A DNA stretch of 64,000 bases from Gekko japonicus. Its lineage: Eukaryota. The DNA is taken from positions 215,905 to 279,904 of the forward strand of contig NW_015173183.1 in the NCBI RefSeq assembly GCF_001447785.1. Direction: 5' to 3'. Below are positions 1 to 64,000 of the stretch, piece by piece (the stretch's first letter is position 1; each line of letters begins with the position of its first letter). Below the pieces are notes generated by a model. That model saw only the letters and a program-made list of their open reading frames with translations. It ran no database searches and was not told the DNA's origin. Position numbers and translations under genes: made by a program.

Positions 1-42
1 TATAGTCTAGATATCAGTCATACTTTCAGAGGATTAAGACTG

Positions 43-174
43 GTGGTTAAGTGCACAGACTCTAATCTGGGAGAACTGGGTTTGATTCCCCACTCCTCCA
101 CATCAGCAGGTGCAAGTGGAGGAGTGGGGAATCAAACCCGGTTCTCCCAGATTAGAGTCTGCACACTTAACCAC
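43..174. mobile_element. Two 5' halves of a tRNA-derived squamate SINE (Squam3-like) fused in inverted orientation
   Basis: 43-101 and the reverse complement of 116-174 match at 56/59 nt. Both match the heads of the full SINE copies at 9251 and 14091 (GTGGTTAAG...GGTTTGATTCCCC, A/B-box-like). Confidence 0.85.
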
Positions 175-1106
175 TGCACTGTTGCTTTTGTATTGATAAC
201 ATGTTGTTACCCGCCCTGAGCCCACTCGTGGGAAGGGCAGGCTATAAATATGAATAAATAATAAATTAATGTGTTAATTGGGGCAGCTACTTCAATGACT
301 AGAAATATAGTTTAGATTTTTCTGATCAGGGAAATGGCCATTGGAATCCCCCCCCCCCTTTGGCTGTAACACTACTCACTTTGATAATTCTCACAGCTAG
401 TAAAGTTTGCACTGGCTCTGTGGTTTTGTACATAAAATCACTTCCCTGTCGGAAAAATCAGGTGAAATCCATGGATAGATAGCCATAACTGGTGATAATT
501 TAAAAAGGAGTTTTTGTTAGGCCTGTGATGGTTAGTTAAGGGGTAGACACTTACTGTTTTATGTTATGTGTTTGAATTTGTTGTTGTTGTTGCTGAATGT
601 TGTGATGTTAACCAAAACTAACAGTTTAAATGGACAAGTGGTATGAAAATAACATAAGGTATGTATAGTAAGCAAATATTTAAATATGCTTTAAAAGTCC
701 CATGCTTTTCTGGGCATTCGCATGTTAAAGGGTATAATATGTGAAGCAGCCCCCCGTTTGTCTTTATAGGAGCATCATGGGCCCATAGAATCAACCCCCT
801 CTTCTTCTTCTGACAGTTACCTAGAATCCGTCCCGTCCCCCCCGCCGGCGGTTGCTAAGGGCCCAGTAACCATAGAAACTTCCAGAAAGACCCAGCTTTT
901 CCTAGCCTTCATTTTTTAAACATGACGTCCCACCGCGGCCAATGGGCTTCCTCCGCTTGGCCCATACTGCGTCCTCTGATTGGTTCGCGGTACCGGGCAA
1001 TGCGGCCCAATGAGACTCTCGGCGCGTATGCCATTACTGGAGAGGGGAAAGGAAAGAGGAGGGCGACGGCGCGGCACGCGACGGGATACGTCATGACTGC
1101 AGTGGT

Positions 1107-1190
1107 CCAATAGATATCGGACAGCATGGTGGGAAACGACCAATAAGAAGGCTCCAGCGAGGAAAAAGTGACCAATAGGGGGAGTCCACG
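1107..1190 (+). promoter_or_regulatory. HSPA5: Three tandem ER-stress response elements (ERSE, CCAAT-N9-CCACG) of the HSPA5 promoter
   Basis: 1172-1190 CCAAT-agggggagt-CCACG is perfect. 1140-1158 is CCAAT-N9-CCAGC and 1107-1125 is CCAAT-N9-ACAGC. Spacing is 32-33 bp. CRE/ATF-like TGACGTC lies at 923-929 and TACGTCA at 1087-1093. Confidence 0.92.
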
Positions 1191-1206
1191 CAAGGCTGAG
1201 GAAAGG

Positions 1207-1215
1207 TATATAAAA
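1207..1215 (+). promoter_or_regulatory. HSPA5: TATA box of HSPA5
   Basis: TATATAAAA 16 bp downstream of the perfect ERSE, inside a CpG-rich region. Confidence 0.9.
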
Positions 1216-1237
1216 GCAGAGGGCGGCTGGGCCTGCA

Positions 1238-1363
1238 TACCGCGTTCGAACGACGAATGAAGAGATAGAGAATTTTGGAAACTGATTTTGGAAACGGACT
1301 GGCTGGTGACTAGAGTGCTAGAAGCAGGCCGATCTTGTGAAGTGGGGTTGCGTGCCTAGGAAG
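1238..1363 (+). other. HSPA5: Probable non-coding first exon of HSPA5 (start approximate)
   Basis: Begins about 25-30 nt after the TATA box and ends at a strong donor, AAG|GTAAGG. The coding ATG lies 1.46 kb downstream, after candidate acceptors at 2754 and 2793. Confidence 0.65.
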
Positions 1364-2822
1364 GTAAGGCTAGATCCGTTGGGGCGGGGGGCGCTTACTG
1401 CTCAGGTTCCATGTGGGCGGCTGGGGGGGGGATAGGTCTTGTAGAGCGGCCTTTGGAGTCGCAGCATCCTAGAAGGGCTCATCATAGCCCCCCCGCCCTC
1501 ATTTGGTATCCTCGGTGTGCCCTCTAACCACCCATCCCCCCATTTTCGGTCCCAGAGATCCTTGGAACAAATAGGTCGGGGAATTTTAGAGGGCGAACAA
1601 GAACCATTTTTTTTAAGTAAACGACACGAGGACAATTACACGTTCTTAAAACCTTTCCCTTTCCCCAGTTCATGTTGGGGTAGATTTGTCGCCGCTTGCA
1701 GGATTCTGGCCCGGGTTCACATCCCCCCCCCCCGGAATAACGGGAAATTAAAACTGCATATGTAGTTAAACTGCAGTAGTATTTTGTGCTGAATACCGTC
1801 TTTGTCGTGGTGGGGGTCTAAAATGATATCTGACTTTAGAGACCCATTCACTTCTTTTTGGTCTGGTAGTCTTCATTTCTATGATGGACAGTGCCTTGAA
1901 TGGATTCCCTGTGGTTTTTACTCCTCCCCTTCTGAATACCACTATGTTGTATGTACAATGTTGGTTAGAAGAACGTGGATTAAAGCAGTAATACTCAGCA
2001 ATTTTGTGAAGGAATTAACTGCAGGAGCAGTTTCTGTCTGTGTTCTTTTCCCCTCCCCTCCGTTAGGGTCATGTATGGCTCCTATGTTGCTTTCACTATA
2101 TTAACCACATCCATGGTTTAATTCTCGATTGTTCACTGTTTCCCTAGTTTTGGGGGATGTTTTTAGGGTTTTGTCTTCTTCCCAGGTTGTACTTTTGTTA
2201 CAGAATGGTAATTTTTGGTGTTGAAACTAGGTGTAGAATAAATTCTTCCAAAAAAACTAAATGCAAGTTAGAAGAATCTGTCTAGTTACTCAACTTCTGC
2301 TTTTGTTTATCCATTCTTTATTAAATTGGCTTTTGAATCAAGGGCTGTAGGTAGAAGCTAGAAAAAGTTGGGGCTGTGGTTACACTGACCAGTAATTTCT
2401 AGAGCACAAGGCATTCAGTGATAGGATGTCTTGGAATTCCAGCCAGTGGACTTTGAGAAGTGACTGCCGTTGTTTGCTGCTGCATATGTGAACTAGGTTG
2501 CCTAGTTCTGGAAGTGGTATGGGTAGGGTTGATAGTGTGCCCCCTTCTGATAGTGTACAAAATGCTTGTAAAAAAGTCTGCTTTCCATTTTCTTGTTGGG
2601 TGCCATGTGACACTGGTGGGTCTTGTTCTTGCATATGTAGCTCTCTTACCCTTCTGTGCATAGACTAATGGACTCCCCAAATACTAAAATTTTGCAGGTT
2701 AGCAGTAGTACTTTTTTTGCTGGTGTTATAGCTGTTTCACTATCTTTTTTACAGGCTTTTAAGCTACTGAGTAAAAACTCGAAGACTTTCTAGGTGCTGT
2801 GGGGGAAAACCGTGAAGACAAC

Positions 2823-7294
<4,472 letters not shown>

Positions 7295-7564
7295 GCCTCA
7301 GCCTACTGAATGTAATCACTGTAAATATTGGACTTGGAACTTTTGTTGAACTATTGAACTTTGGAATGTGATCAGAATCTTCACTCATGTGGAGTTGGAA
7401 ATGCTAGCCCAAAGTGGCTGTTTACTGCTTTTCATTAGCAGCTGATAAATGGGGTGGGGGCGCTAACTAGCCAGGGCTTAGACGTGTTCCCCTTGAAACC
7501 ATTCTATTTAACAAAGTGGGTCGTGTGTGTTCTGTGACGAACTTTTCTACCCTCAAGTGACAAC

Positions 7565-7570
7565 AATAAA
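7565..7570 (+). terminator. HSPA5: Polyadenylation signal of HSPA5 (proximal)
   Basis: AATAAA 270 nt after the stop codon. Confidence 0.7.
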
Positions 7571-8860
7571 TTTGTTACTGACACTGGATCTGGGTCTATC
7601 ATTCCTGTAGTTAACCGAGTTCACAAGCAGGCTCTGCAATTCTCTTCACCTGGACGTGGCTGGAGAGGCTAATGAAGTGAAGCCTTACATTGGTCAACAA
7701 GTCCTGCATTGCACATGCTTGTGTGGAACAACTAACAATTTCTCCCATTCTGGTGAAGTGTATTTTAAATTACTTAGAGCCAAGACCAATATAAAATGAA
7801 GTTACCTTCTTTCCCCCCTGTAATGTTAATGGCACCTGCCTAACAGGCAGAATCTGTAGGCTTGGTTGGGGTGCTAATGGCCAAAAATCATTGGAGCAGT
7901 GGTTTGAAGAAAAGTGGAAAGATTCTGGGGCTTGACCCTGTAATTAATCATCTCTCAACCATGTCAAATGGAGCGGGCATCATGCATGAGCTTTACTGCT
8001 GGTGTTGGCCTTGTCATGTGATCCCAAAATATTCAGGAGGAATATTGAGGATTAGTGTACTTTGTGGTCAGATTTAAGATTAGGCCACCCATTTCCTTTT
8101 GCTAGCGGAAGACCCCATTTGTCAGCGCTGTTGAATAAACATCCTGCCTCTAACAAGAAAGCAGAAGATGTGTTAAGTACTTTTCCACACAGGGCCATGC
8201 ATATGATTACACTGTAATGTTAAGATATGAGCAGGGTGAGAGAAGAGCTAAAGCAAATACATGACAGGACTTCATTAGTCCAGCATTTCCCTCCCATTGA
8301 AAGAAGGGGGGTGCCTTTTACATGGGTTAATCAGCTGTCCTGTCTCCCGTAATGTAATCCCTAATGGTTGTCCTGACAGCAACTGCTCCACGATTGATTC
8401 CTTACTGTGAGTCCTTTTAATGTATGCTAGCACTGGAGCATCTCCCCCCCCCCCCATCAACTGCCAAACATACTGCCCTGGTTGTGGCTAAGGGAAGGCA
8501 GGCGCACATATTTAAATGTAGAAGTACTGAGATAATGGGCCTCCAGGCTTGTACTGGCAACCAGTCCCAGGGAAAAAGACTATAAGTTACATCTAACTAC
8601 AGATCTGAATTTTTTTCTATTTGTTCATATTTAAATTACCAGACACAATAAAGAAAACCAGCTTATTTGCATAAATTCTCCTTGCCCAGCCATTTTGAGC
8701 ACTTTGGAAACCTGAACCTCAAGAAGCATACAAGAATGCACATATTTGTAGTAGTTTGCCATAAGGTTTTGGATTGTCAGTGAAAAGGCTCCCCAAGGGT
8801 GAAGGGGGCACCCTTTGTTGTCCCTAAGTGCTGTGCTGTTTTCAGTGCCCTCTGATTTTC

Positions 8861-11800
8861 TTACTGAAGTAGACTTACAACACAGTCCTTGTAGATCTCC
8901 CCCCTCATATCCATTCCCCCAAATATGAGACACAGCTGCTCCTTGGGGCAGCTTTCCTTCTCAGCGGCTTCTTTCTGGCCATTGAGCCCTTCTCCAGCTG
9001 CTGCTTCACAATCTTTGTTCTTGGAAGGAGCCTCCCAGGGAATGATGCACATCGAATGGTCCAGGCGCCCCGGGGGCAAAGGAGTCTTGAACTCTAGATG
9101 TGTCCAGTGACCTTTTTCTGGAATGTTAAAAGGAAGCCAAATGCTCGTTAAGGAAATAATTTGCAAGATACACAAAGCACATGGAGGCGGGTAAGCTACT
9201 GGGTTGATAATATTTAGTCCCTTTAGCTTCTGTGGATGGGATGATTTGAACAGTTTGGTGTAGTGGTTAAGTGTATGGACTCTAGTCTGGGAGAACCAGG
9301 TTTGATTCCCCACTCCTCCGCTTGCACCTGCTGGATGATCTTGGGCAAGCCATAGTTCTGGCACAGCTGTTCTTGAAAAAGCAGTTTCTGTCAGAGCTCT
9401 CTCAGCCCCACCTACCTCACAGGGTGTCTGTTGTGGGGAGGGGAAGGGAAAGGAGTTTGTAAGCTGCTTGAGACTTCGAGTGAAGGGCGGGGTATAAATT
9501 CAATCTCTTCTTCTTTTCCATCTTACCTGATGTTTTCCAGAGCCCTTCACTACCTTTCACTACTTGAAGGAGTCTCAAAGCGGTTTACAATCTCCCTTCC
9601 CTTCCCTACAACAGATGCCCTGTGAGGTAAGTGGGGCTGAGAGAGCTCTTTCAAGAAGCAGCAGTCTTAGTTACAGGCTCAAATCCTAAAAAATACTACT
9701 GAGTGAAGGATTTCCTTTGGAGGAGTGTAGCTTTCTCATCCCCCCCCACTGCTGCAGCTCCAAATGCTGCTCCTGGGGGCCCCCCCAGAAAGACCACAAT
9801 GGACAGAATCAGCAGTAATTGCCCCCTCATCTGCAGAAATGTTAGAGGGTCCAACCCAACACATACAGCCCTGACAACCCTGAGCTGTCACTGAAGGAGG
9901 ATCATTTTTAGTGCAGAACTGGCTCTCCCAAGCAAAGTAACCTGGTCATTTGCAAGAAGTGAAGGAGACCGAGCAAGGCTCAGTTAGCTAACTGCTCATG
10001 ATAGGCCAGTCACTTCCCAGTCATCCTCGCCAGAACCCACCTATGTGAAACTTGTACATGGAGTCCAGTGCACCTGTTGGGTCCATTCCACCAAAGATGT
10101 ACAAATGACCCTGAAAAACAACTGCCGAATGGGCTGCCCGCCCTCCTGGGACAGATCCAGTGGCCAACAGCATCTCCCATTTCATATCTCCTGCACAAAG
10201 AAGGTAAAACCAATAATCAGGCTGTATCCCACACAGAACTAGTTTGAAATTCACACAAAGGCTTGCTAGGCTTGCAGCTGTTTTCACAGACAGATGGGTG
10301 AAAATGAATTAAATGCATTTTTTTTAATTCCTGAGAATCTGCTTCATACAGACTCAAACCAGATCTGAGAAAGATTTCTGGGACCGTGCACGTGGCACAA
10401 TTCCATCGTTACTCCGCTTGCGTGGCAGAATTAGAATCAGTTTCAGAATGCCAGTGATATCTGTCTAGCAGAGTTCGTACTGTAACATGCAAAAACCTAA
10501 AACTACTTTTTTTAAGTGAGATGGTATGAGAGCCATGAAACCCTTTCTTTAGAATCAGCACCACCACTTACTTGTATCAATGCAGTACAGATCACTGTAA
10601 AAAGTATCACCCGCCAGACCACCATGGATGAAGAGCTTGCTCCCGAGAGCCACCACTGCGTGGCCATGCCGAGGGGCAGGAGGACTGCCCTGTACTTCTG
10701 CCTGCTGCCAGGTCAGCGTGGCTGTGCAGGAGAAAACCAAGTGCATTAGGGTGAGGGGAGAGGACTTTCCTTTGACCGACAGCACAATAACATTGGGTTA
10801 GGAGGACCTGCCAAAGTATCACAAAGTCTTGAGCAAGCTTTCATGTCATCCGGAATTTTTCATCAAGAGCTTGGCCAATATCAGCTGGATGTTAGTACAA
10901 GGGGGGGGGGGAGAGATGTTGCCAGACAGGATGGGAAAGTCCTAAATCGGCACTTTGTATAGATTTTTAAATGGAAACTGTTACAAATGGATTCAACAGT
11001 GCAAATCAGATTTCAGTTTCAGCAAAGCGTACCTGACAGAAAAGTGGGGCTTTACACTTTGTAAACAGATTTTTTAAAATTCCAGGGGGGGGAGGGGAGT
11101 TTAGGCATAACTTGAATCTCAGTCACAACACTGGAGCACATGAATCCCTTGCAAGATGAAATACAGGAAAACATACAGTCTTAATGTTTTTTCAGATATT
11201 ATCCAACAGGGTTTCTTGTGATCTTAACTGGTGATCTGAGCTACTTTTGCACCATTTCACAAGATTCAGGGCAAGTGGTATTGCAATTCTGCTATAAATA
11301 GAAACACTGCCTGGAAAGATCCAACTGAGATTCTAGTGAAGAACTCATGCTATGAACATAAGATAAGCCAATGTTGGATCAGGCCAAAGGCCCATCCAGT
11401 CCAACACTCTGTGTCACACAGCGGCCAAAAATACCAGGTGCCATCAAGAGGTCCACCAGNNNNNNNNNNNNNNNNNNNNNNNNNNNNNNNNNNNNNNNNN
11501 NNNNNNNNNNNNNNNNNNNNNNNNNNNNNNNNNNNNNNNNNNNNNNNNNNNNNNNNNNNNNNNNNNNNNNNNNNNNNNNNNNNNNNNNNNNNNNNNNNNN
11601 NNNNNNNNNNNNNNNNNNNNNNNNNNNNNNNNNNNNNNNNNNNNNNNNNNNNNNNNNNNNNNNNNNNNNNNNNNNNNNNNNNNNNNNNNNNNNNNNNNNN
11701 NNNNNNNNNNNNNNNNNNNNNNNNNNNNNNNNNNNNNAGTTCTTGTATTGTGAGAAAGGGAGAAAAGTACCTCTTTCTCTACCTGCTCTATCCCATGCAT

Positions 11801-14800
11801 AATCTTAGAAACCTCGATCATGTCCCTCCTCAGCCGTCGTTTCTCCAAGCTAAAGAGCCCCAAGCGTTTTAACCTTTCCTCATAGGGAAAGTGTTCCAAC
11901 CCTTTTATCATTCGAGTTGCCCTTTTCTGTACTTTTTCCAAAGCTATAATATCCTTGGGAAAAGTGCAGAAAAGGGCAACTAGAATGGTTGTATCTACCA
12001 GCAGGCCAAACCTTGTAAAGAGTAGACTGTGTCTACACACGGAGGCTCTTTCCTAAGCTCTTATGGTTCATGGCTAATCCATGCTGCAGATTCGCAGAGA
12101 AATTGTGAATGGTACATTCTGCATGCAAAGCCGAGGTTCAGTCTCAAGTTCAGGGTTGCCAACTTCCAGGTGGCACATAGAGATCTGTTACCCGGGAGAG
12201 AATGGCTGCTTTGGAGAATGGATTCTATGGCATTATACCCTGCTGAGGTCCCTCTCCTCAGTCTCCACCCCCAAAATCGCCAGGTATTTTCCCAAGCCAG
12301 AGCTGGGAACCCTACTCGGGCAGCAGGTGCTGGGCAAGGACTGGAAAGCTGCTGCCAGTCCGAATAGGCAACACTAAAGCTAGGCCAATGGTCTGACTTG
12401 AGAGAAGGCAGCTTTGTCATTTAGGAACCCGATTCTCATTTTGGATACCAGGAGTTCTGGGTTTGAATCCCTAATACGATCACATATGGGGGAAAGCATC
12501 CTAAAATATTTAGAAAGTGGCTTACTGGAGCACATTTTTCATGTGCAGACGGTCCAAGGTTCAGTCCCTGTCATTTCCCAATCCAGACCCTTCCCCCTCA
12601 TTTCATGCCTCTGGGTCCCCTATCCCCTCAGGAGTAGCATTTCGTGAAGACCAGGGGGCTGCAGTGAGAAGGATGAAGCAGGAACGTTTCCTTCTGCTGC
12701 TAGAAACTTTAGTCTGGACCCAACCTGGTTTCTCTGCCTGAGGCCCAGCTTCCAGTCACAGGTAAAACTACACTAGACACATCAAAAAAGCATACGGCAG
12801 CTTCATATATTCCATCTGTATAACAAGCAGGCACATATATAAAGTTTTCATCAGTTAAAAAAAAGTTATGTACATTCAATTATTTTCTTGGATGACAGCC
12901 CTAAAGATAAGAACTTGATATTCCAGAATACTATCTGTAAAATGCTTTATGCCAATGATACACAATGGCTCAGAAGCCTTTGACATGCTACCGGTGGCTC
13001 TTCTCAGCACCATTCCCCAATGTGGTTTCAGGAGTTGGCAAGGCCCTGGTGGAAGGACTTGCATGAATGGAAAGAGGGAAGCTGCTGCTACCTACACCGA
13101 GGCATTTGACCTCAAGCAATATCTGACCACAATCCAAAATAATAATTTTAGACAAGAGTGCCCAGTGCTTATTTTGTAAAAAGTAGTAGTGCTGGTGTTC
13201 ACAGATAAGGCTGCACTGATGTTCACCAAATCCTCCCACAGGAGTTGGGAGGGCAGCCCAAAAGGTGCCATACAGTACTTCATATTAGTGGGTACTTCCG
13301 AATGTGCCAAAACCGAAAAAACCTGAATGTGCCAAACCGACTCTAGGCCAGGCAGAACTTTAATCCATACAGATGAAGACTATATTCTTTCTTCGACAGT
13401 AAATGATCAATCACCTGAGTCAAATACATGAAGTTGCTGGTCTTGGACAGGATCTGCCCCTTTATCACCTCCTCCAAATACGTACAACCGGTCCCCAATT
13501 GCTGCAGAGGATGTGTGGTATGTCCTTGGGGACGGTGGAGTGCCGGTGACTTCAAGACTCTCCCAAGTTCCACTTTCTAGTGAGAAAACCGTAAGGGTTC
13601 ACAAATGATCAGATTCATACCAAGGAACCAATCTAGATGTTAAAGCCATCCTTCCTGGAGGTTATATCTGGAGAACTGAGCTGTGACTAATGAATGCTCA
13701 TATTGAAACAAACAGGTACCCCCTTGCTTCCTTCCTGTCCTATCACTGGAGGTCCAACAGGAAGTAATGCGTGATAAGGCCTTTTTGATGGTAGCACCAG
13801 GATTGCTGATACCCTCTCCCACGAGGCACAGATGACATCTCTCATTGCAGCTTTTAGGAGGATGGTAAAATTCACTTCTTCTGCAGAGTTTTTCATTTGG
13901 CTGAGGCTGGCTGTACTAAAGATTTGAAATTTTTGTCTAGAGACCAACAGAACACCTATTGTTTTCTCAAGTGCTAATTTATTGCTTTGTGAATTTTAAC
14001 TCTGTGTTTTTACTGAATTCATACTTTCATTGTTTGTATAATGATGATAAATATTTTTATTTGTATGATGACTTTCATATCACAATGGGCCAGTTTGGTG
14101 TAGTGGTTAAGTGTGCAGACTCAAATCTTGGAGAACCGGGTTTGATTCCCCACTCCTCCACTTGCACCTGCTGATGTGACCTTGGGTCAGTCGCAAGCTC
14201 TGGCACAGCTGTACATGAAAAAGAAGTTTGTCTCAGAGTTCTCTCAGCCCCACCCACCTCACAGGGTGTCTGTTGTGGGGAGGGGAAGGGAAAGGAGTTT
14301 GTAAGCCACTCTGAGACTCCAAGTGAAGGGCAGGATATAAATCCAATCTCCTCTTCTTCTTCTTCTGTTATTGAAAAGACTAAAATAGACACTGCTAGCA
14401 CTTTATGATATTGAATTGTTTTATATTGAACTGTTTTTAGATGGTCCTATGATAAATTCAACTTATTTATGTGTTTTACTCTCATGTAAGCCACCCTGAG
14501 CCTGCCTTGGTGGGGTATAAATTGAATAAATAAAGAGAGAAAAGCATTTTAATAAAGAAATATCTTCAGGAACTGCAAGCATTAAACTGAAATTATAAAC
14601 ACAAGTAGTGCATACATTTTTTGGAAGTGTCCCATGCCAAGGGGGAAAGCCAACCACAGAGCTTCCTTGATTTTACACAGTTTTGGAGATTTGTTAATTA
14701 CTTGTTCAAAAGTATTTCAAAAATGATCAATTACTTCTTTCCCCAGGGCACAAAAAGCTTCTTGAAGGGGAAGGCTCCTCAAACCAGGTCAGATCCATGG

Positions 14801-16909
14801 TATATGACCAATAATATTGTACAAAAGTTTTTTTAAGAAAGATAGCTTGAAGTAACAAATAAGAAGTGACAAACACTTACGCAGGTCCAGAACTTGCAAG
14901 CAATTCCTGTTCCCTGACTCATTGGCCCCTCCAAACACCCAGAGTTTTGTGGGCTGACTGACAGGAATGAAGGCTGAATGCTCATATCGGGGCAAGAGGC
15001 CTTCCCAATGAGGCAAGTTCCAACTGTGTCCATCTATGGGATATTAAAAAAAAACCACTGGTAAGAGCATGGGGTGGTTTGCAGTGCAATCCTAAGAATG
15101 CTTCCTCAGCAGTACGCCCCACTGAAGAGACCTGAATACGATTCTGATTAGACCTGCTTAGGATTGCTCTGTTACGATCATACGCACATGCAGGTACTGT
15201 AATCCTCTCCTCTAAATACAAAACGACATTCTGTATCCAGGCAACCTAACTCCTAAAATCCTGAAAGCGGAAACACTAAAATATGCAACTAGCATAAATT
15301 ATGTAAATAAACAGGATTTCTCTTTTATTTTGCACATTTTATTCTGCAATGTTTACTGTTCTCCTTAATTTTAACCTGCTACTACTAGTCCACAGGGAAA
15401 GGCAAAGAACACTTTAAGCCCTGAGTGCTATAAATTCAGCAATTCCTGTAGCTGTGTCAATTACTCCACACACTTTCAGAACCCCAAGGACCAGAAACCT
15501 GCTTTTTAAATGCGAAAACTTAAGATTCCTGAGAAGTTGATTTCAGTACTTAATATACTTTTCCTGTGCTCCTATAACATAAACTCAGCTGCAAAATACA
15601 CCCGTCCCGGACCCTTACCAAGATCGATGAAGTACACATCAGAGAAGCTGCCGTTTGGGTTTGCTCCCCCTACAAGGACCACTTTGCCTTTACTACTGCC
15701 CGAGTCCAATGGAGGCAAGTATAAGCAGTTGTGGCCCACACGACCACAGGGGCTCTCCCCAAGTGGGGCAAAGGTGTACCTGAAATAAAGAAGCAAAGGG
15801 TTTGCCGAAAAACTGTAGTTCTGTATGGAGCAGAGAAAAGCGATAATTTTACCAGGACATAAATTCCATTGAATCCAGTAGGACTGGCATCTGTGCAAAC
15901 TTGTATAGGACTGGATTGCACAGGCCTGTCCTGAACTGGTGGCAGCTAAGAGGCCAATCTGTGAATCAGGAAGTCTCTGGTCCAGATCTTCCTCTGCTAT
16001 ACACTCACTCAGCAGCCTTAGTTCAAGACTCTTAGTCTCAGCCCTTCCATCTGCAATATGGGGATAATACAAGGTAGTATATAGGTAGTGGTGCACAGAA
16101 GCACAACAGCACATCAGATCCTCAGAAAGTGAGAGAAATCCTACACCCCACTGTTTCTGCCAACCGCCTCTCAATCTTCCTTTAGCTGTCTCTCCTGTGC
16201 TTTTTCATTGCCAAGTCTTTCTCCTCCCTTCAGCTGGGGGGCGGGTCATCTCTTCCAGCCCAAACACCCCATTTCCAGGCACAGCTCTTGCAGATCAACC
16301 ACCTTTCACCTCACACCGATCACGTACTGATGGACTGAATCTTGGTGATCAAAGGTCAACAACCTCATTACAACATTATTATGGGACAATTATATTTTAG
16401 GGAAGAGCTATGCTTCCAGGTTTTATACACGCAGACCCCGGTTCAGTCCCAGGCAGCTCCATTTAAAAATTATTTCACATAGCAGAATTTGGGGGAACCT
16501 TTCTCTGCCTGAGATTCTGGAGCGCTAGCCAGAGAAAATAATATCTAATTAATCAATGCTCTGCAATATCATGCCGTTATTCGAGCATAGCTTTAACTGC
16601 AAGAGGATTACCAAGGTGTCCTTATTGTGAAAAAACTGACAAAGGGCGTGCTCTTTTTCGCCTGGGATGAGCAAACAACGTCTACGGAGTCTGCACGCGC
16701 AGGATCGCCGCAAGCTCCTCCGCGCCGGAACCCAGGCCACCTCTCACTAATGACCAAGCGCTGACTCCTCCATTTGCAAGTCAAAAGCTCCATCCACACG
16801 CACGGAAGCCGCCCCACCCCGCTTCACAAACGCACCAGGTCGCGCCTTCTGGCGCGTCTCCAGGGTTCAGCTCCCGCAGCAACGCCCGCGATTCGGAGTC
16901 CGGCCCCAT
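8861..16909 (-). CDS. RABEPK: Rab9 effector protein with kelch motifs (p40), 368 aa; coding exons (minus) 16909-16836, 15779-15619, 15033-14881, 13576-13415, 10721-10572, 10190-10041, 9117-8861
   Basis: N-terminus ...LNPGDAPEGATW-YTFAPLGESPCGRVGH. Kelch repeats LLPRYEH..WVFGG, PRTYH..YVFGGG, PRHGH..FIHGG, AAHS..YIFGG and GRLDHSMC..IFGG. GT-AG boundaries and joined frame (1107 nt). Confidence 0.95.
9251..9520 (+). mobile_element. Full-length tRNA-derived squamate SINE (Squam3-like)
   Basis: CAGTTTGGTGTAGTGGTTAAG head, GGTTTGATTCCCC B-box and (TTC)n tail. Closely similar to 14091-14368. Confidence 0.85.
9541..9661 (-). mobile_element. 3' half of the same SINE family, inverted and tail-to-tail with the 9251 copy
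   Basis: The reverse complement matches about 9370-9490 (GAGCTCTCTCAGCCCCAC..CCTCACAGGG..TCTGTTGT). Confidence 0.75.
11352..11987 (-). mobile_element. 5'-truncated CR1 LINE (RT C-terminus plus 3' UTR), interrupted by an assembly gap
   Basis: Minus-strand translation [44 protein letters not shown] is typical of CR1 ORF2. The 3' end reads CTTATGTTC on the minus strand. Confidence 0.88.
11460..11737. other. Assembly gap (278 N)
   Basis: Run of N inside the CR1 copy. Confidence 0.99.
12152..12313. mobile_element. Non-autonomous DNA transposon / MITE (AGGGTTGCCA...TGGGAACCCT termini)
   Basis: Imperfect terminal inverted repeats. The internal sequence (AATGGCTGCT..TCTATGGCATTATA) recurs at 36691-37336. 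Confidence 0.65.
14091..14368 (+). mobile_element. Full-length tRNA-derived squamate SINE (Squam3-like)
   Basis: Same head, body and (TTC)n tail as 9251-9520. Confidence 0.85.
15082..15171. mobile_element. Short palindromic MITE-like element
   Basis: Termini CAGTGCAATCCTAAG / CTTAGGATTGCTCTG. A related TTAGGATTGCACTG end occurs near 33190. Confidence 0.5.
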
Positions 16910-17055
16910 TGATTCAGACCGAGGAAGAAGAGCAGGAGGCGTGGTAGAAATCAGGTCCCCGCCTTCCCCCGGGCCGTTGCTAGGAGATGCATGGCCCCGC
17001 CCTTAGGAGAGCAACGGTGCTGGCCTCCTTCCGCGCGCGCCCCCCGCCCCTACCT
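16910..17055 (-). promoter_or_regulatory. RABEPK: CpG-island promoter / 5' UTR of RABEPK
   Basis: GC boxes (CCCCGCCC), GCGCGC and an X-box-like GTTGCTAGG immediately upstream of the ATG. Confidence 0.6.
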
Positions 17056-17442
17056 AGGGTTTTTATTCGCAGTTCTGCACTTTTAATTCCGAGGTGCAAT
17101 TTTTAATTAAAGGGAGGGGCATGTGAGTACTAATGCAGATAGTGCCTGAGAGCAAGTGTGCAGAGTTGCGTACAACTGAGAAACTCTCCCGTTACATTTT
17201 AAGCACTGCACATTATTCAGCACCATTTTTTAAAAAGGCTTAAAGGGGATTTGCGACATCTCTTAAATCTAGCGGATTTGTTCTGGCAGGAACTTCCCTG
17301 ATCTGGAGTCTACTTCATCCAGTGCACAGAGGGTTATTCTCAATTAGCAGGCTGAGATATGGAATACATGCACGGCTGCCACACTGTCTCAGAATAGGCC
17401 TGTTCTTCCCAGCAGGAAAACTTGAGCATTTTATAATTTACC

Positions 17443-17732
17443 GCATATCAGCAACTTGTACACACAGCAAGTTAGTCCAGATAGATTCGAGTCCAGCAGC
17501 AAGTTAGTACTGCAAAACAGCAGTAAAAATGACAAATCCTGTTATCGCTCAAAAGTCCACAACTGCAAGGTGGCAATCTTAAACACGGCATATCAGCAAC
17601 TTGTACACACAGCAAGTTAGTCCAGATAGATTCGAGTCCAGCAGCAAGATAGTACTGCAAAACAGCAGTAAAAATGACAAATCCTGTTATCGCTCAAAAG
17701 TCCACAACTGCAAGGTGGCAATCTTAAACACG
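17443..17732. repeat. Tandem duplication of a 145-bp unit
   Basis: 17443-17587 and 17588-17732 differ at one position. Confidence 0.95.
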
Positions 17733-17773
17733 TTTACTTAAAAACAAGAGAATTACTGTCTGTAGTCAACTAC

Positions 17774-19940
17774 AGACATTGACTATGCTAAAGCCTTTGA
17801 CTGTGTGGATCACAACAAACTATGGCAGGTCCTTAAAGAGATGGGAGTACCAGACCACCTCACATGTCTCTTGAGAAACCTGTATAAGGGCCAAGAAGCG
17901 ACAGTTAGAACCGGATATGGAACAACTGATTGGTTCAGCATAGGAAAAGGAGTACAACAAGGATGTATATTGTCACCTTGCTTATTTAATATATATGCAG
18001 AGTACATCATGCAAAATGCTGGCCTGGATGAATCACAAGCGGGAATTAAGATTGCTGGGGAAAAGATCAACAACCTCAGATATGCAGACGACACCACTCT
18101 AATGGCAGAAAGTGAAGAGGACCTAAAGAGCCTCCTGCTCAGAGTAAAAGAGGAGAGCGCAAAAGTGGGCTTGAAGCTCAACATCAAAAAAACTAAGATC
18201 ATGGCATCCGGCCCCATCACTCCTTGGCAAATAGAAGGGGAAGTCGTGGAAGTAGTGACAGACTTCACGTTCCTGGGATCCCAGATCACCGCAGACTGTG
18301 ACTGCAGCCATGAAATTAAAAGACGCCTGCTCCTTGGGAGGAAAGCGATGGCGAACCTAAACAGCATGATAAAAAGTAGAGACATCACCCTGCCAACAAA
18401 AATCCGCATGGTCAAAGCAATGGTATTCCCAGTAGTCATGTATGGCTGCGAGAGCTGGACTATAAGGAAGGCCGAGCGCCGAAGAATAGATTCTTTTGAA
18501 CTATGGTGCTGGAGAAGACTCTTGAGAGTCCCTTGGACTGCAAGAAGAACAAATCAGTCAATCCTCAAAGAAATCAACCCTGACTGTTCCCTGGAAGGCC
18601 AGATAATGAAACTGAAGCTCAAATACTTTGGCCACCAAATGAGAAGGGAGCACTCACTGGAGAAGACCCTGATGCTGGGAAAGATTGAAGGTCAAAGAAG
18701 ACGGGGACGGCAAAGGATGAGATGGTTAGACAGTGTCAGGATAGAGAACTACCAGAAGTACAAGCTGGGTTTCGAAGAGGTAGAGGAACTAGAGATCAAA
18801 TTGCCAACATTCGCTGGATTATGGAGAAAGCAAGAGAGTACCAGAAAAATATCTACTTCTGCTTCATTGACTATGCTAAAGCTTTTGACTGTGTGGATCA
18901 CAACAAACTATGGCAGGTCCTTAAAGAGATGGGAGTACCAGACCACCTCACATGTCTCTTGAGAAACCTGTATAAGGGCCAAGAAGCGACAGTTAGAACC
19001 GGATATGGAACAACTGATTGGTTTAGCATAGGAAAAGGAGTACGACAAGGATGTATATTGTCGCCTTGCTTATTTAATATATATGCAGAGTACATCATGC
19101 GAAATGCTGGCCTGGATGAATCACAAGCGGGAATTAAGATTGCTGGGGAAAAGATCAACAACCTCAGATATGCAGACGATACCACTCTAATGGCAGAAAG
19201 TGAAGAGGACCTAAAGAGCCTCTTGCTCAGGGTAAAAGAGGAGAGCGCAAAAGTGGGCTTGAAGCTCAACATCAAAAAAACTAAGATCATGGCATCCGGC
19301 CCCATCACTCCTTGGCAAATAGAAGGGGAAGTCGTGGAAGTAGTGACAGACTTCACGTTCCTGGGATCCCAGATCACCGCAGACTGTGACAGCAGCCATG
19401 AAATTAAAAGATTTCCTTGGGAGGAAAGTGATGGCGAACCTAAACAGCATGATAAAAAGTAGAGACATCACCCTGCCAACAAAAGTCCGCATGGTCAAAG
19501 CAATGGTATTCCCAGTAGTCATGTATGGCTGTGAGAGTTGGACTATAAGGAAGGCCGAGCGCCGAAGAATAGATTCTTTTGAACTATGGTGCTGGAGGAG
19601 ACTCTTGAGAGTCCCTTGGACTGCAAGAAGAACAAATCAGTCAATCCTCAAAGAAATCAACCCTGACTGTTCCCTGGAAGGCCAGATAATGAAACTGAAG
19701 CTCAAATACTTTGGCCACCAAATGAGAAGGGAGCACTCACTGGAGAAGACCCTGATGCTGGGAAAGACTGAAGTTCAAAGAAGACGGGGACGGCAAAGGA
19801 TGAGATGGTTAGACAGTGTCATAGATGCAACGAACATGGAGTTGAGCAAACTTCAGAGGACGGCGAAAGACCGGAAGGCCTGGCGTGATCTGGTTCATGG
19901 GGTCGCGAAGAGTCGGACTCGACTGTGCGACTGAACAAAA
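17774..19940 (+). mobile_element. BovB (RTE-clade) LINE: 5'-truncated head-to-tail dimer with 10-bp TSD AGTCAACTAC
   Basis: RT motifs IDYAKAFDCVDH, GVRQGCILSP and NNLRYADD. BovB 3' end GGGGTCGCGAAGAGTCGGACTCGACTG..CTGAACAA. TSD at 17764-17773 and 19941-19950. Confidence 0.95.
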
Positions 19941-21119
19941 AGTCAACTACTCAGTGCCAGTCTTTACCAAAGTCAGGCTCTAAAACTGTCACAAGATATG
20001 AATTAAATCAGCATATGAATTCCTTTTCAGCATCTTCATGTTGGATTCTTTCTTTGAAATTCTATTTCTGAATGTAGTAACTTTTAACTGAATTCCAGAG
20101 AGTTTGAAATAGTTTGAGTCTTTTCATTTCTAACTGTAAAACCAGAAAGGAGTCTTATGCAATGCTATGTGGATCTACTCAGAATCTCACAGGTCTACTC
20201 AATGGGGGTTATTTCTGGAAAAGTATACTGTCAGACTGATGTTTTGATATATAAGCTTTCTTGGGCTAAAGCCCATCACTCTGTCTCGTGGAAGCTTATG
20301 ATCTGTTAGTTTTTGAGAAGATACAACAAGACTTTGCTTCTGCTGGCTATCACACCATCTGTGATAACCGTCTGCTGTGTGTCCTTTTATTCTCTGTCAT
20401 GGACAGTTGGGTTTAGGTAACAAAAATGACAGAAAAGAATCGCTGACTTTTGACTGGTGTGTGAAACTTGTCATAGAGGTCGTAAAAGCCTGCCGTGGCT
20501 GAAATGCTCTGCTCTGCAAAGCTGTCACAAGGCCTAAACGTCCTGCGCCCTTCCTTTCCCTCTGGTTACCGTTTTTCACTTTTCCAGATCAAGACTAGCT
20601 TTTTGGAGGAGGCAATCCAAAGCACGGCACATATGGAACTCACTGTCACAAGATATGGTGCTGGTCTCTAGCTCAAGTGGCTTTTGGCTTTGGAAGGAGC
20701 CAAGCAAAATTAACGGAGGAGATGTCGGTCAATTGCTGTTAGACGCAATAGATCAGTGAAAACTCCTTGTTCAGGAGTAGTATGTCTAGGAATTCTTGTT
20801 GCGTGGCGACGAAGCGGTAACAACAGAAACAGGTTTTGGCCTCTCTCCCCAGTTTCTGGGCTTTCCCCCGCCTCTGAGAAAATCAGGGAGGACTACAGGG
20901 ACATTTGATCCAGCCGGGTTCTCTTCTTCTATTCTGACACTTAGTCTGTTGCACTTCGTAGAACGACTTTCTGAGGAAACACCGTTAATAAGGAAAGAGG
21001 AATTGACTACAAATCCCAGAATGTCACGGAGCAAAATGGGTTCTTGTACGCAAAATACGCAGTGCACCCTGGGTGAGGGAAAAGCCGGAAAGGGTAGGAG
21101 GAACGCTCTTCTATAGAAT

Positions 21120-21427
21120 TCAAACGTAAACCGGAAGTGGGGGCTCTCATTTCCGGTAAGGGCCGCATTCCCTCCAGCTGGGAGAAAACAGAGAAAGGAA
21201 GGGGGGGGGGGAGAGAATCTGTGTGATTCTTGATCTCCCTCCGCGCGCGCTTAGCCCGGAAAATTTCCGGGATCGGATTTACCAGCGCGCAACCCGGAAG
21301 TACTGACCTTTGTTTCCGGGCCCAGCTATCTCCTACCCTCTCTCCTTTCACTTGTTTTCTCCCTTCCTTCCTCTCTCCCTCCCTCTCTCCTTCATTTCTT
21401 CCCCTACTTCAAAGCGGCCCTTCCAAA
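21120..21427 (+). promoter_or_regulatory. PPP6C: TATA-less CpG promoter / 5' UTR of PPP6C with clustered ETS (CCGGAA) sites
   Basis: CCGGAAGT at 21131 and 21294, further CCGGAA/TTCCGG copies, and YY1-like AAAATGGCG overlapping the start codon. Confidence 0.7.
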
Positions 21428-24400
21428 ATGGCGCCCCTGGACTTGGATAAGTACGTGGAGATCGCGCGACTCTGCAAGTACCTGCCTGAGAATGACCTCA
21501 AGGTAAGATGGGCGGCCTTGGGGCGGAAGGAGCGGGGCTATTCCTCTCCTCTCTTGTTACCCTGTGAGGTTTTCTTTTATGTAAGCCGCCTGGGGGAGAC
21601 TAGAGGCGGCACACGAAAGTTTTAGTGGAGTTCCATAGGCGAGTTGAGAATGTGGGTGCCCTGCAGTCGGCTGGGGCTCTTGGGGGCTTCCTTCTGCTCC
21701 CGGCTTCGGCGAGTTGGAGCGGGGTTTGAAGGCTGTCTCGTGAGGAAGTTGTGGTGGCACTGAAATGTCATAAACAGCTCACCCGGAGGAGAATTTTGAG
21801 GTAGGGAGCCACTTGGAGCTCCTTTCTCAGTTGGTGTTGTGGCAGTGGGTTTCTGGGAGGTTTTGTAAGTCTTGTCAAACACCTGATGGTTGTTGTTGTT
21901 GTTATTTATTATTGGATTTATGGATCACCCAATCCCTGCTGCTGCAAGGCTCTGGGCAATGTACAGTGGCGATAAAAACATCAAACATAGAATAAAACAT
22001 CTGAATAACATCAATACCACAAATCTCAGATAGCGACTTCCAATTATTTCCGTTTACAGACTGCCGACCACTTTGTGGGGGGGGGGCAGGGCAAATACAG
22101 AGAGCAGAAGAGGGTGCCAGCCAAGGTGGTAACCGTATTGATGCTACAGAAATCCTGTAAACAGGCTGTATTAGAGAGGAGACTGATGGTTTAGTAGAGT
22201 TCTCTGGAGGGTAATGCTTTAGTTATTGCAGTATTTTGTAAACTTTCTCAAGCACAAGGTTGTGTGTGTTATAAGCAAATTAATTAGGTTAAAGTGTCCG
22301 AGTGTGGTGACTAGAGGTGGATGTGGCTTAGAGTAAGGCAGGGCAGGACACTGGCATTCCTATTTGACATAGGGTTAGATCCAGATAAAATTTTCCATCA
22401 GCAAATAGAATTTTCCTACCACCCTACTACAGCCCACTCATTTCCACAGAATGAGACATAGAGGACCTTGAGGATGACATGAAGGAGGTTTTAGTAGGAA
22501 GGGGAAATTGGTGGGAGCTGCTACTTTAAGTCGGGATCCAGCCCATAGAGATAAGCTAATATTTTATACTGAGATCAGGAAGAAGAAGGGAGTATATGTT
22601 CTGATAAATGTAGCATTTCAATAGGGGAGAAAACCAGAATGTAGCTTCTTTCTTGGAAAACAAACATGATGAATGGAGAACAGCAGGGCTTCCTTTCTCT
22701 AGGAGGTAGATAAAAGAGCATATTTGGTCAGGTACGGCTTTCTTTACCTCTGCATGACACACTGCAGAGACAAGCCTAGTATCTGTCATCTCAGTGCTTT
22801 TATACACACCTGTTAAAAGTTTTAGGAGCCTGTGCACATCTCAAATGGGTTAGTTGGAATACAAAAATCATTTTCTCCCCAGTTTGAGTATATTAGTGCA
22901 ATGACAGATGGGAAGATGTGGGTTCATTTCCTCTGAGCAGGTTTTTGTTCTGCACAGCAGCTGTCTCCAGGAAATGGTTTGCAGCTAATGTTTTGCCGTA
23001 TGTTTGTGCTTCAAGCTCTTGGCGGCCAGGGCTTTTGTCTTTGAATGGTCCCTAAAAAGAGCCTACACTGGGTGGTTTTTAAAATTTATTTTTCTCTTTT
23101 AGGCAACTGTAGCCTCTAAGGGAGTACTGCTTGTTAAACCACTTTATTTTTGCAATGATATACTAATTTTTATTTTAAGACAGAATGCCGTTTTTCCAAT
23201 GTACTTGAGCCTGATAAAGTTCTTTGCCATGTACAGTGATTTGTACCATATACTGGAGCAGAAAAATATAACCTAAATGTGCTTCTTATTTTTTAAAAAT
23301 GGTTTCCCATAATAATATTGTATCTCTTCTGTGATGCCATTTAGTACTTAGTAAGGCCTTTGCTTGGTTAACTCTGTTATCTTTTCGGTTGCTATCAAAA
23401 TCAGCAGGCAAGATCTGGAATAATTTGGGATGTAGGTAGCTGTGTTGGTCCTTAGCAAAGGCCAGGAAAGAAAAAGCCATTTAATATCTTGTAATGAGAC
23501 CAATCAAAATACCACATTATGGGTGTGCAAGTGTTCATATTTACCTGAATTCTTCTGTTTAAAGGAGGAGGGGGGAGTTGAGGAGTGAGCGCTTTCAATC
23601 CCTGATCTTAAGGACTCCTTATTTGCCTCTTGTGTAAGATGATCTGCCAACTTCAAAGAATGCAGGTTGGGGCTAGTATCAAATTGGACTCTTTGCCATC
23701 TATGAGGAAGCAGCAAAAAAGGGAAGCCATTCATTTAAGAACACAAACTCCAGTAGCTTATCAAATATATATCTTATTTGATAACACACAAAACAAAAGG
23801 CTTGAATAAGTTACTGGGAAATAAAAACACTAGTGGCTTCATTGCTAAAACTTGAATATCTTCCTGGTGTGTAAATAATCTTGAGGCTAATAGCAAGTAA
23901 GAATTGTTTTCTAGTGAGCAAGAGGAAAAAGGTTTTGCAAATCAAACACTGATCTCTACATTTTACCTAGCAAAAACAGTGACATGTAGAAGGACTGACT
24001 GTGTCATCCAAGCCAGTTTTGGTTTGACAAGTTTCTATGCAGTTCAGCTGGCCTTTGACAAGGTGCTTAAAATACATTTCAAGATGTTATATTGGATTAA
24101 ACCCTTTTTCTGATCCAGGGTTTCAGGGTGGTGAGTGATGGGGGGAAAATAGAATGGCTCCAGATTGTTCTGGTATAGGTGCTATTGACCCAGAATGTAC
24201 ATATTCTATCATATGTAGCAAGCTGGTAGTTATTCAGAGTTCAGACAAATTTTCATACTGACCCAAGTAATTTTTCTCCCTGTAGCGCTTGTGTGACTAT
24301 GTGTGTGACCTGCTCCTGGAAGAATCTAATGTACAGCCTGTTTCTACGCCAGTGACCGTCTGTGGAGATATACATGGACAGGTGAAATTTCATACAGATT

Positions 24401-27400
24401 ATTCTTTTGGCATTCTCCTCTTCAGCACCAGAGAGGGCAGACAACTGCAAGTGTTATAGAGTTTGCAAGTATTTGCTTATGGAAAAACAGCTACTGTATT
24501 TGAAACCTCTTGTGATCCCCCCCCCCCCCCCCCCCCCCCAGCCCCTGTATTCTTGGTGCCATTGAAGGGAAGAGTGGTCTTGATGTATTTGCTAACAATA
24601 CTAGGCTGTCTCTGTAATTCAGGAGTGATGGTTCGTGTGCAGCGTGCCAATAATGTTGCTGGTATTTTCTAACTTTTCCAAAGTTAGCGTTCAGTCCCGT
24701 CACGTGTCTCTCCACCTCAAAAGTGGTATTTGATGGGTATTTGAATAATTTTCTGAGGGACACGGTCGTGTAACTTTCCCGCTTCTGATCCTTGTTCAGA
24801 AACAGGCAGTTTTTAGACTGCAGTTAATTGAGTTCCTTAATGCTTGTGTGGATTTCCCCCTGAAGGCCCTGGCAGAAGATAGAATTCCATTCCAAGTAGG
24901 TGTGCACTGTGCCTAGAGAACTTCTGGGTTAACTTCAGGGTTTTCGGTGGGAGAACTTACATTTAACAACACTGATTAATGGGCCCTTATCTGGATGAGA
25001 ACGGGTGAAAGTTCCCTTGCACTGGTATAATTTTACAAGCTGAGGTAATACACCAGTATGGAGAGAGCAGTTGTCAAGCTACAGCTGCAGCAGTAAAGAT
25101 ACCCTGTGTATTAGTTGGATGAGGTAGAAAACAATCACAGCAGGAGCAGTATGAGGCAGGGGCATCCCTGAGCAGTGCAGAATGACCATTGGCCATACTC
25201 CTCCCTTGCACACTATATCACTCTGCAATCATAAAACATAGCTTACATTAAAAGAAGGGGGGAAACGAACTATCAAGGCTTGCAACGTGAAAAAAAGCAA
25301 AGATTGTTGACTCAGGATGGATTTATTTTATTCAACATTTTCAATACATTGTACAACTAAATCCCACAAATGTAATTTATTCAAACTTTCTTTTCTAATC
25401 ATGGAAGCTAATAACTAAATCTTTAAGGTGTTTCATCCACTCTTTCTTACTCAGTGTTGTTAATTTTTTCAGCAGCATGAAAGTGGTGGTTATGGAATTT
25501 AATGCAAAGTCTTTAAATATATTTGGAGTTTCCCATAATTCTGGGATGAGGGGGAGGCTACACCTTATTCCACTAGAGATCATATCTTGCCGAATTTGGC
25601 AGAATCTTACCATGCATCAGCACTTTTACCATCAATTAAAAAAAATGGTATTTTCTGCTTTATGATGTGAACACTTTCCATCCATTGAACCAAATGTTTT
25701 TACTAGTTTACTTGAGGCTGAATGCCACTGATTTGTCATTTTTACCACATTTTCACACATTGTAAGACAAGGAGAAAGTAGGGCCTTTTATAAATAGGAA
25801 ATACATTGCAGGACCATTTCTCCTTGTATTTTTTTTCCACTGGCTTGCTATGTAGATTACCTAGGAGATTTTATAGTTCCTTTCTCTACTAATTCTCAAT
25901 TTACCAGTTTCCTTATTGTCCCTTCCTTTCTCATTTGAGCTATCTAAAAACTTTTTTGTTGCAAATACTGACACACTGTAACATTACCTCTACAGCTAAC
26001 AAAACAGTATCAAATGGAATCACTGCATCATTGTGGATGAGATTATACCTTAAACAGCCCTTCTCTTTTAGCTCCCAGAAGCAACTTAAATCAGGTTTAA
26101 AATGTTTCCACCTAAGTATAGTAGGAATAGATGTATTTATTTGCTTGCCTGTTTTTCTTTCCCTTGTGGGATTTTGGTCTCCCACCCAGGTTGCTGGTGG
26201 GACCCAGACCAGTCTAGCTATCTAATTTGTATTAATGTAGCATCCACTTGTTATAGCGTGCATAGCTTTTTGTGATATAAATGTGGGATTCTGAGCAGGT
26301 GCGTGCTGTGGATGCCTCTGTCCAATCTGTGTGTGGTAAACAAATGCCTTTCAGAGCCATTACTTATAAACAAAAGCAAGGATTACCTCCTGCTATCAAA
26401 TGAGAGTTCTGAGTAATTTGGACTGCCATGCTAAAAGCTGCAAACTTGCTGTTGTTAAAGTTCATTTTTTTTCTTTTGCCTTTCAGTTTTATGATTTATG
26501 TGAATTGTTTAGAACTGGAGGTCAAGTTCCCGACACAAACTACATATTTATGGTATGTACAAACTGAATGCTAAAAAAAATACAGCTACTGTTAATGAAA
26601 CATAATGTTAATCTGGGATTTGGAACACCCAGCAGGCTTTTGGCTTGTATTCAGTATGTCTTGCCTCTTTGCTTTCCTTATACTCTAAAAAAAAATGTGA
26701 TCTGGCCCATGGTGAGTTGTAAGAAAGGATTCAAAGGCTATGTGCTGTCAACAGGGCTTGAAAAAAATTCCAGGTGCCTAGAAATGTAAAACTGTTAACT
26801 TGGTCCTACACAAAACCGACAGGATTGGACAAATCTTTGCCGCAGCTCTTGTTCCATATTATGGGAATTCTGTTATGGATCTCGGTTCACAAGTAGGAGG
26901 GGGCAGAGGGCTGAGGTGCTGTCACTGGGCAGGAGCGGCAATTAATGGAGCAGAGGGAGATGATTCTACAATTAACCAATCTATTAAAAGTCTGCATTTT
27001 TCAGTAGGGTTGTCCTAATGGTCATGATCCTGCAATGTTTTTGCTGATTTGCTTTGTGAAAGAGAGGGGCATGAGAAGTGCATTTGGAAGTACAAATAGT
27101 GGCCTAATCCAACACATGTGCTGTCTCAAGTGCCACAAAGCTCAGTCAAACCAGCTCTCAAGTGAATGTACCTAATATTGCTGCCCAACTCATTGTCGTA
27201 CATGTACATATGAAGGGGTCTTGTACTGAATCAGGCCATTGTTCAGTTTAGTCCAGAATTGTCCTCTCTGACTGGCTGCAGCTCTCAGTGGTCTCAGGCA
27301 GAGTGAAATCCATCCCAGAAGTTATCTGAGGTCCATTACCAGGAGATGCCAGGGATTGAACCTGTGACCATTTGCATGCAAAATATATGCTCTGCCACTG

Positions 27401-30400
27401 AGTGAAACGCTGTTTTAACTTTCAGGGTGACTTTGTAGACAGAGGCTACTACAGCCTTGAGACGTTTACATATCTTCTTGCGCTAAAAGCAAAATGGCCT
27501 GATCGTATCACACTCTTGCGTGGGAATCATGAAAGCAGACAGATAACACAAGTGTACGGATTTTATGGTAAGGGCTTTTCTTTTTTAGAAAATTCTCAGT
27601 TGTAGTCAGCACACAAGCTTGTCTCTCTGGAACAAGCTTGTCTCTCTGGAAGTTGTAGTTTTTGGAAACTTGTCTCTCTGGAAATTGCGGTATTGAAGAC
27701 ATGGATTATGGGAAATGATTTTATCACAACTGTAAACAAAGATAAAAATGTAATTTAGGAAGCTGTAGGTACACTTCTGATGCTGTGGATTGTTAAAATC
27801 TAGCAGCGGTAGTACTAGGTGTGTGTGTTTTTTGTTGTGATTTGCATAGGTGGGTGCAAGAAACTGAGATTTGGCTCATGGATAGTAAACTGGATTGGGC
27901 TTGAAAATGCTGTATTCAAATCCCTAGTATTTCATGACTCTGCTGAATAATCCTGGGCACTGGAATTTAAACACCCATTCTGTCACTTTGTCAAAAGTTA
28001 ACTATCCTTGAACAGTGAGTAAGAGTAGGTAAAGATTGTCTGTAACCTGTCCCATCTTTGCTTTAGATGGCGTAGATTAAAATAGTGATCAGTCATTCAA
28101 GAAATGTTGATGAGTTAAGATGGACAGCTTTATAATATGGTAGTGCAAAAGGACTATCAAAATGAAGTGACTTGTGGAGGCGTCCGTAGAGTGAGTAAGG
28201 TGAACATATGTGGCCAGGCTCTCAACCATTCTAGAAGCTCAGTGTGTCTTGTCTGGTTATCTTCTGAACCTGCAACCCTACTTGTCCAGCTGGACTGTGA
28301 AACTGTAACTAATACAACATGGTTTTCCGTGCCTCCTTCCTTTCTTTCTCTCATTCTAACAGATGAATGCCAAACCAAATATGGTAATGCTAATGCCTGG
28401 AGATATTGCACCAAAGTCTTTGACATGCTTACAGTAGCAGCGGTAAGGGTTTTTTTCTTAATGCACCTTATGAAAATGGAAAATGAGTGACTGTTTCCTA
28501 AATGTCTGTTGAATTTCAAGCTTGTGATGCTCGTATCCCTCTCTTCATCTTTAAGTTAATAGATGAGCAGATACTCTGTGTACATGGGGGCCTGTCTCCA
28601 GACATCAAAACACTGGATCAGATCCGAACTATTGAGCGCAACCAAGAGATTCCACACAAAGGAGCATTTTGTGATCTTGTCTGGTCAGACCCAGAAGATG
28701 TTGACACCTGGGCAATTAGTCCTCGAGGAGCAGGATGGCTATTTGGAGCAAAAGTTACCAATGAGGTAAAAAAAAAGTCCCAAACCCATCTTATAAAATG
28801 GTGTGCCTGGCAGCAGTTTCTAGTGTTTAATATTTTACTATTATAAGCAAAATGGGTCAGAAGGCTTGTCTAGCTGTATATTTGATGTGTTGTCTATAAA
28901 ACGATGACAAGAATGCTGATCTTTTTTTTAATTGAGAGAGTTATTCCCTCAAAGAAAGAAAGAAAAACCAGCATTCTTACCATTGTTTCATAGATGACAT
29001 GTCAACTTGGTAGCAGCCCTAATGGTCCAGGATAGCCCAGTGTCATCAGAACTTGGAAGCTAAGCAGGGTTGGTCCTTGAATGGGAGATCACAAAGGAAG
29101 ACTGGGGCTGCTATGCAGAGGAAGGCAAACAACCTCTGCTCAGATCTTGCCTTGGAAACCCCACAAGGTGGAACTTCATGGGGTCGCCATGAGTCAGTTG
29201 CAACTCGGCAATACACGTAAATCCTCATCTTGGAAGAATTGTTGAAATCTGTTTCTCTAGCTTGTCATTGCCTCTGGGACAAATGAGTATTTTACAGGGA
29301 GAAATACTTTTTCTTTCTTTCTTCGTTTGCAGTCTTCTCATTTGGTGCTCTATGACGTGCATGTGGCAGTTAAGATGGGGAGGAGAGGAGAGGGAGAGGT
29401 CCCAGTCCTGCTTTGGCAAGCCCTTATTGTACTTGTGACCAGTGTTCCCTCTAAGCTGAATTAGTGTGAGCTAGCTCACAGTTTTTTAGCCTCCAGATCA
29501 CACATTTCTGTCGCAGCTCAGGAAGGAGGGCTCCAGAGCAAACTAATTTATGCAGCAGCCAAATCACCTGCTCACAACTTTAATGCCAGTAGCTCCCAAA
29601 GGAGAATTTTTGCTCACAAGATTCCACAGCTTAGAGGGAACGTTGCTTGTGACCCAGTGTAAAGCTCTGTCTGGAGATAAATTTACATTACATCCATGAC
29701 ACTGCTGTTAGCGTGACACTGCTGCTGAAGCCTTAGGGTGCAGCAATAAAAACAGCAGCATTTCATGTTGTTGTATCCAGTGTTTATGTGCTTTGCCCCA
29801 TGTTCCTTAAGCTGGTATTTTGCTTTCAGGACCACATTTTTAAGCACTGGGTTGAATCTGTAGCACCAGGTAGAGAACTGTGCTTACCGAACGGAAGTTC
29901 CATTCTTCCCAGCTTTAACCTGCTGTGTTTCCCAAAATGCAGCTCCTGGGGATTGATGAACCCTTGGGAAAGCCTGGGGTGCAGTGTTAAGGTATGCACT
30001 GGGAGGGGGACCATCAGTGGAACTCATATGTGAGTGGAAGTCCTCCTTGCAATTGATAAAAGGAGGTTTAAGATCCAGCCCATTGACTCTCGTAGTGAGA
30101 GTTCAAGGTGAAGAACAAGTGAACCCCTCAAATGGGAGATCTCATTATTAGTTTTTCTTTAAATATACAATACTCTTCTGAAGGATTGCCGAAACTACTG
30201 TCAATGGAAGGGGTTGCCTCCTTTATTGTATCCATTGTAAGTGTTTTGCCTCCCACTCCTTTTAAATTTTACAGTTTGTCCACATCAACAACTTAAAGCT
30301 CATCTGCAGAGCCCATCAGCTGGTGCACGAAGGCTATAAATTCATGTTTGATGAGAAGCTGGTAACGGTATGGTCAGCTCCGAACTACTGCTATCGCTGT

Positions 30401-30523
30401 GGAAATATTGCTTCAATCATGGTCTTTAAAGATGTAAATACGAGGGAGCCAAAGCTCTTCCGGGCAGTCCCAGACTCTGAACGTGTGATCCCGCCAAGAA
30501 CGACCACGCCGTATTTCCTTTGA
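21428..30523 (+). CDS. PPP6C: Serine/threonine-protein phosphatase 6 catalytic subunit, 305 aa; coding exons 21428-21502, 24286-24381, 26487-26552, 27426-27567, 28363-28442, 28556-28765, 30275-30523
   Basis: [25 protein letters not shown] start, PPP motifs GDIHG, GDFVDRG, RGNHE and SAPNYC, and C-terminus TTPYFL. GT-AG introns and joined frame (918 nt). Confidence 0.98.
27613..27683. repeat. Short 19-bp tandem repeat (ACAAGCTTGTCTCTCTGGA x2 plus a partial third copy)
   Basis: Seen directly in PPP6C intron 4. Confidence 0.8.
29011..29220 (+). mobile_element. Decayed 5S rRNA-derived SINE (5S-Sauria-like)
   Basis: GGAAGCTAAGCAGGGTTGG...ATGGGAGA matches the 5S internal control region. The tail GGGGTCGCCATGAGTC resembles an RTE 3' end. 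Confidence 0.65.
29440..29645. mobile_element. 206-bp non-autonomous hAT-type DNA transposon
   Basis: TIRs CAGTGTTCCCTCTAAGCTG / CAGCTTAGAGGGAACGTTG and a perfect 8-bp TSD CTTGTGAC (29432-29439, 29646-29653). Confidence 0.88.
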
Positions 30524-31240
30524 GACATGGCTCAGCTCCTTGTACTGTTTTCTTTGTGGTGTACTTTTTATCGAGCACTTTGCTGCTGAAATGTTGCCTC
30601 TTGCCTTTTTTATTTTTAAATTATCTAAATGTGTTGTATATTGTGTCTGTAGCGATGCGTCCCTCGATCCTTTCTGCACACCTTTTGTACCCCACCTCCC
30701 TTCCCAAGACTTGTCTGTGAGTGCTTCTGAAATGTCTCTAGCACTTACCCTGCTGGTGGTGGTTCTTGCATATTTGTGGGAGTATTTTTTAAGGGAAAAC
30801 TGCACTTTTCCTTAAAATAATAAAAAATAGAGCAAGGCACCAGAACTAGTCTGATTTCCTTCATTTCATTCAGGAGGTTATTTTCAGGGAGGTTTTTCTT
30901 TTTTTGTAAGTTTTTAAGAAATTTCAGCAGCAAAGGCATATTCAGCGTTCACAATGGGACTCGTGATAGAAAGTGTAGCATACACATGTTCAAGATGTAA
31001 AAGTGAATTGTCCTACTTATATTTTGTTTTAAAGTGGGTATAAATAAGTGGTCTAAAAGCCTGCCCTGATTATATTTTCATTTTGTTTGCTTTGGGTTTT
31101 TTAGGATTCAAAAGTAAAATACAAAACCGGCAACAGGTATTTAAATTTGTATAGTAAAATAATTGTTCAGATTTTTTTCAGATACCTTGTATTTTTAATA
31201 AAGTCATATCCTGAATTCCGCCTCTAGGTTAAACATTGGA

Positions 31241-31246
31241 AATAAA
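31241..31246 (+). terminator. PPP6C: Candidate PPP6C polyadenylation signal (another AATAAA at 30819)
   Basis: AATAAA at the end of a U-rich 3' UTR-like tract. Confidence 0.5.
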
Positions 31247-33319
31247 ACCCTACATTGTTAATATGAATGTATATGGTCTTTCTCTTTCCTTTGCACACAA
31301 GCATCTACTGAAGATTTGATTAGGGTTTGGCTAAGTACAGCTAGGTCTTTTAGGAGTGCAGTTGTATTCTGGAAACTGAGACCACCAATGTACCATTTCT
31401 CTGTTCCTGCAAAAACGTGAAGAATCCTGGCAGCTTTCAGTGGATTTTCCCAATTTTTCTCCAATTGTGGTACAGCTGTAAAGATATCAGAGAGAAGGAT
31501 TTGACAAAAATAGAAAGGACTGGATTCTGACCTCCCTATAATTTTTATTTCCAGCAAAGAACACCTGAACTACTTAATATCATAACTGCAGAGTCTTTAT
31601 TAGATTACCAAAGAAGCAAGTAATTTTTAAATAGAAAAAAAATTGCATCAAAGTATTTGCTGGACTATGACTAGCATAGTGTATAAAATGTCTCTTCTAC
31701 TTAAGTGAGTGTATTATGTCTTGATCTTCTTTTTAAATATGCTGCAAGGTTCATTGTCAAGTACCAGGATATGACTGCTGTCTTCATTCACACAAAAAAT
31801 GTACATAGACCAAGTAAGGGCATCTCCATAGTGTTGTTTAAAAATAAAATTCAATTGTCCTTTTTGTTCTTGTTGAAAAAAGTCCAATATGTTTAGATTT
31901 CAAAGTCATTTCTTTTAACTATTAACAGCCTGTTTTCTCAGGACAGTAATTTTACATATTTACCTCTCCAAGACACAAATATTCAGATATGTGGTGTGAA
32001 AAGTTAAGTCACTTTATTTAAAAATCTCGAATTGATGTTTTCAAATATAGGGCATATAATAAAGTAGCCTTAGCCTACTCTAAATGCACTAAAATGTATC
32101 TTTGCTGGATTTGGATACACTGATTTGGCCTGAAATGAGTTCAATATAAGTGTGTAGGCAGATTCTTGTTTTTACCTTTTTTGGATATGTGTGCCATGAT
32201 GATAGAAGGTTCCAGTAGAGAATCTGTGCTCTTTTCAGCTGTTCTTCAGCTCTTTATAAACAGCATTGACCCCAGTATCTCTGAGAAATTGTTAATGTGT
32301 AGAATAGTGTCTAAGCTACTGATCCCTGATCCAAAGAAATGTAAGCATGCACAATGGAGTATTTTAAAAGCTTAAAAAACCCTCAGTGCAAACTATTTTA
32401 ATATCCACTTTTTCCCAGCTCCCACTTTAAAAGTAGTATGAAGAGCTTCATGTGGGAGTCTGTGGTAAGGTACAAGAGTTGTGTATTACTGCTTTGATGG
32501 ACCTCAGTGGGGTCAGGGGCTTACACTGTTTAATCCTCTGGTAAGATTTATAGTAACTTTTAGAAATTGTAGTTACCTAATAAACACTGAAACTATTACT
32601 GAATACTAAAGTATGTTCTAGAAATCTATACCATTGTAGGAAATGCTAACATATGCCTTGGGGGAAGGCTGTACCTGAATGGTAGTTCATGCCCATAATT
32701 TTGAGGGTTCAAGGTTCAGTCGCAAGTAAAGGCTTGCACCTTTCTCAGTCCAGTAGATAGTGTTGAGCTGAAGCAGTTCTATATGGTCTTCATCTGTTCA
32801 TAAATGTCAATAGTTAGCTCACACTTCATATTTTGACACCTTTAATGCTCTCTTAAACTGACTTTTTGCCATGGGGGGCATTATTTTGTCTTTGAATTTA
32901 AGGATACATCTTAATTAAAATCCAAAACCATGTTCTAGCAAATCTGCATGTGCAATCTCTATCTGTGTGCTTTAAAAAAACCAAAAACATTATGGTGTTT
33001 GTGTTTAATCCTCCATGAAGGTGCTGCACACGAAAAGAGCTTATTTTATTTCTTGTTAAATTGTGAACAGTTGGATGATCAGTGTACCATCAATGTTTAG
33101 CTGGGTACTTTAGAGAGCACTCCTGAGCAGGTCTACTCAGAGTCCTACTCAAGCCTATTTGATGGGGCTTAGTTTTGGGGAAATTGTGTTAGGATTGCAC
33201 TGTGAATCAAATTGATGTCAGTGGTATTTAGACACTGGATTTATGGTATTTACTTGGTAAGGCATCTTTTACTGATATATATACATGCATACATACACAC
33301 ACATACAGATGTTGGATGA

Positions 33320-35740
33320 TCAGAGAAGCTGCTTGTATTAGAAAACAAAAGAGAAAAATTTATACAAATTAAGGATCAAAGTAAGGAACAGGAAGTAAAG
33401 ATGAAACAAGACCCTTCAATTGAATATACAAGAGTGAAACTAAAGTTATTGCAACATCAAATGAATTGTCTGTTAACTCAAGAAATAACTAAAAAAATTA
33501 CATATGCAAAACAAAATTATTTTGAAAATGCTAATCAACTAGATGGCATCAAGATCAAGCAGGCTTTTTACCAAAAAGACAACTTAAAAACAATGTAAGA
33601 ACTATATTAAATGTAATTGAATACTTTGAAGCTCACCCAGAGAAACAGATGGCCTTGATTGCTAGATGCTGAAAAAGGTTTTGATAATGTCAGTTGGAAT
33701 TTCATGGTGGAACAATTATTAACTTCACAATGTGGCAAAGAATTTTTCACAATGGTTAGAACAATTTATACAAAACAAGCAAGGGTTCTTGTTAATGGAG
33801 ACTTATCACAAAATATTGAGATACAAAAAGGAACCAGACAAGGATGCCCACTTTCACAGTTATTATTTATATTTGTGCTTGAAATACTGAATGATATGAT
33901 CAGAGAAGATACTCATATTAAGGGACTTAAAATAAGAGGAGAAGAATACAAATTGCAAGCATTTGCAGAGGATTTGGTATTTATTTTAGAAAATCCATCG
34001 GACTTCATTATGCAATTATTAGAAACTTTGCAAAGATTGGTAAAGTTGCTGGACTGAAAATCAACTTTAATGAAACAAAGATGTTAACGAAAAATATGAC
34101 TAAAGTCCAAACCGAGCAATTACAAGAAATATCAGGTCTGAAAGTCAAGAAAAAGGTGAAATATTTTGGAATAAATATAACAAATAGATGCAGTTCCTTG
34201 GTGAAAGAAAACTATATGGAATTTATATTGGATATTAAGAAAGATTTGGAAAAATGGAAAAACTTACAAATATCCCTGATGGGAAGAATAGCTACAATAA
34301 AAATGAATATTTTTAAGATTTATTTCAAACAATTCTAATCCTTCAAAATCAAAAATATTGTAAAGAACTTGATAAACTGATGGTACAATTTATATGGCAA
34401 AACAAGAAACCAAGACTAAAACTGAAAGTGTTACAAGATGCAAAAGAAAGAGTGGGATTTGCATTGTCGGAGTGGCTTTTATATTATAGAGCTTCATCAT
34501 AGATGTGGATAAAAGAATGGATTACATTAGAAAATACTAGACTATTAACATTAGAGGGACACAAATTATTATTGGGATGGCCTGCGTTTATATGTTATGG
34601 AAAGGCTGATACTCATTAGAAAAACAACATCTCATTAGAAGATCCCTATTGAAAATATGGGAAGAAGTTAAAAGACTTTTTTATACCAAGATACCAAAAT
34701 GGATTTCACCATTAGAAGTGTTCATAAACCCAAAATTATTTCAAAAAAAAGGTGCTCTTAAGATATGAAGACTTGTTGGATAATAAAAATGAATTAAAAC
34801 CAACAGAAGATTTTAATTTAAGTTGGTGGGGAAGAGTTCAAATAAAACCAAGATAAGCAAATAGGCTTTTATTCAAATATAACAGAAATTGATAAGATAT
34901 TGTTATATACTGATGAGAAATTGATTAAGAAATTATATGTAATAATGTTAGAATATAAAACACAAGATGAAATAGTTAAAAACTCTATGGTCCAATGGGC
35001 ATAAAACTTGGGTCATAATATTGATTTAGACCAGTGGGTACAGGTATGGGAAAAATGTAAAGTTTACTAAAGCAATGACTTATAAAGAAAATATTTATAA
35101 AATGTTTTATAGATGGTATATCACTCCAGATAAATTAGCAAAAGTTTATCCTGACCTAACAAATGATTGCTGGAAGTGTAAAAAAAACGCTGGTTCCTTT
35201 TTTCATATGTGGTGGATGTGTGATAGAGTTAAAAAATATTGGTCCTGGATTCATGAATTGTTACAAAAAATGTTAAAATGTACCATACCTTATATACCAG
35301 AATTGTTTTTATTGAATATATTACCAGAAATGTAGTGACAGCTGCAAGAATATTATATGCCAAATATTGGAGGAATAATGAAGTACCTTCAAAAGAAAAA
35401 TTAAATAAAATACTTGAAACCACAGAAATTCATAAATTAACTTTAATTTTGAGAGGACAAAATGAACAAAAATTTGAGAGTACATGGTTAAGGTTTTATA
35501 AATGGAGAGAAGAATACAATAAACCATATGTACATACAACCAAATCAGAAGGAAATATGAACTATATTTTTAGTTATGAGCAAAGTATTACTCAAAATAC
35601 ATGGTGGGGAAAAATAAAGAAGCAAAATATATAATTAGATAATGTATGAGGTAACAACTTGGAACCCCCCAATCTGTATGTATGTATGTTTGTTGTTTTT
35701 TGGTCTTTTATAAAAATAAAATTGTTTTAAAAACAAAAAC
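33320..35740 (+). mobile_element. Degenerate, internally deleted L1-clade LINE ORF2 fragment
   Basis: LDAEKGFDNVSW, GTRQGCPLSQLLF, AFAEDL (decayed Y/FADD) and a C-terminal CWKC...HMWWMC Cys/His motif. It has multiple stops and frameshifts, an A-rich sense strand and an A-rich tail. Confidence 0.88.
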
Positions 35741-36305
35741 CCTGGTTTGCATATACATCTCTGAATTTGAAAATTATCTGCTGTCAGAACCAACCAAGCA
35801 ACAGTCCAGTGGGCTCAAATTAGTGAAAGATTCTGTGTCAAGCAAGTACCATAACAAGAATTGTATAAAGCCTGTGACCAATAAAATGTGATACATTTCC
35901 TAGCCACATTCATGGCTAGACAGGAACAGCTGCAGAGAAATGTAATGCTTTTCTATTATGTGTGTTCTCTAGGAGTAAACCTTTTGATCAAAATTACCCT
36001 GCTTTTGTTGAGTGACTTATGCAACATGAGGGTTTTTTTTTACAATGTAGTGACAGTCTTAGTAAATGGAACCTAATGAACAGTGGGTGTTTTGACTATA
36101 GATTGTAACATGACACGACACCAGCATGCCCAAGCCACTCAAAACACAACTGTTTGAAGTGCTGATTATTTCTTTATCCTATTCGTTTTTCATGGTGTTG
36201 TGACAGCATGATGAACATTTTGGAAATGATGTCCAGTGGGACTTCGGCTCTGAAACGGATGTAGGGGCTTGAACCCTAAATGCAGTAGTGACTAGACCTT
36301 ACCAT

Positions 36306-36395
36306 AGATTCATAGCCGTGTTGGTCTGAAGCAGCAGAGCAAAGTTTTATTCAACTTTGTTGGTCTTAAAGGTGCCACTGGACTTAAACTTTATT
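36306..36395. mobile_element. 90-bp insertion (Penelope-like remnant) flanked by a 14-bp direct repeat
   Basis: CTAGACCTTACCAT at 36292-36305 and 36396-36409. The internal TAGCCGTGTTGGTCTG and GTTGGTCTTAAAGGTGCCAC recur near 47700, 47980 and 52955. Confidence 0.6.
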
Positions 36396-36690
36396 CTAGA
36401 CCTTACCATCTTTGTTAAGATTTGGGGCAATAGTGCATCTCTGAGGTAAAATGAACTGAAGTAAGTTTTCAAGGAAATTGAACTGAATGAGTTGCTTCAA
36501 GCATGGGGCTAGGGTGAGACACAGCTAATCAATAGCCTAAGTTGCTGACACAGGATGGTCCCTGCAAGGCTGTCAGTGACAAAGTACTGGAAACAAACCA
36601 ATGTGCCAGCTATTGAGGCCTGGCTTAGGAGGCGTTGGTCGACCATGTCACAGACAGAATATCAGTTTGTAAACAACTGAGATGGGGGGT

Positions 36691-37336
36691 AGGGTTGCCA
36701 ACCTCTGGGTGGTACCTGGAGATTTCCAGCTATTACAATTGATCTCCAGAGGAACAAAATCAGTTTCCCTGAAGAAAATGGCTGCTTGGAGGGTGGACTC
36801 TATGGCATTATAACCTGCTGAAGCTCCTCTTCCACTCCGTAGACCAGGGGTGTCGAACTCATTTGTTATGAGGGCTGGATCTGACATAAATGAGCCCTTG
36901 TTGGGCCGGGCCATGTGTGTCATAAAATGTAATGCCAGGTAGCGGAGATATAAACTTTATAAAGGACACAAGCACAAAGATTTTTTTTTACTTAAAATAA
37001 AAACATGCTTAAAACATTAGCTCTGTAAGCTGCAAACCTACTTTTGATTTATTGACATTCACCACAGAAATCTCATGCTCAGAGTTCTGAGTCTAGGACC
37101 CAGGTTAAATACGAAATGGCTGAGTGATTAAGAGAGTCTGGAGAAGCAAGCTATGATGCAGCAGCAGCAGCAGAACTGGAAGCAGATGTCCAGTTCCACT
37201 GCGGATCTGATGGAAGCCCTCTGGGGGCCTGATTTGGCCCCCGGGTTGCATGTTTGACACCCTTGCCCTAGACTCCACCATCACCAAGCTCCATCCCCCA
37301 AAATCTCCAGATATATCCCAACTGAGAGTTGCCAAC
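36691..37336. mobile_element. AGGGTTGCCA-type MITE split by a nested hAT insertion
   Basis: 36691-36844 plus 37274-37336 together match the element at 12152-12313. Confidence 0.65.
36845..37265. mobile_element. Non-autonomous hAT-type DNA transposon nested in the MITE
   Basis: TIRs CAGGGGTGTCGAAC / GTTTGACACCCTTG. 8-bp TSD CCGTAGAC / CCCTAGAC (7/8). Confidence 0.82.
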
Positions 37337-38127
37337 TGGGGGGCGGGCAGGGGGGACGACATGCACAGACTCTTTTTGAACAAAGGTGAACTTTATAAAT
37401 TATTGGAACAAAATCAAAACAGAAGACACAATTTATACTTGCAGTGCTTAGTTGTATTTAATTATTTGCTACTTATTGTCTTTCATATCTCATAGTGTAA
37501 GGCTTCTTATACTCCTTATCGATTACTATTGTTGATAAATTTATAATTAAAAATGGCTTAAGTTGCCTATGTGAATAGCGTTGAACAGGACTGAAGTAAA
37601 TTTAAGGAACTCAGTTACAGGAATTATATAGTAAATTAAATGGCAGAACCGAAGGAATGGGTTGCAGTACTAAAGTGAAGTGTGAAACGGGATGTACTAA
37701 AAGGAAGGAAAGGATTGCCCATTGGAAACAGTGGGAGACACTTGAAGGCCCATTGGGAAAAATGGGAGCCAGGAATGCTAATTGACTTGCATGGGCTCCA
37801 TTGAAATACATTACAGTACAAGTAGAGTTGCAAAAAAAAAAAAAATGCGGAATGGATTTTCCATTAGGGTCTCAAGGCCCAAATACACTACTCTGGGGAT
37901 GGAATGAGAGACCATGCAGTGGAATGTTACTGGGAGTAACAGAAGTGTTCTGGGACTGGAATAAGAGACCACATACTGGAATGACAGCCCCAGGGTGGAG
38001 GAGGAGTGTTCTGGGACTGGGATGACACGCCATGGAGTGGAATGACAGCCACAGGGTGTAGCAGGAGTGTTCTCGGACTGTGATAACAGGCCTCGGAGTG
38101 GAATGACAGCCCCAGGTTGTAGCAGGA

Positions 38128-38269
38128 GGGCTTGAAGGGCTTCTAATGTCCTGGCCCCACTGGTGGACCTCCTGATGGCACTGGTATTTCTGGCCACTGT
38201 GTGATACAGAGTGTTGGACTGGATGGGCCTTTGGCCTGATCCAACATTGGTATCTCTTATGTTCTTATG
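38128..38269 (+). mobile_element. CR1 3'-end fragment inserted in the satellite
   Basis: Reverse complement of 11352-11459. Ends in CTTATGTTCTTATG. Confidence 0.85.
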
Positions 38270-38507
38270 AACAGGAGACCACAGAATGGAATGACAGCCC
38301 CAGGGTATAGCAGGAGTGTTCAGGGACTGGAATGACACGTCCCGGAGTGGAGCTTGAGTGTTCAGGGACTGGAATGAGAGACCACAGAGAGAATGACAGC
38401 CCCAGGGTGTAGCAGGAGTGTTCTTGGACTGGGATGAGAGGCCCCAGAGTGGAATGACAGCCCCAGCAGTAACAGAAGTGTTCTGGGACAGGAATGAGAG
38501 ACCACGG

Positions 38508-38634
38508 ATACTCCAAAGAGCAAGCTTCTACTTGCAGCCATAGATAGGGATAAATGAAATTGTGTGAGCCGCTCAAAGACCCCCTTGGGGTTCGAGCGGG
38601 ATACAAATCGAAAGCATAAATAAAATAAAATAAA
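38508..38634 (+). mobile_element. LINE/SINE 3'-tail fragment (L2-like) inserted in the satellite
   Basis: TGTGAGCCGC...GAGCGGGATACAAAT followed by a (TAAAA)n tail. Confidence 0.55.
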
Positions 38635-39814
38635 ATGACAGCCCCAGGGTATAGCAGGGATGTACAGGGACTGGAATGACGGGCCTCAGAATGTAATGAC
38701 AGCCCCAGGGTGGAGCAGGAGTGTTCTGTGACTGGGATGAGAGACCACACAGTGGAATGACAGCCCCTGGGGGTAGCAGGAGTGTTCTGAGACTGGAATG
38801 AGAGACCACAGACTGGAATGACAGTCCCAGGGTGTAGCAAGAGTGTTCACAGACTGGAATGAGAGACCAAGAGTGGAATGACAGCCCCAGGGTGGAGCAG
38901 GAGTGTTCTTGGACTGGGATGAGAGACCACAGAGTGGAATGACAGCTCCAGGGTGTAGCAGGAGTGTTCAGAGACGGGAATGATGGGCCTCAGAATGGAA
39001 TGACAGCCCCAGGGTGTAGCAGCAGTGTTCAGGGACTTGAATGAGAGACCACGGAGTGGAATGACACAGCCCCTGGAAGTAGCAGGAGAGTTCTGGGACT
39101 GGGATGAGAGACCCCAGAGTGGAATGACAGCCCCAGGGTGTAGCAGGAGTGTTCCAGGAGTGTTCTGGGACTGGTATGAGAAACCACAGAGTGGAATGAC
39201 AGCCCCAGAGTGTTCAGGGACTTGAATGACAGGTCGTGGAATGGAATGAAAGTCCCAGGGTGGAGCAGGAGTGTTCTGGAACCCGAATGACAGGCCCAAA
39301 GTGGAATGACAGCTCCAGGGTGTAGCAGGAGTGTTCGCGGACTGGAATGAGAGACCACAGAGTAGAATGACAGCCCCAGGATGGAGCCGGAGTATTCAGA
39401 GACTGGGATGAGAGACCACGGAGTCCAATGACAGCCCATGGGGGTAGCAGGAGTTTTCTGGGACTGGGATGAGAGACCACAGAGTGGAATGACAGCCCCT
39501 GGGCTTAGCAGGAGTGTTCAGGGACTGGGATGAGAGACCACAGAGTGGTATGACAGCCCCAGGATGGAGCAGGAGTGTTCTGGGACTGGTATGAGAAACC
39601 ACAGAGTGGAATGACAGCCCCAGAGTGTTCAGGGACTTGAATGACAGGTCGTGGAATGGAATGAAAGCCCCAGGGTGGAGCAGGAGTGTTCTGGAGACTG
39701 ACAGGCCCAAAGTGGAATGACAGCCCCTGGGCTTAGCAAGAGTGTTCTGGAACCGGAATGACAGGCCCAAAAGTGGAATGACAGCCCCAGGGTGTGGAGC
39801 AGGAGTGTTCAGGG

Positions 39815-40164
39815 TGTCAGTATCTGTATCTATACTGGCAAGCTGTCAGTCTGCCATGAGCAGCGATGTCAGATCTAGATGATCTAGTTATGACAGTCAG
39901 TGGTCAGGTGATAGGCAGATTGCATCAGACTCTGCTCAATCACCATGACTAGGCTTTATGTAAATTACTGTGATTTGATTGGTCTTTGTAAATATAAATG
40001 GAGAGCTGTACAGTGCTGAACATCTCCTGCGTGGGATCAGTTGTCTGCGAAGCACCTTGTCGGAGTGAACTGTGAGTTGGACTCAGAAAGGCTGTAAATA
40101 TACTCCAGTGTAAATACTGTAAATACTCTACTCTGCTACTTTTCGGGGTCTCTAACTACCGTCA
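39815..40164 (+). mobile_element. Solo LTR (350 bp) inserted in the satellite
   Basis: TG...CA termini, 5-bp TSD CAGGG (39810-39814, 40165-40169) and an internal TATA-like AAATATAAAT. The satellite register resumes exactly after it. Confidence 0.75.
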
Positions 40165-42109
40165 CAGGGACTGGGATGAGAGACCACAGAGTGGAATGAC
40201 AGCCCCTGGGGATAGCAGGAGTTTTCTGGGACTGGGATGTGAGACCACAGAGTGGATTGACATTCCCAGGGTGAAGCAGGAGTGTTCAGGGACTGGGATG
40301 AGAGACCACAGAGTGGAATGAGAGCCCCAGGGTGAAGCAAGTGTGTTCTGGGACTGGGATGACAGATAGTCTTTATTTGTAATAACTCATTTAATAAGAA
40401 TGTAGGCTTCTGAAATGAGCCTTAATGCTTTGATTTAATCTTTAATTTAACGCAAACGCCTCTATGCATTATATGCTGGGTTATTTTTTGCATTGTTTTC
40501 TAATTTTGTCATCCACTTTTTATTGGACAGGATCTAACAGTTCCCTGCACTGCTTCCCACTCTTGTAACTCCTACACTATGGTCTGTATTGTAGGGTATT
40601 TTTGGTGCAATATTGGTTGTATATATTATGCTGATTTTACTACTTCCCTTTTATTCCTAATCCTTCTTTGTGCATCAAGTCAGGCAGGCTATAAATGAAA
40701 TAAAAGAAAACAATGATGGAAGTGATCTGAGAGTACCTGGAGTTGCACATTTCCTCTTCCATAGTCTGCACTGCACTGCCCTGCACCTCTTCCTTCTGCA
40801 CTGAGCGTATCCTCTCATAGGCATTACCTGAGCTGTGAATCACCTTGCACTCAATGAAAGGAAATTGGAAGACCAATGCATCGATCAAAATAAGCAGGGT
40901 GCTTCAGATTTCAGTCTGAAGCCATCCACTGAAGGAAAAAGGCAGGTGCTAGAGGGCTAGAAGGGCCAATGTACTCGATGCCTCTTGCTTTTAACAAAGG
41001 AGGGGGGGGGGCTGCAAGACAAAGCTATCGCTGGGAGGAAGAAGTCCTTTGAGCTCTGTCTTGCAGCTGGATCTTCTCTCTTTCTCAAATTTTGTCCTCC
41101 TCGCTCTTCCCTCCCCCCCAAGGGAGACCCAATCCATTAACCATTAGACCCTACTGTGGTACAGCAGCCAAAGGCAGCATCACATCTGAGGAGTGGGGAT
41201 GCGGGGTCAGGAAGCCCTCCCACGAGAGTCAAGCCTCACCTCACTTTAGCTGGCCACAGATTCGCGTGGGATGAAGACGGGCTGTGCTCGGGTGAGGTGC
41301 ATGCAGGCAGTCCCAAGGCGTGACCTTCTCACAGCTGCCAGAGAGCACACGGCCATCCTTGCCCCACCACATGGCCATCCTTGCCGCAGCCACAGCCCCA
41401 ACCCCTGGCAGGCAAGTGCTGACGCTCCCTCGGTTCACCACACGCAGTGACGGGATGCAGGGGGGACAGGCAGCCCGGCCGGCGCACCTGCAGGAAACTG
41501 CTCGGCAGGGCGGGCCAATTCCCACACGGTACAAAGACAACGGAGCTCGGCGCTTTCGGACCCCCCAGTCGTCCCCCCCGGCGATCCCAGGCACGCACAC
41601 ACAACCAGGCCCAGCTGAGCCCGCCCCCATTCCCACGGCAGGACCAACTTCTCCCAAGGCCAGGAGAGTGGACAGCAGGGAGGGAAGGATATGGGAGGAG
41701 GAGGAGGAGGAGGAAACAGGGTGAGGGAGGGTGCGACCCACAGTGGGACAGAAATCCACACCACTAAAGGGGGTGGAGGATTCTCTGGTCACCAGGGAAA
41801 GGGCTCTGGCAGCGGACTTGGGGGAGCGGCGTCTTGAAGTGCACTCCGTGGATAAAAGAGCGGTGGATCTCTCCCGAGGGATGAACCGAGGGAGAGCAGC
41901 AAGAGCAACGCGGGAAGCAAAAGGCCGACTGGGAGCTTTGCCTAGGCGAAGGGTGGCCAGGACCGCCTTCGTCCCAGCCAGGGGCCATGAGGAGGCGTTC
42001 CCGGAGGGGGGCAGGGGGCGTCTTCAAAGAAGAGAAGTCAGGGAGTGGAACTTCCCCACACCCAGCTCCGCCCCCAAGGACCACCTCCAGCGGCACCGCC
42101 TTCCCCCTC

Positions 42110-42600
42110 CCCTCCGGCAACATTGAAAGGGGCCAGCAAGGCCGTTGGCCATAACTCTTTAAAGGGCGCCTTAGGAGAGCTGGGGGAGCCAGAATGACCT
42201 TTCGCATCTGACGTGTCTCTCAAACGTGAGAGGCGGCTTTTGCCCCTACGAGTGCAAGGCCACCACCCCTGGTCTCAGGGAGGCGGGGGAACCTTTCACG
42301 CCCCCCCGTGGCCATTACCGCTGCCGCCTCTGGCGGCGGCCATACCTTTTTAAAGAGCCCCTTACGAGAGCTGGGGGAGTCAGAATGACCACTCGCATCT
42401 GATGTTCGAGCGGCAACGCTTGGACATCAGACGCAAGAGGCGGCTTTTGCCCCAGGAGTACAAGGCCACCGCCCCGGGGCTCAGGGAGGCGGGGGAACCT
42501 TTCACGCCCCCCCCCGCAGCCGTTGCCTCCGCTGCCTCTGGCAGCGGCCATATCTTTTTAAAGAGCCCCTTACAAGAGCTGGGGAAGCCAGAATGATTTC
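42110..42600. repeat. About 200-bp GC-rich unit repeated about 2.5 times; a further rearranged copy lies at 44620-44835
   Basis: The motif TTTAAAGAGCCCCTT..GAGCTGGGGGAGCCAGAATGA recurs at about 42158, 42349, 42557 and 44690. Confidence 0.8.
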
Positions 42601-43034
42601 TTGCTGCCAATGGGAACAAGCCCAGCAGCCATTTGTGTTACTAAGGACTACTACAATGAACCTGTTCTGCGGGCACTCCAGCTGGTCAGTGCCAAACTGG
42701 ACAGTCTTGGTGATGGCCTAATGTCCAATAGGCACAGTTAAACAGGGTAAGTTCGACTTGGAATTCACAGCATCTCTAGTTACTTCTGGTCAACTCGGGG
42801 GGGGTGGCGCGGGGGGGCTGGCCATTAAGTCCACCACAAATAGTCCCAGTAGGCTGATTACATTGGAGCTTCTCTGTCCTGCCTGAGGAAGGATGTACTT
42901 GACCCTGCCAAGCAAAATCCCATGCAGCATCTCCCAGCCTAAGCCCTGTGTGGAAACGAGGCACCTGACCAAACCTGGCACAGAGCTAAGTAGGTGAGCT
43001 CTTTCAACCTCTGTCTCCGTTTGGGGGTGAGGTA

Positions 43035-43472
43035 TGACCCCTAGGGGTAGCAGATGTGTTCTGAGGGTGGAATGACAGGCCCCACAGTGGAATGACAGCC
43101 CTTGGAGGTAGCAGATGGGCTATGAGGGTGGAACGACAGGCCCCACAGTGGAATGACAGCCCCTGGGGGTAACAGGAGTGTTCTGAGGGTGGAATGACAG
43201 GCCCCAATGTGGAATGACAGACCTTGGGAGTAGCAGGAGTGTCCTGGGACTGGAATGACAAACAGGCCTCAGTCCCAGAACACTCCTGCTACCCCCAAGG
43301 GCTCTAATTCCACTGTGGGCCTGTCATTCTAGTCCCAGAACACTCCAGCTCCCACCAGGAGCTGTCAATCGTCTGTGGGGCCTGTCATTCCAGTCCCAGA
43401 AGACTCCTGCTACCCCCAGGGGCTGTCATTCCACTGTGGGGCCTGTAATTCCAATTCTAGAAAACTCCTGCT
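43035..43472. repeat. Second patch of the 61-bp satellite; orientation switches near 43268
   Basis: GGAATGACAG units at 43035-43265, then reverse-complement units (CTGTCATTCC, AACACTCCTGCTA) at 43270-43472. Confidence 0.88.
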
Positions 43473-44614
43473 AAAATACCATACATAAAATGTGTACTGC
43501 TTGCACCCACAGATGGGCTGCCAATACCTTTGATTCTATAGCATTCCACTATTACAGCTTCGGAACATGTCAGCTGTCATTAATGAGGGAGCATTGTTGC
43601 ACCTCACACTGTTTCCAAGCTATCAGCAATCCCTAGCAAGACCTCAATCCTGCACTATGGTTACACTTGAACACCGTAAACAGTCACTAATATTTTTAGA
43701 AGAGGCTTTTATTTTGCTCATCTCCATGAAATAAAGGAAATAGCAGCTTTCTCATCTTTACCTGCGCCATATTCTCTTCTCTTTCAGGATTGGCAACATG
43801 CAGAGCAGCATTTGCTGACCCTAACCAGCCAAGACAAACCCACCCAAATCACGACACTTGCTGGAGCTGGTAAAACCAGTCTTGTCTTGCCCAACTCAGT
43901 TCCACACATGATGGATATATGCATCACAATCTTGCATGGGATTATCACTGGTGACACACCATGGGCAGCTACAGGGTGAGGCTCATCTCATACTACAGCA
44001 CCCTGTCCCATATCACCATTTTGTCTTTACACACTTATCCCTGCCCTATCATTTACAGCCCTACAAGTTAACACATCTGTTTCAAGTCAACCCTGTCATT
44101 AGAGAATCCTGGGTTGCACAGGAGGCGAGAACATGCCGCACACACTGCTGCAAACATCCCCCCGGTAAAGGATATTGCCGCAGCGCCGCCTCCACCTCCG
44201 GGCCGGGCCCTCCGTCAGCCCCAGTGCCGGACCCGTCGGGCTCCTCCACGAAACGGTTCTCGTCGAACTGGTCGAGTTCCGCGCCATGACAGGCCGGGGC
44301 GAGAGAAGGGAACGTGAGGCGAGGACAGCCCCCCGGGCACCGCTGCTCCGACCGCCGCCACCTGCGGGCCTCCCCCTCCCACGCACCCACCGGAAGTGGA
44401 AATGTCGACAGAGGAGGCCGAAGGGAAAACGTGACGAACGGCAGCGCCAGCCAATCCCCGCGCGGCGCAGAGTGGGAAGTCCGAAAAGGGGAGGAGCGTC
44501 GCCCCAGGAACGGTCGCTGAGGTCCGCCTTCGTCTCAGCGAGTTGCTCCGCCTTCGTCTCAGCGAGTTGCCGGGAGCAGGCAGTTAAATCTCTCGATTGG
44601 GGTTAAATAAAGGT
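43473..44614 (-). pseudogene. ARPC5L: Inverted partial duplicate of ARPC5L (promoter, frameshifted exon 1 with ATG at 44288, U12 donor, part of intron 1)
   Basis: Reverse complement of 45025-47146 with internal deletions. A 31-bp deletion after codon 5 shifts the frame. Exons 2-4 are not present in this copy. Confidence 0.9.
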
Positions 44615-45024
44615 GTTAAAGGGAACCAGTCGCGCCCCCCCCCCGGCAGCCGTTTCCGCCGTCCCTGCTTGGGGCGGCGGCGATATCTTTTTAAAGAGCC
44701 CCTTCCGAGGGCTGGGGGAGCCAGAATGACCTCTCGTGTCTGATGGGAGGGAGCCCTGAGCCTGAGCCTTTGGTGGTGTTGGCGTTTAACTCCAAGGGGC
44801 AAAAGCCGCCTCTCGCGTCTGATGTCCGACGCTACCCGTTTCCATGGAGATGACAAGACTGGGTGCATCAAGGCGGGGGAGAGACGGAGCGACGACCGCT
44901 CGTGTGAACTGGTGCAATTTACTGTGTTTTGTCCTTGAATTGCAATTTTCGGTTTTATTGGAAACCGCCTTGGGCAAATGAGTTTAGACAGCGTCATACA
45001 CACGTCCGATAAAACGAATAAAAT

Positions 45025-45360
45025 ACCTTTATTTAACCCCAATCGAGAGATTTAACTGCCTGCTCCCGGCAACTCGCTGAGCTTTCACGTGGGAGGCGGC
45101 AAGACGAAGGCGGGGCAACTTGGGACCTCAGCGACCGTTCCTGAGGCGACGCTCCTCCCCTTTTCAGACTTCCCACTCTGCGCCGCGCGGGGATTGGCTG
45201 GCGCCGCCGTTCGTCACGTTTTCCCTTCGGCCTCCTCTGTCGACATTTCCGCTTCCGGTGGGTGCGTGGGAGGGGGAGGCCCGGCGGTGGCGGCGGTCGG
45301 AGCAGCGGTGCCCGGGGGGCTGTCCTCGCCTCACGTTCCCTTCTCTCGCCCCGGCCTGTC
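45025..45360 (+). promoter_or_regulatory. ARPC5L: CpG-island promoter / 5' UTR of ARPC5L
   Basis: CpG-dense, with inverted CCAAT (GATTGG, about 45192), CGTCACG (about 45212) and CTTCCGG (about 45252) upstream of the ATG. Confidence 0.65.
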
Positions 45361-48300
45361 ATGGCGCGGAACTCGCTCTCCTCGCGCTTCCGCCGCCTGG
45401 ACATCGACCAGTTCGACGAGAACCGTTTCGTGGAGGAGCCCGACGGGGCCGACACTGGCACTGGGGCTGGCGCCTCTGAGGCTGACGGAGGGCCTGGCCC
45501 GGAGGTGGAGGCGGCGCTGCGGCAATATCCTTTACCGGGGGGATGGGAAGAGACACCCCCGCCCCGCACTTCTAAGCTCGTGAAGATAACCTCGCCCTTA
45601 GAAAATCCATGTCCTTTCTTTTGTAGACAGGTATTCTCCTCTCCCCCACCCCCTTCTGCTTACACCTTAAGGGTGGTTGTTTTTTGGGGGGGCGGGGGGT
45701 ATTTTTCCTCTGCCCTTTTCTCCTCTGCCTCTGTGTTCTGGGAGCCCTCTTCTTTCCCCTTGTGTTTTGGGGTATTCCGATCTCCGTCCACGTAGGGTCA
45801 TTCATTCTCTTACGCACTTTCTTCTTCCCTCTTCGTGCATTTAGGAATATTTTCTATATGCGTTTTGGAGTATTGCCTCCCCCCCCCCCCCGGTTTTTAG
45901 GGTACCGCATGTCCCATTATTCTGGGTTTTAGAGGACTGGTAACAACTTTAATGGAAATTTACACTCATTCCCCTTAATAATGGTATGGGCCGTGTAACT
46001 GAGCTGAGAGAAGTTATTAGGTCTCTTACCTTTATGTGCCTTAACATAACTCATTTACACTCAGGGGTGTTGGTGGAAAAGTAATGGCTTTTAAAAGATT
46101 TTTGTGCCTGATTGTCTAGAGAGGACTTGCCCCAGTTGACTGGCTGGCTGCAAAGTGTGATCCAAGATAATCTACAGTAGCTGTCTTGCTGCCCCTGCCA
46201 TGTCTATGATATTTACTACAGTGTAGTAACTCATCCTCATGGTGTCCACCTTTTCTCTTCCTCTTTATCCCTGTGCAACAAGAACTAGACCTTGAGTTTG
46301 GGAGAAAGGGGTGGACCTGATGCTAGACGACCATAAAAGGTAGGCTAAGGCTACCTTCAGACAGCTAAACTGTGCTTAATAATTGCAGCCTTTGGAAGCT
46401 GCTCGGGGTGTTATGGTTACTGTTTGCAGCAGTGTGTGTGGCATGTTCTCGCCTCCTGTGCAACCCAGGATTCTCTAATGACAGGGTTGACTTGAAACAG
46501 ATGTGTTAACTTGTAGGGCTGTAAATGATAGGGCAGGGATATGTGTGTAAAGACAAAATGGTGATATGGGACAGGGTGCTGTAGTATGAGATGAGCCTCA
46601 CCCTGTAGCTGCCCATGGTGTGTCACCAGTGATAATCCCATGCAAGATTGTGATGCATATAGCCATCATGTGTGGAACTGAGTTGGGCAAGACAAAACTG
46701 GTTTTACCAGCTCCAGCAAGTGTCATGATTTGGGTGGGTTTGTCTTGGCTGGTTAGGGTCAGCAAATGCTACTCTGCATGTTGCTAATCCTGAAAGAGAA
46801 GGCGGGGTGTGTGTGTATAGAATATATATGCAATAGAATATATATATTAGAATACGGCACAGGTAAAGATGAGAAAGCTGCTATTTCTTTTATTTCCTGG
46901 AGCAAAATAAAAGCCTCTTCTAAAAATATTAGTGACTGTTTAGGGTGTTCAAGTGTAACCATAGTGCAGGATTGATGTCTTGCTAGGGATTGCTGATAGC
47001 CTGGAAACAGTGTGAGGTGCAACAATGCTCCCTCATTAATGACAGCTGACATGTTCCGAAGCTGTAATAGTGGAATGCTATAGAATCAAAGGTATTGGCA
47101 GCCCATCTGTGGGTGCAAGCAGTACACATTTTATGTATAGTATTTTTGCTGTTGGTTTACTCTGAGGGGTCTTAGCTCCTAATAATTTGAGCCATCTATA
47201 CCCAATTCAAAATATCTTTGTATGGTCATAAGTGTCGTGAGGAAGAACTGCACGTTGCTCAAAATGGCAGAACAAAGCAGAAATGTAAACATTCAAGAGG
47301 TTCTCAACACTAAACAATTTGAGGCCCATTTTCCAGTGTTTTTAAGGCTCTAGCAGGGAGTAATTTCTCCTTTACTTGGCAGCTTGCAACTTTTCAGCTC
47401 TTTTCTGCCATGGTTTTCATAAAGGTTTTTTTTTAATTAAATGGAGTATGTGGGACTCTATACTGTTTTGCTGAGGACAACTTAAGTTGGTTCAAGTATC
47501 TGGAACATCCGTCTATTTGTATTTGTGCTTCCTCTGGGGTTAATATTTTTGATACTGAAATAACTGGCTCCTTGTAAATCAACATAAATCATTCTGTGTT
47601 CTGAAGAATCCAGAAGTTCCTCCAGAAGATTAATGATAGACAAGCATCCTTCATAGTATCTGGAGAAGTGAGCTGTAACTCACAAAAGCTCATACTGAAA
47701 TAAATATTGTTAGTCTTTAAAATACCCTTGAATTTCTGTTTTATTTTGCTGCAGTAGAACTAACCTGGCTACCCCCTTGGAATTGTCCACCACTGCCTCT
47801 CTTTCCTTGAAATTCACAGCACATTCAGCTCATATAAAGCAGTGGGGAGGCCCAACAGGTTGGCCAGTGCCTTTGTGAACACAGCATGTTCTGGAATCTT
47901 CTGCAACACACAAAGAATCTGCAACAAATATAACTTTCTTACATAGCAGATAAATGTATGTGGAAAGAATAAATAAGAGTCTTGTGGCACCTTAAAAACA
48001 GGTTGGTTGTTATAGCATAAGTTGTGTTGGACTAGAGCCCACTTTATCAGAAAGGGTTCTGTGGGGGTAGGACATCTGAAAAACTCTGAAGTGGTAGTGA
48101 TGTGTATGATTTTGGATCTGGTCTCCATTTCTTAGTGAGCAAGACAAGACAACCTGGTTAGAATTATTCCAGAATTTGCAAGATCTCCAGTGTTAAGTAG
48201 TCGTATTATAGGGAGTGAATATTAGGTCCCTTTGAGATGTCTTCTGAAAAAATGTCTTAGGTAGGCCGACACGGTTTGTAATGAGATATTAGAACTTAGC

Positions 48301-51300
48301 TGATATGATGCTCAAAATAACTGCCATGTATCTCTTTGGGATGTAACCCAGATTGCTGCATTTATTAAGAGACTGCATGGAAGACAAGAACAAAATGTCT
48401 GTGGACAATATTCTTTCTATTTGAACTCTGCAGTTGCATTTGTGTGCCCATACCTGGAAGTCATGGCGAGTCCTACTGGGGCATGGAGGACATTCGGAGA
48501 AGTGGCTTGATAGCCTGCCTCTGCCTCCAGGCCCTGGTCATCTTTGGAGGTCTCCCATCCAAATACTTGCCAGGGTCGGCCCTGCTTAGCTTCTGAGATC
48601 TGATAAGATTGGGCTTGCCCGGGCTATCCAGGTCAGGGCAAATATGCACTTTTTTAAAAGGGGAAGACAGTGGCATCAGGCCAGGCTTTTCCTGCTGCTA
48701 GTATAGTGGGAATGTTTGTCTTATTTGTCCTCTGTCAATAAAAAGATAGCTGTGCCAGGTATAATAGCAAAGGGCTTCTCCATCTGGTGTGCAACAGCAA
48801 AACCTGTGTAGTCACTTCATCACTGGAAAAAGAGGTTTCCTGGTCTTTCAACAGGGCTGGGCTCTGTAGGATGAAATGGTGAATCACTAGGGTGGTATCA
48901 GACAGTTATGGACTTGCCAGTTTAAACCTTTGTGATGTGCCATAGTTGTAAATCAGAATCCTGTGTTTTTAATGCTTTGCTCAGCAGTTTTTATTTATTT
49001 TAAACATTTTTTAGCCATGTGAAGAAATGCATTTTTTCCTGGGAGGTTTGCAATGAGCAAAACCTCCACTCTGCATTTTAAAGCCCCCCCCCCCCAGAAA
49101 AGAAGGTGGGGAGTCAGTTCAATTGCTTCCCAGACATACCTCAGCTCACCTTCATACAAATGCTAATGGATCTGGCTGGAGAAATAATGGGTGGGTCAAG
49201 TTTTTCCACTTCTCCAAGCAGGGAACAGAGATTTGGAGGAACAGAATGCTAGAGTCTCCTTTTTGGCCTGACCCTGGTCACGGGGTGGGGAAAAGGGAGG
49301 TGATGAAAACTCCTTGCAGCAGGAAGGAGGTCTCTTTTCTTTGGGTGCTGAGTCCAGGAGTGGACACAGACCTCTACACTAGGAAGGCAGCATTTGACCA
49401 TGGGCTTGCATAAAGAGCTGGAGCAAGCTTCAAGGTAACGAAAACTCTGTAGAGATTTGTAGCATCCTAAGCTTATGGAGTCTGTCCTAGAGTTTAATAT
49501 CTGATAGGTGATGTACAGAGAGGGACAGAAGAGTTGTGTTTTGCCAATTTCTTTTGGATCCCTTGTTCAATCTGGTGCTGTGCTAAAAGTATGCTTGTGA
49601 ACATTTTCTTTTTAATAAATACTTTACAACTTAAGATGCTGGCAGTGATTCTCTGTACCACATAGACCTCCACCGTCTCAGACAAACTATTTTGAAAGGA
49701 GCGCCAGGGCGAAGGCAGGTAGTTGGTGTGGCTGTTCCTCCAAGGGTGCACAAGGCAGTAAACTGTCTCCATGGTGACCAGGCACTGAGCAGTGGGAGAC
49801 ACAGAGGCAAGGCCTCAGAACTTGGAAGGGAAGCTGGGAGCCCTGATCTTCCCAGAGGGCAATTCCTTACAAAGGTCAGATAGTGATGGCAAGTTACCAG
49901 AGAGAGAAAGGAAGCCTCTGCAGGGGTTAGGTAAAACCTTGGAAGACAGGGTGGAATAGGGCCTGTAGGCCAGAGCAGGCCTGTTCTGCCACGAGCTGCC
50001 TTTTCATCCTATGGAATTCAAGACAGCTGTCATTGTAAATAAAATAACAATAATAAAACCCAGAATTTAAACCACAAATGAAGACTGCCATCAAACTAAT
50101 CAAATACAGTCCTACATAAAATCTTATTTGACTGCTTCCCAAAGATTGAAAGTGAGGGGGGCCAGGTGTAACTCCATGGGGATGGTTTTTCTATAACTAT
50201 GGTGTTGCCACTGCCCTCTCTCATGTACCCACCGAATGAGCTCTGGATGATGGGACCGTCAGGAGGACCACTTTGTGTGATCATAATTCCTAGGCAGGAA
50301 CATGTGGGAGAAGACGGTCCTTCAGATACCCTAGTCCCATGCCATCTAGAGCTTTAAAGGACAAAACCAACACCTTGAATTGGGTTTGGATCAGTAGTCA
50401 GTATAATTGCTATAATAGTGCGGCCACATACTCCTGATAACTGGCCCCCATCAGCAGTCTAGACACTGCATTCTATACTAGCTGCAGCTTTATGAAACTT
50501 TTTGTGTGTTTGGTGAGGTGACACAGTTTGAGTTTGAAAGACCCTGAGAGATTATAGGTTGCTGTACAGAAAAAAAAGTAATGTATTACTTTTTATTAGT
50601 ATCAACCAAAATACCACATTGAAAGCTACTGAATTCTTCAGTAGGCTTGGATGTTCACTTAAAAAGGATGAAAAGGGAGGAGGAGGATATTTAAAGTCAT
50701 AGTGTTTGTAAGACCTTATTGTTGGCTGAAAGGTCTTTGGAAGAAACTAGCATTCGTTCCAGGGGCTGTATTTTGAGGATAGCTAAGCCAGGGGCTTGGG
50801 TCCAGACTAGTTTTTTCAGAGGCGCAAGGACTTCAGTGCACAAAGCATGATCCCCACCGCAACAGCCCAAAATGCTTTAACAGGGAAAGATCTCTGAATT
50901 GTTGGGTGTGCAGCTGCTACTTGTTTGTAGATCTATAAGTATGGGAGGGGGATGTACATGCTAGCCAGGTGGCTTGAAACAGGTGACACTTTTCCTTCTC
51001 TATGTTGGGGGGGATAATGTATGGAAATCTGTATCAGTGTTTCTCAGTTTATTATGAGGTATGCGAATTTAATATGGATTTAAACTACTTGTGGCCACAA
51101 AGAGTAGTGGCAGAGCATGTTCAGGCTTTTACTTATTTCAGCTGAGTAAAGCTAATAATTTAAAAAAAGAGCATACATAGAGATTTAACAATAAATGCGG
51201 GCTATTGGTTTTTACCAGCATAGTCTAGTGTTTTGGGTTTTTTTAAATGTACATGCTCCCTTGATGCTTTTTCCTTATTGCTTAGCTTTCTGGCAAGTAC

Positions 51301-54300
51301 AGAAGGAAAATTTTAAAAAGTTTTTTTTAAGGAAAAATATTATTAAAATCCAATTTGTTATAATAGTGGGAGAGTTATAAAATCAGTTGAAGAGTTCTTT
51401 TGATCTGAAAGACTGCCAGTCCTGTCACACTTGCTTTGGGTGACAAAGGGTTTCCGGTGATTTTTATATGAAGAACTGCTTTAAAAATGAGTGGAGGAAA
51501 TTAACCTTGCAGCAAAAACAACCTTTGCTTGCAAACAGGGGTGCTTTGTAATTTTTAGATAATCAGACATGTAATGCAGAAAACAACATTTAGAAATAAG
51601 CAAAGGAATTTTATTTTTGGAAGTCCTGTTCAAGTGTAAATGTCTCTCCCTTGTTTGTCTGATAAGTGCAATTGTTAAGACATCACAGAACTCATACCTA
51701 AGAAGCATTTCCCCCAGGAGTTAAGGTGGAGGGGAAGTCTTGTTGATAAAAACTGGGTTTCTACGTTTCATTTCCTGAACTGAATCCTAGCTTGCTTTCT
51801 AATTCATTAGTTACAGCATCAGTATTTCCTAGGGGTTTAAGGGGACAAGATTATGCTGAAAAAGCATTGACTGCCAGTTAGTTCAAATCCCAGTTTGAGG
51901 GTCTGGTCTTGGGTCTGATGGGTTCTCTCTACTCAGTGGCTGGCTCTTTAACTTGCTCTGCCGCACAGGAGACATGCTCCGAGCATTCCACATGGCTTTA
52001 CAGAATTCGCCCAGCAACACTAAGAACCCAGCAGCAAAGGTAAGCAGTGTCTTTGGCCATCACTGTAATAAAATATTAAGGTCACTAAATCAGATCTTAT
52101 GGGCATGACACGACTGGTGCTTAAAATCCCTTGTGAAAGTATGGCATTTTTCCTAATGGGTAGCAGGTGCCTTGCTGTGGGAGCCCTCTTTTTGTCAAGT
52201 CTCTTCACTGTTACATTAGTTGCTGGGAAATAGCTGTTATGAGTTTAGGTTGTATTTGTGGCCTCACTCTCCTTGCATCTCTCTCCAGGAGCGGGCCCAG
52301 GAAGTGGTGATGAAGGTCCTCACCTCTTTTAAAGGCAGCGAGATAGAACAGGCAGTAAACTCCTTAGACAGAAATGGTATTGATTTGTTAATGAAGTACA
52401 TATATAAAGGATTTGAAAAGCCAACAGAAAATAGCAGTGCAATACTACTTCAGTGGCATGAAAAGGTATGTGATTTCTGTCCTTCAGCCTGCCTGAAAGC
52501 TAATGGCTTTTTGAATGATTGTCCACTTTTTTGTTGTCATTCCACATGCAGCCATAGAGTCCAGATCCTCGATGAGGTAGTAGAGCAGGTTATTAAGGTT
52601 GAGAGAAGCTGTATCATGTTGAGAGAAACCGTATCATGGTAACAGTTTGTACAGAATTTCAGGGCACTTCTAAGTAGGGAGCTGAGGATTTCTAGAATTT
52701 TTCCACAGTGATGCTTTAGCACTCTCTAATAGGTAAGATCCACCTAGGCCACAGCTTTGTTCCCCAACACACCAGACTGGCAGAGAAGGTGCAGGGAAAC
52801 GTTTTATGCTTCAGCTCAGGGGATCCTGGGCAAGAAGGCTCTTGTCGCCTCCAAGGAATCATTTGTACTAGTGGTAGTACTCTGCAGTGCCGAAACAACA
52901 GACAGAAGCTGTGTGCGTAACACGCAGTCCACCCATGAAGATAGTTTCGGGGGGTAGCCATGTTGGTCTGCTGTAAAACAGGGTCGAGTCCAGAAGCACC
53001 TTAGAGACCAACAAGAGTTTCAAGAGTCAAAGCTCCCTTTGTCAGACACGAGTGGAAATTCAGAACTCTTGAGTCCTTTTATTCTAGTCAGAAGGTGGGA
53101 GGGATGTTGTGAAGGATGCTACTATGCCTATTGGAATCGGCCTGATTAGAGCAGAGGGGAAAGATCTGGTTTCTTGAGGAAGGCATCTTCTGTGCATAAG
53201 CTGTAGAACTGGTCTTAGCCCTATAGTATTGGCACGATGGAGGAGTATATGACCTCTGCTGTGAATAGCTTTCCAAAGCCTACTGGTGAAATTATGCTCA
53301 GTATTGATGTTCACAGATGCAGCTTTTCTTGCAGACATTCCAGGGGGTGGTTGCAGGCTCTGTTCTCATGACAACATGGAGAGTGTTTCTGCTTGCTCTC
53401 CTGTTTCCATTGGAAACAGCAGCTTGTGGCCAGTGTAGGTTGGCATTTGTGGTTTTGTGAAATCAGACAAAACTGCCTGTTTGGTAGGAGGAAAGACTGC
53501 TGAGAGTCTGCATGTGTGTGGTTTACAGCCCCCCCCCCTTCCCAAATTCTCAGAGTAGCAAAGCATTTCCAAAAGTTCTGGAACAGCATCTGAGGCAAAC
53601 CTTTACTTGTGTCATTCTGCAAGGGTAAAATGTGTACCTTATGGTGAGACTTCTTACAGTTGCCATGAGCAAATGCTACTGTCTGAAGATAGGAAGCCAC
53701 AGTTGCTCAAAGTAGTTTCACCAGCAGGGCTGCAGAAACTGACCTTGCATGTCTTTTCTGCTCATGCATACACGTACAATAGGTGTTGACTACAATTGTC
53801 TGCTCCATGGAGATGCCTTAATTGATAAGGGAAGGGAGCTTCTGGTAGCTTACATTATTCCTCTTCTACTGAACAAATAATGTTTTGAGCTCTGATGGTA
53901 GATGAGATGTGCTTTCTCTCTCCTCCTGCCACATAGACTCTGCTTCAGCTGTCCCCCAGCCTTTTGGCTTGGGCTCAGAGCCTGCATTATAGCTATACAC
54001 TTAATTTGGTCCTTTTAGATGAATATATGGAATTGCTTTTGTCTTGAGCTGGGTTCAGTTATGCACAGATTTCACACGAAGAGGCTGAAAGTTAGAACTA
54101 CTGACTTTGAGTTCCCAGAACAGCATAAAAGCTAACAAATATGCTTCCCCCCCCGCCTCTTGGAAATGTTCATGTTCTGTAATTGTTTACCTCAGTTAGT
54201 GAGAAAGGCCCAGACTAGGTATAGTCTGTATGCAGTGTCCAAGAGAAGAAATAGCAGGTTTGTTAGAATGTTTGATTAGGAAAACCATGAATTGCGGTGC

Positions 54301-54688
54301 CCTGAGGGAACTGATTTGTTTTCCTTCAGGTCCTCTTTTACCTATATCCTTCCTTCCTTAACTTAAGAGCACTAGGGATAGAAAATTTGGCTTCAGACAG
54401 CAGAGGCCTAAAAGATGGGGGTTAGGAGAGAGGTAGTATTCCTGCTAAAGTCAAAAGAATGAACTGCGAAGAGATACTATTTTGGATATAAAAACTGCTC
54501 CATGAACCCAGGGCCAGTAGTGACCTTAAAGTCCTTTAGAGCTGTTTCATATGTTCTGAGAAATGTGCTTGTTTGGGACTGGCCCCTAAACTAATATCTG
54601 TGTTTCTTTTTCTCTCATTCCTCAGGCATTAGCAGTAGGTGGACTAGGATCCATAGTAAGAGTTCTTACTGCACGAAAAACTGTTTAA
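45361..54688 (+). CDS. ARPC5L: Actin-related protein 2/3 complex subunit 5-like, 158 aa; coding exons 45361-45524, 51967-52039, 52289-52465, 54626-54688
   Basis: [21 protein letters not shown]...[11 protein letters not shown]...[63 protein letters not shown]. The frame joins only with an AT-AC first intron (477 nt). Confidence 0.96.
47655..47780 (+). mobile_element. Penelope-like element terminal-repeat remnant (related pieces at about 47975-48050, 52950-53050 and 55665-55705)
   Basis: GAAGTGAGCTGTAACTCACAAAAGCTCAT..AATAAA..GTTAGTCTTTAA pattern, shared with the other listed fragments. Confidence 0.5.
48441..48640 (-). mobile_element. 5S rRNA-derived SINE (5S-Sauria-like)
   Basis: Minus strand GATCTCAGAAGCTAAGCAGGGCCGACCCTGGCAAGTATTTGGATGGGAGACC aligns to the 5S rRNA A/C-box region, then continues into a non-5S tail. 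Confidence 0.75.
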
Positions 54689-57567
54689 CAAACTCTATTC
54701 AATTGAATTGAGACATCGAGAACTCTCTTGGAGCCAGGAGGCGGCACTGGCTATGCTGATACTTTGGTCTACACTTCTAGGATCCACAATCTACTGAAAT
54801 ACTTTGGGAGTCTCCTTCCTCTCTTGGAACAAGTACTTTTAACCATAGATGTGGTGGGGGAGGTGCAGTATATTAATGTTTTCTGACTATCAGATCCAGG
54901 AGCTGGGAGGGGACTACTTGCAATTTGTGCTGGAGACAGAAATGGGGGTGGTATATACGCGTGTGCCTGTCTGCAATATGGTGGCTGCTCTGGCCAAGTG
55001 TGTGTGTGTCTGTGCTTGGGTGAATAAGTGAGACTTAATTTAAATTTAACAAATTGTGTGTGGTGGGGGGCAGGGGTGGAGCTGGGCTGGCAAGAGAAAC
55101 AAGAGGCTGGTTTGGGAGCTGGAGGAGGGTTTTCTTATGCAAGAGGGCTTTTTGTATATATGGATAAGAATAGCTGGACTAAATACAGAGTTTGTTTCAT
55201 GTAAAGTGCCTGCTGCTCTATCTAGAAGTTCTTGGATGGTTAGAATAAATAATATTCCATGATGGATTTTGAATGTCCTTGGGGGCTAGTTCATTCTGTA
55301 GCTTCTCACATGGAAATATTTGCTCTAGTCCCATTTATCTGGACTCAAGTTTTGGGATTTGGCAGTGAAATACCAGACTTGTTGCTTATATTTCTTGTCC
55401 TGGGCCCATATACCCCTTTTGAATTTGTGAGCAAAGGAGGGAGAAGGCAAGTAGGAATTCTGTGCCCCTTATATGTTCCTTATAATGCTTACCCGTGCTT
55501 GGTCTCTAACTACTCCTTCATGAAGTTCTTATATGTGCTACAAAATATCTGGCCAAGAATGGATTTGAAATTAGATCCTGTACATCCACTTTAAGTCTTG
55601 TAGCACTCATGTTCGTTTCACTGAATCAGCTGTGTGCACATTTTCCCCAGCCCAGTCGATAGGGGGTGTGACACACAAAAAGCTCATGCTGAAATAAATC
55701 TCTTCTTGAAACCATTAGTGGATTCCTGTATAATCTTCTCCAGGATAGTAAGCTAAATGTAATATACTAACATGAACTCTGTAGCCAATTTACTACAAGG
55801 TACCTGTACTATTTAGGAAAATCCCCTGGGTTTCCTTGGAAACAACACAAAGCTCATATGGGAGAGCAGAGGCTGCACCTTTTAAACTCTATATGGACAG
55901 CTCAGTTCTCCAATGTCTTTTCTGGTTCCTCTAGTAGTTAATGGATGGGAAAAGGAAATGTAAAACTTGCACCACTATATTCATCTTTCTAGTAACACTG
56001 AAGGCCAAGTATTCAGAGTTATCAGGCAAGGCATAAAATTCACCCGTATTTCAGGAGGGAATGGTACCACTCCAATACCCTGAAGAGCAATATAAGTCCA
56101 ACTTCATTCTCAGCTGGTGAGTCGGGCAATTAGTGTTTAGGTTAAATACACAACTTGGCAGTAGAATGTAACAAGGTAGCTTCTAGTTTTAATCAAAAAT
56201 GTATTGCACCACAAATTAGCTTTCTACAAGCCATTACATAATACAGTCCCTCTGTACACAGAATAGGTAGACAAACCAAGTGTCCATAAAAAGGCTTTTT
56301 TATATACACTCCATATGTGTTTTTTGTACAAGAAAAAAGTGCATCAGTTACTATTTAATGAATATATACACAACCTCAGTTCTGCTCTGATAGCTGAAAA
56401 AAATCAACACTTGAGCTACGAGAGGCATCTCTATGCTGTGATCTTAAAACTGGCTCTAAAAAGGGCTGACTGAGCCACCTATTTGAAAGTTTACTCTGCA
56501 TTCCTCATGGAAAGGAAGACCCCCCTTTCAAACTTAACAGTGTCAGTTTCTTAAGCAGTTGGTAAAAATTAAAACCTGTTGCTTAGCAATATGAAGCTCT
56601 GCAAGGTGCTGTTTCACATGGTCAGCCTTCTGTATAGCACATAATAGTATCTTGTTTGTATACTTCAGTTAAACTGTAGCTTCCAAGCTCGATGTTGGTT
56701 TTTAAGTTACCAAAGAAAGAAAATTGAACTAAGTTTCTGCTCTCAAATGCACCATATCGAAGGCGTCCCTGTGTGTAGTGTCTTTTTAAAAAAACTCATT
56801 CACAATTAGAGCAGCAGCTCCAGTTGTTCATGTTGCTTCTGCTGACAGCATGTGAACAAAGATATGTCTGAAGCAGCTTATGTCACCATGCCCAGAATGG
56901 TGCACCAGCCCCCATAAAGCAAATTTGCAGCTGAAACAGAAGCTCTTATCTACTGCAGCAGCCCCCTTATGTTCCCATCTGTACACTCTACTACTATAAT
57001 CTAAAAGGCAACTGAATAGTTACGTCATAAAGACCATTTAGAATTATTTTTCTTTAAGAAAAATAAAGGTGGCCAACTCTGCAAAAAGTTGTGTTATCCT
57101 GCTGGAAGTTCAAATATGCTCTTTCCAGCAGCTGTGTTAATAAGCAAACAGTTTGGTCTGAGAAGAGGCAGAAGAGCCTCTCAGCGCTGGAGGATTTTAC
57201 ACTGTCAGGAGTGATGCAACCCCACGCTCATTTAAAAGATACGCATTTCGTGATGACAGGAAGAAAAATGCATCCCAGGCTCACAGGCACGGCCTCCACA
57301 AAAGTGGCGCTTTGGTTCCCCAAGGCCTCGAGAGCCAGCTACTTCACTGTCCGCTTCAGCACTTCCAACCCCACCGAGAGGGAGTCAGTTGTAGCAAAGG
57401 ACACTCCCTTTTACAGTACAGTTTTGTAAACAGTTTTTCAAAGTTCTTATACAAAATACTATGGTGAGCATAATTAAGACACACCTTAATTGACAGGTGC
57501 AGTATCCTTTTCCTAGAAAGAAAGAACAACCGAAGGGGCGGGTAGCCAGTGCATTCTTTGGAGCCAT

Positions 57568-60500
57568 TCATGACCATGGGGTCCTGGGACTTGAGATGGA
57601 GGGTCGGATGCTGCCCTTGGGAGATGGTTTTGACCCAAACCAGGACATCTGGCAGGGGGAAAGCACAACACCATCACACTTGTAGCTCAAACGGTAGTCC
57701 TGAGCAATCATGCATCTATTCTGGAGCACAGCAGTTCTTTCACCGCTAAGAGGCCATGTGTTTTTCAAGGCATCAGAATGAAAGCAGCCGCTTAGTGGCC
57801 ACTGGTCCCCCAAAGCAGAGACAAGCACCTGTGCCCCTCAATTCCTCAAGAGCCTCAATTCCAGCCCACTTCTCCAACAAAGAGAGAACTTCTGTTCCCT
57901 TAGGAAATCACTATCCTAGGGCCAAAACAGACATGATGGAGGATTAAGGTAAATTGTGCAATCAGATTTTAATTTGGACCAGAGCCACATGGGAAAAGGA
58001 AATGTAAACCTTCAACCTCTACTCTGGTTTGCTAACTAAAACCAGGCTTCCTGTGATTAGTCCATTTGAAGTAGAAGACCCAGGCTGCGAAATGATACAT
58101 CTTTCCCTTAAGTAAAAAATCCCTACTAGTAAGACATGATTGGTTGCAGAAACAAACTGGGCTTGGAGGGTTACATGCTCTTGCTCTTCACTCAGCCTGG
58201 ATCGTGGCTTGTGTGCAGCTTCCTTTAACAGACTGGCCTCAATTGCCTTTATCAAAAGAGCAACCAACAGAAAGGAGCTGCACTGTGATGAGGACATACA
58301 TCAGTAATTGTTTTGGGGACCACAAACTTAATAGAGAGGCTAGGAGGCTTCTTTCACTGTAAGAAGTAGTCCTACAAACTAGGGTTACTGTGGACAGGAC
58401 AGCCAGAAAACGAAAATGGGGAAAAGTATACTATGTGAAAGCAGCTGATAAACTTTTACAGAGTGAGTAGAGGGAACAAAGGGGCTGAAGAGAGCAGGGG
58501 TGCAGAGCTAATGGCATAGTAATAAGAGATCATAGCAATAAGGAAAGAAATCAGTTTAAGCAAAGGCATTTGGGAAGAACACGCTCAAAAACAAGAGACA
58601 GTGAGCAGGCATAGTTTAATCAGTAGATGCTAAAAAGATTAATATTTTGGAGATTTTGAAAAGGCATACTAGCATTTAAAATCTGGACAAAAATGCTCCA
58701 TTGAACAGAAGAAAAAAAAAGGGGAGGATGCAGCCAACATACCCACAGGATGAAGACTCAGCAATTCACACATTTAGTTCTAATGCTCTGTACATGCAAA
58801 CAACCACAAAGCCAACGTCCAACTTAAAGGATTAATTCATATGCAGGCAAGCATTGCTCAGTGCTTCAACTACACGATGGCGTACCAATAAATGTATGAA
58901 TTGTTGGGAAGGAGTTGCATGAGGAACGGTAATGAAAGCTCTGCTGGTGGGGTTTTGATAATAGTTTTGCATACACCAAGTTGTCCAGTGATGCAGGTGC
59001 ACATGTGAACAGTTCCTGAGAGTTGAGATCAAGCCTTACCTTGTACTCCAGGGTCTCCTTGAGCATGCTTTCTTCCTCCTGAGAGAAGTTCAGCAAAACA
59101 GACACAGCTCTGATGAGGTGGAATGCCTAAAACACAGCAGCAAAGGCACAGTGGGTCATTACACACAGCCCCTTCATTAAAAAAAGTATATCCTGCCTTT
59201 CTTCATGTCAAGGCAACTTATAAAAGCAAAAAATAAATACCTAGAAAGACTGAAAGCTGAGCTTAAAGCTACTAATGCCAGCACAAATAGTCCAGATAAA
59301 TGTATTGGGGGGGGGAGTTTTACAGGTCCTGCAAAACCCCAACAAGGGTGCTGCTATAGAAAACAATAGCACAGAGAGCACAACCAGAAAAGTCTACTGA
59401 ACAAATCTGAATTGTCACATGGGCTCACGGAGGGAGAGGCAGGCATTCAACTTTGATCATGGAAGCCAGGCCAGGTAGCTAAAAAACAGTATCCCATTTA
59501 CTTTCCATTAAGGCAAGGACCATGGCTCAGTGGCAGAGCACATACTTTGATTCCCAGCATAGCTGGGCGGAATCTGGAGAAATCTTGGCAAACCAGTGGC
59601 AGCCAATGCAATACTGTTAGATGGACTAATATGGCAGCTTCATATGGCAAGACAGTCTATTTCTGTTCAATCTTGGTTCCAAATGAACAAGGCAATCTTC
59701 AGCTAAACTGCTTGTGGTCCATTCTGGCACGAAGACTTTACAACAAGGTTAACACAAACTGTTTAATCTGAATTAATCTCTTGCTTTCCTTTGTTTTACT
59801 TAAAAAGCAACTTTAGGAATTTTGTGGAACTCCCCACAGACAAGATGAAAAGGATGGGGGGAGAGAAATAGCAAAAGCATTAAGCAACACTTTGTTTTAC
59901 CTCTGATTCTCGGCAGGACATAAATTTTAGGACCACGTGCTTTAGATACTCAAAGTTTATCTCCCGGGAGTCATTCAGGTCTGAGTTGTTTGTCACAGTC
60001 AAGGCAGCATTGGGCACTTCTGGGACCTCACTGTCTGGTCGGATTTTCTGAAAAGAACACAGTGCCAGATTAAAAGGCCTGGTGAAAGTTCACCCTCTGC
60101 CATAAATTGACAGACCAGATACCACTGCATGCTTTTCTCCAATCCTTTCATGACAACAAGCTCTCTGCAAGAAGGGAAATTGCCTCACTGCTAGGAAAGG
60201 AACAAGAAAAGGAATGTTAGTCTTCCAGCTGTGCCTGCTCACAGACTGGAAGCCACAACTGAACATTCTCCAAAGGGCTAACTACATAATTAGCTTCCAC
60301 TAGTTTGTGAGATTCAGGTGCATTAAAGGTGTAGATTTGTGAAATGACTAGGATTTTTACTATCCTTAACACAATAATATGGAAAAGAACCAAATTAAAT
60401 TATGAATGGTACGATTTTATTTTTTCCATATCACTTGAGAATGTATTTTGTTGGAAAGGTGGTGGTTAAATGAAATTCAGCTCCCAGGCAATTTCCATCT

Positions 60501-63500
60501 TCCTCCAAGGAAAGCCATTATTCCACAACTTTTGCATAGTTTATTATTCTGTGTAATTTACTCTAAAATGCTTGCTATTTTCAGTCACTTATCCTGGCTG
60601 TGGTAGTTACAGCCGGGGGTAAGACCACTGACCCCCCCCCCCCCCCCCAAACCCTGACCTCTAGAATCATATTCAGCTTCTTCTCTGGCTTCTGAGATTT
60701 CAGCACAGACTATACAAATATTTTGAAGAGTACTTTTGCAGTCTTAGAAACTTGCAGGGTTTTTTTTATAAAACCACATTTATCAGGAAGCCAAATATCT
60801 TCTTCCACTATCACTTTATGTACCATTCCTGAAGGCATAAAGGAAACCAGGGGTTTGGAGGAGAACTTTTGATCAGGCAGAGAGTTACCACTTGTTGGCC
60901 ACTTAAGCCGTTACTCTTTTGAAAGTGCAATAGCTCCATAAACATTCAAATGTAGGGCAACATTTGAATGTTTATGGAGCTATTGCACTTTCAAAAGAGC
61001 ACAGAGCTGAAGAAGTCTAGATTCAGGCTGGTGGGCAGTTTGGGGTGAGCTTACCAGTTCTTTCTGTAGTGTCTTCTTTAGTTCTGCCATCGTCTGCTGT
61101 AACTGTTTGATCATCTAAGGGGGGGGGGGACAGAATGATATGACACTTCAGCTTCCAGGAATAATCAAACCTAGCATTTCATACAGAAACTAACTGCATC
61201 CTCTCCACTAGGTTCCTAGTATAAGCCAGCTAGACCTTATGCAGGAAGGAGGTAACCATTTCACTATTATTAGCTATCCACATAAAGCAGCCACTCAACC
61301 TTGGAAATGGAACAGATCCTGTATGGGAACAGGTGGCATTGCTGTACAGATGATGTTGCCATGCCAGCAAGACAATAAAACAGTGCAAGACAGAAAGTTG
61401 TGGCTAATCAGATGTATCTGGGGGGTGTGTGTGTGTTTAATCTTCAGGAGCCTGTTTACTTAGGCAAGTAAAGCCCTGGGTATTTCAGCCTATTCTGGCT
61501 CACCGTGTCTACTGATTTCTGAGACCTTCTGCATGCAAACAGGCATTTTACCATTGAATCACAGCCCCTCCTCTAATTAGCAAGTACTGGGAAATACCAT
61601 TCTCTCCCTGGTACCTTGGGAGAGCCACTGCCAGTCAGAGGAGACGATAGTGAGCTACATGGACCAAAGGCCTGGCACAGTATGGTATGTGGTTTATAAG
61701 CCTCAACCAACTGCACCCTTACTTTGTTCTTCTCTGCAATTTGCTGCTCCAGTTCTCTGTTCTCCTTCTGCAGCTGGACTATTTCTGCAGCAGCCACTTC
61801 CCCATTTGGCTCCATTTCTCCATCCTCAGAGGGATGCAATTGTTTTTTCAAGGCTTTGGATGCCAATTCCAACCCAGCAGTCTATTTGGAGACAAAAGGA
61901 GCCAGGATAAGCAAGATCAGAGCAATAACAAGAAAGTGCTGCACACCAATTCAGAAAAACAAAGCAAGGTTTCTTCTTATGTACAATGGAGGTGGAGAAA
62001 GAGGCACTGATACCAAAGGGGTGGGTATTCAGATTACATGTTAGCAGAGCAGGCTATATGGACACAGCTCATATGGATCAAGGAATACAAGGGCATATGT
62101 ACACTAAACCAGTCTTGTGCCAATTATGCAAATTTGAGCACTTGCTTTACCTAACACATATCACTTCTTCTCACCACGGAATTGGGCAAGGATGTGTACA
62201 AGGCATTGCCTGGCCAATGGAAATCTTTCTCTACCACCATCACCCCCAGATTGACCAAGACTGCCCAGTCACGTTCAGACATCTCTCTTTACCATAAGGG
62301 CTAGAAATGTTCTTTAAAAAAATAAATGCTGAAATTCTCAAAGTTGGAATTCTGTGCCCAGTACTGCACTGCACAGCTTTTCCAAACTCTCATGCAATCA
62401 TGACACACAGAGCCCAGGATTTAAGATACGAGGGCTGCCTCACAGAGTCAGATCAATGCCAAGTCTCATCCTTATTGTCTAACATACACAAGGACTCATG
62501 GGATTAGGCTGAGGCTCCAACTAGTCCAGCAAGCTCTTTCTGATAATGACCAGCCACATGCCTACAAGACACCCAGAAGCAGGGCCTGAAGGCCATAAGC
62601 CCTCCCTGATTTTGCCCCCCTCCCATGTCAGCCAGGTATAGTGTCTCTGAAACTGGAGGTTCCATTTCACTGCTGCTCTCTAGATACAGTGAGAGGCAGG
62701 ACGACTCTAGGAGGCAAAAGCACCTGGGAAAAGCAGTTCACTGAAATGCTTTGGCACACTATAAGCGCTCCCTGCCACAGCCTGAAGGCACATCTGCTCA
62801 CCTGGCTCTTGCTGGCCAGCCAGCACTCCTGTTGCTCTTGTAGCTGCTCCTGCAAAGTGCTCATCTGCTCTCCCATCACAGCTTCCCTCTCTGCAGCCTG
62901 TCGCTGGCACAACTCGAGGTCGGTCTGCGACTGCTGCATCTGCAGCCGAAGCTCCTCGTGGCCTGGAGCAGAGGGACACAGCAAGAAGTGGATTCAGAGA
63001 AAGAGCTTCCCACAGAGCCGCTCTCTGGGTCAATACATGGGTGGAGATGTTGGAGTGCAGATGCTGTTCTTCCCCACATCCAGAGTAAGTCAGAAGAAGT
63101 GTTGTTTCTTTATGAACAGCTCCTCTGCCATGGATCTCTCGGGACAGCAGAGAGAGGAACACCAAGAGTGTGCATGTGTGTGTAGGTGGTTCCATTTAGG
63201 GGTACCAGGAGCTTCATGCATTGACTCCTTTTACAGGCAAGAAGCTGAAGGCCAGTCTGATTGGGCTTTCTGCAATTTTCCTTCATCCCGGACTGGTTGT
63301 GGTTAATCAGAAAAAAAGCACTTCACGCATGCTCAGACATACTTTTCTAGCACACATCTCGAGGCCAAGCACTGAAACAAGAGTCTAGCATTAAACCTGA
63401 AGTGCCCCCCCCATGCCTGAAGTGAACATTAATTTATGGATTATAATCCAGATGACACAATTTACAGCCAATCACCACCACCAGAAAGTGAGCAAATGCC

Positions 63501-63769
63501 AGGGCCTGTGTGCCAGAGACAGGCAGCTGTCAAGAGACCTGGGAAATGAACTGAAAATGGGCAGAGGTTGAGTTAGGAGGCATCAGAGTCACAGGAGGGG
63601 GGAGGGGGGCAGGTTACCATGGCATCACCATCCTGCCAGTAGTAGTCAGGATCTGCTGGGCCTCACCTCGCTTTAAGCCATTCAGCTCTTCCTCCTTTTT
63701 CAGGAGCGTGTCAGTTTTATCCATAATCAGCCAGTCCTTCTCCTTCAGTGACAAGGACAGGTCTGCAAC
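57568..63769 (-). CDS. GOLGA1: Golgin-97, 3' part only (continues beyond the window); exons (minus) 63769-63667, 62962-62802, 61881-61723, 61114-61055, 60047-59901, 59126-59040, 57648-57568
   Basis: Coiled-coil exons followed by the GRIP domain [39 protein letters not shown] and the terminus [26 protein letters not shown]. Intron phases are consistent. Confidence 0.95.
60914..60999. repeat. Perfect inverted repeat: 40-bp arms, 6-nt loop
   Basis: 60914-60953 is the exact reverse complement of 60960-60999. The loop is AGGGCA. Confidence 0.97.
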
Positions 63770-64000
63770 CTAAAACACAAGAATAGGTCCAGGGGAGTTA
63801 AGATGTAGCTCATGGTCTTCACTTGATATATTCTCCACTCATGACTATGGGTAGATTCACACATGGCTTTCAGTTTTTAATCACTTGGTTCAACTAGAAT
63901 GCGTGAAAACAACCATCACAAATCAACTGCCAAAGACAGAGCTCATGTTATCTCCTTTGCACACAAGGCTTTTCAAACAAAGACTGTTCAGTCATGAATG

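Follow-up and report, generated by a model that had tools for sequence, protein, structure and literature searches.

In human genomes, inverted duplications lying less than 5 kb from their source make up 54% of 229 verified inversion sites, and the part of the survey cited here names this Inverted Dup class as the commonest inversion-type variant (PMC4617611). The members of the class are not retrotransposed and are ascribed there to replication errors. Unstable palindromes, in the cited parts of two further studies, likewise consist of adjoining long inverted repeats of high identity (PMC7999016, PMC10164571). The locus described here shares features with both and fits the first best. A copy of the 5' end of ARPC5L lies in reverse orientation to its intact source and only 410 bp (<5 kb) away from it.

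The window is a 64,000-nucleotide stretch of Gekko japonicus contig NW_015173183.1. In it, an inverted, internally deleted copy of the ARPC5L upstream promoter, exon 1 and 5' intron 1 (43473..44614, minus strand) aligns to a source arm comprising the promoter, exon 1 and the first 1.6 kb of intron 1 (45025..47146, plus strand; chain alignment). The coordinates given for the arms and the 410-bp spacer in the preliminary description are exact, and the inverted duplication is confirmed to be present in the sequence as described there: all 1,142 bases of the reverse-complemented copy are rebuilt from segments of the source arm in a base-by-base chain. The scattered substitutions mentioned there amount to 23 mismatches in 1,137 aligned columns (2.0% divergence), and nine indels of at least 5 bp separate the arms. 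The perfect runs shared by the arms reach 137, 119, 102, and 90 bp, and self-BLAST gives E=0.0 and 1e-169 for the two blocks of the pair, far above chance. The copy holds sequence upstream of the ATG as well as intron and has no poly(A) tail, indicating that it arose at the DNA level and not by retrotransposition. The divergence would correspond to an age of roughly 2-15 Myr. On the whole, the locus is probably best explained as a lineage-recent local inverted duplication with a decaying copy, for which no regulatory role is needed.

The right-hand gene is ARPC5L with an intact AT-AC minor intron, as had been proposed. The gene (45361..54688, plus strand) encodes a full 158-aa open reading frame with 0 differences to Gekko japonicus XP_015278078.1. 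Its exons lie at 45361-45524, 51967-52039, 52289-52465, and 54626-54688, and its AT-AC intron 1 (45525-51966) carries the branch point TCTTTAAC at 51945. ARPC5L is a conserved minor-intron gene (PMC6717393). Because the copy lacks exons 2-4, it could never have worked as a gene.

The flanking order RABEPK(-), PPP6C(+), ARPC5L(+), GOLGA1(-) is the same in chicken, Pogona, and Podarcis, indicating that the duplication arose locally and does not mark the breakpoint of a rearrangement. The mammalian order, as in cattle, is RPL35, ARPC5L, GOLGA1, SCAI, PPP6C, RABEPK (PMC10818672). A gecko-specific inversion breakpoint at the copy is ruled out, since the three sauropsids share the order of the window and only mammals differ. 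In Gekko kuhli, two accessions fall between GOLGA1 and RABEPK, which fits either order, RefSeq numbers not being positional. A search for coding remnants (RPL35, SCAI, and others) between PPP6C and ARPC5L, covering the frames not wholly within the LINE, the satellites, or the copy, matched Pfam in 0 of 143 frames, at a low sensitivity that also missed the ARPC5L exon 1 control.

The spacer (44615..45024) is CpG-rich (o/e 0.95) and partly similar (73-88%) to about 2.3 tandem 200-bp units at 42147..42600 (plus strand), one half direct and one half inverted. Judged by this similarity, the units are an older duplication of the ARPC5L upstream region also seen in the spacer. Their CpG o/e is 0.66, below that of the spacer and the arms, hinting at the usual fate of such copies. 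Neither a spacer micro-inversion made with the copy nor older ARPC5L copies in 41.2-43.0 kb are supported: 0 of 5 spacer/older-copy alignments beat shuffles, the best score being reached by 22 of 300. At its outer end, the copy abuts 3.4 reverse units of a 61-bp satellite (43270..43472, minus strand) with about 1 bp of homology. Together with 3.6 forward units (43031..43260, plus strand), to which they are about 80% identical, these form a separate inverted pair with a 21-bp stem and a 17-nt loop at 43231-43291. The reverse block was rejected as part of the young event, its best identity to seven array stretches being 76-84% and not 98%, on the assumption that the satellite source has not been deleted.

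The outer junction in the satellite is one of the features that would favor an assembly artifact. The copy could be real but misplaced or mosaic: a dispersed fragment of a paralog, or else a dead allele, that was attached here via the satellite or via identical arm stretches. The assembly from which the window probably comes used Illumina reads only and was made with SOAPdenovo and SSPACE (PMC4673495), and the perfect runs of the arms could let variants swap between them. Protein collections yielded no independent trace of the copy, with exact look-up finding 0 of 6 copy frames; however, 0 of 2 gene read-through controls were found either, so these misses are uninformative. A representative-protein search with the copy frame gave 9 hits, none extending beyond the exon-1 part. 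Against an artifact, no N gap lies in or near the element (the sole N run in the window is 11460-11737), and a single read would span the 57 bp that separate the inner junction from the first copy-specific deletion. The arms are also too diverged for a simple haplotype echo, as had been argued: 2.0% exceeds the 0.5% heterozygosity taken from another gecko (Poisson p=4e-8), and it is implausible that one allele should combine a frameshift with six further deletions and a switch into satellite. Therefore, we consider a misplaced or mosaic copy quite improbable.

A sex-chromosome origin of the left arm, as a degenerating Y-linked ARPC5L merged into a male animal's scaffold, is barely credible. 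The sequenced animal was indeed male, an XX/XY system has been described in G. japonicus, contradicted by reports of temperature dependence (PMC8290109), and the chicken-17 block holding ARPC5L is Z-linked in Podarcis. However, a gametolog is not expected to end exactly at both ends of 2.1 kb, inverted 410 bp from the gene. In addition, the window contains no second copy of any neighboring gene, and none of the literature consulted links the ARPC5L block to sex in Gekko.

Relative to the gene, the copy shows the four deletions originally listed: 877 bp (45546-46422, TG microhomology), 31 bp (45376-45406, TCG microhomology, causing a frameshift), 15 bp (45470-45484, GGCTG microhomology), and 6 bp (45452-45457, 1-bp homology). 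The junction string put forward for verification occurs in the copy but not in the gene. Four indels had been overlooked. These are a 22-bp deletion (45082-45103, AG homology), through which the promoter loses its sole CACGTG E-box, a deletion of 11 bp (45114-45124, GG homology), a 47-bp difference at 46802-46848 without homology, and five additional bases in the copy at about 43720-43724. The assignment of the deletions to the copy holds for the three in exon 1 only: the gecko outgroup ARPC5L proteins are all 158 aa long with the full linker, indicating that these three are derived in the copy. The 24-bp tandem duplication at 44523..44570 (minus strand) is perfect, as reported, and its unit already holds the 22-bp and 11-bp deletion junctions, which lends partial support to at least two successive rounds of change.

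The indels are unevenly distributed. Seven of the nine events begin within the inner 40% of the copy (p=0.027), partly supporting a higher deletion load toward the inner end. The overall load is 9 indels (at least 5 bp) per 23 substitutions, compared with 1 per 18 in a duplicate pair of comparable divergence in the window (p=0.07). Load and clustering both suggest that plain drift was not all, and that arm pairing or slippage in GC-rich sequence, for example, contributed.

The distribution could be read as the trace of a near-perfect palindrome that folded into hairpins or cruciforms and suffered repeated breaks mended by MMEJ, the dispensable arm losing central sequence until stable; the 410-bp spacer may itself result from an asymmetric central deletion. 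The inner clustering, the excess over the control pair, and the sequential change recorded in the tandem are all consistent with such a course, and five of the seven copy deletions have at least 2 bp of homology (p=0.008 against random placement). In long single-stranded DNA, moreover, even widely spaced, diverged repeats pair, according to the cited part of one study (PMC10164571). However, only two of the seven have at least 3 bp, compared with 40% of ordinary human deletions, and the inner end coincides with the GC-rich island, a setting that favors deletions regardless (PMC9069542). The junction homology is thus above random placement and not above ordinary deletions. The spacer is likewise long for hairpin breakage. 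In the cited part of the palindrome literature, hairpin- and cruciform-forming palindromes have no spacer or a short one (under about 50 bp), 52 bp of spacer already sufficed to abolish fork stalling in eukaryotic cells, and with 280 bp the repeats proved stable in wild-type yeast (PMC7999016). The gecko pair, whose spacer is 410 bp and whose perfect runs do not exceed 137 bp, belongs to the pairs described in the same cited parts as normally stable unless long single-stranded DNA is present (PMC7999016, PMC10164571). The innermost 57 bp of the arms are still perfectly matched, and small deletions also occur at the birth of template-switch rearrangements, as the cited part of another study describes (PMC6902434). 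Reading the deletions as scars left by MMEJ after breakage of a palindrome is therefore unproven, and we regard it as unlikely.

The copied CpG-island promoter and exon 1 (44157..44614, minus strand) have a CpG o/e of 1.02, against 0.99 in the gene. The promoter motifs had been described as retained. Both CCAAT boxes and the ETS core, CRE-like, and GC-box matches are kept, whereas the E-box is lost; we take the motif identities in both arms from consensus patterns. The ETS site of the copy reads ACTTCCGG and fits the presumed consensus better than that of the gene. CpG sites differ between the arms at 5 of 55 positions in the island and at 5 of 7 in the intron (p=0.0007), the island differences being gene-only in three cases and copy-only in two. 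A test for methylation escape at the copy CpGs was not significant (3 losses, compared with 3.4-7.5 expected if methylated; p=0.06-0.56).

The copied ATG is kept at 44287 (minus strand), in line with the preliminary description. It opens a 62-codon reading frame (44099..44287, minus strand) that shifts after codon 5, so that the first five residues only are those of ARPC5L; the frame has no Pfam match and is absent from the protein collection, and Rfam gave 0 matches in the window at gathering score. The U12 donor is also retained: ATATCCTTT at 44175-44167 (minus strand) matches perfectly. It is an orphan AT-AC donor, no branch point with AC/AG acceptor being found leftward of it as far as 30500. 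The first poly(A) signal for a leftward transcript, AATAAA at 43708..43713 (minus strand), lies 570 bp beyond the copied ATG and is shared with the gene intron at 46906. By simple scan, the same two U1 sites occur in both arms, giving no support for differential loss. Because the copied CpG island is little decayed, a short unstable leftward RNA from the copy is plausible.

A bidirectional promoter has two divergent start sites within about 1 kb. The ATGs of copy and gene stand head to head 1,074 bp apart, which fits this spacing as measured between ATGs and not mapped start sites. On this geometry, the copy could be an active divergent promoter kept for tuning ARPC5L by factor sharing, by U11 snRNP on the orphan donor, or by dsRNA, the last requiring read-through from the PPP6C side across both arms. 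The copied island has stayed intact for about 2-15 Myr, the ETS site is the better match, and the perfect donor comes from a conserved minor-intron gene. However, the substitution density in the copied island (8/460) is not clearly below that of the intron part (15/677), and deletions cross the island. The survival of the 9-bp donor is expected by chance (about 83% at 2% divergence). At least 19 plus-strand AATAAA motifs between the PPP6C stop and the copy limit read-through, and CpG-island promoters are divergent anyway. We therefore hold retention for tuning to be very unlikely.

The suggestion that the leftward transcript competes with or regulates ARPC5L fares no better. The RNA is hypothetical, cannot splice, and has the same sense as the ARPC5L mRNA, hence it is unable to pair with it; one extra U11 site is not expected to titrate a pool serving hundreds of introns. 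Regulation of ARPC5L by the copy is unsupported. A further form of the idea, in which the copy is a live unmethylated second promoter and the mirror-image bidirectional unit measurably alters ARPC5L output in Gekko, through U11 loading on the orphan donor without U1 protection or through about 1.1 kb of dsRNA folded from read-through over the two arms, is likewise very unlikely. If it were true, the locus would in addition provide, across Gekko species, a dated natural record of the stepwise dismantling of a germline inverted repeat from its inner end.

A decaying local duplication would account for the locus as follows. About 2.1 kb of the ARPC5L 5' end would have been copied backwards and inserted 410 bp upstream of its source, two template switches in replication or repair being the simplest route. 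Free of selection, the copy would then have lost seven segments and gained the tandem repeat, mostly in the GC-rich inner third, and the losses, whose pattern is seen in at least two rounds, presumably went via slippage or end joining at short homologies. Copy and live promoter share one continuous CpG island, in which the copied part may, on slender indications, have stayed largely unmethylated. Leftward transcription from the copy probably yields a short unspliced RNA that is cleaved at the intronic AATAAA and presumably degraded like an ordinary promoter-upstream transcript. The survival of the copy would thus be explained without any regulatory role.

As it stands, the locus adds a further small inverted duplication to the commonest inversion-type class, one that happens to include a housekeeping promoter. 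The copy offers a clean, sequence-resolved inverted repeat with unusually many mid-sized deletions in the dispensable arm, whose sequence in time could be worked out from comparative Gekko genomes. In practice, 98%-identical promoter and exon-1 sequence is a hazard for read mapping, primers, and guides at gecko ARPC5L. Should the copy prove to be transcribed and to change ARPC5L output, the locus would offer a divergent transcript with an orphan U12 donor, of which natural cases are rare.

Compared with the human Inverted Dup class, the gecko copy is slightly larger (1.1 kb now, from a source span of 2.1 kb), nearly all human members being below 1 kb in the part of the survey cited (PMC4617611). 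It is also millions of years old and not polymorphic, heavily deleted, and captures a CpG-island promoter with a first exon.

Fold-back inverted duplications share with the locus inverted arms that flank a non-duplicated spacer; in the part of the study cited, they range in size between 10 kb and tens of Mb in the rows listed, pass through a dicentric intermediate, and end in terminal deletion, translocation, or ring (PMC3907307). Here, the arms are 1-2 kb and interstitial, and the flanking gene order is intact, so that 'fold-back', as the locus had been called, does not apply in the strict dicentric sense. Their spacers, in the same part, are 766-70,466 bp with 2-8 bp of inverted homology (PMC3907307). 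Beyond the arm end, the part in which such homology is visible in the present allele, the spacer junction here has no match.

Template-switch rearrangements of the FoSTeS/MMBIR type, which involve error-prone synthesis, as presented in the cited part of their description, have short junction homologies and small deletions nearby, as does the copy (PMC6902434). The 24-bp tandem, however, postdates two deletions, so not every lesion stems from the first synthesis. The copy is also like non-processed partial pseudogenes, in which a promoter and first exon are duplicated without the remaining gene. Like promoter-upstream transcripts, any divergent RNA of the copy would likely be short and unstable, but it would differ from them in carrying an ATG and a U12 donor copied from ARPC5L.

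The left arm (43473–44614, −) is a partial, inverted, non-processed pseudogene fragment of ARPC5L lying beside its parent promoter, an arrangement of a known and common kind. The right arm (45025–47146, +) is the start of the intact four-exon gene, which encodes 158 codons with no internal stops. Exon 3 fits the solved structures of ARPC5L (E = 4.8e-30) better than those of ARPC5 (E = 8e-25), and the spliced protein has 0 differences from Gekko japonicus XP_015278078.1 and 5–7 from the proteins of four other geckos. A GOLGA1 exon in the window likewise matches its G. japonicus protein at 100% identity. Intron 1 of ARPC5L (45525–51966) starts with ATATCCTTT and ends with AC, with the branch point TCTTTAAC positioned 14 bases before the terminal AC; the same minor intron is present in human and mouse ARPC5L (PMC6717393). 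Several lizard ARPC5L gene models (proteins P0005, P0016, P0036, and P0040) are split or read through at this AT-AC intron, and the Phrynocephalus model consists of two adjacent locus tags, which suggests that annotation tools mishandle the intron.

In a self-comparison of the window, 43470–44156 pairs with 46421–47149, and 44155–44617 pairs with 45022–45545. A chain of gene segments explains all 1,142 bases of the reverse-complemented copy in 1,137 aligned columns, leaving a spacer of 410 bp (44615–45024) between the arms. All structural features listed in the preliminary description are present in this explicit alignment of both arms, but its list of indels overlooked the 22-, 11-, 47-, and 5-bp events. 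The copy lacks seven gene segments (22, 11, 31, 6, 15, 877, and 47 bp), carries a 24-bp tandem duplication, and has a further 5 bases that the gene does not. The arms differ by 23 substitutions (15 transitions), 8 in the 460 columns of the CpG island and 15 in the 677 columns of the intron. The full exon-1 linker is kept in all five gecko ARPC5L proteins compared, which places the origin of the 31-, 6-, and 15-bp deletions, the only polarised indels, in the copy.

The window very likely belongs to the G. japonicus assembly built with SOAPdenovo from Illumina reads of one male (PMC4673495). The outer junction falls within satellite sequence, and identical stretches as long as 137 bp, shared by the two arms, could permit mosaicism. 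However, the divergence of 2.0% exceeds the heterozygosity of 0.5% in another species, Lister's gecko (p = 4e-8; PMC12142722), the sole gap in the window lies 31 kb from the element, and only 57 bp separate the inner junction from the first deletion specific to the copy. It is therefore improbable that the copy is misplaced or that the arms are mosaic, and the earlier argument that divergence speaks against a simple assembly echo holds. Protein-level searches with copy-derived queries detected nothing specific to the copy; the gene-side controls missed as well. A substitution rate of 1.75e-9 per site per year, applied to the 23 differences in 1,137 columns, dates the copy to 5.8 Myr (3.5–8.3); non-CpG sites alone give 3.7 Myr, and rates of 1–3e-9 widen the range to 2–15 Myr. 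These figures would be underestimates if gene conversion acted between the arms.

The deletions had been ascribed to palindrome-driven breakage repaired at microhomologies. Junction homology of at least 2 bp is indeed found in five of the seven deletions, above random placement (p = 0.008). Homology of at least 3 bp is found in two of seven, compared with 40% of ordinary human deletions of at least 3 bp (PMC9069542), and thus junction homology gives no specific indication of MMEJ or palindrome breakage. The copy carries nine events for 23 substitutions, versus one for 18 in a second duplicate pair of similar divergence elsewhere in the window (p = 0.07). In addition, seven of the nine events begin in the inner 40% (p = 0.027), and the 24-bp tandem holds two earlier deletion junctions, indicating that the events were successive. 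However, the inner part coincides with the GC-rich island, and deletions are favoured in GC-rich DNA (PMC9069542). Spacers of 52 and 280 bp are already quiet in eukaryotic tests (PMC7999016), long single-stranded DNA being an exception (PMC10164571), and small deletions arise at the birth of template-switch events (PMC6902434). No special mechanism is needed for the one-sidedness of the deletions, given that selection acts on the gene arm. An instability mechanism is possible, but breakage driven by the palindrome is an unlikely source of these deletions.

The comparison pair, two direct copies of part of an RTE-like reverse transcriptase (17777–18738 and 18865–19821) inside the RABEPK–PPP6C head-to-head interval, shows 18 substitutions and a single 5-bp indel over 957 bp, and may be either a true internal duplication or an echo of the assembly. 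A nearby 145-bp tandem duplication of 99% identity (17443–17732) is possibly an assembly echo, and a GOLGA1 intron holds a near-perfect palindrome of 86 bp (95%; 60914–60999), possibly a MITE-like element.

The gene order in the window is HSPA5 (+), RABEPK (−), PPP6C (+), ARPC5L (+), and GOLGA1 (−). Pfam HSP70 and Metallophos matches underlie the HSPA5 and PPP6C calls, respectively, names that we take to be right in view of synteny. The cattle order differs, with RPL35 beside ARPC5L and SCAI beside PPP6C (PMC10818672), raising the candidate of a rearrangement breakpoint at the element. This is ruled out by chicken and Pogona (RPL35 (−), SCAI (+), GOLGA1 (+), ARPC5L (−), PPP6C (−), RABEPK (+); PMC4902969) and by Podarcis, whose order is listed as identical to that of chicken (PMC8290109), all of which agree with the window. 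Therefore, the duplication is a local event. Mammals and sauropsids appear to have the SCAI–GOLGA1–ARPC5L block in opposite orientations. In chicken, Pogona, Podarcis, and this gecko (window 30523–45361), the ARPC5L promoter is faced by the 3' end of PPP6C, and the gap between the two genes, by measures that are not identical, is 172 bp, 2.4 kb, 7.1 kb, and 14.8 kb (stop to ATG in this gecko), respectively.

Besides the inverted arm, the gecko gap is filled by an AT-rich decayed LINE directly downstream of the PPP6C 3' UTR (33300–35720, +; RVT_1 match), a 61-bp satellite, and older copies of 200 bp of the spacer. The satellite (37892–40366 and 43031–43472; ~38 units, 34 forward and 4 reverse) is broken up by short insertions and has no Pfam or Rfam match; at its flip (43231–43291), a stem of 21 bp closes a loop of 17 nt (z −5.6). 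The spacer-like copies (42147–42600, matching 44621–44830; ~2.3 tandem units), one half in the same orientation and one half in the opposite, contain ATATCTTTT, one base off a U12 donor, and represent an earlier duplication-inversion of the ARPC5L promoter region. Together with the inverted arm, they indicate that the ARPC5L upstream region has been copied more than once. The adjoining 41200–42146 (65% GC, CpG o/e 0.52) resembles a CpG island in decay; it has no Pfam match and shares no detected similarity with the ARPC5L promoter.

The CpG o/e values of the copy, the spacer, and the gene are 1.02, 0.95, and 0.99, respectively. CpG sites differ between the arms at 5 of 55 positions in the island (3 gene-only, 2 copy-only) versus 5 of 7 in the intron (p = 0.0007), as would fit an island that has remained unmethylated in both arms. 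A direct test for methylation escape of the island, with CpG rates taken as 5- to 11-fold, is not significant (p = 0.06–0.56). In a scan with consensus motif patterns, the promoter motifs said to be retained are so for CCAAT, ETS, CRE-like, and GC-box matches, but the E-box is lost, as the 22-bp deletion takes out the sole CACGTG of the promoter.

The predicted leftward RNA shifts frame after Ser5, stops after 62 codons, and meets AATAAA at 43713. For its orphan U12 donor, the AT-AC donor carried without exons 2–4, no branch point plus acceptor is found at six candidate sites down to 30500 by a scan that recovers the true site in ARPC5L. These features point to an RNA that would be short, unspliced, and unstable. 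Because this RNA would match ARPC5L mRNA in sense, antisense pairing between the two is excluded. Minor-intron genes number several hundred, making U11 titration by one extra site implausible. A 9-bp donor has a ~83% chance of staying untouched at 2% divergence, so its survival is no evidence of selection. The proposed competition with, or regulation of, ARPC5L is thus unsupported.

No homology is visible beyond the arm end at the arm–spacer junction, and the arm joins reverse-oriented satellite with about 1 bp of homology. This reverse block shares only 76–84% identity with each array stretch of the window, so it was not freshly copied together with the arm, unless its own source has been lost. 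In the simplest account, two template switches would have produced a 2.1-kb inverted insertion. Among the papers listed by our literature searches, none is on an ARPC5L duplication in a lizard; ARPC5L is absent from the text and two supplements of the chromosome-level G. japonicus paper, and supplements of its bioRxiv version might list breakpoints or duplications here. The "fold-back" of the preliminary description does not apply in the dicentric sense: such duplications, as described in PMC3907307, are accompanied by translocation or terminal loss and have spacers of at least 766 bp, whereas the gecko event is local with a spacer of 410 bp. Instead, the copy fits the human class of short, non-retrotransposed inverted duplications lying no more than 5 kb from the source, to which 54% of 229 verified inversion sites in humans belonged (PMC4617611).
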